Shown: positions 1-64,000 of the stretch, piece after piece | How positions within the stretch are numbered: position 1 is the stretch's first letter | Layout: each line of letters starts with the position of its first letter | NCBI GenBank assembly: GCA_038087875.1 | Contig: CM075996.1 | Span: 3,040,001-3,104,000 of the forward strand | DNA length: 64,000 nucleotides | Direction of reading: 5' to 3' | Origin: Malacoraja senta | Taxonomy: Eukaryota | Translations under genes and position numbers: made by a program | Notes under the pieces: generated by a model | The model's database searches: none | The model's input: the letters and a program-made list of their open reading frames with translations, nothing else | What the model was told of the DNA's origin: nothing

Positions 1-700
1 TCAACATCTTCTGAGGAGACGTCTGGTCTGCACTGAGACCACAGTGTTCCCACACACTATTTGGGCCAGTGTTGGTTGGGCTTACCCTGAATTATTGGAC
101 CTACTTTAAGGAGATGACGTGGAGCTTTCCTTCCAGAGGAAGTGCCTTATCTCCAGGCTCTTTGATCACCTTAAGTATGTCAGTAAAATCTCAGTTTTCG
201 TTGGATAGCTGTTATGCTAGCAGTGGGCATGAATGACTAACACACAGTTAGAACATTGCAAAGTCCCAGTTGTAGAAACTGCAGATTCTGCTTAATACAC
301 AAAAGGACACAAAGCCTGGAGTAAGTTCATAAGCGATAGGGGTAGAATTAGGCCGTTCGGCCCATCAAGTCTACTCCGCCATTCAGTCATAGCTGATCTA
401 TCTCTCCCTCCTAACCCCATTCCCCTGCCTTCTCTCCATAACCCCTGACACCCGTACTAATCAAGAATCTATCTATATCTGCTTTAGATTGACTATCCAT
501 TGACTTGGCCCCCACTCAGCCTTCCGTGGCAATGAATTCCACAGATTCACCACCCTCTGACTAAAGAAATCCATCCTTGTCGAGGCAGCGGGAGGTAAAG
601 ATGGAGTCAAGGGAAGGGAGGTTGGTTTGTGTAAAGGTAGACAAAAGTGCTGGAGAAACTCAGCGGGTGCAGCAGCATCTATGGAGCGAAGGAAATAGGC

Positions 701-728
701 GACGTTTCGGGCCGAAACCCTTCTTCAG
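701..728 (-). ncRNA. Minimal hammerhead ribozyme-like core
   Basis: Reverse complement CTGAAGA-a-GGGT-ttcg-GCCC-GAAACGTC. Confidence 0.55.
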
Positions 729-1161
729 TCTGGTTTGTGTGATGGTCTGGGCTGCGTCCACAGTTCGCCGCAGGTCCTTGTCCACTCTCTGTACTTCTGT
801 GAAACAGTTTCCTTACTTCTAAACTGAACTGGTTCTCTCTAAACACAAGGAGGAAGTAGATAGCGCAATGTCACCCCCCTCTCGCCCCCTGCCCACACAC
901 CACTCTACCCTGGTCCCCCTGCCTCGAACGTACTCTTTCAGATCCAAATCTCTAACTGTGCTGCTATTTTTAATTTATTTTTTGACTTAATGACGTTGGT
1001 TTATTGTTTCCATTCTGAGAACGGCTGGCAGCAGATAAGGCCAATAAGGTGGCGCAGCGGTAGAGTTGCTGCCTAATAACAGCGCTTGCAGGCAGCGGGA
1101 CAGGCAGCATCTCTGGGGAGAAGGAATGGGTGATGTTTTGGGTCAAGACGTCCAGACCAGT

Positions 1162-1189
1162 CTGAAGAAGGGTCTTGACCCGAAACGTC
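1162..1189 (+). ncRNA. Minimal hammerhead ribozyme-like core in a Penelope-like end
   Basis: CTGAAGA-a-GGGTC-tt-GACCC-GAAACGTC. Confidence 0.55.
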
Positions 1190-1850
1190 GCCCATTCCTT
1201 CTCCCCAGAGATGCTGCCTGTCCCGCTGAGTTACTCCAGCATTTTGTGTATAAATGCAAATGTTTTCATACCCTGTGCTATGAAATGCTTATCTTGGCCA
1301 TTGTTCCTGCTTTCCCCCCTCCGCTACAATCAGGTTGAAGAAAGGGCCCCAACCCAAAACCTCCCTGGTCTATGTTCTCAAGAGTCGGCAGTGTTTTATT
1401 GTCAAAGATAGACACAAAATGCTGGAGTAACTCAGCGGGTCAGACAGCATCTCTGGAGAGAAGGAATGGGTGACGTTTCGGGTGGGGTCTGACACGCTGA
1501 GTTATTCCACAGGCTCGTGTCTATATGCAAGAGTTGCAGGTTTTGAGGATGAGGGGTGATTCCGAAGAGGTGTATAAGATCACGTGAGGACAGATGCATA
1601 GTCTTTTACCCAGAGTAAGGGAATGAAGTACCAGGCGTTTTAGGTTTAAGGTGAGAGGAGGAAGATTGAATAGAAACCTGAGGGGCAACGTTTTCACACG
1701 GATGGTTGGTGCATGGAACGAGCTTCAGGAGGAGGTAGTTGAGGCAGGTGCTATAACAATATTTTAAACACATTCGGGCAGGTACATGGAAAGGAAAAAT
1801 GTAGAGGAAAATTGGGCAAATGTGGGCAGGTGGGACAAGTGTAGATGGGG

Positions 1851-2305
1851 CATGTTGGTTGGCATGGTCAAGTTGGGCCGAAGGGCCTGTTGGTTGGCAT
1901 GGTCAAGTTGGGCTGAAGGGCATGTTGGTTGGCATGGTCAAGTTGGGCTGAAGGGCCTGTTGGTTGGCATGGTCAAGTTGGGCCGAAGGGCCTGTTGGTT
2001 GGCATGGTCAAGTTGGGCCGAAGGGCATGTTGGTTGGCATGGTCAAGTTGGGCCAAAGGGCCTGTTGGTTGGCATGGTCAAGTTGGGCCGAAGGGCATGT
2101 TGGTTGGCATGGTCAAGTTGGGCCGAAAGGCCTGTTGGTTGGCATGGTCAAGTTGGGCCGAAGGGCCTGTTGGTTGGCATGGTCAAGTTGGGCTGAAGGG
2201 CCTGTTGGTTGGCATGGTCAAGTTGGGCCGAAGGGCCTGTTGGTTGGCATGGTCAAGTTGGGCTGAAGGGCATGTTGGTTGGCATGGTCAAGTTGGGCCG
2301 AAGGG
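1851..2305 (+). repeat. 35-bp minisatellite, 13 units, derived from a CR1/HER1-type LINE 3' tail
   Basis: Unit c(a/c)tgttggttggcatggtcaagttgggccgaaggg, embedded in a CR1 3' end (about 1535-2335). Confidence 0.95.
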
Positions 2306-4149
2306 CCTGTTTCCATGCGGTATGACCGGGTGACTCTAACTTCCTTCCAATATGTTCTCAGCTGCCCTTGTGTCTCCACTTCACTGTATCACAGGCACAT
2401 ATACTCAGGCAGCTCGCAAAAAAAAAACAATTTATGTATGGCTTGTACAGAAATTACACACCCTTCCAGATCTAGTTTCAAAATGTCTCAGTGTACTTTC
2501 ATTCACTCAAGATCGATAATAGTTAGGTGACGTTTCGGGTAGGGACTCTTGAGATGGGACCCAAAACCTTTGCCTATCCAAGTTCTCCAGGGTTGCCGCC
2601 TGACCCCGCTGAGTTACTCCAGCACTTTGTGTCTTCTCTTTCAGTAAACCGGCATGTGCCGTTTGTTCCTCGTGTCTGCTCCATATGTGGAGGCTGGCAG
2701 TTGGCGTACAGAGATGGGAAAGAATAAATAATAAGCTTGGTTCACGACTGCATCTTCGGCAGCGGCTGTTATTAGTCAGGCTGCTGAACATTTTCATCGT
2801 GTGGTTGCACATACATTCAAAATAAATTCGGCAGCACCCAGAGAGAGAAAAAAAAGATTCACGCATTGTGGACAGGGGGAGGCAATTTGCATAGTGCAAA
2901 GTCCAAAGAGCTGAGGCTCGGTTGGGTTGGGGCGGTGAACCAGTTTAGCACCTTTCTAATGGTTCTTGGCTTGCTGCGATGTGCCGTCCATCCGTCCATC
3001 TCTGCTGTGTATGGGCGTAAGCCACAGTCCTGTTTTTAGTTAGCAAGCTCGCCGCTGTCCTTTTAACCCTCTGTTCAGTTTCCGCGCTGTGTCTCCAAAG
3101 TAACGTGAAGTCAAGTCAATGTTCTCCCCCCTCTGTGACCGTGTGGGTTTCTTCCGAGTCCTTCTGGGTTTCCTCCCACATGACAAAGGCGTGCGGGTTT
3201 GTAGATTAATTGGCTTCTGTAAGTTTGTAGAATGCAAAACTGGGATAGCATAGAACTAGTGTGAGCGGGTGATCGATGTTCAGCGTGGACTCTGTGGGCC
3301 GAAGGGCCTGTTTCCACGTTGCATCTCCCAACCAAACTAAATTAAGCTTAACTAAACTAAACTTAACTACACAAAACTAAACTGTGGGGTCATATCCTAT
3401 TGACCTTTTTAAAGTCTATCCAGACGTCATGATCACCTGCCATCCTTTGTCCTGCCCCTCCTGTCTTCCAGCTTTCTCCCCCTCCCCCCCCCCCCACCCT
3501 CCCCCTGACAATCAGTCTGAAGTAAGTAAGTAAGTAAGTTTATTGGCCAAGTATTCACATACAAGGAATTTGCCTTGGTGCTCCGCCCACAAGTAACAAC
3601 ATGACATACAGCGACAGTTACAAATGACTCAGAAAACACTAAACATTAATAATAATAAAACATTAATGATAAAACACCATTGATCAAGCATGTGAACCAA
3701 CAAAATACCAGATCAAAGGGAGGCGACAGATTTTTGGCTGTTGAGTAGAGCAACTACTCGTGGATAAAGACTGTTTTTATGTCTGGCTGTGGCAGCCAGG
3801 GTCCCATGTGAAGAAGGGTCCCATACCGAAACGCCATCTATCCATCTTCTCTAGGGATGCTGCCTGACCACTGAGTTCATCCAAAACTTTGTGTCCTTTT
3901 GTGTCTAAAAGCCACTTCAATGTGGTATCCGTCTCTGAGCAGGGTCTAGGTAACAGAGTGGCTTCTTGCTCAAGGATGAGACTCTTTAAGGTGTGGGTTT
4001 TGTTAGGATGGAAGTCAGCAAATTTAACGACAAACACACGCCAGCTTCCAGCGTCGCCATTCATAAGTGATAGGAGCAGAATTAGGCCATTCAGCCCATC
4101 AAGTCTAATCTGCCATTCAATCATGGCTGTTCTTTCTTTCCCTCTCAAC

Positions 4150-4507
4150 CCAAGACAGACGTGAAGCTCACCGTTTGACCTGTTTTTACAAAATGTTAAA
4201 TGGTCAGCTCAACATAGATTACAAGACCTACACCAAACCCAAACCAATTAGGAGCAGACGAGGACATTCGATCCAATTTGAGATTCCAGCTACCAAGACA
4301 GATGTGTACAGCAATTCATTCTTCCCCCGCACAATTAAAGCATGGAATAATCTTCACCCTACCATAGTTACCCAACCAGATGCAACTAAATTTAAGGTAG
4401 CTATTTCTTCCCAAAAACCCTTTCTAGCTTAAGTCCTCCCTCCACCACCTCCAGTTTAAATTCCATTTGGAATATTTTGGAGGACCAAGAAACCAAGAAC
4501 CAAGAAC
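4150..4507 (+). mobile_element. CR1/L2-group LINE 3' fragment with (CCAAGAA)n tail
   Basis: ORF end ...DVYSNSFFPRTIKAWNNL. Similar copies at about 6395-7240 (interrupted) and 31255-31665 (minus). Confidence 0.75.
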
Positions 4508-5970
4508 CCCATTCTCCTGCCTTCTCCCCATAACCCCTGACACCCGTACTAATCAAGAATCTGTCAACTTCTGCCTTAGAAATATCCATTGACTTGGCCT
4601 CCACAGATTCACCACCCTCTGACTAAAGAAATTCCTCCTCATCTCCTTCCTAAAGGAACGTCCTTTAATTCTGAAGCTACGCCGTCTGGTCCTGGACCTT
4701 CTCCACGTCCACTCTATCCAGGCCTTTAAATTGTCCCTGGACTCCAGATGCATAGAAACGTAGAAAATTTGGTGCAGGAGTAGGCCATTCGGCCCTTCGA
4801 GCCAGCACTGCTATTCAATATGATCATGGCTGATCATCTAAAATCATCTAAAAGCGTTCCTGCTTTTGCCCCATATCCCTTGATTCCTTTAGCCCAAAGA
4901 GCTATATCTAACTCTCTGCAAAGGACGAGTGAAGTTCTCAGTGCAGTTCCCGATGTTGGGGGAGTCCAGAACCAGGGGCCACAGTTTAAGAATAAGGGGT
5001 AAGCCATTTAGAACGGAGACGAGGAAACACTTTTTCACACAGAGAGTTGTGGATCTGTGGAATTCTCTGCCTCAGAGGGCGGTGGTGGCCGGTTCTCTGG
5101 ATACTTTCAAGAGAGAGCTAGATAGGGCTCTTAAGGATAGTGGAGTCAGGGGATATGGGGAGAAGGCAGGAACGGGGTACTGATTGGGGATGATCAGCCA
5201 TGATCGCATTGAATGGCGGTGCTAGCTCGAAGGGCTGAATGGCCTACTCCTGCACCTATTGTCTAGTGTCTGTTGCACAGATGCACCGGGAACACAATGA
5301 AAATGTGAGCCTTTAATGAGGTGAAAGATTGTTTGTGGTCTGTGGTTAGCTGCTGGGAAGAAAACAGGAAATAATAAGTGTTGATTGGAAGTGGCACCAA
5401 CAAGTAGCTGATGCAGCAGTGAGCTCAGCTACACTCTGTTTCCCCTTTCTCCCTCTCCCTCAAAAGTTCTCCTGCCAGAAACATTCTAATAGTGCTGAGA
5501 GACAGCTATTAATCCCACGTCCGGGACTGCAGAGGAAGAACTGTGAATGCTCATCTAATTCACCTCCACACCGTGGGGCGGAACGGTAGAGTTGCTGCCT
5601 CCCACCACCACAGACCCGGGTTCGATCCTGACGACGGGAGCTGTCCGTACAGAATTTTGTACGGGAGGGTTTTCTCTGGTCTCCTCCCACATTCCGAACA
5701 CGCACACACAGGTTTGTAGGTTAATTGGCTTGGTAAAATCGTACATTGTCCCTCCTGTGTGTAGGGTAGTGTTAGTGTGCGGGGATCGCTGGTAGGCACG
5801 GACTTGGTGGGCTGAAGGGTCTGTTTCCGCGCTATGTCTCTAAACCAAACTTTCACCCACATCCTACTCACTGATCCCTTACACCAGCGTCTAGTAATCA
5901 ACAACTCAGACTCTCTTTATTTTCAAATGCTCCCCTGCCCGCTACAATCCCTTACCCAGTAAACGTGGTC

Positions 5971-6270
5971 GGCACGGTGGCTCAGCGGTAGAGTTGCTGC
6001 CTCACAGCGCCAGAGACCAAGGGTTCCATCCTGACCCACGGCTGCCGTCTGTACAGAGTTTGTACGTTCTCCCTGGGACCTGCGTGGGTTTTCTCCGGGT
6101 GCTCCGGTTTCCTCCCACACACTCCAACGACGTACAGGTTTCTTTTGGTTAATTGGCTTGGTAAAATTGTACATTGTCCCTCGTGTGTGCAGGAGTGTTA
6201 GTGTACGGGGGTCGCTGGTCGGCACGGACTCGGCAGGCCGAAGGGCCTGTTTCCGCGCTGCATCTCTAAA
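5971..6270 (+). mobile_element. HE1-like tRNA-derived V-SINE (representative copy)
   Basis: tRNA-like head ggcacggtggctcagcggtagag, V-domain gggttttctccgggtgctccggtttcctcccaca, CR1-type tail gggccgaagggcctgtttcc. Dozens of copies in the window. Confidence 0.85.
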
Positions 6271-6539
6271 CCAAGAACAGGCGATGTGGTGCGAAGAGCG
6301 GGGGAATGATAGAGAGGGTGTCTTTTCCTACTCGGCCCAGAGACTTATTTGCAGGCCTCAGATTTTCTGTAAGCTCGATTTGTTACTAATGCCTATGAGA
6401 GAGAAGCGAGTGTTACCAAACTCTTGAATTCACTTGTCGGGGTGGAACCCTCTCCAAGACAGACGTGAAGCTCACCGTTTGACCTGTTTTTACAAAATGT
6501 TAAATGGCCAGCTCGACATAGAGTACAAGACCAACACCA

Positions 6540-6963
6540 AAGGCTCTGACCTCCCTTCCATCGAGGGGATCTATCGCAGTCGCTGCCTCAAAAAGGCTGG
6601 CAGCATCATCAAGGACCCACACCATCCTGGCCACACACTCATCTCCCTGCTACCTTCAGGTAGAAGGTACAGGAGCCTGAAGACTGCAACGACCAGGTTC
6701 AGGAATACCTACTTCCCCACAGCCATCAGGCTATTAGACTTGGCTCGGACAAAACTCTGAACATTAATAGCCCATTATCTGTTATTCGCACTTTATCAGT
6801 TTATTTATTCATGTGTGTATTTACGTATATAATGGTATATGGACACACTGATCTGTTTTGTAGTCAATGCCTGCTATGTTCTGTTGTGCTGAAGCAAAGC
6901 AAGAATTTCATTGTCCTGTCAGGGACACATGACAATGAACTCTCTTGACTTGACTTGACTTGA
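6540..6963 (+). mobile_element. Rex1/Babar-like LINE 3' fragment nested in the preceding LINE family
   Basis: LPSIEGIYRSRCLKKAGSIIKDPHHPGHTLISLLPSGRRYRS...FPTAIRLL, with (CTTGA)n tail. Confidence 0.75.
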
Positions 6964-7682
6964 AGCCAAACCAATTAGGAGCAGACGAGGGCATTCGATC
7001 CAATTTGTGATTCCAGCTACCAAGACAGATGTGTACAGCAATTGGTTCTTCCCCCGCACAATTAAAGCATGGAATAATCTTCACCCTACCATAGTTACCC
7101 AACCAGATGCAACTAAATTTAAGGTAGCTCTTTCTTCCCAAAAACCCTTTGTGGCTTAAGTCCTCCCTCCACCACCTCCAGTTTAAATTCCATTTGGAAT
7201 ATTTTGGAGGACCAAGAAACCAAGAACCAAGAACCAAGAAAACTAAACTAAATTTCCTCACCAAACCATGTCACGTGTACCAAGGTACAGGGGGAAGCTT
7301 TGTTTTACATGCTACCCAGTCAAATCAGATGAAACCTTACATAAATATAACGAAGCCAAATTCAAGTACAATTAGCAGAGTGAAGAGAAAGATTCAAAGT
7401 GCAGAATACAACTTCTCAGCATTGTGGGGAAACAGTTCAAAATAAGCGGGTTCCAGGCAAACCATAGACTGGCACGGTGGCGCAGAGGTAGAGTTGCTGC
7501 CTCACAGCGCCAGAGACCCCAGTTCAATCCTGACCGCGGGTGCTGTCCGTGTGGAGTTTGCACGTTCTCCCCGTGACCTGCGTGGGTTTTCTCCGGGTGC
7601 TCCGGTTTCCTCCCACACCCCAAAGACGGGCAGATATGCAGGTTAAACGGCTTGACGGCATTGTAAATTATCCCAAGTGTGA

Positions 7683-7882
7683 NNNNNNNNNNNNNNNNNN
7701 NNNNNNNNNNNNNNNNNNNNNNNNNNNNNNNNNNNNNNNNNNNNNNNNNNNNNNNNNNNNNNNNNNNNNNNNNNNNNNNNNNNNNNNNNNNNNNNNNNNN
7801 NNNNNNNNNNNNNNNNNNNNNNNNNNNNNNNNNNNNNNNNNNNNNNNNNNNNNNNNNNNNNNNNNNNNNNNNNNNNNNNNNN
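7683..7882. other. Assembly gap (200 N)
   Basis: Run of N between the two duplicate copies. Confidence 1.
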
Positions 7883-10800
7883 AGCGATAGGGGTAGAATT
7901 AGGCCGTTCGGCCCATCAAGTCTACTCCGCCATTCAGTCATAGCTGATCTATCTCTCCCTCCTAACCCCATTCCCCTGCCTTCTCTCCATAACCCCTGAC
8001 ACCCGTACTAATCAAGAATCTATCTATATCTGCTTTAGATTGACTATCCATTGACTTGGCCCCCACTCAACCTTCCGTGGCAATGAATTCCACAGATTCA
8101 CCACCCTCTGACTAAAGAAATCCATCCTTGTCGAGGCAGCGGGAGGTAAAGATGGAGTCAAGGGAAGGGAGGTTGGTTTGTGTAAAGGTAGACAAAAGTG
8201 CTGGAGAAACTCAGCGGGTGCAGCAGCATCTATGGAGCGAAGGAAATAGGCGACGTTTCGGGCCGAAAACCCTTCTTCAGTCTGGTTTGTGTGATGGTCT
8301 GGGCTGCGTCCACAGTTCGCCGCAGGTCCTTGTCCACTCTCTGTACTTCTGTGAAACAGTTTCCTTACTTCTAAACTGAACTGGTTCTCTCTAAACACAA
8401 GGAGGAAGTAGATAGCGCAATGTCACCCCCCTCTCGCCCCCTGCCCACACACCACTCTACCCTGGTCCCCCTGCCTCGAACGTACTCTTTCAGATCCAAA
8501 TCTCTAACTGTGCTGCTATTTTTAATTTATTTTTGACTTAATGACGTTGGTTTATTGTTTCCATTCTGAGAACGGCTGGCAGCAGATAAGGCCAATAAGG
8601 TGGCGCAGCGGTAGAGTTGCTGCCTAATAACAGCGCTTGCAGGCAGCGGGACAGGCAGCATCTCTGGGGAGAAGGAATGGGTGATGTTTTGGGTCAAGAC
8701 GTCCAGACCAGTCTGAAGAAGGGTCTTGACCCGAAACGTCGCCCATTCCTTCTCCCCAGAGATGCTGCCTGTCCCGCTGAGTTACTCCAGCATTTTGTGT
8801 ATAAATGCAAATGTTTTCATACCCTGTGCTATGAAATGCTTATCTTGGCCATTGTTCCTGCTTTCCCCCCTCCGCTACAATCAGGTTGAAGAAAGGGCCC
8901 CAACCCAAAACCTCCCTGGTCTATGTTCTCAAGAGTCGGCAGTGTTTTATTGTCAAAGATAGACACAAAATGCTGGAGTAACTCAGCGGGTCAGACAGCA
9001 TCTCTGGAGAGAAGGAATGGGTGACGTTTCGGGTGGGGTCTGACACGCTGAGTTATTCCACAGCCTCGTGTCTATATGCAAGAGTTGCAGGTTTTGAGGA
9101 TGAGGGGTGATTCCGAAGAGGTGTATAAGATCACGTGAGGACAGATGCATAGTCTTTTACCCAGAGTAAGGGAATGAAGTACCAGGCGTTTTAGGTTTAA
9201 GGTGAGAGGAGGAAGATTGAATAGAAACCTGAGGGGCAACGTTTTCACACGGATGGTTGGTGCATGGAACGAGCTTCAGGAGGAGGTAGTTGAGGCAGGT
9301 GCTATAACAATATTTTAAACACATTCGGGCAGGTACATGGAAAGGAAAAATGTAGAGGAAAATTGGGCAAATGTGGGCAGGTGGGACAAGTGTAGATGGG
9401 GCATGTTGGTTGGCATGGTCAAGTTGGGCCGAAGGGCCTGCTGCTTGGCATGGTCAAGTTGGGCCGAAGGGCCTGTTGGTTGGCATGGTCAAGTTGGGCC
9501 GAAAGGCCTGTTGGTTGGCATGGTCAAGTTGGGCCGAAGGGCATGTTGGTTGGCATGGTCAAGTTGGGCCGAAGGGCCTGTTGGTTGGCATGGTCAAGTT
9601 GGGCCGAAGGGCCTGTTGGTTGGCATGGTCAAGTTGGGCCGAAGGGCATGTTGGTTGGCATGGTCAAGTTGGGCCGAAAGGCCTGTTGGTTGGCATGGTC
9701 AAGTTGGGCCGAAGGGCCTGTTGGTTGGCATGGTCAAGTTGGGCTGAAGGGCATGTTGGTTGGCATGGTCAAGTTGGGCTGAAGGGCCTGTTGGTTGGCA
9801 TGGTCAAGTTGGGCCGAAGGGCCTGTTGGTTGGCATGGTCAAGTTGGGCCGAAGGGCATGTTGGTTGGCATGGTCAAGTTGGGCCGAAGGGCATGTTGGT
9901 TGGCATGGTCAAGTTGGGCCGAAGGGCATGTTGGTTGGCATGGTCAAGTTGGGCCGAAAGGCCTGTTGGTTGGCATGGTCAAGTTGGGCCGAAGGGCCTG
10001 TTGGTTGGCATGGTCAAGTTGGGCTGAAGGGCATGTTGGTTGGCATGGTCAAGTTGGGCCGAAGGGCCTGTTTCCATGCGGTATGACCGGGTGACTCTAA
10101 CTTCCTTCCAATATGTTCTCAGCTGCCCTTGTGTCTCCACTTCACTGTATCACAGGCACATATACTCAGGCAGCTCGCAAAAAAAAAACAATTTATGTAT
10201 GGCTTGTACAGAAATTACACACCCTTCCAGATCTAGTTTCAAAATGTCTCAGTGTACTTTCATTCACTCAAGATCGATAATAGTTAGGTGACGTTTCGGG
10301 TAGGGACTCTTGAGATGGGACCCAAAACCTTTGCCTATCCAAGTTCTCCAGGGTTGCCGCCTGACCCCGCTGAGTTACTCCAGCACTTTGTGTCTTCTCT
10401 TTCAGTAAACCGGCATGTGCCGTTTGTTCCTCGTGTCTGCTCCATATGTGGAGGCTGGCAGTTGGCGTACAGAGATGGGAAAGAATAAATAATAAGCTTG
10501 GTTCACGACTGCATCTTCGGCAGCGGCTGTTATTAGTCAGGCTGCTGAACATTTTCATCGTGTGGTTGCACATACATTCAAAATAAATTCGGCAGCACCC
10601 AGAGAGAGAAAAAAAAGATTCACGCATTGTGGACAGGGGGAGGCAATTTGCATAGTGCAAAGTCCAAAGAGCTGAGGCTCGGTTGGGTTGGGGCGGTGAA
10701 CCAGTTTAGCACCTTTCTAATGGTTCTTGGCTTGCTGCGATGTGCCGTCCATCCGTCCATCTCTGCTGTGTATGGGCGTAAGCCACAGTCCTGTTTTTAG

Positions 10801-13800
10801 TTAGCAAGCTCGCCGCTGTCCTTTTAACCCTCTGTTCAGTTTCCGCGCTGTGTCTCCAAAGTAACGTGAAGTCAAGTCAATGTTCTCCCCCCTCTGTGAC
10901 CGTGTGGGTTTCTTCCGAGTCCTTCTGGGTTCCTCCCACATGACAAAGGCGTGCGGGTTTGTAGATTAATTGGCTTCTGTAAGTTTGTAGAATGCAAAAC
11001 TGGGATAGCATAGAACTAGTGTGAGCGGGTGATCGATGTTCAGCGTGGACTCTGTGGGCCGAAGGGCCTGTTTCCACGTTGCATCTCCCAACCAAACTAA
11101 ATTAAGCTTAACTAAACTAAACTTAACTACACAAAACTAAACTGTGGGGTCATATCCTATTGACCTTTTTAAAGTCTATCCAGACGTCATGATCACCTGC
11201 CATCCTTTGTCCTGCCCCTCCTGTCTTCCAGCTTTCTCCCCCTCCCCCCCCCCCCACCCTCCCCCTGACAATCAGTCTGAAGTAAGTAAGTAAGTAAGTT
11301 TATTGGCCAAGTATTCACATACAAGGAATTTGCCTTGGTGCTCCGCCCACAAGTAACAACATGACATACAGCGACAGTTACAAATGACTCAGAAAACACT
11401 AAACATTAATAATAATAAAACATTAATGATAAAACACCATTGATCAAGCATGTGAACCAACAAAATACCAGATCAAAGGGAGGCGACAGATTTTTGGCTG
11501 TTGAGTAGAGCAACTACTCGTGGATAAAGACTGTTTTATGTCTGGCTGTGGCAGCCAGGGTCCCATGTGAAGAAGGGTCCCATACCGAAACGCCATCTAT
11601 CCATCTTCTCTAGGGATGCTGCCTGACCACTGAGTTCATCCAAAACTTTGTGTCCTTTTGTGTCTAAAAGCCACTTCAATGTGGTATCCGTCTCTGAGCA
11701 GGGTCTAGGTAACAGAGTGGCTTCTTGCTCAAGGATGAGACTCTTTAAGGTGTGGGTTTTGTTAGGATGGAAGTCAGCAAATTTAACGACAAACACACGC
11801 CAGCTTCCAGCGTCGCCATTCATAAGTGATAGGAGCAGAATTAGGCCATTCAGCCCATCAAGTCTAATCTGCCATTCAATCATGGCTGTTCTTTCTTTCC
11901 CTCTCAACCCAAGACAGACGTGAAGCTCACCGTTTGACCTGTTTTTTACAAAATGTTAAATGGTCAGCTCAACATAGATTACAAGACCTACACCAAACCC
12001 AAACCAATTAGGAGCAGACGAGGACATTCGATCCAATTTGAGATTCCAGCTACCAAGACAGATGTGTACAGCAATTCATTCTTCCCCGCACAATTAAAGC
12101 ATGGAATAATCTTCACCCTACCATAGTTACCCAACCAGATGCAACTAAATTTAAGGTAGCTATTTCTTCCCAAAAACCCTTTCTAGCTTAAGTCCTCCCT
12201 CCACCACCTCCAGTTTAAATTCCATTTGGAATATTTTGGAGGACCAAGAAACCAAGAACCAAGAACCCCATTCTCCTGCCTTCTCCCCATAACCCCTGAC
12301 ACCCGTACTAATCAAGAATCTGTCAACTTCTGCCTTAGAATATCCATTGACTTGGCCTCCACAGATTCACCACCCTCTGACTAAAGAAATTCCTCCTCAT
12401 CTCCTTCCTAAAGGAACGTCCTTTAATTCTGAAGCTACGCCGTCTGGTCCTGGACCTTCTCCACGTCCACTCTATCCAGGCCTTTAAATTGTCCCTGGAC
12501 TCCAGATGCATAGAAACGTAGAAAATTTGGTGCAGGAGTAGGCCATTCGGCCCTTCGAGCCAGCACTGCTATTCAATATGATCATGGCTGATCATCTAAA
12601 ATCATCTAAAAGCGTTCCTGCTTTTGCCCCATATCCCTTGATTCCTTTAGCCCAAAGAGCTATATCTAACTCTCTGCAAAGGACGAGTGAAGTTCTCAGT
12701 GCAGTTCCCCGATGTTGGGGGAGTCCAGAACCAGGGGCCACAGTTTAAGAATAAGGGGTAAGCCATTTAGAACGGAGACGAGGAAACACTTTTTCACACA
12801 GAGAGTTGTGGATCTGTGGAATTCTCTGCCTCAGAGGGCGGTGGTGGCCGGTTCTCTGGATACTTTCAAGAGAGAGCTAGATAGGGCTCTTAAGGATAGT
12901 GGAGTCAGGGGATATGGGGAGAAGGCAGGAACGGGGTACTGATTGGGGATGATCAGCCATGATCGCATTGAATGGCGGTGCTAGCTCGAAGGGCTGAATG
13001 GCCTACTCCTGCACCTATTGTCTAGTGTCTGTTGCACAGATGCACCGGGAACACAATGAAAATGTGAGCCTTTAATGAGGTGAAAGATTGTTTGTGGTCT
13101 GTGGTTAGCTGCTGGGAAGAAAACAGGAAATAATAAGTGTTGATTGGAAGTGGCACCAACAAGTAGCTGATGCAGCAGTGAGCTCAGCTACACTCTGTTT
13201 CCCCTTTCTCCCTCTCCCTCAAAAGTTCTCCTGCCAGAAACATTCTAATAGTGCTGAGAGACAGCTATTAATCCCACGTCCGGGACTGCAGAGGAAGAAC
13301 TGTGAATGCTCATCTAATTCACCTCCACACCGTGGGGCGGAACGGTAGAGTTGCTGCCTCCCACCACCACAGACCCGGGTTCGATCCTGACGACGGGAGC
13401 TGTCCGTACAGAATTTTGTACGGGAGGGTTTTCTCTGGTCTCCTCCCACATTCCGAACACGCACACACAGGTTTGTAGGTTAATTGGCTTGGTAAAATCG
13501 TACATTGTCCCTCCTGTGTGTAGGGTAGTGTTAGTGTGCGGGGATCGCTGGTAGGCACGGACTTGGTGGGCTGAAGGGTCTGTTTCCGCGCTATGTCTCT
13601 AAACCAAACTTTCACCCACATCCTACTCACTGATCCCTTACACCAGCGTCTAGTAATCAACAACTCAGACTCTCTTTATTTTCAAATGCTCCCCTGCCCG
13701 CTACAATCCCTTACCCCAGTAAACGTGGTCGGCACGGTGGCTCAGCGGTAGAGTTGCTGCCTCACAGCGCCAGAGACCAAGGGTTCCATCCTGACCACGG

Positions 13801-15442
13801 CTGCCGTCTGTACAGAGTTTGTACGTTCTCCCTGGGACCTGCGTGGGTTTTCTCCGGGTGCTCCGGTTTCCTCCCACACACTCCAACGACGTACAGGTTT
13901 CTTTTGGTTAATTGGCTTGGTAAAATTGTACATTGTCCCTCGTGTGTGCAGGAGTGTTAGTGTACGGGGGTCGCTGGTCGGCACGGACTCGGCAGGCCGA
14001 AGGGCCTGTTTCCGCGCTGCATCTCTAAACCAAGAACAGGCGATGTGGTGCGAAGAGCGGGGGAATGATAGAGAGGGTGTCTTTTCCTACTCGGCCCAGA
14101 GACTTATTTGCAGGCTCAGATTTTCTGTAAGCTCGATTTGTTACTAATGCCTATGAGAGAGAAGCGAGTGTTACCAAACTCTTGAATTCACTTGTCGGGG
14201 TGGAACCCTCTCCAAGACAGACGTGAAGCTCACCGTTTGACCTGTTTTTACAAAATGTTAAATGGCCAGCTCGACATAGAGTACAAGACCAACACCAAAG
14301 GCTCTGACCTCCCTTCCATCGAGGGGATCTATCGCAGTCGCTGCCTCAAAAAGGCTGGCAGCATCATCAAGGACCCACACCATCCTGGCCACACACTCAT
14401 CTCCCTGCTACCTTCAGGTAGAAGGTACAGGAGCCTGAAGACTGCAACGACCAGGTTCAGGAATACCTACTTCCCCACAGCCATCAGGCTATTAGACTTG
14501 GCTCGGACAAAACTCTGAACATTAATAGCCCATTATCTGTTATTCGCACTTTATCAGTTTATTTATTCATGTGTGTATTTACGTATATAATGGTATATGG
14601 ACACACTGATCTGTTTTGTAGTCAATGCCTGCTATGTTCTGTTGTGCTGAAGCAAAGCAAGAATTTCATTGTCCTGTCAGGGACACATGACAATGAACTC
14701 TCTTGACTTGACTTGACTTGAAGCCAAACCAATTAGGAGCAGACGAGGGCATTCGATCCAATTTGTGATTCCAGCTACCAAGACAGATGTGTACAGCAAT
14801 TGGTTCTTCCCCCGCACAATTAAAGCATGGAATAATCTTCACCCTACCATAGTTACCCAACCAGATGCAACTAAATTTAAGGTAGCTCTTTCTTCCCAAA
14901 AACCCTTTGTGGCTTAAGTCCTCCCTCCACCACCTCCAGTTTAAATTCCATTTGGAATATTTTGGAGGACCAAGAAACCAAGAACCAAGAACCAAGAAAA
15001 CTAAACTAAATTTCCTCACCAAACCATGTCACGTGTACCAAGGTACAGGGGGAAGCTTTGTTTTACATGCTACCCAGTCAAATCAGATGAAACCTTACAT
15101 AAAATATAACGAAGCCAAATTCAAGTACAATTAGCAGAGTGAAGAGGAAAGATTCAAAGTGCAGAATACAACTTCTCAGCATTGTGGGGAAACAGTTCAA
15201 AATAAGCGGGTTCCAGGCAAACCATAGACTGGCACGGTGGCGCAGAGGTAGAGTTGCTGCCTCACAGCGCCAGAGACCCCAGTTCAATCCTGACCGCGGG
15301 GTGCTGTCCGTGTGGAGTTTGCACGTTCTCCCCGTGACCTGCGTGGGTTTTCTCCGGGTGCTCCGGTTTCCTCCCACACCCCAAAGACGGGCAGATATGC
15401 AGGTTAAACGGCTTGACGGCATTGTAAATTATCCCAAGTGTG
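7883..15442 (+). repeat. Large duplication, copy 2 (about 7.56 kb)
   Basis: Near-identical to 332-7681. Differs by single-base homopolymer indels, a few substitutions and VNTR length. Confidence 0.97.
9402..10066 (+). repeat. Same 35-bp minisatellite, 19 units
   Basis: 210 bp (6 units) longer than the copy at 1851-2305. Confidence 0.95.
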
Positions 15443-15530
15443 TGTAGGATAGTGTTTGTGAGCGGGTGATCGATGGTCGGCGCGGTGGCCCCGGCGGGCC
15501 GAAGGGACCGTTTCCGCTCTGTATCTCTAA
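15231..15530 (+). mobile_element. HE1-like V-SINE abutting the CSF2RB-like fragment
   Basis: Same head, V-domain and tail structure. Confidence 0.85.
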
Positions 15531-15534
15531 TCTG

Positions 15535-15832
15535 AGAACAGGCGATGTGGTGAGAAGGGGAGGGGGAATTCTGAAAAGGGGGCTGCTTCTCCAAGGGGTC
15601 CAGAGACTTACTTGCAGGCTCCGATTTTGTGGATGAGACCTGGCCTTTGGTGGATTCAGTTCCCTTGGTCGGTAAAGACCCGGGAAGGAAGCAATAATCT
15701 CCGATCTGCTGGAAGAGAATGGGATTAGCTCCTGACTGGAACAAGATGAGCTCCGAGGCCTCGTTATTCACCGTGTCCATGCGTGGAGGCTCTGCCTCTT
15801 TGGCCACGGGATTCTGCAGGTCCACCAGAGGC
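15535..15832 (-). pseudogene. Isolated fragment resembling the CSF2RB (common beta chain) cytoplasmic terminal exon
   Basis: Minus-strand open frame ...ELILFQSGANPILFQQIGDYCFLPGSLPTKG..., with QQIGDYCFLPG at 15679-15711 (human CSF2RB QQVGDYCFLPG, recalled). Bounded by SINE sequence on both sides; no other CSF2RB exons recognised. Confidence 0.65.
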
Positions 15833-18800
15833 AGACTTGGTGGGCCGAAGGGCCTGTTTCCTCACTGTATCTCTAAACTACAGTGACAAAGAGGTCCTTC
15901 AATATATTGTTTAGGAAGCATCTGCAGATGCTTTGGTTTAAATCGAGGATAGACACAAAAAGCTGGAGTAACTCAGCGGGACAGGCAGCATCTCTGTGAG
16001 AGAGGAATGGGTGATGTTTTGGGTCAAGACCCTTCATCAGACTGTCTCTTAAAAATAGCGGAGTCAGGGATATGGGGAGAAGGCAGGAACGGGTACTGAT
16101 TGGGGATGATCAGCCATGATCACATTGAATGGCGGTGCTGGCTTGAAGGGCCGAATGGCCTACTCCTGCACCTATTGTCTATTGTGTATTGTCTCTATTG
16201 TCCCGCTGAGTTACTCCAGCTTTTTGTGTCCTTAAATATATCGGCTGCTTTCCTGAGGCAGCGTGAAGTATTGATGGAATTGATGAGGTGGGGAGGAGGC
16301 TGGTGTGCTCGCTGGACCAGACTGCATCCACAATTCTTCGAATTCCCCCCTGAATTCGTGGCAGAGGAGTTGTCAAACCAAGGATACTTCTATGGAATTT
16401 GGGAAGAGTCTTTGGGGATATGCCAAATTACCCTGTATAGGAAGGAACTGCAGATGCTGGTTTAAACCGATGATAGATAGACACAAAACGCTGGAGTAAC
16501 TCAGCGGGACAGGCAGCATCTCTGGAGAGAAGGAATGGGTGACGTTTGCGGGTCGTGACCCTTCTTCAGAATCTAGCCTCACCGGAAGGCACCATGTTGT
16601 CACACGTCACCGCCCGGAAGCCCGGCAGTTTTATTAACTGCACCACCTAAGTTCGATTACGCCTACTAGAGTTTCGCTCGAGCAGTTCTTGACGGAAATG
16701 CTACCCTGTAGGCGGGCGACACTTGGAGAGAAAGTTCACGTGTTGCACCTACTTGGTTTCTTGGTATCGTAAACATGCGGTTTGGAGAAAATGGCCCGGC
16801 CCTATTTATATGGCACCAAGCTTGTACCCAGACCATTGGCATTCCAGCAGGCAATGCCAGGCAGGGAACACGAAAGGGAGATCATAGGTCCATAGGTGAC
16901 AGGAGCACAATTAGGCCATTTGGCCCATCGAGTCTACTCTGTAATTGAATCATGGCTGATCTATCTCTCCCTCCTAAATGGGTGCAAATCCAGCTGGGGC
17001 ACAGGGAAGAGAAGGGAATTAAGGGGGCACGTTGGTGGGGGTGGGGGTGGGTGGGGTGTTACAAATCAGTGCGTGGCACAGTGGTGCAGCTGGTGGAGCT
17101 GTTGCCTCGTAGCGCCAAAGACCCGGGTATGATCCTGACCTCGGGTGCTGTCTGTGTGGAGTTTGCACGCTCTCCCTGTGACCGGGTGGGTTTCTGGTGG
17201 GTTGTTGGTTTCCACGCAGTATCTCTAAGCTAAACTAAACAAAACTACACTTAACTAAACTCAACTAAACTAGACCCAATAGCCAATAGGTGCAGGAGTA
17301 GGCCATTCGGCCCTTCGAGCCAGCACCGCCATTCAATGTGATCATGGCTGATCATCCCCAATCAGTACCCCGTTCCTTCCTTCTCCCCATATCCCCTGAC
17401 TCCGCTATCTTTAAGAGCCCTATCTAGCTCTCTCTTGAAAGTATCCAGAGAACCTGCCTCCACCGCCCTCTGAGGCAGAGAATTCCACAGACTCACCACT
17501 CTCTGTGAGAAAAAAGTGTTTCCTATTAACCCATGTTCGATCCTGATCTCGGGTTTCTGTCTGTGTGGAGTTTGCACGTTCTCCCTGCACGTCCGCCTAG
17601 GCCGCCATGCCCACATGCCAAAGAGGTGCAGGTTTGTAGGTGATTTGGCTTCTGTTATTTGCGTAAGGAGTGGATGCAAAAGTGGGTTAACGTCGAACTA
17701 GTGTGAGCGGGCGATCGATGGTCAGATGTGGTCTGGGGAGCGTGGAGGTGGGAGGAGAGAGACGTAGAGGGGATTAGATCGAGGTTGAGTTTGGATGCAG
17801 AGCAGAACCTTGAGTGGTTCAATGGTCCATTATTTGTCAGGTACCAAGGTACAGTGAAATACATATTTGTATACAGATCAGTACAAGTATCACTAAACAT
17901 AAGCACTATTAGATACATCTTAGATAAACATCTCAGATACATATGTGTATAATAGTATACAATTGAAGTGTATGTAAGTGTATAGTAACAGTACAGTTTA
18001 CACAGTCGCCAGTTTGGCACCTTTACCACGTAGACCGTTGACTTTAGATGGGGTTGTAATACAGCAGCAAAGAACTGCAGATGCTGGTTAATACACAAAA
18101 GGACACAAAGTGCTGGAGTAACTCAGCGGGTCAGGCAGCATCTATGGAGAACATGGATAGGTGACGTTTCGGGTCTTCTCATAAGGTCATAAGGTCATAA
18201 GGAATAGGAGCAGAATTAGGCCATTCGGCCCATCAAGTCTACTCCGCCATTCACTCATGGCTGATCTATCTCTCCCTCCTAACCCCATTCTCCTGGCTTC
18301 TCCCCATAACCCCTGACACAGGCGTACTAACTAAGAAATCAGCTAGTCAGCTTCTCCGGGACTGATGGCACCCGACCTGAAACGTCACCTACCCATGCTC
18401 CCCAGAGATGCTGCCCGACCCGCTGAGTTACCCCAGCACTCTGTGCCCGTCAAAGGTCACAAGATGTTCAGAAACATTGTTGGCTGGCCCCTCATTGAGA
18501 TTAATTTAAGACCATCTGGAGATTCAGCTGAGCTGCGACAACAACTCACAGTAGCACTTTCTTACTGCACAGGAACTAAGATTCAGTTTCCTGTGCTAAA
18601 GGTTCGACGCTTTGATAAATGGCCACTTTTAAAAGTCAGTGACCAGTCTATTTTGACAAACAGTTCCTGTTTGCCAGTTCACCCTTTGTTCTACAAACCA
18701 TCGCGCCGTGAATACAAAGTGTGAGCTCGGGGCTGAGGGGATTTCAGTCATTCTAGGCAGAAGCCGGGTGTTTTCAGTTCATGGCCATGGATCAGTGGCC

Positions 18801-19317
18801 TGACCATGAAACGAGAGTGTTTTCAAGAGAGAGTTAGATATAGCTCTTGGGGCCAATGGAATCAAGGGATATGGGGGAAAAAGGCAGGGACGAGTCGACT
18901 TGATGGGCCGAATAGCCTAATTTCTCCTAGAACGTATGAACTTCCTACTCCCCATGGTCGCTGCCACCAAACTCTGTGATTGCAGTTTGTGACATCTTGC
19001 TCTGCACGGCAATGCTGCCTTATATCTGTCTGAAGTCTAAAGAAGGGTCTCGACACGAAACGTCACCCATTCCTTCTCTCCAGAGATGCTGCCTGTCCCG
19101 CTGAGTTACTCCAGCTTTTTGTGTCTATCTTTGCCTTGTATTCATGTGTTGACCACACCTCAACATCAGAGAGCATAGTTTGGTTTATTTTTTGGGATAC
19201 AGCACGGAGACGGGCACTTCGGCCCACCGAGTCCGTGTGAAAACGCACCCCTCCAGATTCGGGGACAGTTTCTTCCCAGCTGGTATCAGGCAACTTTAAG
19301 AGAGAGTTGCAATGAGT

Positions 19318-19770
19318 TAGAAACATAGAAGCAAAGAAACATAGAAAATAGGTGCAGAAGGAGGCCATTCAGCCCTTCGAGCCAGCACCGCCATTCATTG
19401 CGATCATGGCTGATCGTCCCCAATCAATAACCCGTGCCCGCCTTCTCCCCATATCCCTTGATTCCACCTGCCCCTAGAGCTCTATCTAACTCTCTCTTAA
19501 ATCCATCCATTGAATTAGCCTCCACTGCCCTCTGTAGCAGGGAATTCCACAAATTCACAACTCTCTGGGTGAAAACATTTTTTTCTCACCTCAGTCTTAA
19601 ATGACCTCCCCTTTATTCTAAGACTGTGGCCCCTGGTTCTGGACTCGCCCAACATTGGGAATATTTTTCCTGCATCTAGCTTGTCCAGTCCTTTTATAAT
19701 TTTATATGTTTCTATAAGATATCCCCTCATCCTTCTAAACTCCAGTGAATACAAGCCTAGTCTTTTCAAT
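19318..19770 (-). mobile_element. CR1 LINE 3' fragment
   Basis: KRLGLYSLEFRRMRGYLIETYKIIKG...; (CATAGAAA)n tail. Confidence 0.9.
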
Positions 19771-20179
19771 CTTAGATTTAGCTCTGAGGGCTAAAGGAAT
19801 CAAGGGATATGGGGGGGAAAGCAGGAACGGGGTACTGATTTTAGATGATCAGCAATGATCATATTGAATGGTGGTGCTGGCCCGAAGGGCCGAATGGCCT
19901 ACTCCTGCACCTAATTTCTATGTTTCTCTGTTTCTGTCACTGTCTAGGTTTTGTCCTGCCCCCACCTCTCTACCAGCTCTCCCCCTTTCGCCCCTCTCCT
20001 ACAATAAGTCTGAAGAAGGGTCCCGACCCGAAACGGGTCAGGGCAGCACAGTGGTAGGATACGGTAGCGTAAATCTACCGCAGGGCCACCGTGCCGCCCA
20101 AGTGCCTGTGACAATAAAGAAGCGTTGACCATTGACCTTTGTACCTTTGACCCTTCACCCCTTCCAGACAGATCAGAGG

Positions 20180-20246
20180 ATGGGAGGAATCATCCTGATT
20201 ATCTTCACTGCCTCCATCTGGCCCACGAACCTTGGATGTAAATGCG
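20180..20246 (+). CDS. IL2RB: IL-2 receptor beta, coding exon 1 (signal peptide MGGIILIIFTASIWPTNLGCKC)
   Basis: ATG at 20180 lies just after an acceptor (cttccag, exon starts 20168), implying an upstream non-coding exon. Hydrophobic leader; ends G|gtaag in phase 1 and joins the next exon in frame. Confidence 0.85.
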
Positions 20247-20373
20247 GTAAGTACCAGCAGGTATTTAATTTCCAAATTTGCCCGGTTCCTTCCCACTTCC
20301 CACGAAGGCCCATAAAGGTCTTGGAAATCCCCGAGTGAAAACTGACGGGTCTTGCGTTGTGTCTTTGGAACAG

Positions 20374-20491
20374 AGAACAAAGATCTGAAGTGTGCAGTGG
20401 ATTATGGCAAGGAGATGACATGTTGCTGGTCGCAAAACGTTTCCCTGAGCAACGCGTGCCAAGTCTGGGTGGATGATTTGAGGCCTAACAA
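20374..20491 (+). CDS. IL2RB: IL2RB coding exon 2 (D1 first half, (E)NKDLKCAVDYGKEMTCCWSQNVSLSNACQVWVDDLRPN(K))
   Basis: Acceptor ggaacag, donor gtgagt, phases 1/2. C-x9-C-x-W pattern typical of class I cytokine receptor D1. Confidence 0.9.
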
Positions 20492-21159
20492 GTGAGTTTG
20501 GTTTGGGTTTGTTGTGAGTTTGGTTTGTGGAGAGAAGGCAGGCACGGGTTATTGACAGGGGACGATCAGCTATGATCACAATGAATGGCGGTGCTGGCTC
20601 GAAGGGCCGAATGGCCTCCTCCTGCACCTATTTTCTGTTTCTATGTTTCTATGTATGACAAGAGCACCTCGCTAGGGACAACATCCACCACCATAAACAT
20701 CAGCAGGAGATGCCCTCAGCCCCCCTCGTCCGTCCGTAGTCAGTGTTTAGTTTAGCTTAGAGATACCTTGCTCTAAACCTTAATAGACACAAAATGCTGG
20801 AGTAACTCAGCGGGACAGGCAGCATTTCTGGAGAGAAGGAATGGGTGACGTTTCAGGTCGAGACCCTTCTTCAGACACTTCTCGACCCAAAATGTCACCC
20901 ATTCCTTCTCTCCAGAGATGCTGCCAATCCCGCTGAGTTACTCTACACCAGCATTTTGTGTCTATCTTCGATTTAAACCAGCATCTGCAGTTCCTTCCGA
21001 CACATTTTGCACATTTATTCCCTTATCATGTATCTATACAGTGTGAATGGCTCGATTGTAATCATGTATTGTCTTTCCGCTGACTGGATAGCACGCAACA
21101 AAAGCTTTCCACTGCATGTGACAATAAACGGAACTGAATCAAACTGAACTGAACAAGAC

Positions 21160-21430
21160 ACCACGTGGATCCACCGAATCCACGCCGACCAGCGGTCCCC
21201 ACGCTCTAACATTACCCGACACACACTAGGGACAACTTCCAATTATACCAAGCCCACTAACCTACAAACCTGTACGTCGTTGGAGTGTGGGAGAAAACCG
21301 GAGCACCCGGAGAAAACCAACGATGTCACGGGGATGAACGTACAAACCCCGTACAGACAGCACCTGTAGTCAGGATCGAACCCGGGTCTCTGGCGCTGTG
21401 AGGCAGCAACTCTACCGCTGCGCCACCGCG
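21160..21430 (-). mobile_element. HE1-like V-SINE
   Basis: Reverse complement of the SINE consensus seen elsewhere in the window. Confidence 0.8.
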
Positions 21431-22129
21431 CCGCGCCGTGCTTTGGGATAGTGAAACGAGCCCAGTGGACAATGGAGACCAAATGGAGACAAATAAAAAG
21501 CATCTGAGACTCAGACGACACAGAAAACATAAATTATACCAGACACTGGAACGTTTAAAAAACTGTGCAGAAATAAGTTGTGCAGAACGCAAGTAAGATA
21601 TTAGGGCGGCACGGTGGTGCAGCGGTTGAGTTGCTGCCTCACAGCGCCAGGGACCCCGGTTCGATCCCAACTACTGGTGCTTGTCCGTACGGAGTTTGTA
21701 CGTTCTCCCCGTGATCGCCAACACAAGGCTTGGACAGAGTGGACGTGGAGAGGGTGTTTCCACCAGTGGGAGAGTCTAGGACTAGAGATCATAGCTGCAG
21801 AATTAAAGGATGTTCTTTTAGGAAGGAGATGAGGAGGGATTTCTTTAGTCAGAAGGTGGTGAATCTGTGGAATTCATTGCCACAGAAGGCTGTGGAGGCC
21901 AAGTCAGTGGATATATTTAAGGCAGAGATAGATAGGTTCTTGATTAGTATGGAGGTTATGGACACATTAGTTCAGTTTAGTTTAGTTTAGTTTATTGTCA
22001 CGTGTACCGAGGTACAGTGAAAAGCTTTTGTTGCGTGCTAACCAGTCAGCGGAAAGACAATATATGATTACAATTGAACCATTCACAGTGTACAGATATA
22101 TGATAAGTGAATAACATTAAGTGCAAGGT

Positions 22130-22560
22130 TAAGCCAGTAAGCTCAACACTGCTCTCTGGTTGTTGGTAACAGCTGGGAAGAAACTGTCCCTGAATCTGGA
22201 GGTGTGCGTTTTCACACTTCTATACCTTTTGCCTGATGGGAGAGGGGAGAAGAGGGAGTGGCCAGGGTGCGACTGGTCCTTGATTACGCTGCTGGCCTTG
22301 CCGAGGCAGCGTGAGGTGTAGATGGAGACAATGGAAGGGAGGTTGGTTTGTGTGACGGTCTGGGCTGCGTCCACAATTCACCGCAATTTCTTGCGGTCTT
22401 GGATGGAACTGTTCCCAAAACAGGCTGCGATGCATCCCGATAAAATGCTTTTTGTGGCGCATCTGTAGAAGTTGGTGAGAGTTTTTGGGGACATGCCGAA
22501 CTTCCTAAGCCTTCAAAGGAAGTAAAGGCGTTGGTGTAACTTTCTTGGTCGTTGCTTCAA
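22130..22560 (-). mobile_element. Rex1/Babar-like LINE 3' fragment
   Basis: LPSIVSIYTSRCLGKASSVIKDQSHPGHSLFSPLPSGKRYRS. Confidence 0.75.
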
Positions 22561-22881
22561 TAACATCAGATTGAATTGTAGAGGTAGCAAGCCTCCCCCC
22601 AGCTCAGACCTATCTCCAGTAGCTCCCCCCCCCCCCCGCCCCCACCCCGCCAAACTCCACCTGATCACCAACCAAAAGAAGAAAAATATGTTTTTCAAGA
22701 CATCGTGTCAAGGTGGTTTTTTGGTTGAGAACCTTTATTGATAAAACCACTATAGACGAAGGACAGAAATACCCCAAATAGTAACAACATTAGATTGTGA
22801 AAGCAGATACCAATGGTACACAAGCACGCACGCACAATCACACGCATGTACCGTGCATTGACAAGCATATGCACACGCACT

Positions 22882-22884
<3 letters not shown>

Positions 22885-22960
<76 letters not shown>
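22885..22960. repeat. (CA)n microsatellite
   Basis: Direct reading. Confidence 0.98.
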
Positions 22961-22962
<2 letters not shown>

Positions 22963-24088
22963 CATGCATGGGCATCAACAAACATATGCACATGTGCGCA
23001 TGCACACACATGATCACACATGCATGGGCATTAACTAACATATTCACATGCATGTATACACACACACACACTCACACACATGTATTGCACGTTAACAAAT
23101 GTGAACATGCATGACTGCACACACACGCAAACACACACATCCATTGCATTAACAACTGTGCACATACACGCCTGCACACATACACATCAAGAATCCGTCA
23201 ATCTCCGCCTTAAGAATATCCATTGACGGCAACAAATTCCACAGATTCACCACCCTCTGACTAAAGAAATTCCTCCTCATCCCCTTTCTAAAGGTACATC
23301 CATTTATTCTGAGGCCGTGGCCTCTGGTCCTAGACTCTCTCACCACCAGTGCCTAGCAAAGATTATAGAGCAGAGCTGGTATCTATGGTGCCTAGTGCCA
23401 TCAATCCACCCTGCCACAACTATAGAGTGGCCTTGAACTACTATCTACCTCATTGGAGACTCTTGGACTATTTTAGATTGTACTTTGCTGGCTTTACCTC
23501 GCACTAAACGTTATTCCCTTTATCATGTATCCGTACACTGCGAATGGCTCGATTGTAATCATGTATTGTCTTTCCGCTGACTGGTTAGCACGCAACAAAA
23601 GCTTTTCACTGTACCTCGGTACACATGACTATAAACTATGTAAACCAAACCAAAAATCATATGTTAACTGAATAATTCCTGGGATCGTTTAGTTTAGTTT
23701 AGTTTAGTTTAGTTTACTTTACTTCAGAAGTACTGCGCGGAAACAGGCCTTTCGGCCCACCGGGTCCGCACCGACCAGTGATCCCCGCACATTAACACTA
23801 TCCTACACACACTAGTGACTATTTCGACATTTATACCAAGCCAATTAATCTACACCTTTGGAGTGTGGGAGGAAACCGAAGGTCTCGGAGAAATCCCACG
23901 GGGAGAACGTGCAAACTCCGTACTGACAGCGCCCGTGATCAGGATCGAACCCGGGGTCTCCGGCGCTGTAAGGCAGCAACTCTGCCGCCGCGCCACCGTG
24001 CCGCATCATTCTCATGAACCTTCACATGTTCCCCAGCGAGGTTCCCTTCACTGTAACGAGAACAGGGGGGGGGCATCTTGCTCCTTAA

Positions 24089-24785
24089 CAGGGCCGGATT
24101 TACGTATAAGCTAGTCAAGCTTAAGCTTAGGGCCTCGAGATCTAGGGGGGCCTACTCACCTCGCTGCCTCACCGACCATCCGCCCACCGGGACCTCCTGC
24201 TCTTTGCCCGCTGACCCTGGCCACTCCACCGCCCTCCAGCAGCCCGCAGCCGTCACCTTACCTGCAGCCTGGACTCAGCACCGGGCCTGAAGTTTCCACA
24301 CGGCAGACCCCAACTCCCCTGGGTTTGACTGCGCTGGGTCCTAGTGCTAGGCATCCCCTAACCCTGGTAACCTCAGTGGCTGTTCCACTGGGTCTTCCCT
24401 ATTCCCCTCAAACCATGTGACCCCAGCTCTTCCCCACCCACACTACAGTCCTCATACCCCCTGACCACCCACCACCCCTCCACCAGACATCGCCTATGCC
24501 TCAGTCCACTCACCTGCCTTCCTCCGGCCCCAACCCCCATCCCTGCCACAGGCCCAACACTCCAGAGCTTCAAACAGCGATCCAGGTAAGGCATCGCGGT
24601 GAATCCAATATGTATTTTACAACCAACTGTTTAATGACAACATACAGTAGGATCTAAAAGTGTCGCACTGTCACTGTCGGGTAGTCATGGTCCTCTAGTC
24701 GTGGGGGTGGGGGACTGGGGGGGGGTAGGGGGGGGCCTCACAAGTGAAATAGCTTATAGCCTCTCTTCATCTAAATCTGGCCCTG
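24089..24785. mobile_element. Non-autonomous hAT-like DNA transposon
   Basis: TIRs cagggccggattta / taaatctggccctg; flanks ctccttaa / ctcctttt (imperfect 8-bp TSD). Confidence 0.65.
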
Positions 24786-26218
24786 CTCCTTTTTAAGCAC
24801 AACTTGTGAAGGATGACTGTGTCTTGCCGTGCGAAATCCCTCCACAGCCACCGAGTGTGACCTTCAGATCGTGCACATGAAATGTTGTGGTGTAATCGCA
24901 GGCCTGAGCACTGAAGCCGCATCCTGACTAAACAAACAACAAAATGTTCCAAAGGAAGAAGGCTGTCAAACCCCCAACAACACCTCCTTTGGCTGAAGGC
25001 CAGACACCTTTGTTCTTCTATCACGCTGCTCCTGACATAGAGGCATAGAGTGGTACAGCGTGGAAACAGGCCCTTCGGCCCCACATGCCCACCCCGACCA
25101 ACATGTCCCAGCCACACTAGTCCCACTTTCCTGTACTTGGCCCATATGCCTCCAAACCCGTACCATCACTGACTGATGCATATAGAACATAGCATGGTAA
25201 TCTATATCTCTCGTTCCCCTTTCCCCTGACTCTCAGTCTGACGAAGTCTAATATACAGAATTTCCCTTTAACGGTTTGTTTATTGCAGCAGGCACTTTAG
25301 CAATTTTCCTTCTTCCCAAATGGTCTTGTAACAAATACACATCATGCGTCTCCGAAATACACAGCAGAGTAAACACAGCCCAATTCCACACCATTACAGG
25401 GAAGAAACATAGAAACATAGAAAATAGGTGCAGGAGTAGGCCATTCGGCCCTTCGACCCTGCACCGCCATTCAATATGATCATGGCTGATCATCCAACTC
25501 AGTATCCTGTACCTGCCTTCTCTCCATACCCCCTGATCCCTTTAGCCACAAGGGCCACATCTAACTCCCTCTTAAATATAGCCAACGAACTGGCCTCAAC
25601 TACTTTCTGTGGCAGAGAATTCCACAGATTCTCCACTCTCTGTGTGAAAAAAAAAATTCTCATCTCGGTCCTAAAAGAATTCCCCCTTATCCTTAAACTG
25701 TGACGCCGTGTTCTGGACTTCCCAGCAAATGTCCCGTTACCCTTTCGACCTTGTTTTATTGTTTTACGATTGCCGTTTGTCCTTTGACAGCAGAGAACAG
25801 GATCTGACTAAAGTATGTAGGAAAAAACTGCAGATGCGGGTTTAAATCGAAGATAGACACAAAATGTTGGAGTAACTCAGCGGGACAGGCAGCATCTCTG
25901 GAGAGAAGGAATGGGTGACGTTTTGGGTCGAGACGCTTCATCAGACTGAAGACGGGTCTCGACCCAAAACGTCACCCATTCCTTCTGACTAAAGTAGACC
26001 GCAGTGAGTGTCGGTTACACCTGCTCAGTTTCAACCTGCTCTATAGCACAGAATTATTCTATCACATGATGAGGACTTTAAGCATTTTTAAGCACTCTAC
26101 CTAGCCCTATCCCTTGCTGCCTTCTTGAAGCTTTGCTATATATTTTTGGCACTACCGAATCGTACTTTTAGTTTGCTATTCTCATATTCTCTCTTCCTTC
26201 TATGTTTGGCTTTCAAAG

Positions 26219-26394
26219 GAAAACATTTCCAATTATGTGTGCCCCAGTAAATGGACTGAAGCAGGGCAGGAGTTGTTCTCTCAATGTGCCTTTCTTCGCT
26301 GCGGCTCAAGTCTTCAACGTCACGCTGCTATGCACCAGGAATGGGCTGACCACTGCAGTTGCAACCATTTCCGAGTTTATACCAGCGGAAAATA
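26219..26394 (+). CDS. IL2RB: IL2RB coding exon 3 (D1 second half, KTFPIMCAPVNGLKQGRSCSLNVPFFAAAQVFNVTLLCTRNGLTTAVATISEFIPAEN)
   Basis: Polypyrimidine tract plus aag acceptor, donor gtaagt, phases 2/1. Three Cys; EFIPAENI resembles mammalian DFKPFENL. Confidence 0.9.
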
Positions 26395-26552
26395 GTAAGT
26401 CAACGCCATCATTTTGCCTCTAGACCTTCGAGGTACAGTGCGGAAACAGGCCCTTCGGCCCGCGGAGTCCATGCCAACCAGCGATCACTGCCACATTCTA
26501 CACCCTCCCAATTGTCAATGGCTCATTCCGGACCTTGATGGCAAGGATATTT

Positions 26553-26890
26553 TGTTGTTTTTTTTTAAAATATTTTTATTAGAAGCATATACATATTATA
26601 ACCAAAACACGATTTGCTTACCAATTACATATATACAAAGCTTCTATTTTTTATTAAACTTTTTTGAATAGATAGAGCTGTAGAAAGAAAAGAAATAAGA
26701 GAAAAAGAAAGGAAACTATACGCTAATAGAGAGGGGAGGGGAAAAAAACCAGAGGTGATTACCGATAACACAATTTTGGAGATAGGTCCGTAGATTATAA
26801 AGTGTAATTACTCATCCAATCCTGGATTCAGGTTTCAGTCCAGCTTCCGTGTTGAACCAATCCACCCCTTTAGAAATTCAATAAATGGAG
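26553..26890 (-). mobile_element. L1-clade LINE 3' end with TSD
   Basis: T-rich tail on the left; ORF2-like end SPFIEFLKG on the minus strand; direct repeat AGGATATTT at 26544-26552 and 26891-26899. Confidence 0.65.
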
Positions 26891-27814
26891 AGGATATTTA
26901 GTTTTTAGTTTAGTTTAGAGATTCAGCACGGAAACTGGCCCCTCGGCCCTCCGAGCCCGCGCCGACCAGCGATCATCCCTTACGCTAGCTCTATCCCTAC
27001 ACACACTAGGGATAGTTTACAATTTACAGAAACCAGTCATCCTGCAAGCCTACACGTTTTCGGAGTTTGGGAGGAAACCGGAGCACCCGGAGAAAACCCA
27101 CGCGGTCACAGAGAGAGAAGGTGCAAACATCATGCAGGCAGCAGCCGAGGTCAGGATCGAACCTTTTTCAGATGGGTTTTTGGCGCTGTGAGGCAGCAAC
27201 TCTCCCGCTGCGCCACCATGCCACTCCCATTCCAGGATTTAGACACACTAGGATTTTCTAAGTCGCTTTTAAAAATGCATATGTTTTCTTGGTGCTTGGA
27301 TTGTTACAGAACTTCAACAGTGAATTTTCAAACTCTTCTCACAAGTTCTACCTGAACTGAGGCTGAAAGTAGATGTCACTGTGTTATGAAGCTGACTTTA
27401 GTTGAGTCTGGTGAAGGGTCCCCACCCGAAATGTTACCCATTCCTTCTCTCCAGAGATGCTGCCTGTCCCGCTGAGTTACTCCAGCATTTTGTGTCTATC
27501 CTCAGTGTAAACCAGCATCTGCAGTTCCTTCCTATGCAATACTACAAATGCGGCCTTACCAGCGTCTTCCACCAACAGGAACGTAACACTTACATGGGTT
27601 CAAGGCTCAGTCCAGGGGTCTTGAGTACAAAAGTTGTTGAGCTTTATAATTGAAAGAGTTTTATTATCCTCCTTTTTATTAATAGTGAAGTGTCAAGAGT
27701 GTTATTGTCATTTATCCCAGACAGAACAATGACATTCATATTTACAGCAGTACAACAGAATATGTAAACATGGTACTCTATAAACATTATAATAAACGAG
27801 AGAAAATTAACTGT

Positions 27815-27817
27815 ATG

Positions 27818-27849
<32 letters not shown>

Positions 27850-27940
27850 TAGGAACACATACAAAACAGACAATAATAGTGCAATAATAACAATAATATT
27901 CTATGTTGTGTACACACACACACACACATACACATATATA

Positions 27941-27973
<33 letters not shown>

Positions 27974-28000
27974 GCATACACATACACATACACATATATA

Positions 28001-28047
<47 letters not shown>

Positions 28048-28054
28048 ATATATA

Positions 28055-28096
<42 letters not shown>

Positions 28097-28120
28097 TACA
28101 CATACACATACACATATATA

Positions 28121-28152
<32 letters not shown>

Positions 28153-28503
28153 TACACATACACATATATACACACATACACACACACACACACACATATA
28201 TACACACATACACACACACACACATGCACATACACATACACATATATACACACATACACACACACATGCACACACACACACATACACACACACACACAGA
28301 GACACATATATATACACATACACACACACAAACACACACACATACACACACACACACACATACACACACATACATACATACATACACACACACATACACA
28401 CACACACATACACACACACATACACACACACACATACACACACATAAATACATATGCACATATACACGCACACACACGCGTGCATGCACACACACGTACA
28501 CAT
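27815..28503. repeat. Compound (CA)n/(TA) microsatellite
   Basis: Direct reading. Confidence 0.97.
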
Positions 28504-29648
28504 AAAAAACAAACAGGCAATAATAGTGCAATAATAACAGTAATAGTCCCATGTATTTCAGAGCTTACTAGAGGTTGTTGTGTTTAATAGCCTGATGGCT
28601 GTTGGGAAGGGAAGGCCCCATTTGCCTGGATCTGTGAAGGGTGGAGGCCAACTAGTCAATGTTTACAACTTAAAACCCTTTTGAAAGTCTAATAAGCGTT
28701 GTTTAACGTTTTATTGCTGGTGTGGGTGAAAAGCCCCAGTTTTGCGACTGGCATGCATGGTTCTAACTGTATCTCAGCCACCACCTGCAGCCGGGGGAAC
28801 TCACTTCCTTGTTTTTACACCCAGCCGACCTGTGTAATTAAAGAATAGAAACACTTCTGGCATTTCATGACCTTTTCTTTTCTATCTATCGTTTCTATCG
28901 GTGAACTTTTAAAGAGCAAACTGCACCAATCCCACATATCCGCCTGTTCTAAACCGAAGATAGACACATAAAAGCTGGAGTAACTCAGCGGGCCAGGCAG
29001 CATCGCTGGAGAAAAGGAAATAGGTGACATTTCGGGTCGAGACCTTCCTCAGACTCAGAGTCTGGGGAAAGGGAAACGGTGATATAGAGAGATATAGAAC
29101 AAATGAATTCATGATTGCCCAGTGATCCAGTGCCCTTTGCTCCCATTGATCATTGGATGCCAGTGCCCACTGGTCCCCGTGTTCAGTAGGTGCCAGTGTA
29201 CAGTGGGTGAGAGATCCAGTGGTCCCAGTGCCCAATGGCCCAGGACCAAATGGTCCCAGTGCCCAGCGACCCCAGTCCTCATTGGATGCCAGTGCCCACT
29301 GTTACAAGTGTTCAGCAGGTACAGTGTCCAGTGGGTGCCAGATCCAGTGGTCCCAGTGCAGAGTGATCCCAGTGAATCCAGTGTTCAGGAAGTGCCAGTG
29401 TCCAGTGCGTTCTAGTGCTCAACGGTTCTCAGTGCCCTGCAGGGACTGGCAAACTAAGTCAGAAGCTCCGGATTTAATAACTTCTCCACCTGCACCCAGA
29501 GCAACGATTGGCACACCTAGCTCCTGCTCACCTCTTCCCTGTTATCCGAGGGAATGCTGCTCTGTCTGACGTCCCATCTTTCAGATGTGATGTTAAACCA
29601 ATGCTCCGTGCTCACTCCGGCAACTAGGCAGTAAGATTGGTGGAGTAA

Positions 29649-29947
29649 AGGGCCTGTCCCACTTACGCGACCTATACAGGCGACTGCTGGCACCCGTGAT
29701 AGGTCGCCGAAATGTTCAACATGTTGAGAATTCAGCGGCGACCAGAAAGACACAACGACTCTTTGGAGACCTCTCACGACCATATAGGCTGTGTGGTCGT
29801 GAGAGGTCTCCTATGGTCGTAAGAGGTCTCCAAAGAGTTGTAGCGTCTTTCTCGTCACCGCTGAATTTTCAACATGTTGAACATTTCAGCGACCTATCAC
29901 GGGTGCCGGCAGTCGCCTGTAAAGGTCGCGTAAGTGGGACAGGCCCT
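29649..29947. mobile_element. Palindromic MITE, PIF/Harbinger-like
   Basis: Almost wholly self-complementary; TIR agggcctgtcccactt; flanked by TAA/TTA. Confidence 0.8.
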
Positions 29948-30037
29948 TTACAGACAGTGAGGAAGGCTGCAAATGTATACAGCGGGATATCGGTCACCTC
30001 TAGAAATGAGCGGGGAAACAACTAATGGAGTTTAATC

Positions 30038-30480
30038 AGAGAATGGAGCGGCTGGGCATGTACACTCTGGAGTTTAGAAGGATGAGAGGGGATCTCATTG
30101 AAACATATAAGATAGTTAAGGGCTTGGACGCGCTAGAGGCAGGAAACATGTTCCCGATGTTGGGGGAGTCCAGAACCAGGGGCCACAGTTTAAGAATAAG
30201 GAGTAAGCCATTTAGAACGGAGACGAGGAAACACTTTTTCTCACAGAGAGTGGTGAGTCTGTGGAATTCTCTGCCTCAGAGGGCGGTGGAGGCAGGTTGT
30301 CTGGATGCTTTCAAGAGAGAGCTAGATAGGGCTCTTAAAGATAGCGGAGTCAGGGGATATGGGGAGAAGGCAGGAAAGGGGTACTGATTGGGGATGATCA
30401 GCCATGATCACATTGAATGGCGGAGCTGGCTCGAAGGGCCGAATGGCCTACTCCTGCACCTATTGTCTATTGTCTATTGT
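30038..30480 (+). mobile_element. CR1 LINE 3' fragment
   Basis: ERLGMYTLEFRRMRGDLIETYK...YGEKAGKGY stop, conserved 3' UTR, (CTATTGT)n tail. Confidence 0.92.
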
Positions 30481-30865
30481 ACACGTGCAAGGTGTTGCAA
30501 TTCATTCGGTCTCCTTTGGACTTTGGAGATACGGCGCAGAAACAGGCCTTTCAGCCCAATCGAGTCCCTGCCGACCAGCGATCCCCGTACACTAGCACAA
30601 TCCTACACACACTAGGGCCAATTTAGAATTTGACCAAAGCCAATTAACCCAAGAACCTGCACGTCTTTGGAGTGCGGGAGGAAACCGGAGCACCCAGAGA
30701 AAACCCACGCAGGTCACGGGGAGAAAGTACAAACTCCGTACGGCCAGTTCCCCGAGGTCGGGGTCGAACGCGAGTCTCTGGCGCTGTGAGGCAGCAACTC
30801 CACCGCTGGGCCGCCAACCCTGCTGCTGCCCCTCTCTTATTGACGTTTCTTGTTCTTGCTCACAG

Positions 30866-31011
30866 TTCAGCTCCAGCCACCGCGTAACTTGACTGTGATG
30901 AACAACACCGACACGATGACAGTACTCTCCTGGCAGGCTGACTACGATGAACGTCTAGCTGACCACGTCGAATTTGAGATTCGGTACAAACTTGAGAATG
31001 AGCAATGGAAG
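30866..31011 (+). CDS. IL2RB: IL2RB coding exon 4 (D2 first half, (I)QLQPPRNLTVMNNTDTMTVLSWQADYDERLADHVEFEIRYKLENEQWK)
   Basis: Acceptor ctcacag, donor gtacgt, phases 1/0. PPxNL...LSW...EFEIRY FNIII signature. Confidence 0.93.
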
Positions 31012-31987
31012 GTACGTCCGGCTTCTGCTCCACACCCGTGTTCCCCTGTGAACAACTCGGACGCAAACGCAGAATGGGTGGGCATGCAAGTTTGCAAACA
31101 ACACCAAAACTAGTGGGTTGGCCGTGAGCAAGAATGTCAAAGGGTACAGAAGGATATACTGTAGATTAACTACAGAATAGGGCTGAGAAATGGCAGGAGG
31201 GGTTCAATCTGCTTTTTTTAGTTTCGAGAAACAGCGCGGAAACAGACCCATTGAGTCTTGGTTCTTTCGTTTCTTGGTCCTCCAAAATATTCCAAATGGA
31301 ATTTAAACTGGAGGTGGTGGAGGGAGGACTTAAGCCAGAAAGGGTTTTTTGGGAAGAAAGAGCTACCTTAAATTTAAGGTACACAAAAATGCTGGAGAAA
31401 CTCAGCGGGTGCAGCAGCATCTATGGAGCGAAGGAAATAGGCAACGTTTCGGGCCGAAACCCTTCTAGTTTTAAGCTACCTTAAATTTAGTTGCATCTGG
31501 TTGGGTAACTATAGTAGGGTGGAGATTATTCCATGCTTTAATTGTGCGGGGGAAGTATGAATTGCTGTACACATCTGTCTTGGTAGCTGCAATCACAAAT
31601 TGGATCGAATGCCCTCGTCTGCTCCTAATTGGTTTGGGTTTGGTGTAGGTCTTGTAATCTATGTCGGGTCCACGGCGACCAGCGATCCCCGCACACTAAC
31701 ACTATCCTACACACACTAGGGACAGTTTTACAAGCCAATTAACCTACAAACCTCTACGGCGCAGGCTCGAAGGGCCCAACGGCCTCCTCCTGCACCTATT
31801 TTCTATGTTTGGAGTGTGGGAGGAAACCGGCGATCTCTGAGAAAACCCACGCAGGTCACGGGGAGAAACTACAAACTCCGTACAGACAGCGCCCGTAGTC
31901 AGGATCGAAGCTGGGTCTCTGGCGCTGTGAGGCAGCAACTCTACCCGCTTCGCCACCGTGGCCCCCTCTATCAGAGCAAGTGTACAC

Positions 31988-32400
31988 GGGCTTGTACACT
32001 CTGGAGTTTAGAAGGATGAGAGGGGATCTTATTGAAACATATAAGATTGTTAAAGGTTTGGACACGCTAGAGGCAGGAAACATGTTCCTGATTTTGGGGG
32101 AGTCCAGAGCCAGGGGCCACAGTTTAAGGGGTAAGCCATTTAGAACGGAGACGAGGAAACACTTTGTCTCACAGAGAGTGGTGAGTCTGTTGAATTCTCT
32201 GCCTCAGAGGGCGGTGGAGGCAGGTTCTCTGGATGCTTTCAAGAGAGAGCTAGATAGGGCTCTTAAAGATAGCGGAGTCAGGGGATATGGGGAGAAGGCA
32301 GGAACGGGGTACTGATTGGGGATGATCAGCCATGATCACATTGAATGGCGGTGCTGGCTCGAAGGGCCAAATGACCTACTCCTGCACCTATTGTCTATTG
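31988..32400 (+). mobile_element. CR1 LINE 3' fragment
   Basis: Same ORF2 C-terminus and tail. Confidence 0.9.
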
Positions 32401-32488
32401 TCTCTAAACTAACAAATAAAACTACCCACTCTGGCAGCTCGATCTGTATACCCACCAGCCTCTGACCTGTCAATCGTTCCGATTCCAG

Positions 32489-32684
32489 ACTTCTCAGACA
32501 CATCAGGTTCAGCAAAAGGAACACACGCTACGGATTGACTCGACCAATGTAAAACGTGACGCCATCTATACAGCACAAATGCGTGCAATAATTAACGACA
32601 ATCAGGATGACTTCTACAGAGGCACTTGGAGCAAATGGAGCAAAGTGGCGAAATGGAAAACCAAGAAATCCAAAGCTTCTGCTG
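32489..32684 (+). CDS. IL2RB: IL2RB coding exon 5 (D2 second half, with WSXWS = WSKWS at 32627-32641)
   Basis: Acceptor ttccag, donor gtaaag, phases 0/1. Reads TSQTHQVQQKEHTLRIDSTNVKRDAIYTAQMRAIINDNQDDFYRGTWSKWSKVAKWKTKKSKASA. Not in the supplied ORF track. Confidence 0.95.
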
Positions 32685-32799
32685 GTAAAGTATTTTGTTT
32701 ATCTTATAGGCTTGCAGGTTAATTGTCTTGGTATAAATGTAAATTGTCCCTAGTGTTAATGTGCGAGGATCGTTGGTCGGTGTGGACTCGGTGGGCCGA

Positions 32800-33635
32800 A
32801 TGGCGTCAAGTTGGGAAAAGGGGAAGTACAACGGGATCTGGGGGTCCTTGTACATCAGTCTATGAAAGTAAGCATGCAGGTACAGCAGGAAGTGAAGAAA
32901 GCGAATGGCATGTTGGCCTTTATAACAAGAGGAATCGAATATAGGAGCAAAGAGGTCCTTCTGCAGTTGTACAGAGCCCTAGTGAGACCACACCTGGAGT
33001 ACACAAAAATGCTGGAGAAACTCAGCGGGTGCAGCAGCATCTATGGAGCGAAGGAAATAGGCAACGTTTCGGGACGAAACCCTGGAGTATTGTGTGCAGT
33101 TTTGGTCCCCTAATTTGAGGAAGGACATTCTTGCTATTGAGGGAGTGCAGCGTAGGTTTACAAGGTTCATTCCCGGGATGGAGGGACTGTCATATGCTGA
33201 GAGAATGGAGCGGCTGGGCTTGTACACTCTGGAGTTTAGAAGGTTGAGAGGGAATCTCATTGAAACATATAAGATTGTTAAGGGTTTGGACACGCTAGAG
33301 GCAGGAAACATGTTCCCAAAGTTGGGGGAGTCCAGAACCAGGGGCCACAGTTTAAGAATAAGGAGTAAGCCATTTAGAACGGAGACGAGGAAACACTTTT
33401 TCTCACAGAGAGTGGTGAGTCTGTGGAATTCTCTGCCTCAGAGAGCGGTGGAGGCAGGTTCTCTGGATGCTTTCAAGAGGGAGCTAGATGGGGCTCTTAA
33501 AAATAGCGGAGTCATGGGATATGGGGAGAAGGCGGGAACGGGTTACTGATTGGGGATGATCAGCCATGATCACATTGAATGGCGGTGCTGGCTCGAAGGG
33601 CCAAATGGCCTACTCCTGCACCTATTGTCTATCGT
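32800..33635 (+). mobile_element. CR1 LINE 3' fragment with nested Penelope-like end (about 33002-33081)
   Basis: QRDLGVLVHQ...LYRALVRPHLEY, interrupted by an insert flanked by cctggagta repeats. Confidence 0.9.
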
Positions 33636-34145
33636 CCCTAGTGTGTGTAGGGTAGTGTTAATGTGCGGGGATTGCTGGTCGGTGTGGACTCGGTGGGCCG
33701 AAGGGCCAGTTTCCGTGCTGAATCTCTGAACGAAACTGAACCAAACTAAAATATCCCAGGAATGATTGGGTTAACATATGAGCTTTAGCTCAGTTTATTG
33801 TGACGTGTACCGAGATATGGGGAAAAGATTTTGGTCGCCTGCTAACCAGTCAGTGGAAAGATCCCTACATCTTCCGCGCTGGTCTGTGGAGCGATCACAC
33901 TCAGCGTGTGCCGCCAGGAGTGTAGCGGCACTAATCCTAGTGCGACACGGACCGCCAGCTCACCACAAACACCGCATTAGCACGTCCAAGTTGACAAGTC
34001 ACCTTCGGCAACATTTACAGTCCAAACCAGGGGCGCAGCGGGTAGAGTTGCTGCCTTACAGCGCTGATAGACCCAGGTTCAATCCCGACTACGGGTGCTG
34101 TCTGTACGGAGTTTGTACCTTCTCCCCGTGACCTGCGTGGGTTTT

Positions 34146-34492
34146 TTTTTTTTTTTTTTTTTAATTGTAATTTTTTATTAGAAATATCTACATATCATAG
34201 TCCAACCCATTACAGACTTTGTATAACGATTACATATTAAGTATCCAGGGTTTCCGCGTACCCAGTTACCAAAGTAGCTGGGGTCCTCCTTTTTCGGTTA
34301 CATATTAACGTTGCCTCTAATTATTTATTTATATTTATAGATGATAAAAATAAAGAAATAAAGAAAATAAATTAGAAAATTAAGATAAACTATCAATAAT
34401 ACAACTTGGGAGAAAGGTCCATAGGTCAGAAAACGTAACTAATCATCCAGTCCTGGGTTCAGGTTTCAGTCAGGCCTCCTCGCCAGCCCAGT
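34146..34492 (-). mobile_element. L1-type 3' end inserted in an HE1 SINE
   Basis: Poly(T) on the left; 13-bp TSD CTGCGTGGGTTTT at 34133-34145 and 34493-34505. Confidence 0.8.
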
Positions 34493-35453
34493 CTGCGTGG
34501 GTTTTAGAAGAATGCCATTTATTGTCATTTAACACCAAGTGTCGTTTTCCTCCCACACTCCAAAGATACTAATTGGCTTGGTATAATTTTAAAGTGAGCT
34601 GAGTGTGTATAAGATAGTGTTAGTGTGCGGGGCTCGCCAGTCGGCGCGGACTCGGAGGGCCGAAGGGCCTGTTTCCCGCGCTATATCTCTCAACTAAGCT
34701 AAACTAAGCTAAAGGCAACTCAAGTTCACCTTTGACAACATTTACAATCCAAAAACAGATGGGGTGGCAGGCAGCGGCGCAGCAGGTGGAGCTGCTGCCC
34801 CGCAGCGCCAGAGACCCAGGGTTCGATCCTGACCTCGGGTGCTGTCCGTGCGTGGAGTTTGCACCATCTCCCCCCGTGACCGCGTGGGCTTTCCTCCTGG
34901 TGCTCCGGTTTCCTCCCACACCCCAAAGACGTGCGGCTCTGGAGGTTAATTGGGCCCTCTGGAAATTACCCCTCGTATGTAGGGAGTGGATGAGAAAGTG
35001 GGATAACATGGAACTAGTGCGTACAGGTTTACATCGAAGATTGACACAAAATGCTGGAGTAACTCAGCGGGACAGGCAGCAATTCTGGATCGAGAGATGC
35101 TGTCCCGTCCCGCTGAGTTACTCCAGCATTTTGTGTTTAACTTGTGCAAATAAGTGATCAATGGACGGCATGAACCAATGGTGGGCCGAAGGGCCTGTTT
35201 CCATCCTATATCTTTCACTAAGTCAATACTCTTTTTTTTTTTTGCATTGATATTTGACATTGGTTTAGATGGGGCATCTTGGCCAGCATGGACCAATTGG
35301 GCCGAAGGGCCTGTTTCCATGCTGTGTGTGACTATCTCCTTAGATAAGTGTATTAGCTGTACTTTGCACTTGTAATAAATGTAAAACTTTGTTTAAAAAA
35401 TGAACAACAAGCCTCTTCACTGAACTGAACTTTTCTCCCGCTTTTGTTCCCAG

Positions 35454-35550
35454 ATCCACAGGAAAATACTGTCTTATCGATCTCTCTCTCATTGGGTGGG
35501 ATCCTGTTAGTGGTTGCCTTTCTGGTCCTTATGCAGTTCACAACGAAGAG
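35454..35550 (+). CDS. IL2RB: IL2RB coding exon 6 (transmembrane, (D)PQENTVLSISLSLGGILLVVAFLVLMQFTTK(R))
   Basis: Acceptor ttcccag, donor gtaaga, phases 1/2. About 21 hydrophobic residues followed by basic residues. Confidence 0.92.
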
Positions 35551-35948
35551 GTAAGATGATTCTAGAACATTCCAGGTCAGCTCGGGCAGACTATAAATTA
35601 GTTGAAGATGTTTTGACGCTGAGATTTCCTGTTTGCTTCCAGTCTCAATACCTCCACCCCCCCGACAATCTCCCCGCAGTGCTATAGTTGTGTTTAGAGT
35701 CATAGAGTCGAGGTGTGATAGAGGTCATAGCCTCAGAATTAAAGGACGTTCTTTTAGGAAGGAGATGAGGAGGAATTTCTTTAATCTGTGGAATTCTTTG
35801 GATGATCAGCCATGATGACATTGAATGGCGGTGCTGGCTCGAGGGGTCGAATGGCCTGCTCCTGCATCTATTTTCTATGTTTCTTTGTTTCCATGTTTTT
35901 TACACCTTACCCTTCCATATCTCTCGTTTCCCTCTCCCCTGACTCAGT

Positions 35949-35976
35949 CTGACGAAGGGTCTCGACCCGAAACGTC
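35949..35976 (+). ncRNA. Minimal hammerhead ribozyme-like core, sense to IL2RB pre-mRNA
   Basis: CTGACGA-a-GGGTC-tc-GACCC-GAAACGTC, in the intron between the TM and Box1 exons. Confidence 0.55.
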
Positions 35977-36020
35977 ACCCATTCTTTCTCTCCAGAGATG
36001 CTGCCCGTCCCGCTGAGTTA

Positions 36021-36246
36021 AGGGCCTGTCATTTGCGCGTAATTTACGCGACATCATTTACACATCACGATGCACGCGTCGTGACATGCGCGTGATGCGC
36101 GCATGATGCGCATTACGCGCGCATGGTGCGTGATGACATAGGCAGTGACGCGCGACCGCGCGCGGCGTCGCTGGATTTTGTGATGTACAAAATCTTCGCG
36201 CGCCATCTGCGTGACGCGCAAATGACGGCCAAGTGGGACAGGCCCT
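36021..36246. mobile_element. CpG-rich MITE with the same TIR family as 29649-29947
   Basis: agggcctgtc ... aagtgggacaggccct with TTA/TAA flanks; interrupts a Penelope-like end. Confidence 0.75.
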
Positions 36247-36336
36247 TAACTCTGGCTTTTTGTGTCTATACCTCTTTCTCTCTCTGTTGCTCATCTCCTT
36301 CGCCCAGTTGTTCTAACGAGGTTTGATTGTCCTTAG

Positions 36337-36427
36337 ATCCCGACTGAAGGCACTCTACGGGCTCCCCATTCCAGATCCAAGCAAATTCTTTTATGAGCTG
36401 AACTCGACCTACGGAGGCAACTTTCAG
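36337..36427 (+). CDS. IL2RB: IL2RB coding exon 7 (Box1, (R)SRLKALYGLPIPDPSKFFYELNSTYGGNFQ)
   Basis: Acceptor ccttag, donor gtaagt, phases 2/0. PDPSKFF..L....GG..Q matches the IL2RB JAK1-binding Box1 region. Confidence 0.95.
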
Positions 36428-37194
36428 GTAAGTGAGAAATGTGACTCCACTGTTCGTTAGCCGAAGACACTCTCCCTCTCCTCCTGTGTTAGACTATAGA
36501 GCTCCTAGAGTCATGGGCGACACGGTGGTGCAGCGGTAGAGTTGCACTAGAGGCCCAGGTTCGATCCTGACCACGACTGCTGTCTGTACGGAGTTTGTAC
36601 GTTCTCCCAGTGACCTGCGTGGCTTTTCTCCGGGAGCTCCAGTTTCCTCCCACACTCCAAAGACGTGCAGGTTTGTGGGTTAATTGGCCTCCAGTGCTTA
36701 GGATATAACTAGTGTACGGGTGATCATTGGTCGGCCTGGACTCGGTGGGCTGAAGGGCCTGTTTCCATGCTGTATCCCTAAACTAAACCAAGCTGAACCA
36801 AACTAAACTAGACCCATGTTCAATCCTGACCTCGGGCGCCATCTATGTGGAGTTTGCACGTTCACCCCGTGACCGCGAGGGTTTCCTCCGGGTGCCCCGG
36901 TCTCCCCCCGCATCCCAAAGACGTGCGTGTTTGTAGCTTAATTGGCCCTCTGTAAAATGCTGCTGGTGTGCAGGGAGTGGGTGGCGAAATGGGATAACAT
37001 TATCACCCGGAGAAAACCCACACAGATCGTGGGGGAGAACGTACAAACTCCGTACAGACAAGCACCCGTAGTCGGGATCGAACTCGGGTCTCCGGTGCTG
37101 TGGGGCAGAAACTCTACCGCTGCGCCACCGTGCCGCACAATTTGCTGTGCGTATCGGCGGTGGCGGGTGGGTGCTGGGCCAAGTAGTGTCATTT

Positions 37195-37575
37195 AAAAAA
37201 AATATACAAATACTTTTATTCAGAAAATAAAAACAAGCATACAGTGTATTAACACGATCAAAGGCTGCCTATATTGAGTTTACAAACAAACGATCATCAA
37301 ATTTATATATCGCCAACTTTATCAATAAAACACTCGACCTCCCCTGGCGACCAGCGTCGACGGAAGGCCTCCAAAGTCCCCGTGGACACCGCGTGTTCCC
37401 TCTCCAGGGACACACGCGGGCACGGCCGCAGGCCCGGAAAAGGGGCAGGCAGCCGACCGCTGTGCGGCCGTCGACTACCCGCTGCCTGGACCCGCGAATG
37501 GCCACCTTCCCCAGGCCCAGGAGTAGACGGACAGGGAGACTCCCCTCTCCCCTCTGCCCAAATATCAGGTGAGTA
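37195..37575 (-). mobile_element. Tx1/L1-clade LINE 3' fragment
   Basis: LLLGLGKVAIRGSRQR...CLPLFRA / SLEREHAVSTGTLEAFRRRW, with a frameshift; AATAAA near the end on the minus strand. Confidence 0.7.
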
Positions 37576-38211
37576 GTCCAAAATGCCCAGGTAAACGTTC
37601 GACTTTGGTTAGTATTCTCAGTCGAGAGAAAGCATGCTGACAAAGACGGTGTGAGGTTGCAACTGAAATCTGACCTTTATACCACGCTGCCACGGGAGAA
37701 GTGGAGTGAGTCATTGGTAAAAGAGAGAGCCGTTACAAAATTGAAACCGCAGCAGTTTCAGAAAGGATATATCAGTTTGATGAGCTGGTACGTGAAGCCT
37801 ACTTTCAAAATATTAATAAGTGTATTTCTTTCCTCTTTTTTTATGACTGTTTGGTTTGTGGGTTTTTCAAAGTTGTGCGAAGTCACATCTGTGCATGCCC
37901 GTCGATGTGTGTTTGTGTGTGTGCATGCGTGCGTGTGCATGTACGTGTGCGTGTGTGTCCACGCATGTTTGCTGGTGCAGTGTTTATTTTAGTTTTGTTT
38001 GGAGCTGCAGCGTGGAAACAGGACCTTCAGCCCAACGAGTCCACGCCGGCCATCAAGTACCCCGTTCCATATTGTCCCACTTTCTCATCCGCTCCCTGCA
38101 CACCAGGGGCAATTTACAGAGGGCCAATTAACCTACAAACCCGCATGTACTTTGAGATGTGGGAGGAAACCGGAGCGCCCTGTGTTTGTACGTGTTTGCA
38201 TGTATGCACAT

Positions 38212-41200
38212 CAGGGCTGGCAACATTGGGTGACAGTTGGGGGTGAGAAATTGTAAGAGACCAAACCCGAGGGCGCAGCATCTGAGATCGGGGGGAGGGG
38301 GGGTGTCCCCCCTCCCATTGGTACGGAGCTTTTGCATTTTTCAGCTTGAAATTGTGCAATCTGGGGCATAATGTAGCGAGTCTTTTAACTTACACTTGAA
38401 TGCAATATTTATGCTTTAATTTGGATTAGCTATGAATAAGGTTAGGCTAAATTACATTCCTATTTACATTCCACAGTAGAGCCAGGCTCTGATCAACAGG
38501 TGCAGCACATGAATGATCTTCGTGTATTCATGTATGGAAATCAGATTATAATCAAACACTTGGCCCATGTTGACCAACCCGGGTCTCACTGCACACCTGG
38601 TACTACTCCTGACCCTGACTCCAGTTGCATACCTTCTCTCATTCCTGACCCTGAGTCCAGCCTTACACCTGGCCCCCTATTCTACCCTGGTCATAGTTGC
38701 TTACCTGCTTAGGTTCCCAGTGCTGAACACTCCCATTGTCCCTGCTTTGACTGCACACCTAGTACTATTCCAGACCTTAACTCTGGATGCACACTTGGCC
38801 TTGCTCCCAGCCCCTCTGCACTGACAATATATCTGGTCCACACATAAAGCCCCATATCTGACCCCTGGACTTAACCTATTACGTTCAAGTCCACAGGTGC
38901 TTATCTAATACGGTAATCTTTTATGGGGCACTTCACGGACCAAATTTTGTATAACAAAATTTGCTACATCCATTGGCTACATCATATTTTCTGTGGTATT
39001 CATAACACAAAAATGATTTAAAAAAAGATCTTTGTTTTGATTTCACCCACCAACATGCATTCATTATTATATTACAGTTAATATGTAACGAGGACAAATT
39101 TTGGTTCCAATGCTCCCCATTCCCAATTACTTTTACATTGAAGTGAATGAAACCCAAGTGAAGTTTAAATGGCATCAGAAAAATAAAACCTCCGGAATGG
39201 ATGATATTCATTACGTGGTTGGTTGGAGTCAGTATCAGCACAATTAGTATATTAAACTTTGAATCTTCAGATGTCCTGGTTCAAGCTAAAACTAAAACAT
39301 CGCATCTGATTACACTCCTTGAGGATGTTCATCTACATGTTCAATTAACAAAACAACGAGATTGGGGACATTTCTATTCAACCTGTCAAAGGAATTTGGG
39401 GGGGGGGGGTTTAGAAATAGTCAGTGAGGAATAGTCAATGGGTAAACAAACATAATAGTTGAGTGGCAAATGACAATAGTGCTACCTTCCCAATATTTAA
39501 CTGAAGGAAATAATGGGTTATCGGGGCTGTATGTTGCGACAGACAGCCTGACACCTTGCATGTCATTTTAATATTACACTTACCCCATCCCCCTGGATAT
39601 TCCGGATTAATAAATTAAGGTTTTGTCAACTAATTGCAAATCAGGCTAATTACAAATCAATAACATTAGCCAACTCCGAAACACAAAGCGCTGAGCATTG
39701 GGATCCAGACATCACGGACAACTGGCCTCAGTTCCCCGCTCATATCTGGCTGTGTTCTCCGTCTGAACCAGGGGCCACGGAGCGTTTTTGAATGTGGGGG
39801 GGCTGAGCGATCACTGATCACTCGCCTTGGGGGTACCAGGCGAGGAAGTGGAGCAAGCAAGTGGAGAGAGGGTGTGGGAGGGGGGTGTCCCCCCTCCCAT
39901 GGTAGGGACCTTTTGAAATTTGATGTATTAAAATCATGTGTTAGTGCATTGTAAAAATATGATTTCAATGTTTTTTGTTTGAAGTATTTTTAAGAGGTAA
40001 CTTATAAAGGGTGGTGGGTGTATGGAACAAGCTGCCAGAGGAGGTAGTTGAGGCAGGGACTATCCCAACATTTAAGAAACAGTTAGACTGATAAATGGAT
40101 AGGACAGGTTTGGAGGGATATGGACCAAAAGCATGTAGCGTAGCTGGGACATGTTGGCTGGTGTGGGCAAGTTGGGCCGAAGGGCCTGTTTTCACACTGT
40201 ATCACTCTATGACTACATTATACCTCCACCATGCGTGAATGCTTCAAAATCAAGTGGTCAAGTTTTATTGCCATATACTCAAGCATAGAACCATAGAAAA
40301 TAGGTCAATTAACCAGACCTTCAGTCACCCATTCCTTCCCTCCAGAGATGCTGCCTGACCCGCTGAGTTACTCCGGCACTTTGTGTCTATTGGTTTAAAC
40401 CAGCATCTGCAGTTCCTTCCTACACGAGTACCTATCCAAATGCCGTTTAAATGTCATTGTGGTAATTTCAAGTGTAGAATGAAGACAAGAGTGTGTAGTT
40501 GTTGCGTGCAGCGACATCAGAACAATGACAATCTCAGTTGCTGCACCTTAACAGGCCGGTTAACGCAACAACACACAGATACATGTAAATAGATTGATTT
40601 AGTTTACTATTGCCACCTGTAGCGAGGTACAGGGAAAAGCTTTTGTTGCATGCTATCCGGTAAATGCAAGCAAGCCGCTCACAATGTACAGATAAAGGAG
40701 AACGGGCGCTACATATATAATCAATAACACAATGGATTAATAATCAGTAATATTGGGTAATCATCCCGGCATATCAGCGGAGGGCCAAGTATTAGCATCA
40801 CAATTAATGCCCCACAGCGCCAGAGACCCGGGTTCGATCCTGTCTGTGTGGAGTTTGCACGTTCTCCCTGTGACCACGTGGGTTCCCTCCCGGTGCTCTG
40901 GTTTCCTCTCACATCCCAAAGACGTGCGGGTTTGTAGATTAATTGGCCCTCTGTAAATCGCCCCCTGGTGTGTAGGGAGTGGACGAGAAAGTGGGATAAC
41001 ATAGAACCAATGTGAACGGGTGTTCGATGGTCGGCACAGACTCGAGGGGCCAAAGGGCCTGTCTCCACGCTGTATCTTTGAACTAATTATAATATTGAAC
41101 AAATCAAGACTTACCTATCGGATTTGAACATGAACAATTTTATCCCAAGGTTGCAGAGTATTTGAATGGCATTTACTGCACAATCCCTGAGGTTATTCTT

Positions 41201-42103
41201 TGTAGAATGAAGGGCAAAGTTCATCTCTACAAGTTTCATTTTCTGAAGTTAATTTGTAGTTTATATTTACCATCTTGCCTTAGCTTATTTGTTCTCGTGA
41301 TACATGAATCCAAGACTTACATTTAAAGATGAACAAAATATCAATTTAAAGACAGATTTCAACTAATTTCCCCGATTGAGTATGAATATCGATTTCTTTA
41401 ACATCCCCTCTCTCTCCGTCCCTCCTCCACCCGAGTAGTACTAGCTTCAAAGTCGTCTTGTTGGGTCTCATTGTGTGAGAAGGAACCGCAGATGCTGGTT
41501 TAAACCGAAGATAGACACAAAAAGCTGGAGCAACTCAGCGGGACAGGCAGCGTCTCTGGAGAGAAGGAATGGGTGACGTTTCGGGTCGAGACCCTTCTAA
41601 AGGTTTCGTGTCGAGCACCTTGGAAGAGTCACGACCAGAAACGTCACCCATTCCTTCTCTCCAGAGACGCTGCCTGGTCCATGCCGGTCACCATGGGGGA
41701 ATTCGGCACAGAGACTCTCACGGCAGCGGCGCAACGCTTCCGACACCTCCGACGGCCCGGGACTCTTGCACTGAGGCTGCTCCATGGCCAGAGCTGCAGC
41801 GAGCGACTCGCCAGCCCGGCAAACACTCGCCAGCCCGGCAAACTCTCGCCAAGCCCGGCAAACGCTCGCCAGCCCCGGCTCCTCGTCCGCATCTGTCCCC
41901 GCCGCTGCTTCTGCTTCCGTCCCTCCCTCAGACCACGGCTCTCCAACACCCGTGGCCCATGCAGTTGATATGAGTTTTGAAATTCTCGTTGATCGCAGAA
42001 TTTCTCACGACGGAGCATGAGAAATTTGTGATCAGCATGAGAGCGTGAGAATTTGTCTAAATGCGTGAGTCTCACGCTCGATGCGTGAGAGTTGGCAGCC
42101 CTG
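38212..42103. mobile_element. Possible old DNA transposon with nested insertions
   Basis: Ends cagggctggcaac / gttggcagccctg, both flanked by gcacat. No transposase recognised. Confidence 0.35.
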
Positions 42104-42188
42104 GCACATACATGTGATCAGCATGTATTGGGCTGTATGTGCATTTGTACATGATTGCTTGCTATGTGTATGCATGTATATATGTGCA

Positions 42189-42219
<31 letters not shown>

Positions 42220-42980
42220 CTGTGTGTGTCTCTCTGTGTGTATGTGAGTGTATTTCTGTGCGTGTGTGTTTGTGTGCATGTGTGTCTGTGTCTGAGGATG
42301 AATTTCTTTAGTCAGAGGGTGGGAATTCATTGCTAAGATATTTTTAAAGACAGAAATAGACAGATTCTGGATTAGTACGGGTGTCACGGGTTATGGGGAG
42401 AAGGCAGGAGAATGGGGTTGTGAGGGAGAGATAGATCAGCCACGATTGAATGGCGGAGTAGACTCGATGGGCCGAATGGCCTAATTCGGCTCATATCACC
42501 TATGATACCCTCCCACACTCTGTCCATCACCCCTCTCCCTCTCCCTCCACATGTATACATGCATTTGTGTATGCACATATATACATGCATACACATAGCA
42601 AGCAATGATGTACACATGCACAATACATCTCATGTATGTGCCAGGGCTGCCAACTCTCACGCATTGAGCGCTGAGCATGAGACACGCATTTCGACAAATT
42701 CTCACGCTCTCACGCTGATCACAAATTTCTCATGCTCTGTCGTGAGAAATTCTCCCTCTCCCTCCAACCACCCCTCCCTCCATCACAGACATCACCCGAT
42801 CATAGTCAGGATCGAACCCGGGTCCTTGGAGCTGTAAGGCAGCAATTCTACCGCTGCGACACCGTGCCGATTTGACTGAATCGCATGCAGAACAAAGCTT
42901 TAAACTGTACCTCGTTACCCGTGACAACAATAAACCGAAACTTGAATTCCGTCTCCCCCTCCCCCTTGTTGTTTCTGCAG

Positions 42981-43766
42981 CGGTGGCTGGGGACGCGATT
43001 CCCCGCTTCTTTCAGCAGCACCGAGGATCTGGCCACGGAAATATCTTCGGTGGAGATTTCGGAACTGAAGGACACGCAGTCGTGCGAGCAGAACGTCGCC
43101 TGGGACAGCAGCGGCTTCAGGAGCACCGGCGACTCGTCCACGTCCAGCTTTGCCAACCAGGGATACTTCTTGTTCGACTGCTCCAAGGCCAGCGACGCGT
43201 ACCCTTGCAAGATCTACTTCAGCAACAAGCCGGTCTGCCGGCGGGAGGGGAGCGAGGGGAGCCGGTCCTACCGCTGCCTCACCTCCTCCGACGACTCCCT
43301 CTACGACAGCAGCTTCTCGCCGGACTCTCCCGCGGGGAAGAAGGGGTTCGACTTGGACGGAGAAGACCCAGGGCCCCACGACGCTGGAGAAACCTCAGAG
43401 GAGGAAATAGACGGTCCACCAAGAGAACATGGGGGTCCAGCAGGTCTACCGTACCCTGGTAATCCAGCAAGCCTGGGCAACCCGTCAAAGGAGACCAGTT
43501 GTCCTTTCGAGGGGCTCTTCCAATTCCCAACCCCTTGTTTCTTTGACCCCAACCTCTCATTGGCGGGCATGCAGGATGAAGGTGCCCACAGACTCGCATC
43601 TGACGGCTTAACCTTCGAGAAGGCTCCAACGAACACTCCCTGTTCTCAGGACCTTTTCACTCAGCAAAGCCCTGGTGTTTACCAGTCCCTGAACCTGGCA
43701 GTGGAAGCTGACACGTATCTCTCTCTCAAGCAGGTTCACAGCAAATACAATAGCCAGTCGATATAG
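42981..43766 (+). CDS. IL2RB: IL2RB terminal coding exon (cytoplasmic tail, 261 aa plus stop)
   Basis: Acceptor ttctgcag in phase 0. RWLGTRFP...EISSVEI (Box2), SSFANQGYFLF (Shc-type site), PCKIYF, DTYLSLKQ (STAT5-type site). TAG at 43764-43766. Confidence 0.95.
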   Translation, partial: RWLGTRFPASFSSTEDLATEISSVEISELKDTQSCEQNVAWDSSGFRSTGDSSTSSFANQGYFLFDCSKASDAYPCKIYFSNKPVCRREGSEGSRSYRCLTSSDDSLYDSSFSPDSPAGKKGFDLDGEDPGPHDAGETSEEEIDGPPREHGGPAGLPYPGNPASLGNPSKETSCPFEGLFQFPTPCFFDPNLSLAGMQDEGAHRLASDGLTFEKAPTNTPCSQDLFTQQSPGVYQSLNLAVEADTYLSLKQVHSKYNSQSI

Positions 43767-43967
43767 AGTCATGGAGTGCCGATACAGCGCGGAAACAGGC
43801 CAACATGCCCCGGTTACGCTAGTCCCACCTGCCCGCGTTTGGTCCATATTCCTCCAAACCATCCATGTACCTGTCTAACTGTTTCTTAAATGCTAGGATA
43901 GTCCCTGCCTCAAGTACCTCCTCTGGCAGCTCGTTCCATACACCCACCACCCTCTGTAAGAAAAGGT

Positions 43968-44340
43968 TATAAGATTGTTAAGGGCTTGGACGCGCTAGAG
44001 GCAGGAAACATGTTCCCGATGTTGGGGGAGTCCAGAGCCAGGGGCCACAGTTTAAGAATAAGGAGTAAGCCATTTAGAACGGAGACGAGGAAACACTTTT
44101 TCTCAAAGAGAGTGGTGAGTCTGTGGAATTCTCTGCCTCAGAGGGCAGTGGAGGCAGGTTCTCTGGATGCTTTCAAGAGAGAGCTAGATAGGGCTCTTAA
44201 AAATAGCAGTCAGGGGATATGGGGAGAAGGCAGGAACAGGGTACTGATTGGGGATGATCAGCCATGATCACATTGAATGGCGGTGCTGGCTCGAAGGGCC
44301 AAATGGCCTACTCCTGCACCTATTGTCTATTGTCTATTGT
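43968..44340 (+). mobile_element. CR1 3' fragment nested in an antisense CR1 (about 43765-44600) in the IL2RB 3' UTR
   Basis: ORF2 C-terminus and tail; both flanks read as one minus-strand CR1. Confidence 0.85.
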
Positions 44341-46489
44341 TACTCCTTCAGATTCCTATTAAATCTTTTCCCCTTCACCTTAAACCTATGTCCTCTGGTC
44401 CTCGATTCACCTACTCTGGGCAAGAGACTCTGTGCATCCACCCGATCTATTCCTCTCATGATTTTATACACCTCTATAAGTTCACCCCCTCATCCTCCTG
44501 TGCTCCAAGGGATAACGCCCAGACTGCTCAACCTCTCCCTGTATAGCTCAGAGCCTCTAGTCCTGGCAACATCCTTGTAAGTCTTCACTGCACGCTTTCC
44601 AATGTAGGGAACAAAGGGAAGGACTTGATGCTAATCAAGGGACTGGCTCCTGTGTCGTCTGGTGTGAAGATCTATCCACATAGAAGTTTCACGTTGAGGT
44701 CATCCCCTGCAGGTCTTTGCCTCGGCTTTTGAAATAAGGTCTTTAACACAATCAATCTAAAGAAGGTTCCCGACACAAAACTTCACCCATCCATGTTCTC
44801 CAGAGATGCTACCTGACCCACTGACTTACTCCAGCACCTTGTGTCATTGAGGGTGGTGGAGGCCGGTTCTCTAGATACCTTCAAGTGGGGGCTGGATAGG
44901 GCTCTTGAAGATAGCGGAGTCTGGGGATATGGGGAGAAGGCAGGAACGGGGTACTGATTGGGGATGATCAGCCATGATCACATTGAATGGCGATGCTGGC
45001 TCGAATGGCCTACTCCTGCACCTATTGTCTATTGTTACTCCAGCACTTTGTGTCTGAAGAAGGGTCCCGACCTGAAACGTCATCCACCCATGTTCTCCAG
45101 AGAAGCTGCCTGACCCGCTGAGTTACTCCAGCACCTTGTGTCATCTTTTGATCCACTTCCTTCTGTGTTTCTCAGCTGTTTAGTTTAGTTTAGTTTATAA
45201 TTCTTACGGGTACACGACAAGTGTATGTTGCACCGCGTACTTCACTTTACCCCGGATGGAGAGGGAGAGAGAGAGGGAGAGAAGTAAGACTCCATCAACA
45301 TTAACCGACAGAAGATATATTAAATGTCCTCGGTGAAGAATTTATGCTTCTTCATCGAGTTTGCGAACAGTCTCTTTCTTGCTGCTCTTAAAAAATCGGA
45401 CGGGAAAATTAAAGAGATGCCTCGCTCCTTCCTCCAAGCCAAGGAATTAAGCTGCCGGGTTTGGGGGAGGATGCAGTCGGCCGACGTATAACCCTGGGTG
45501 GATGGATCATCGATCACTGGTTATGGAGGATGAAGCGAATGAACCAATTTTAAATGACATGTGTTGCAACTACCATGGTTTCGGAGCCATGGAGTCAGAC
45601 GTGGCGGAAACTTGCCCATGTTGGCCGAGATGACACACCTAAGCTGGTCCCACCTGCCCATGTTTAGCCCGTAACCCTCGAAGCTTTTCCCGCCCACGTC
45701 GGAGAGGAGGAAACTCCAGCTTGAGGGAGAAAGGTCCCCGTCGAGCCAAAGCTGTCATTAATCGTCAACCATAGGCCAGATCGACCCGGGATTGAATCCC
45801 CGGTAACTAGGGGTCAACCCCTTGACAACGGGTCATGGGGCAAGGGCCAAAGGTCGGCCAGGTCAAGGGAAGATCATCAGGAGATGATCATACAAAGACC
45901 GGTGTAGCTCAAGACTCTACCCTGGTCCAAATGAGAGCCGGTGGTATCAGTAAAGTCCTTGCTACGAAGAAACTTATGGTAGAAAATGTATGCCGATTAT
46001 GCATTAAATGTGTTTGTCCAATACCAAGCGTGAACTTCAGACTGGAGGCATTATAAGATAGACACAAAATGCTGGAGTAACTCAGCGGGACAGGCAGCAA
46101 TGGGTAGCATTTCGGCTCGAGACCTTTCTTCAGACTCTGAAGAATGTCACCCATTCCTTCTCCCCAGAGACGCTGCCCGTCCCGCTGAGTTACTCCAGCA
46201 TTTTGTGTCTATCTTCGGTTTAAACCAGCATCTGCAGTTCCTACGTATTTCGCCTGAAAATACAATGTTGGATTATTTAACACAATATGTAGCACAAAAT
46301 ACTTTTCAAACAAATTGTGTAATTTCTTGTTGTAGTTTAAGTGATTTAAGGCCCAATTGTACTCAATTATAACATGTACCGATGTACAGTGAAATTCTAT
46401 TTTTTTGCTTCCAGTTCAGTAAAGTATCGCTATATGCCCAATCCTCGGTTAGTACAGTGTATAGAAATTGTCCACTGAGACTGTATGCA

Positions 46490-46940
46490 AGATTCAAGAT
46501 TCAAGAGAGTTTATTGTCATGTGTCCCAGATAGGACAATGACATTCTTGCTTTGCTTCAGCACAACAGATTATTGTCGGCATAAATAAATACAGAACAGA
46601 TCAGTGTGTCCATATACCAATGAATATATATATATATACACACATAAATAAGCAGATAAAGTGCAATAAGCTATTAAAGTTCAGATTTTTGTTTGAGTTG
46701 AGTTTAATAGTCTGATGGCTGTGGGGAAGTAGCTATTCCTGAACCTGGATGTTGCAGATATCAGGCTCCTGTACCTTCTACCTGAAAGTAGCGGGGAGAT
46801 GAGTGTGTGGCCGGGATGGTGTGGGTCCTTGATGATGCTGACAGCCTTTTTGAGGCAGCGACTGCGATAGATCCCCTCGATGGTAGGGAGGTCAGAGCCG
46901 ATGATGGACTGGGTAGTGCGTACAACTTTTTGCAGCCAGG
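46490..46940 (-). mobile_element. Rex1/Babar-like LINE 3' fragment
   Basis: Reverse complement is similar to 6540-6963. Confidence 0.75.
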
Positions 46941-46990
46941 TTTATACGTAGTGTTTTCACATTGTACTGTTTGAGGTATAACTGCATTTC

Positions 46991-46996
46991 AATAAA
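46991..46996 (+). terminator. Candidate IL2RB polyadenylation signal (AATAAA), repeated at 47390-47395
   Basis: AATAAA in non-TE-looking sequence; a GT/T-rich tract follows the second copy. No transcript data. Confidence 0.4.
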
Positions 46997-47000
46997 CTTT

Positions 47001-47387
47001 TTTTAAAAAATTTTTTATTTTTATTTTATTAGAAGTAAGTACAATTGTATACAATCATATTTTCATAATACCTTTTATGTACAGCTTCTTATTTAAAAAA
47101 AATTTGAAATAAAGAAGAAAAAGAAAAAAGTTAGATAATGAAAAATAGAAAAATGTGAGATATATAGTGTGTGAAAAAGAAAAATAAAGAATGAAAAAAG
47201 AAAGTTGAGACATAGAAAATAGAAGAAAGAGAATAAAAGAAAAGAAGAGAAGAAAAGAAAATAGAAGGAGATCATTTATAATCTTGACCATCCGCAGTCA
47301 CGGATTAGCTTTTACACCTGTTTTGCACCATACGTTTCCAAAAAGACGACAAATGGAGACCAACTCGTTATGAATTGGTCAAATTTA
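47001..47387 (-). mobile_element. L1-clade LINE 3' end with TSD
   Basis: Minus-strand DKFDQFITSWSPFVVFLETYGAKQV stop; TSD TCAATAAACTTT at 46989-47000 and 47388-47399. Confidence 0.75.
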
Positions 47388-47896
47388 TCAATAAACTTTA
47401 AGCGTTGTGAATTGTGAATCTCTTTTTGTCTTAACCAGTTTTACCTCAGTCTCGGGATCTGTTCTTGGATAAGAGACCTCAAGGACCAGGGTACTAATAG
47501 AGACCGCAATAGATCAGGCTAGCTGGGTCTTAGTTTTAGAGATGCAGCGTGGAAACAGGCCCTTCGGCCCACCGAGTCCGCGCCCACCATCGATCGTCTG
47601 TTCACTAGTTCCGTGTCATCCCAGTTTCAAATCCCACACACACGGGGCAGTTTACAGAAGCCGAGATTAATCTACAAACCTGTGTTGGAAGGGACTGCAG
47701 ATGCTGGTTTACACCGAAGATAGACACAAAATGCTGGAGTAACTCAGCGGGACAGGCAGTATGTTGTTAAAGAAGGAACTGCAGATGATGGAAAATCGAA
47801 GGTACACAAAAATGCTGGAGAAACTCAGCGGGTGCAGCAGCATCTATGGGGACAGGCAGTATCTCTGAGGAAAAGGGAATAGGTGACGTTTCAGAT

Positions 47897-47965
47897 GTGA
47901 TGACTGTATCAGGGCTCCTACCACCTGCGCCCCATGCAGAACTCATGGACTTTATTAACTTCACC
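47897..47965 (+). mobile_element. Tiny Penelope-like RT fragment
   Basis: Degenerate D-D-C-I...CAHAELMDFINFT, resembling the YIDD region of Penelope RTs; next to Penelope-like ends. Confidence 0.45.
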
Positions 47966-49430
47966 GTCACTGGATCAGTTCCTGTGGATTGACGGGTAGC
48001 TAATGTTATCCCACTTTTTAAGAAAGGAGGGAGAGAGAAAGCCGGGATATATAGACCAGTTAGTCTGACATCGGTGGTGGGGATGATGCTGGAGTCAATT
48101 ATAAAAGCCGCATTTGGATAGCAGTAACAGGATCGGTCCAAGTCAGCATGGATTTACAAAGGGGAAACCTTGCTTGACCAATCTTCTGGAATTTTTTGAG
48201 GATGTAACAAGCAAAGTGGATAAGGGAGAGCCAGTGGATGTAGTGTATCTGGACTTTCAGAAAGTCTTTGATAAGGTCCCACACACAAGATTAGTCACCA
48301 AAATTAGACCACATGGTATTGGGGGTAGGGTACTGACATGGATTGAAAATTAGTTGGCAGACAGGAAACAAAGAGTAGGAATTAACAGGTCCGTTTCAGA
48401 ATGGCAGGTAGTGACTAGTGGGGTGCCGCAATGCTCGGTGCTGAGACCGCAGCTATTTACTATATATATATTGATGATTTAAATGAAGGAATTAAAAGTA
48501 ACATTAGCAAATTTGCAGAAAATGCACAAAGCTGGGTGGCAGTGTGAACTGTGCAGAGGATGCTATGAGGATGCAGGGTGACTTGGACAGGTTGGGTGAG
48601 TGGGCAGATGCAGTATAATGTGGATAAATGTGAGGTTATCCACTTTGGTGGCAAGAACAAGAAGGCAGATTAATATCTGAATGGTGTCAAATTAGGAAAA
48701 GGGGAAGTGCAACGAGACCTGGGTGTCCTTGTACATCAGTCACTGAAAGTAAGCATGCAGGTACAGCAGGCAGTGAAGAAAGCTAATGGCACGTTGGCCT
48801 TCATAATGAGAGGATTTGAGTATTGGAGCAAAGAGGTCCTTCTGCAGTTGTACAGGGCCCTGGTGAGACCACATCTGGAGTATTGTGTGCAGTTTGAGTC
48901 TCCTAATTTGAGGAAGGACATCCTTGTGATTGAGGCAGTGCAGCGTAGGTTCACCAGGTTAATTCCCGGGATGGCGTGACTGTCATATGAGGAAAGATTG
49001 AAAAGACTAGGCTTGTATTCACTGGAGTTTAGAAGGATGAGGGGGTATCTTATAGAAACATATAAAATTATAAAAGGACTGGACAAGCAAGATGCAGGAA
49101 AAATGTTCCCAATGTTGGGCGAGTCCAGAACCAGGACCCACAGTCTTAGAATAAAGGGGAGGCCATTTAAGACTGAGGTGAGAATAAACTTTTTCACCCA
49201 GAGAGTTGTAAATTTGTGGAATTCCCTGCCACAGAGGGCAGTGGAGGCCAAATCACTGGATGGATTTAAGAGAGAGTTAGATAGAGCTCTAGGGGCTAGT
49301 GGAATCAAGGGGTATGGGGAGAAGGCAGGCACGGGTTATTGATTGGGGACAATCAGCCATGATCGCTGGCTAGAAGGGCCGAATGGCCTCCTCCTGCACC
49401 TATTTTCTATGTTTCTATGTTTCTATGAAT
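47966..49430 (+). mobile_element. Longest CR1 remnant (degenerate RT domain to 3' end)
   Basis: SQHGFTKGKPCLTNLLEFFE, DVVYLDFQKVFDKVPH, SGVPQ; multiple stops and frameshifts. Confidence 0.95.
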
Positions 49431-50159
49431 GGCAGTGCTGGCTCGAAGGGCTGAATGGCCTACTCATGCACCTATTTTCTATGTATCTATGTATCTAAGG
49501 GTCCATCCATGTTCTTTGGAGGTTCTGCCTGACCCGCTGAGTTACTCCAGCACTTTATGTCCTTTTGTGTATTCACCAGCATCTGCAGTTCACTATTTCT
49601 ATCTCCTCTGACAGTTCTTTCCATACATCCAGCATCCTCAGAGTGCAAATCTTTCCCATCTCACCTTACATAGATACGACAGGTTTGGAGGGATAAGGAC
49701 CAAACGCAGGCAGGTGGGACGAGTGTAGCTGGGACATGTTGGCCGGTGCGGGCAAGTTGGGCCGAAGGGCCTGTTTCTACACTCTTATCACTCTATGACC
49801 TTAATCTTTTCCCCATGAATGTACACTAAGTGCATTGTGTGGAATGACTTTTGAAGCGCTGTTTCACCAGGCACTGCTGTGAATGGAGAATTCGTGAAAA
49901 GATATCATGTCAGACTTTTCGATCAGCAGGTCCAAATAGACCATGTATTAATTGGTGAGAAGATAGACACAAAATGCTGGAGTAACTCAGCGGGACAGGC
50001 AGCACCTCTGGAGGGACGGAATGGGCGACGTGTCTATCTTCGATTTAAACCAGCATCTGCAGTTCCTTGCTACACATTAATTGTTGAGAAACCTTGTCTT
50101 GCACAGCCACAGGCCACCACTAGATGGAGCATCGTGAGCACCCGAATGACTACATGCCT

Positions 50160-50552
50160 TGGAAGGAACTGCAGGTGCTGGTTTACAACGAAGGTGGACA
50201 CAAAATGCTGGAGTAACTCAACGGGACAAGCAGCATCTCTGGAGAGAAGGAATGGATGATGTTTCGGGTCGAGATGCTTCTTCAGTCTGAGAGTCAGGGG
50301 AGAGAGAGAGAGACACACAGAGATAAGGAAGTGTCAGGTGTGAGAACAAGACATCAAAGGGGATGGGGATTAAGAAAAATAGATCATTGTAAGCTGGGAG
50401 AAGGTGACAACGAAACATACAGAGATATCATTTAATCAAGGGGACAGTCAGACTGGTCGGAGAACTAGGAAGGGGGAGGGATGGAGAGAGAGGGAAAACA
50501 AGGGTTACTTGAACTTAGAGAAGTCAATGTTCATACCACTGGGGTGTAAGCT
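50160..50552 (-). mobile_element. 5'-truncated Penelope-like element: ORF end plus terminal repeat
   Basis: Minus-strand SLHPSGMNIDFSKFK stop (50505-50552; PxGxN typical of PLE GIY-YIG C-termini), followed by the abundant terminal motif with a degenerate hammerhead core. Confidence 0.7.
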
Positions 50553-50569
50553 TAATGTGATGTAAATAG

Positions 50570-51130
50570 CAGCTGTATAAGATGTTGATGAGGCTGCATT
50601 TGGAGTATTGTGTTCAGTTCTGGGCACCATGTTATAGGAAAGATGTGGTCAAGCTGGAAAGGGTGCAAAGAAGATTTACGAGGATGTTGCCACGACTAGA
50701 GGGACTGAGCTGCTGGGAGAGGTTGTCGCAGGCTGGGACTCTATTCCTTAGAGCGCAGGAGGATGAGGGGTGATCTTATAGAGGTGTATAAAATCATGAG
50801 AGGAATAGATTGGGTAGATGCACAGAGTCTCTTGCCCAGAGTAGGGGAATCGAGGACCAGAGGACACAGGTTTAAGGTGAAGGGGGAAAAGATTTAATAG
50901 GAATCTGAGGGGTAACTTTTTCACACAAAGGGTGGTGGGTGTATGGAACGAGCTGCCGGAGGAGGTAGTTGACGCTGGGACTATCCCAACGTTTAAGAAA
51001 CAGTTAGACAGGTACATGGATAGGACAGGTTTGGATGGATATGGACCAAGGGCAGGCAGGTGGGACTAGTGTAGCTGGGACCTATCGGCCGGTGTGAGCA
51101 AGTTGGGCCGAAGGGCCTGTTTCCACACTT
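50570..51130 (+). mobile_element. CR1 LINE 3' fragment (second subfamily)
   Basis: LHLEYCVQFWAPCYRKDVVKLERVQRRFTRML; tail gggccgaagggcctgtttcc shared with the SINEs. Confidence 0.9.
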
Positions 51131-51415
51131 GTGCTTGTGTTTCCATTCTTGTGCTTGTGATACATGTGTGGCTGCAAGTAAGAATTTCACTGCGTAGGAA
51201 GGAACTGCAGATGCTGGTTTAAACCGAATAACCGAACAAAATACTGGAGTAACTCAGTGGGGACGGGCAGCATCTCTGGAGAGAATGAATGGGTGACGTT
51301 TCAGGTCGAGACCCTCCTTCGAAACATCACCCAGCCCTTCTCCCCAGAGATGCTGCCCGTCCCACTGAGTTACTCCAGTATTTTGTGTCTTTCTTCTTTG
51401 AGAATGTTATTGTTC

Positions 51416-51448
<33 letters not shown>

Positions 51449-51745
51449 TTATTGGCCAAATATTCACATACAAGGAATTTGCCTTGGTGCTCCACCCACA
51501 AGTAACGACATGACATACAGTGACAGTTACGAATGACTCAGAAAACACTAAACATTAATAATAATAAAACATTAATGATAAAACACCTTTGATCAAGCAT
51601 GTGAACCAACAAAATACCAAATCAAAGGGAGGCATCTGGGACATATGACAATATGTCATATGACAATAAAACACTCTATGATTCTAAGGTACACAAAAAT
51701 GCTGGAGAAACTCAGCGGGTGCAGCAGCATCTATGGAGCATCAGT

Positions 51746-51773
51746 CTGAAGAAGGGTTTCGGCCCGAAACGTT
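51746..51773 (+). ncRNA. Minimal hammerhead ribozyme-like core
   Basis: CTGAAGA-a-GGGT-ttcg-GCCC-GAAACGTT, inside an inverted pair of Penelope-like ends. Confidence 0.5.
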
Positions 51774-51909
51774 GCCTATTTCCTTCGCTCCATAGATGCT
51801 GCTGCACCCGCTGAGTTTCTCCAGCATTTTTGTGTACCTTCGATTTTCCAGCATCTGCAGTTCCTTCTTTAACACTCTATGATTCTAAGTGTGCAGCGTC
51901 ACAGGCTAC

Positions 51910-52716
<807 letters not shown>

Positions 52717-53289
52717 GAGTGGGCGGGCGGGCGTTAGGACCCAGCGGGGCAGAGAGCAGGTGTTGGAGCCGCTGGCAGTGGTTTGGGATCCAGCTGTGCG
52801 CTGGCGCTGTCTCTGCAGGACGTGTCCTCCGAATCCAGGCGGCTGCAGCCCTGCTGTGACCAGTGACCGGACACACACTGTCCACTGGCCGGCTCTGCTC
52901 TCTCTCCGCAGGGTCCTAACGCCCGCCCTCCCTATCCCAGGCACATCCAGCGCTGGGACTGGGCTCCAGTGACCGGTGCAATCGGGACATCCACTTGGTT
53001 GGGACCAGTGCTCCAGAGGCGATCTCCGGGAGATCCAGCGGTGGAAGCGGCGATCCAGAGGAGGTACAGGGACATCCAACTGTGGGAGTGGGGATCCAGT
53101 GGTCCAGTGGCCAGCTGCAGGGCGGGCAGCTCCAGCAGTGGGAGCTGAAAATCCGGAAGTTTCCCAAAGAGATCCAGCGATGAACTAGACCAAGGGGTCC
53201 CAACCTGGGGTAAATTTATCCATTTTTAATTTAATATTTTTTCCTCATTGACTGACTGTGTTTGGTTCTGGTATCTGTTCATCATTAGT

Positions 53290-54080
53290 TAGATACATAG
53301 ATACATAGAAAATAGGTGCAGGAGTAGGCCATTTGGCCCTTCGAGCCTGCACCGCCATTCAATATGATCATGGCTGATCATCCAACTCAGTATCCTGTAC
53401 CTGCCTTCTCTCCATACCCCCTGATCTCTTTAGCCACAAGTGCCACATCTAACTCCCTCTTAAATATAGCCAATGAACTGGCCTCAACTACCCTCTGTGG
53501 CAGAGAGTTCCAGAGATTCACCACCCTCTGTGTGAAAAAGTTTTTCCTCATCTCGGTCTTAAAGGATTTCCCCCTTATCCTTAAGCTGTGACCCCTTGTT
53601 CTGGACTTCCCCAACATCGGGAACAATCTTCCTGCATCTAGCCTGTCCAACCCCATAAGAATTTTGTACGTTTCTATAAGATCCCCTCTCAATCTCCTAA
53701 ATTCTAGCGAGTATAAGCCAAGTCTATCCAGTCTTTCTTCATATGAAAGTCCTGATTCCCGGGAATCAGTCTGGTGAACCTTCTCTGCACTCCCTCTATG
53801 GCTATAATGTCCTTCCTCGGATTAGGAGACCAAAACTGTACGCAATACTCCAGGTGTGGTCTCACCAAGACCCTGTACAACTGCAGTGGAACCTCCCTGC
53901 TCCTATACTCAAATCCTTTTGCTATGAAAGCTAACATACCATTCGCTTTCTTCACTGCCTGCTGCACCTGCATGCCTACTTTCAATGACTGGTGTACCAT
54001 GACACCCAGGTCTCGCTGCATCTCCCCATTTCCTAATCGGCCACCATTTAGATAATAGTCTGCTTTCCTGTTTTTGCCAC
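53290..54080 (-). mobile_element. CR1 LINE 3' fragment
   Basis: Minus-strand ORFs 53704-54021 and 53387-53692 are the CR1 ORF2 C-terminus. Confidence 0.92.
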
Positions 54081-54400
54081 TGTTTATGAATGTTGTTCAT
54101 AAATAAGTGAAATAACATTGTTACGTGCTATTAAAGTTGCCAGAGGTAAACGAGACTATCCAGTGTCCAAGTTGGAAGATACAGCGCGTATCTGCACTGG
54201 GAGATCCAGTGAAAGTATCTGCACTGGGAGATCCAGTGCCCAGGCCGCAAGATCGAGATCCAGTGACTGCCCGGTGATCCAGTGACCGACTGGGACCCAG
54301 TGGTGGGCCGAGAGATCCAGTGTCTGCACGGGGAGATCCAGTGATCGACTGAGATACCGGGAGATCCGGAGAGGGGTCGGAGCGATCCAGTGGAGCGAGT

Positions 54401-54484
54401 ATGAGTGTCCAGGACCCGTGCAAGTGCCCAACTCCCGCCGACACTGCGGACACCAGCAGCCAGTGCGACACCAGTGAAAGAGCT
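54401..54484 (+). CDS. TMPRSS6: Probable first coding exon of TMPRSS6-like gene (MSVQDPCKCPTPADTADTSSQCDTSERA)
   Basis: ATG with A at -3 and an in-frame upstream stop near 54350. Strong donor gtaagt in phase 0, matching the phase-0 acceptor at 56170. Confidence 0.6.
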
Positions 54485-55668
54485 GTAAGTGTGACCAACC
54501 CTGCCCCCCCCCCTCCCCCCACGACCCTCCTCTTCGGGCTGACCACAGCTAGTGTCCACCTCTAGAGTCTGCTTTAGAGGGTTCAAAACATGAGCCCCCC
54601 CCTCCCCTCCCCCCAAGTAGCCCAAAGGATAGGGCTGCTGTCTCACGGCGCCAGAGACCCCGGTTCGATCCTGACCACGGGTGCTGTGTTTGCACGTTCT
54701 CCCCGTGACCCGCGTGGGTTGCCACCGGGTGCTCCGGTTCCCTCCCACACTCCCAAAGACGCGCGGGTTTGTAGGTTAATTGGCCCTCTGTAAATTGCCC
54801 CCCAGTGTGTAGGGAGTGGGTGTGAAAGTCTGAAGAAGGATCCTGAACCGAAACATCAGCTATCCATGTTTAAGAAGGAACTGCAGGTGCTGGAAAATCG
54901 AAGGTAGACAAAAATGCTGGAGAAACTCAGCGGGTGAGGCAGCGTCTGTGGAGCGAAGGAAATAGGCAACGTTTCAGGTCGAAACCCTTCGGTTTCGACC
55001 CGAAACGTTGCCTATTTCCTTCGTTCCATAGATGCTGCCTCATCAGCTATCCATGTTCTTCAGAATTACGGGCTGACCCGCTGAGTTACTCCAGCACTTT
55101 GTGTCTATCTTTGGTGTAGACCAGCATCTGCAGATCCTTCGCCCAGATTATCCGCTGATTACCAAGTCCTATGGGTGTAAATTGTTTGTGAAAGGTGCTA
55201 GATAAATGCAAGAGTTTCTTCTCCATGCTAGTTCAGTTCATTTGGATTCGCCCCATCTCTCCCCCCCCCCTGTCCCCACTACCCACTACCCACCCCTTCA
55301 TGTGTGGGTTGCTGAACAAGTGATGGGTCGACCCAAACGGTGCCCACCCGCCCACTCCTCCTCCACAGATGCTGCCTGGCCCGCTGAGTTCCTCCGGCAC
55401 TTTGCGTCTTTTTCCCCTTTAGCACTTTAGCCGGTGCTGTGAGCGTTTAGTTCCAGGGCCAGCATGTCGGTATTTGTGGAGCCAAGGTACAGGGGCATAG
55501 AGGTTGCGTTATTGAACGCACTGCCAGGGTTGTGGGGTATTGATTTACAGGCCTAAGTTCAAATCTCACCAAGGCAACGGGGGAACTTGAATAACATTTT
55601 TTTTTAAAGTCGTGTAAATAAAAGAGACACAGGGAACACCATGTGCTGGAATCCTGAGCAATATACAT

Positions 55669-55694
55669 TGTGTGGTGTGCGTGCGTGTGCGTGC

Positions 55695-55762
<68 letters not shown>

Positions 55763-55845
55763 CTGTGTGTGTGTGCCTGTGTGTGTGTGTACCTGTGTGT
55801 GTGTGTGTGTACCTGTGTGTGTGTGTGTGTGTGTGTGCCTGTGTG

Positions 55846-55886
<41 letters not shown>

Positions 55887-55919
55887 CTGTGTGTGTGTGT
55901 GTGTACCTGTGTGTGTGTG

Positions 55920-55956
<37 letters not shown>

Positions 55957-56020
55957 CTGTGTGTGTGTGTGTACCTGTGTATGTGTACCTGTGTGTGTGT
56001 ACCTATGGCTGTGTGTGTGT
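55669..56020. repeat. (TG)n microsatellite with tacc/gcc interruptions
   Basis: Direct reading. Confidence 0.97.
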
Positions 56021-56169
56021 CCCAACACATGTACCTATTGTCTATACCCCTTGCACCCCCACCCTCAGCTCACCTGCACCCCAGTGTCAGTGTCTCCAAG
56101 CCAGTGTGAACCCCAATGACTACCTTCACCCAGGTGCCTGTATATGACGCTCGATTCTCTCTCCCCCAG

Positions 56170-56284
56170 GTAGCGATCCCCAACAAGAGAACCAAGGTGT
56201 CCAAGAGAACGATTGTGATCATTGTTCTGTTGCTGGGAGCTGCCGTGCTGACTGGCATTGGCGTCGGCGTCTGGTACTTCTTGT
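56170..56284 (+). CDS. TMPRSS6: Type II signal-anchor exon of TMPRSS6-like protease (VAIPNKRTKVSKRTIVIIVLLLGAAVLTGIGVGVWYFL)
   Basis: Acceptor ctcccccag, donor gtaagt in phase 1. Basic residues, then a hydrophobic helix ending WYFL as in matriptase-2. Same-strand position downstream of IL2RB matches mammalian synteny. Remaining exons were not found in the window. Confidence 0.72.
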
Positions 56285-58724
56285 GTAAGTCATCAGTCTG
56301 CAGCTTGCCGTCTGACTTGTCCTTGCACCACCCATCAACTGCTAATACAGGCCCTTCACCCCACCGAGCCCACGCCGGCCACCGATCACCCGTTGACACT
56401 AGTTCTACGTTATCCCACTTTCTCATCCACTCCCCCCCTACACACTAGGGGCCAATTTACAGAGGGCCGATTAGCCTACAAACCCTTTGGTATGTGGGAG
56501 GAAATCAGAGCCCCAGGAGAAAACACTCGCGGCCGAGACCCTTCTTCAGACTGAGAGTCAGGGGAGGAGGGAACGAGAGATATAGACGGTACAAAGAACA
56601 AAAGAATGGAAGATATACAAAAAAATTAAATGACAGCCAAGGAAAGACACAAAAAGCTGGAGTAACTCAGTAACTCTGGAGAGAAGTAGTGGGTGACGTT
56701 TCGGGTCGAGACCCTTTTTCAGACCGGTTAGGGTTAAGGGAAACGAGAGGTATAGACGATGGTGTAGAGAGATAAAGAACAATGAATGAAAATTACGCAA
56801 AAAAGTAATGTCAAGGAAATGTGGTGCCGGGTTCAGCAACGATGTTGAATTCGGACATGTAGGGTGGCGAATCTGTGGAATTCATTGCCACAGAAGGCCG
56901 GGGAGGCCAAGTCAATGGATATTTTTAAGACAGAGATAGACAGATTCTTGATTAGTACGGGTGTCATGGGGTTATGGGGAGAAGGCAGGAGAATGGGGTT
57001 AGGAGGGAGAGATAGATCGGCCATGATTGAATGGCGGAGTAGACTCGATGGGCCAAATGGCCAAATTCTGCTCCTATCCCTTGTGAACGATGCACCCCTT
57101 GAGCCTGCTCCACCATACAATAGATCCATGCATTGACATCCATTTTCCTTCCTATCACTTATGAACTTATGAGTTGCCCTTGCTGTTGCCGCAGTTCGCA
57201 CTGTGGCTCTCCTTTGCGTATAGAAACATACAAAACACATTTAAAATGTAAAACACATTTTACATACTAAAATTCTAAAATTCTTAAGGGTTTCGACAGG
57301 CTAGATGCAGGAAAAATGTTCCTGATGTTGGGGGAGTCCAGGACCAGGGGTCGCACAGTTTAAGAATAAGGGGTCGGCCATTTAGGACTGAGATGAGGAA
57401 AAACTTTTTTCACCCAGAGAGTTGTGAATCTGTGGAATTCTCTGCCACAGAAGGCAGTGGAGGCCAATTCACTGGATATTTTCAAGAGAGAGTTAGATTT
57501 AGCTCTTGTGGCAGAAGGAATCAAGGGATATGGGGAGAAATCAGGAAAGGGGTACTGATTTTGGATGATCAGGCATGATCACATTGAATGGCGGTGCTGG
57601 CTCGAAGGGCTGAATGGCCTACTCCGGCACCTATTTTCTATGTTTCTATGCCTCTGTGTTAAGCTGCAAGGCCAAAGGCTCCCAGCCTCCCCTCCCCTCC
57701 CCCCTCTCTCCTCAGGGAGTAAGGGCAGGTGTGATTCACTACACTTGCTGAATTAGTTGGTACCAATGAGACACCAAAGTCCCGGCTGGAGCTGGGTCGC
57801 CAAGGTAACCGTGGTCCTGAGAAAGCGAGGCCTCCTGCGTGGTTCGCAGCATATCCCAGGCCGCCCGTTGCCTGGGACACGGAGCTGGGCCTACCTTCAG
57901 GTTACCAACTCCACCCTGGAGTGTACGTTCTCCTCAGAACGACAACAGTACCTGGGTTCAACAAGCAGAGCCAAAGTTCTCACAGAGGCCGGCTGCAATT
58001 CAGTTTCCGGCTTTTAGTTTCGAGATGCAGCGTGGAAACAGGCCCCTTCGGCCCACCGATTCCGCGCCGACCAGCGATCCCCGCACACTTGTTCTATCCT
58101 GCACACTCGGAATAATTGCTTCTGTGTTTTTCCCACAAACGGACACAAAGTGCTCAGCGGGTCAGGCAGCATCTCTGGGGAACACGGATATGCGATGTTT
58201 TCGGTCGGGACCCTTCTTCGGATTATCCCAGTTTCTGATCCGTGTTAACCTACAAACCCTTTGTATCTTTGGGATGCTGGAGGAAACGGGAGCACCAGGA
58301 GAAAAAAACGTACGAGAACGTACAAACTCCGTACAGACAACACCCGAGGTCAGGATCGAACTCGTGAGGCAGAAACTCTATCGCTGCGCCTCCCCTGGTG
58401 AGGGAGTCAAACCATCAGCCTGAGGGCAAGAGACTGTCCCCACACAGGGAATAGGGTAGGGGGGGTTGGTTGGTGAATGCTGAGGCTAGATAAGGCGCTG
58501 GTCAGGCAATAAGTTCTGAAATTCTGGGCACCACATCTGAGGAAGGGCGGTGATTCTGTGGAATTCTTGGCCACAGAAGGCCATGGGGGCCAAGTCAATG
58601 GATATTTTTTAAGGTAGAGATAGATAGATTCTTGATTAGTGCGGGTGTCAGGGGTTATGGGGAGAAGGCAGGAGAATGGGGTTAGGAGGGAGAGATAGAT
58701 CGGCCATGATTGAATGGCGGAGTA

Positions 58725-61459
58725 GACTTGATGGGCCGAATGACCTAATTCTGCTCCGATCAATGAAGATCTTATGTCATTATGAATGCCAGGGAGACGG
58801 AGGGAGGGGGTCGCCAGCGGGATTCCACTCTGGGGAGTGTTGTCGGAGTGTTAGCTGATGCGTTCATCCCCTCGAGTTCCAAATACACAGATGGCCCCCC
58901 AATGGGACCGAATGTCAGATGATAAATACAACAAGCGTATTTAACACAGAGGGTGGCACAAACATGGAATGAGCTGCCAGAGAAAGTGGCAGAGGCACTT
59001 ACGGCATTTATAAATCAAAGTGCAATTACAGCAATTAAATCAAACACCTCCATCAGTCAAGAATAGGCGGCCACGGAGGCGCAGCGGTAGAGTTGCTGCC
59101 TTACAGAGCTTGCAGCACCGGAGACCCGGGTTCCATCCCGACTACGGGTGCTTGTCTGTACGGAGTTTGTACCTTCTCCCCATGACCAGCGTGGGTTTTC
59201 TCTGAGATCTTCGGTTTCCTCCCACACTCCAAAGACAATAGACAATAGGTGTAGGAGTAGGCCATTCGGCCCTTCGAGCCAGCACCGCCATTCAATGTGA
59301 TGTACGGGTTTGTAGGTTAATTGGCTTGGTATATATGTAAATTGTCCCTAGTGTGTGTCGGTTTGTACTGGTGTGTGAGGATCGCTGGTCGATGCGGACT
59401 CGGGGGGCCGGAGGGCCTGTTTCCGCGCTGTATCTCTAAGCTAAACTAAACTGAAGCTAAACTAAACTTTACTAGCCAATACTGTTATTTGCACTTTATC
59501 AGTATATTGACCATTGTGTATATATTTATAGAATGCCTTGTAGTCAATGCCTACTATGTTCTGTTGTGCTCAAGCAAAGCAAGAATTTCATTGTCCTACC
59601 AGGGACACATGACAACAAACTCACTTGACTTGACTTGACTTGACTTGAACTGTGGAAGTTAGATCAAGTATTCAGAGACATACTGAATTGAATCTCCACA
59701 AACTTCCGAGGAAGTAAAGACTTTACTTTACGATAGAACTTTATTTATCTCAGGAGGAGCATTGCTCTGCCAACAGTCATAAAACACAGCAAGATACATG
59801 AAACATGAAATTAAAGTGGCGAGTGGAAAGTCCAGGATTGGGATGTGCAAAGATTGGGGAGGAGGGGGGGTGGGGGGAAGAGGGGAGTCAGTCTAACCCA
59901 CGACAGAAGGGGGAGGAGTTGTACGGTTTGATAGCCACAGGGAAGAAGGATCTCCTGTGGCGTTCTGTGCTGCATCTTGGTGGAACCAGTCTGTTGCTGA
60001 AGGTGCTCCTCAGGTTGACCAGTGGGTCACGGAGGGGGTGAGCTGTATTGTCCAGGATGCTCCGCAGTTTGAGGAGCATCCTCCCGCTCCACGACCATCT
60101 CCAGCGAATCCAACAAATGAGCTTTAATTGTGGTTGCATCCATGCGCTGGGTCCAGGATGGATCACCGGAACTGGGCTGCTTTTACATCTTTACCACCAC
60201 GGGCCACAGGAGACATGCTAACATTTGTTACAAGGGCACGGGACATAGCCCAGTGGCATGGTGGACAACCTGAGTCAGGACAATAGATGGGTTAACATAT
60301 TGAAACATAGAAACATAGAAAATAGGTGCAGGAGTAGGCCATTAAGCCCTTCGAGCCTGCACCGCCATTCAATATGATCATGGCTGATCATCCAACTCAG
60401 TAGCCCGTACCTGCCTTCTCTCCATACCCCCTGATCCCTTTAGCCACAAGGGCCACATCTAACTCCCTCTTAAATATAGCCAATGAACTGGCCTCGACTA
60501 CCCTCTGTGGCAGAGAGTTCCAGAGATTCACCACTCTCTGTGTGAAAAAAGTTCTTCTCATCTCAGTTTTAAAGGATTTCCCCCTTATCCTTAAGCTGTG
60601 ACCCCTTGTCCTGGACTTCCCCAACATCGGGAGCAATCTTCCTGCATCTAGCCTGTCCAACCCCTTAAGAATGTTGTAAGTTTCTATAAGATCCCCTCTC
60701 AATCTCCTAAATTCTAGAGAGTATTAACCAAGTCTATCCAGTCTTTCTTCATAAGACAGTCCTGACATCCCAGGAATCAGTCTGGTGAACCTTCTCTGCA
60801 CTCCCTCTATGGCAATAATGTCCTTCCTCAGATTTGGAGACCTAAACTGTACGCAATACTCCAGGTGTGGTCTCACCAAGACCCTGTACAACTGCAGTAG
60901 AACCTCCCTCCTCCTATACTCAAATCCTTTTGCTATGAAAGCTAACATACCATTCGCTTTCTTCACTGCCTGCTGCACCTCCATGCCTACTTTCAATGAC
61001 TGGTGTACCATGACACCCAGGTCTCGCTGCATCTCCCCTTTTCCTAGTCGGCTACCATTTCCTAGTCGGCCACCATATGACGGCACTGCGCCTGTACTCG
61101 CTGGAGTGGAGAAGGATGAGGGGGGGCCTCATAGAAACTTACCGAATAGTGAAAGGCCTGGATAGAGTGGATGTGGAGAGGATGTTTCCACTAGTGGGGG
61201 AGTCTAGGACTAGAGGGCACAGCCTCAGAATTAAAGGACGTTCCTGTAGGAAGGTGATGAGGAGGAATTTCTTTAGCCAGAAGGTGGTGAATCTGTGGAA
61301 TTCTTTGCCACAGAAGGTGTGGAGGCCAAGTCAATGGATATTTTTAAGGCGGAGATTGATAGATTCTTGATTAGTACGGGTGTCAGGGGTTATGGGGAGA
61401 AGGCAGGATAATGGGGTTGAGAGGGAAAGATAGATCAGCCGGGATTGAATGGCGGTGTG
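58725..61459 (+). repeat. Tandem duplication unit 1 (about 2.74 kb; SINE, Rex-like and CR1 pieces)
   Basis: Matches 61460-63995 with offsets 2735 then 2536. Confidence 0.95.
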
Positions 61460-63995
61460 GACTTGATGGGCCGAATGGCCTAATTCTGCTCCGATCAATG
61501 AAGATCTTATGTCATTATGAATGCCAGGGTGACGGAGGGAGGGGGTCGCCTGCGGGATTCCACTCTGGGGAGTGTTGTCGGAGTGTTAGCTGATGCGTTC
61601 ATCCCCTCGAGTTCCAAATACACAGATGGCCCCCCAATGGGACCGAATGTCAGATGATAAATACAACAAGCGTATTTAACACAGAGGGTGGCACAAACGT
61701 GGAATGAGCTGCCAGAGAAAGTGGCAGAGGCACTTACGGCATTTATAAATCAAAGTGCAATTACAGCAATTAAATCAAACACCTTCATCAGTCAAGAATA
61801 GGCGGCCACGGAGACGCAGCGGTAGAGTTGCTGCCTTACAGCGCTTGCAGCACCGGAGACCCGGGTTCCATCCCGACTACGGGTGCTTGTCTGTACGGAG
61901 TTTGTACCTTCTCCCCGTGACCAGCGTGGGTTTTCTCTGAGATCTTCGGTTTCCTCCCACACTCCAAAGACAATAGACAATAGGTGTAGGAGTAGGCCAT
62001 TCGGCCCTTCGAGCCAGCACCGCCATTCAATGTGATGTACGGGTTTGTAGGTTAATTGGCTTGGTATATATGTAAATTGTCCCTAGTGTGTGTCGGTTTG
62101 TACTGGTGTGTGAGGGTCGCTGGTCGATGTGGACTCGGGGGGCCGGAGGGCCTGTTTCCGCGCTGTATCTCTAAGCTAAACTAAACTGTGGAAGTTAGAT
62201 CGAGTATTCAGAGACATACTGAATTGAATCTCCACAAACTTCCGAGGAAGTAAAGACTTTACTTTACGATAGAACTTTATTCATCTCAGGAGGAACATTG
62301 CTCTGCCAACAGTCATAAAACACAGCAAGATACATGAAACATGAAATTAAAGTGGCGAGTGGAAAGTCCAGGATTGGGATGTGCAAAGATTGGGGAGGAG
62401 GGGGCGTGGGGGGAAGAGGGGAGTCAGTCTAACCCACGACAGAAGGGGGAGGAGTTGTACGGTTTGATAGCCACAGGGAAGAAGGATCTCCTGTGGCGTT
62501 CTGTGCTGCATCTTGGTGGAACCAGTCTGTTGCTGAAGGTGCTCCTCAGGTTGACCAGTGGGTCACGGAGGGGGTGAGCTGTATTGTCCAGGATGCTCCG
62601 CAGTTTGAGGAGCATCCTCCCGCTCCACGACCATCTCCAGCGAATCCAACAAATGAGCTTTAATTGTGGTTGCATCCATGCGCTGGGTCCAGGATGGATC
62701 ACCGGAACTGGGCTGCTTTTACATCTTTACCACCACGGGCCACAGGAGACATGCTAACATTTGTTACAAGGGCACGGGACATAGCCCAGTGGCATGGTGG
62801 ACAACCTGAGTCAGGACAATAGATGGGTTAACATATTGAAACATAGAAACATAGAAAATAGGTGCAGGAGTAGGCCATTAAGCCCTTCGAGCCTGCACCG
62901 CCATTCAATATGATCATGGCTGATCATCCAACTCAGTAGCCCGTACCTGCCTTCTCTCCATACCCCCTGATCCCTTTAGCCACAAGGGCCACATCTAACT
63001 CCCTCTTAAATATAGCCAATGAACTGGCCTCGACTACCCTCTGTGGCAGAGAGTTCCAGAGATTCACCACTCTCTGTGTGAAAAAAGTTCTTCTCATCTC
63101 AGTTTTAAAGGATTTCCCCCTTATCCTTAAGCTGTGACCCCTTGTCCTGGACTTCCCCAACATCGGGAGCAATCTTCCTGCATCTAGCCTGTCCAACCCC
63201 TTAAGAATGTTGTAAGTTTCTATAAGATCCCCTCTCAATCTCCTAAATTCTAGAGAGTATTAACCAAGTCTATCCAGTCTTTCTTCATAAGACAGTCCTG
63301 ACATCCCAGGAATCAGTCTGGTGAACCTTCTCTGCACTCCCTCTATGGCAATAATGTCCTTCCTCAGATTTGGAGACCTAAACTGTACGCAATACTCCAG
63401 GTGTGGTCTCACCAAGACCCTGTACAACTGCAGTAGAACCTCCCTCCTCCTATACTCAAATCCTTTTGCTATGAAAGCTAACATACCATTCGCTTTCTTC
63501 ACTGCCTGCTGCACCTCCATGCCTACTTTCAATGACTGGTGTACCATGACACCCAGGTCTCGCTGCATCTCCCCTTTTCCTAGTCGGCTACCATTTCCTA
63601 GTCGGCCACCATATGACGGCACTGCGCCTGTACTCGCTGGAGTGGAGAAGGATGAGGGGGGGCCTCATAGAAACTTACCGAATAGTGAAAGGCCTGGATA
63701 GAGTGGATGTGGAGAGGATGTTTCCACTAGTGGGGGAGTCTAGGACTAGAGGGCACAGCCTCAGAATTAAAGGACGTTCCTGTAGGAAGGTGATGAGGAG
63801 GAATTTCTTTAGCCAGAAGGTGGTGAATCTGTGGAATTCTTTGCCACAGAAGGTGTGGAGGCCAAGTCAATGGATATTTTTAAGGCGGAGATTGATAGAT
63901 TCTTGATTAGTACGGGTGTCAGGGGTTATGGGGAGAAGGCAGGATAATGGGGTTGAGAGGGAAAGATAGATCAGCCGGGATTGAATGGCGGTGTG
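61460..63995 (+). repeat. Tandem duplication unit 2 (about 2.54 kb)
   Basis: Lacks the 199 bp present at about 59454-59652 in unit 1. Confidence 0.95.
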
Positions 63996-64000
63996 GACTT

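What the first reader, a model, noticed from the sequence alone, without database searches (positions are those of the whole stretch)
15535..15832. Orphan CSF2RB (common beta chain)-like tail fragment, antisense and upstream of IL2RB
Seen: a roughly 300-bp non-repeat island whose minus strand reads without stops through LFQQIGDYCFLPG. Known (recalled): human CSF2RB has LQQVGDYCFLPG around a distal signalling tyrosine, maps near IL2RB and TMPRSS6, and has duplicated in mammals (mouse Csf2rb2, a human pseudogene). Inference: a SINE-bounded relic of a CSF2RB paralogue about 4.3 kb upstream of the IL2RB start codon. It would record local duplication or inversion of the beta-chain cluster in cartilaginous fish. 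A minus-strand GTAAGT donor near 15605-15610 leaves open its use as an exon of an antisense transcript.
Basis: partly seen in the sequence, partly recalled or inferred. Interest (0 to 1): 0.72.

Follow-up and report, generated by a model that had tools for sequence, protein, structure and literature searches.

The report
SINE-copied CSF2RB tail beside skate IL2RB
The last 99 codons of a skate immune-receptor gene (CSF2RB) sit as a stray 300-base copy on the opposite strand 4.3 kb before the IL2RB start codon, likely pasted there by copying between two SINE repeats and likely functionless, so this is probably ordinary repeat-driven debris rather than a lost second receptor gene.

Summary
The homology is real. 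15535-15831 (minus) is the last 99 codons of skate CSF2RB: 83/99 identical to the Leucoraja and Amblyraja proteins, ending exactly at their C-terminus. The stop position reads CAG here and TAG in three public runs. No other CSF2RB exon is in the window.

It is not an ancient paralogue. It groups within skates and differs by 3.9-6.6% from gene-type contigs of other runs. Those contigs also run into a SINE at the stop codon.

The unit is full SINE + gene tail + SINE 3' piece. Two runs carry the junction (X1, X7; short side 26-28 letters).

CSF2RB and IL2RB share a chromosome-length contig in 13 of 13 species. Best reading: two local SINE-to-SINE template-switch copies from a nearby intact gene (0.55). 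Rival: retrotransposed read-through chimeras (0.25).

The GTAAGT donor is private to this copy and chance-level. There is no evidence of function.

The parts
15535..15832 (-). Copy A: last 99 codons of the CSF2RB last exon (residues 812-910 of Leucoraja P0002), no indels, includes the QQIGDYCFLPG tyrosine motif
15532..15534 (-). Position of the CSF2RB stop codon; reads CAG here, TAG in gene-type contigs of X2, X7 and X19
15231..15533 (+). Full-length SINE whose 3' tail abuts the stop codon; 40 of 299 sites differ from a consensus of the window's copies; gene-type contigs also run from the stop into SINE sequence
15833..15880 (+). Last 48 bases of a SINE, fused directly to the upstream end of the CSF2RB piece; CSF2RB does not resume after it
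13731..14032 (+). Copy B: full-length SINE (24 of 298 sites from consensus); the stop position 14030-14032 reads TGG on the minus strand
14033..14124 (-). Copy B: about 95 bases of the CSF2RB 3' end, 76/95 identical to copy A, with indels; homology ends at a TTTT run (14121-14124)
14125..15010 (+). Copy B 3' end: SINE-tail-like letters at 14125-14130 and 14998-15010, split by a 5'-truncated LINE piece (14131-14997, itself interrupted at 14300-14711); that the two bits were one tail is inferred
15606..15611 (-). GTAAGT donor-like hexamer, private to the window's copy A; a cryptic acceptor-like site ends at 15709
16574..16878 (.). Unique stretch with CpG observed/expected about 0.8 and two of the window's three CCGGAAG sites (16582, 16614); possible IL2RB promoter (inferred, untested)
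20180..43763 (+). IL2RB coding exons (eight tblastn pieces per skate protein; last exon 42978-43763, 89-91% identical to Leucoraja and Amblyraja)
332..7681 (+). Probable assembly overlap repeating 7883-15442 across a 200-N gap; holds a twin of copy B at 5971-6369
   Evidence: 0 mismatches and 12 gap openings in 5,368 bases

Best explanation
The stretch is a copy of the last 99 codons of skate CSF2RB set between a full SINE and a SINE tail piece; it is likely non-coding and was likely made by DNA template switching between a resident SINE here and the SINE at the stop codon of a CSF2RB gene predicted to lie nearby. Steps: (1) shown: in gene-type contigs a SINE tail abuts the CSF2RB stop, antisense to the gene. 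(2) inferred: a broken or stalled strand in a resident SINE upstream of IL2RB invaded that donor SINE, copied past its end into the last exon, and returned to the resident SINE's tail by short homology. This leaves SINE + gene tail + SINE tail. (3) inferred: it happened twice, early (copy B, about 95 bases) and later (copy A, about 300 bases), both within skates. (4) shown for this assembly only: copy A then lost the stop and gained a donor-like hexamer. (5) inferred: neither copy has a function.
For: Identity and exact C-terminal end. No other CSF2RB exon found with any fetched CSF2RB protein.

One search shows two kinds of contig. Gene-type contigs leave the window's sequence at 15821-15832 and run on for 916, 932 and 1,342 letters (X1 record 6, X2 record 23, X19 record 9). 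Junction-type contigs follow it into the SINE tail (X1 record 5, 0 differences over 15733-15858; X7 record 31, 4 differences over 15764-15860). X7 record 32 also carries the right flank 15853-15945.

A and B share homology from the SINE 5' end to 95 bases past its tail and nowhere else (shuffle tests 873 and 727 of 1000 beyond it). Both end in SINE-tail letters. No target-site duplication over 4 bases was found. The two SINE bodies share only 2 derived states, within the 1-6 that SINE A shares with other copies, so A is not a recent tandem copy of B.

CSF2RB and IL2RB lie on contigs of equal length in 13 of 13 species where both were retrieved. Their RefSeq numbers are consecutive or nearly so in 2 of 10. 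Precedent: Alu/Alu insertional duplication of PAAF1 exons 24 kb away (PMC13041450, section 19).
Against: No genome is held, so the position, distance and orientation of the intact gene are not shown; equal contig length and accession order are hints only. The run-on letters of the gene-type contigs were not printed, so 'rest of the last exon' is inferred.

The junction contigs have 26 and 28 letters on the SINE side, under the tool's 31-letter rule, and X1 may be the assembly's own sample. No junction contig was listed for X2 or X19. No run shows the window's letters at 15534-15640 (X1 has no cover at 15548-15727), so the stop loss and the donor rest on this assembly alone.

A chimeric SINE, which the model predicts, could not be shown. 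Copy B ends at a T4 run, which suits the RNA rival. A 122-base stretch over the conserved motif has no window-private change (longest-gap P about 0.05 for 10 changes, 0.008 for 14), which needs later gene conversion, selection or luck.
Confidence: 0.55

Rival explanations
1. Both units are retrotransposed chimeras. Pol III read through the donor SINE into antisense CSF2RB; a LINE reverse transcriptase started on a SINE tail, then switched to the read-through RNA, as in U6-LINE and U6-SINE chimeras.
For: Both units begin at the SINE 5' end and finish in SINE-tail letters. Copy B's homology stops at TTTT, a possible Pol III end. Template-switch chimeras occur with L2, RTE and SINE partners in platypus and Anolis (PMC4476161, passages). 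Tail-dependent LINEs need such a tail (PMC3747384, passages).
Against: Two insertions 1.5 kb apart, on the donor's own chromosome, are unlikely for genome-wide targeting. No scattered copies at 80% likeness or more were seen, though copies as old as B could fall under that limit. Copy A passes the same TTTT and ends at no T run. The SINE body itself holds TTTT.
Confidence: 0.25
2. One reading: the remains of a larger CSF2RB duplicate or an inversion breakpoint, trimmed by deletions and later SINE insertions.
For: CSF2RB and IL2RB are linked in 13 of 13 species. A 5'-truncated SINE could have inserted later. At two sites (15597, 15610) copy A shares copy B's letter against all three gene-type contigs, so the split may be as old as early hard-nose skates.
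Against: No other CSF2RB sequence in 64 kb. Both copies start and stop at SINE ends. One CSF2RB per species in 15 elasmobranch species. No long inverted match around the island.
Confidence: 0.12
3. Copy A is used: a divergent transcript from the possible IL2RB promoter 0.75 kb away crosses it in the CSF2RB sense and makes a short soluble peptide bearing the tyrosine motif, or a regulatory RNA.
For: Two CCGGAAG sites at 16582 and 16614; a single GABP site raised reverse activity in 4 of 6 promoters (PMC2077898, passages). An in-frame ATG at 15780 opens 172 codons. No private change over 122 bases around the motif.
Against: The stop is lost. Most window-private changes are non-synonymous, though the gene-type contigs also carry many, so this test has little power. 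The X7 junction contig has two further non-synonymous changes. The open frame is expected by chance. The promoter is only inferred.
Confidence: 0.05
4. The island is an assembly chimera of the true gene end with IL2RB-upstream sequence.
For: An assembly overlap and gap end 90 bases short of the island's equivalent position.
Against: The junction stands in contigs of two runs of different organisms. Copy B is 20% diverged and cannot be a mis-join.
Confidence: 0.03

Closest known systems
Skate CSF2RB (XP_055519314.1 Leucoraja erinacea; XP_032868986.1 Amblyraja radiata; XP_078286758.1 Rhinoraja longicauda)
   Same: Last 99 residues, 84%, 84% and 72% identical, same C-terminal end, same QQIGDYCFLPG motif.
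   Different: No signal peptide, fibronectin domains, membrane span or Box1 region; stop lost; fused to a SINE tail.
Alu/Alu-mediated insertional duplication (AAMR 'transposition', e.g. PAAF1 exons 5-6; PMC13041450 section 19)
   Same: Exonic DNA copied to a nearby site, with SINE sequence at both junctions; a two-switch model fits.
   Different: A tRNA-type fish SINE (type inferred), only 95-300 bases of exon, apparently shared between species, and apparently repeated twice from one donor. A chimeric SINE was not shown.
U6-LINE and U6-SINE template-switch chimeras (PMC4476161, passages)
   Same: Full-length Pol III-type sequence at the 5' side fused to a retroposon 3' end; copy B ends at a T run.
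   Different: No target-site duplication; clustered instead of dispersed; copy A ends at no T run.
Mouse Csf2rb2 and human CSF2RBP1 (recalled; search found no paper)
   Same: CSF2RB-derived duplicate near the parent gene.
   Different: As recalled, those are multi-exon gene duplicates and Csf2rb2 is a working receptor; this is a fragment of one exon with an independent skate origin.

Membership tests
CSF2RB-derived sequence | Significant protein match to CSF2RB orthologues beyond the motif | tested here: met
   E 1e-44, 84% over 99% of the query; groups with skate CSF2RB
CSF2RB paralogous gene or whole-gene pseudogene | Further exons (extracellular, membrane span, Box1) in order on the same strand | tested here: not met
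   tblastn of all fetched CSF2RB proteins finds only the island and weak cross-hits on IL2RB's own exons; only this 64-kb window could be searched
CSF2RB paralogous gene or whole-gene pseudogene | Intact stop and coding constraint | tested here: inconclusive
   Stop reads CAG; non-synonymous changes dominate on both window and gene-type branches; 122-base unchanged core
SINE/SINE-mediated insertional duplication | SINE sequence at both junctions, same orientation | tested here: met
   15231-15533 and 15833-15880, both plus; copy B alike
SINE/SINE-mediated insertional duplication | Chimeric SINE with a mappable switch point | tested here: inconclusive
   Divergence by quarter 13/100, 2/59, 15/70, 10/70; donor SINE not available in full
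SINE/SINE-mediated insertional duplication | Donor copy retained, close by in cis | tested here: inconclusive
   Gene-type contigs in X1, X2, X19; same-length contig in 13 of 13 species; distance unknown
SINE/SINE-mediated insertional duplication | Pre-event allele is a plain SINE | not testable with these tools
   No skate genomes are searchable here
Retrotransposed template-switch chimera or 3' transduction | Starts at the Pol III element's 5' end and ends in a retroposon tail | tested here: met
Retrotransposed template-switch chimera or 3' transduction | Target-site duplication | tested here: not met
   Longest shared word 4 bases for both units; CR1/L2-type insertions may lack them (recalled)
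Dispersed repeat family | Many genomic copies | tested here: not met
   One contig per run over 15548-15727 in 3 of 4 runs, none in X1, against over 40,000 records laid per large run on the stretch, nearly all on the SINE parts
HE1 / V-SINE | tRNA-derived head, V-domain core, HER1-type tail | not tested
   Name is a lead from a table in PMC3747384; Rfam gave no hit over 13600-16000

The most novel reading that the evidence does not exclude
A SINE lodged at the CSF2RB stop codon has repeatedly seeded copies of the receptor's signalling tail next to the IL2RB promoter, and the younger copy has been recruited. Divergent transcription from a bidirectional ETS/GABP promoter yields a soluble peptide (82 codons to the old stop, 172 with read-through) carrying the conserved tyrosine motif, which acts as a decoy for beta-common signalling in IL2RB-expressing skate lymphocytes.
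Probability: 0.05. Interest if true: 0.7.

Novelty: new member of a known kind. Interest (0 to 1): 0.27.

Why it matters
As debris it matters little for immunology. It is a tidy natural example of one SINE copying the same exon end twice into the region upstream of a neighbouring gene, with a clean test between DNA-level and RNA-level copying (plain SINE versus empty site in an outgroup). It is also a possible presence/absence marker for skate phylogeny, and a warning for annotation and for read mapping to CSF2RB's last exon. It would matter much more if the copy were transcribed or translated from the IL2RB promoter.

Tried and rejected
SINE truncation of the skate CSF2RB C-terminus: rejected; the skate stop aligns with the Heterodontus and Mustelus ends.

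Continuation of CSF2RB after copy B or after its LINE: not above shuffles.

Copy A as a recent tandem copy of B: only 2 shared derived SINE states.

dN/dS as a test: no power, since gene-type contigs also carry mostly non-synonymous changes in this tail.

Open frame as evidence of selection: rejected.

P0056 and P0057 (2 of 6 hits): repetitive unrelated proteins, dropped.

Pfam on the island, the IL2RB tail and the 56110-56445 frame: 0 of 3 hit. Rfam: none. ESM Atlas on 56110-56286: no usable hit, so the TMPRSS6 label is untested. RNA folding of the three SINE tails: not beyond shuffles (best z -1.46).

Expression: no RNA holder listed; X19 is marked 'probably DNA', so it says nothing on expression. 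Depths 20.7 (junction) against 36.6 (gene-type) in X1 were not read as copy number.

Earlier scan notes: nothing.

Literature: searches listed no paper on CSF2RB/IL2RB synteny or this fragment in skates, judged by titles and abstract starts; the library lacks most subscription papers and no supplements were read.

Full report
Observation. The minus strand of 15535-15834 translates without a stop and holds LFQQIGDYCFLPG. A search of 5.8 billion proteins of 176-2000 residues gave 3 hits among 101 candidates, all skate CSF2RB: Leucoraja and Amblyraja (84% identity, E 1e-44) and Rhinoraja (72%). The match covers residues 812-910 of the 910-residue Leucoraja protein without gaps, so the island is exactly the last 99 codons. 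The plus-strand neighbour is IL2RB: eight exon pieces from 20180 to 43763, last exon 89-91% identical to the two skate proteins. The window is therefore from a skate (inferred from these identities).

What else is in the window. tblastn with every fetched CSF2RB protein found nothing but the island and weak cross-hits to IL2RB's own fibronectin exons. Self-comparison showed that only 15632-15827 is unique. The SINE at 15231-15533 plus the next 95 bases recur at 13731-14127 (SINE part 244/297, CSF2RB part 76/95 identical). I call these copy A and copy B. A third occurrence at 5971-6369 lies in a 7.35-kb stretch that repeats 7883-15442 across a 200-N gap, with 0 mismatches and 12 gap openings in 5,368 bases, most likely an assembly overlap.

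Anatomy. Copy A is a full SINE, then CSF2RB antisense to 15832, then the last 48 bases of a SINE, then unrelated DNA. Copy B is a full SINE, then CSF2RB antisense up to a TTTT at 14121-14124, then SINE-tail-like letters at 14125-14130 and 14998-15010 with a truncated LINE between them. That the two bits formed one tail is my inference. Homology between A and B starts at the SINE 5' end and does not extend outward. The stop position reads CAG in A and TGG in B, each one change from TAG. No target-site duplication over 4 bases was found.

Other genomes. One search listed 24 runs, 20 holding part of the stretch; I laid 4 of them. Gene-type contigs match the island, then leave the window's sequence at 15821-15832 and go on for 916 (X1), 932 (X2) and 1,342 (X19) letters. 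Those letters were not printed; I infer they are the rest of the gene. X2, X7 and X19 read TAG at the stop and continue into SINE sequence (to 15519, 15510 and 15458), so the SINE at the stop belongs to the donor. Junction-type contigs follow the window into the SINE tail in X1 (15733-15858, 0 differences) and X7 (15764-15860, 4 differences). X7 also has a contig over the right flank (15853-15945). The SINE side of these junction contigs is 26 and 28 letters, below the tool's 31-letter rule, and X1 may be the assembly's own sample, so X7 is the only independent hint. None was listed for X2 or X19. Over 15548-15727 each of X2, X7 and X19 gave a single contig at 80% likeness and X1 gave none, so no dispersed family was seen; copies as diverged as B could be missed. 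The word shares predicted from the difference lists (0.62, 0.40, 0.16) match those reported for X1, X2 and X19 (0.63, 0.41, 0.15). The X1 figure assumes its contigs lack the window's seven letters at 15570-15640, through collapse or true difference, so those letters rest on this assembly alone.

Age. Over 15534-15791 the window differs from the X2, X7 and X19 contigs at 10, 15 and 17 of 258 sites; those contigs differ from each other at 7-11. In a 14-row tree of the C-terminal region the island is sister to Leucoraja, Amblyraja and an unnamed skate record (90/89), inside a skate group with Rhinoraja (95/93) (five rows were left out: Heptranchias, Cetorhinus and Pristis as short or truncated here, the second Narcine isoform, and the mammals as a group). 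At 15597 and 15610 copy A keeps copy B's letter against all three gene-type contigs. So A is about as old as the splits among the sampled skates, and B is older. Neither is a relic from the base of cartilaginous fish.

Where the donor is. No genome was held. CSF2RB and IL2RB proteins come from contigs of equal length in 13 of 13 species where both were retrieved. Their RefSeq numbers are consecutive in Leucoraja and one apart in Heterodontus, 2 of 10 species with both numbers seen. This hints at adjacency but gives no distance or strand. One search returned 16 elasmobranch rows from 15 species, with no second CSF2RB locus; it covers only proteins of 500-1593 residues.

Mechanism. Local template switching between SINEs explains in one step why each unit starts in a SINE, overshoots into the gene by a variable length, ends in a SINE tail and leaves the donor intact, and why both copies lie together near the donor's presumed place. 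A human precedent is Alu/Alu insertional duplication (PMC13041450; I read passages and section 19). The two SINE bodies share only 2 derived states, no more than A shares with other copies (1-6), so A is not a recent tandem copy of B. I could not show a chimeric SINE. The RNA rival fits copy B's end at a T run and has precedent in U6 chimeras with L2, RTE and SINE partners (PMC4476161, passages), but it does not explain the clustering, and copy A passes the same T run. I put 0.55 on local DNA copying, 0.25 on RNA chimeras, 0.12 on a trimmed larger duplicate, 0.05 on a used copy and 0.03 on artefact.

Function. The donor-like GTAAGT (15611-15606) is absent from the gene-type contigs and from B and is one change from B's letters. 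The hexamer occurs 34 times in the window, about 0.08 per 300 bases per strand. An open frame survives 10-14 random substitutions in 56-66% of simulations. Against pure drift: no window-private change falls in 15641-15762, which covers the conserved motif (longest-gap P 0.05 for 10 changes, 0.008 for 14). Later gene conversion from the donor would also do this. A stretch at 16574-16878 has two of the window's three CCGGAAG sites and CpG observed/expected about 0.8, and the IL2RB ATG exon has an acceptor before it. A promoter there is inferred, and GABP sites can drive reverse transcription (PMC2077898, passages). An ATG at 15780 opens 172 codons. There is no expression evidence either way.

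Verdict. It is a skate-specific, SINE-anchored partial-exon copy, made twice, most likely inert. New member of a known kind; interest 0.27.

Noticed in passing
window 332-7681 and 7883-15442: 7.35-kb repeat across a 200-N gap with almost only indel differences; probable unmerged contig overlap. 59648-61464 and 62184-64000 are also 99.8% identical and may be another.
   Followed up: partly
proteins P0021-P0023, P0025-P0029, P0032, P0033: Ten unnamed Logan skate CSF2RB forms of 425-433 residues; the five printed leave the full-length sequence right after the last fibronectin domain and stop before the membrane span. Likely a soluble, intron-read-through isoform, or calls on unspliced RNA.
   Followed up: no
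window 16574-16878: Possible IL2RB promoter or non-coding first exon: two CCGGAAG sites, CpG observed/expected about 0.8, about 3.3 kb before the ATG exon.
   Followed up: partly
window 56110-56300 (+): Exon-like frame with a hydrophobic type II membrane span ending in WYFL; TMPRSS6-like by recall only, Pfam and ESM Atlas gave no hit.
   Followed up: partly
X19 record 9 and X7 record 30: Both runs are labelled organism C yet differ at 11 of 258 sites, several non-synonymous at otherwise fixed residues; this may be a collapsed gene/copy mosaic, a further CSF2RB copy, or different species under one label.
   Followed up: partly
window 1848-2311 and 9399-10072: 35-base minisatellite that resembles a retroposon tail, with different unit counts in the two twin copies.
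   Followed up: no
P0012 (Cetorhinus) and P0009 (Heptranchias): These CSF2RB records end 2 and about 37 residues after the GDYCFIP motif, shorter than other sharks; no elasmobranch record shows the last QQDYL tyrosine motif seen in the two mammalian records.
   Followed up: no
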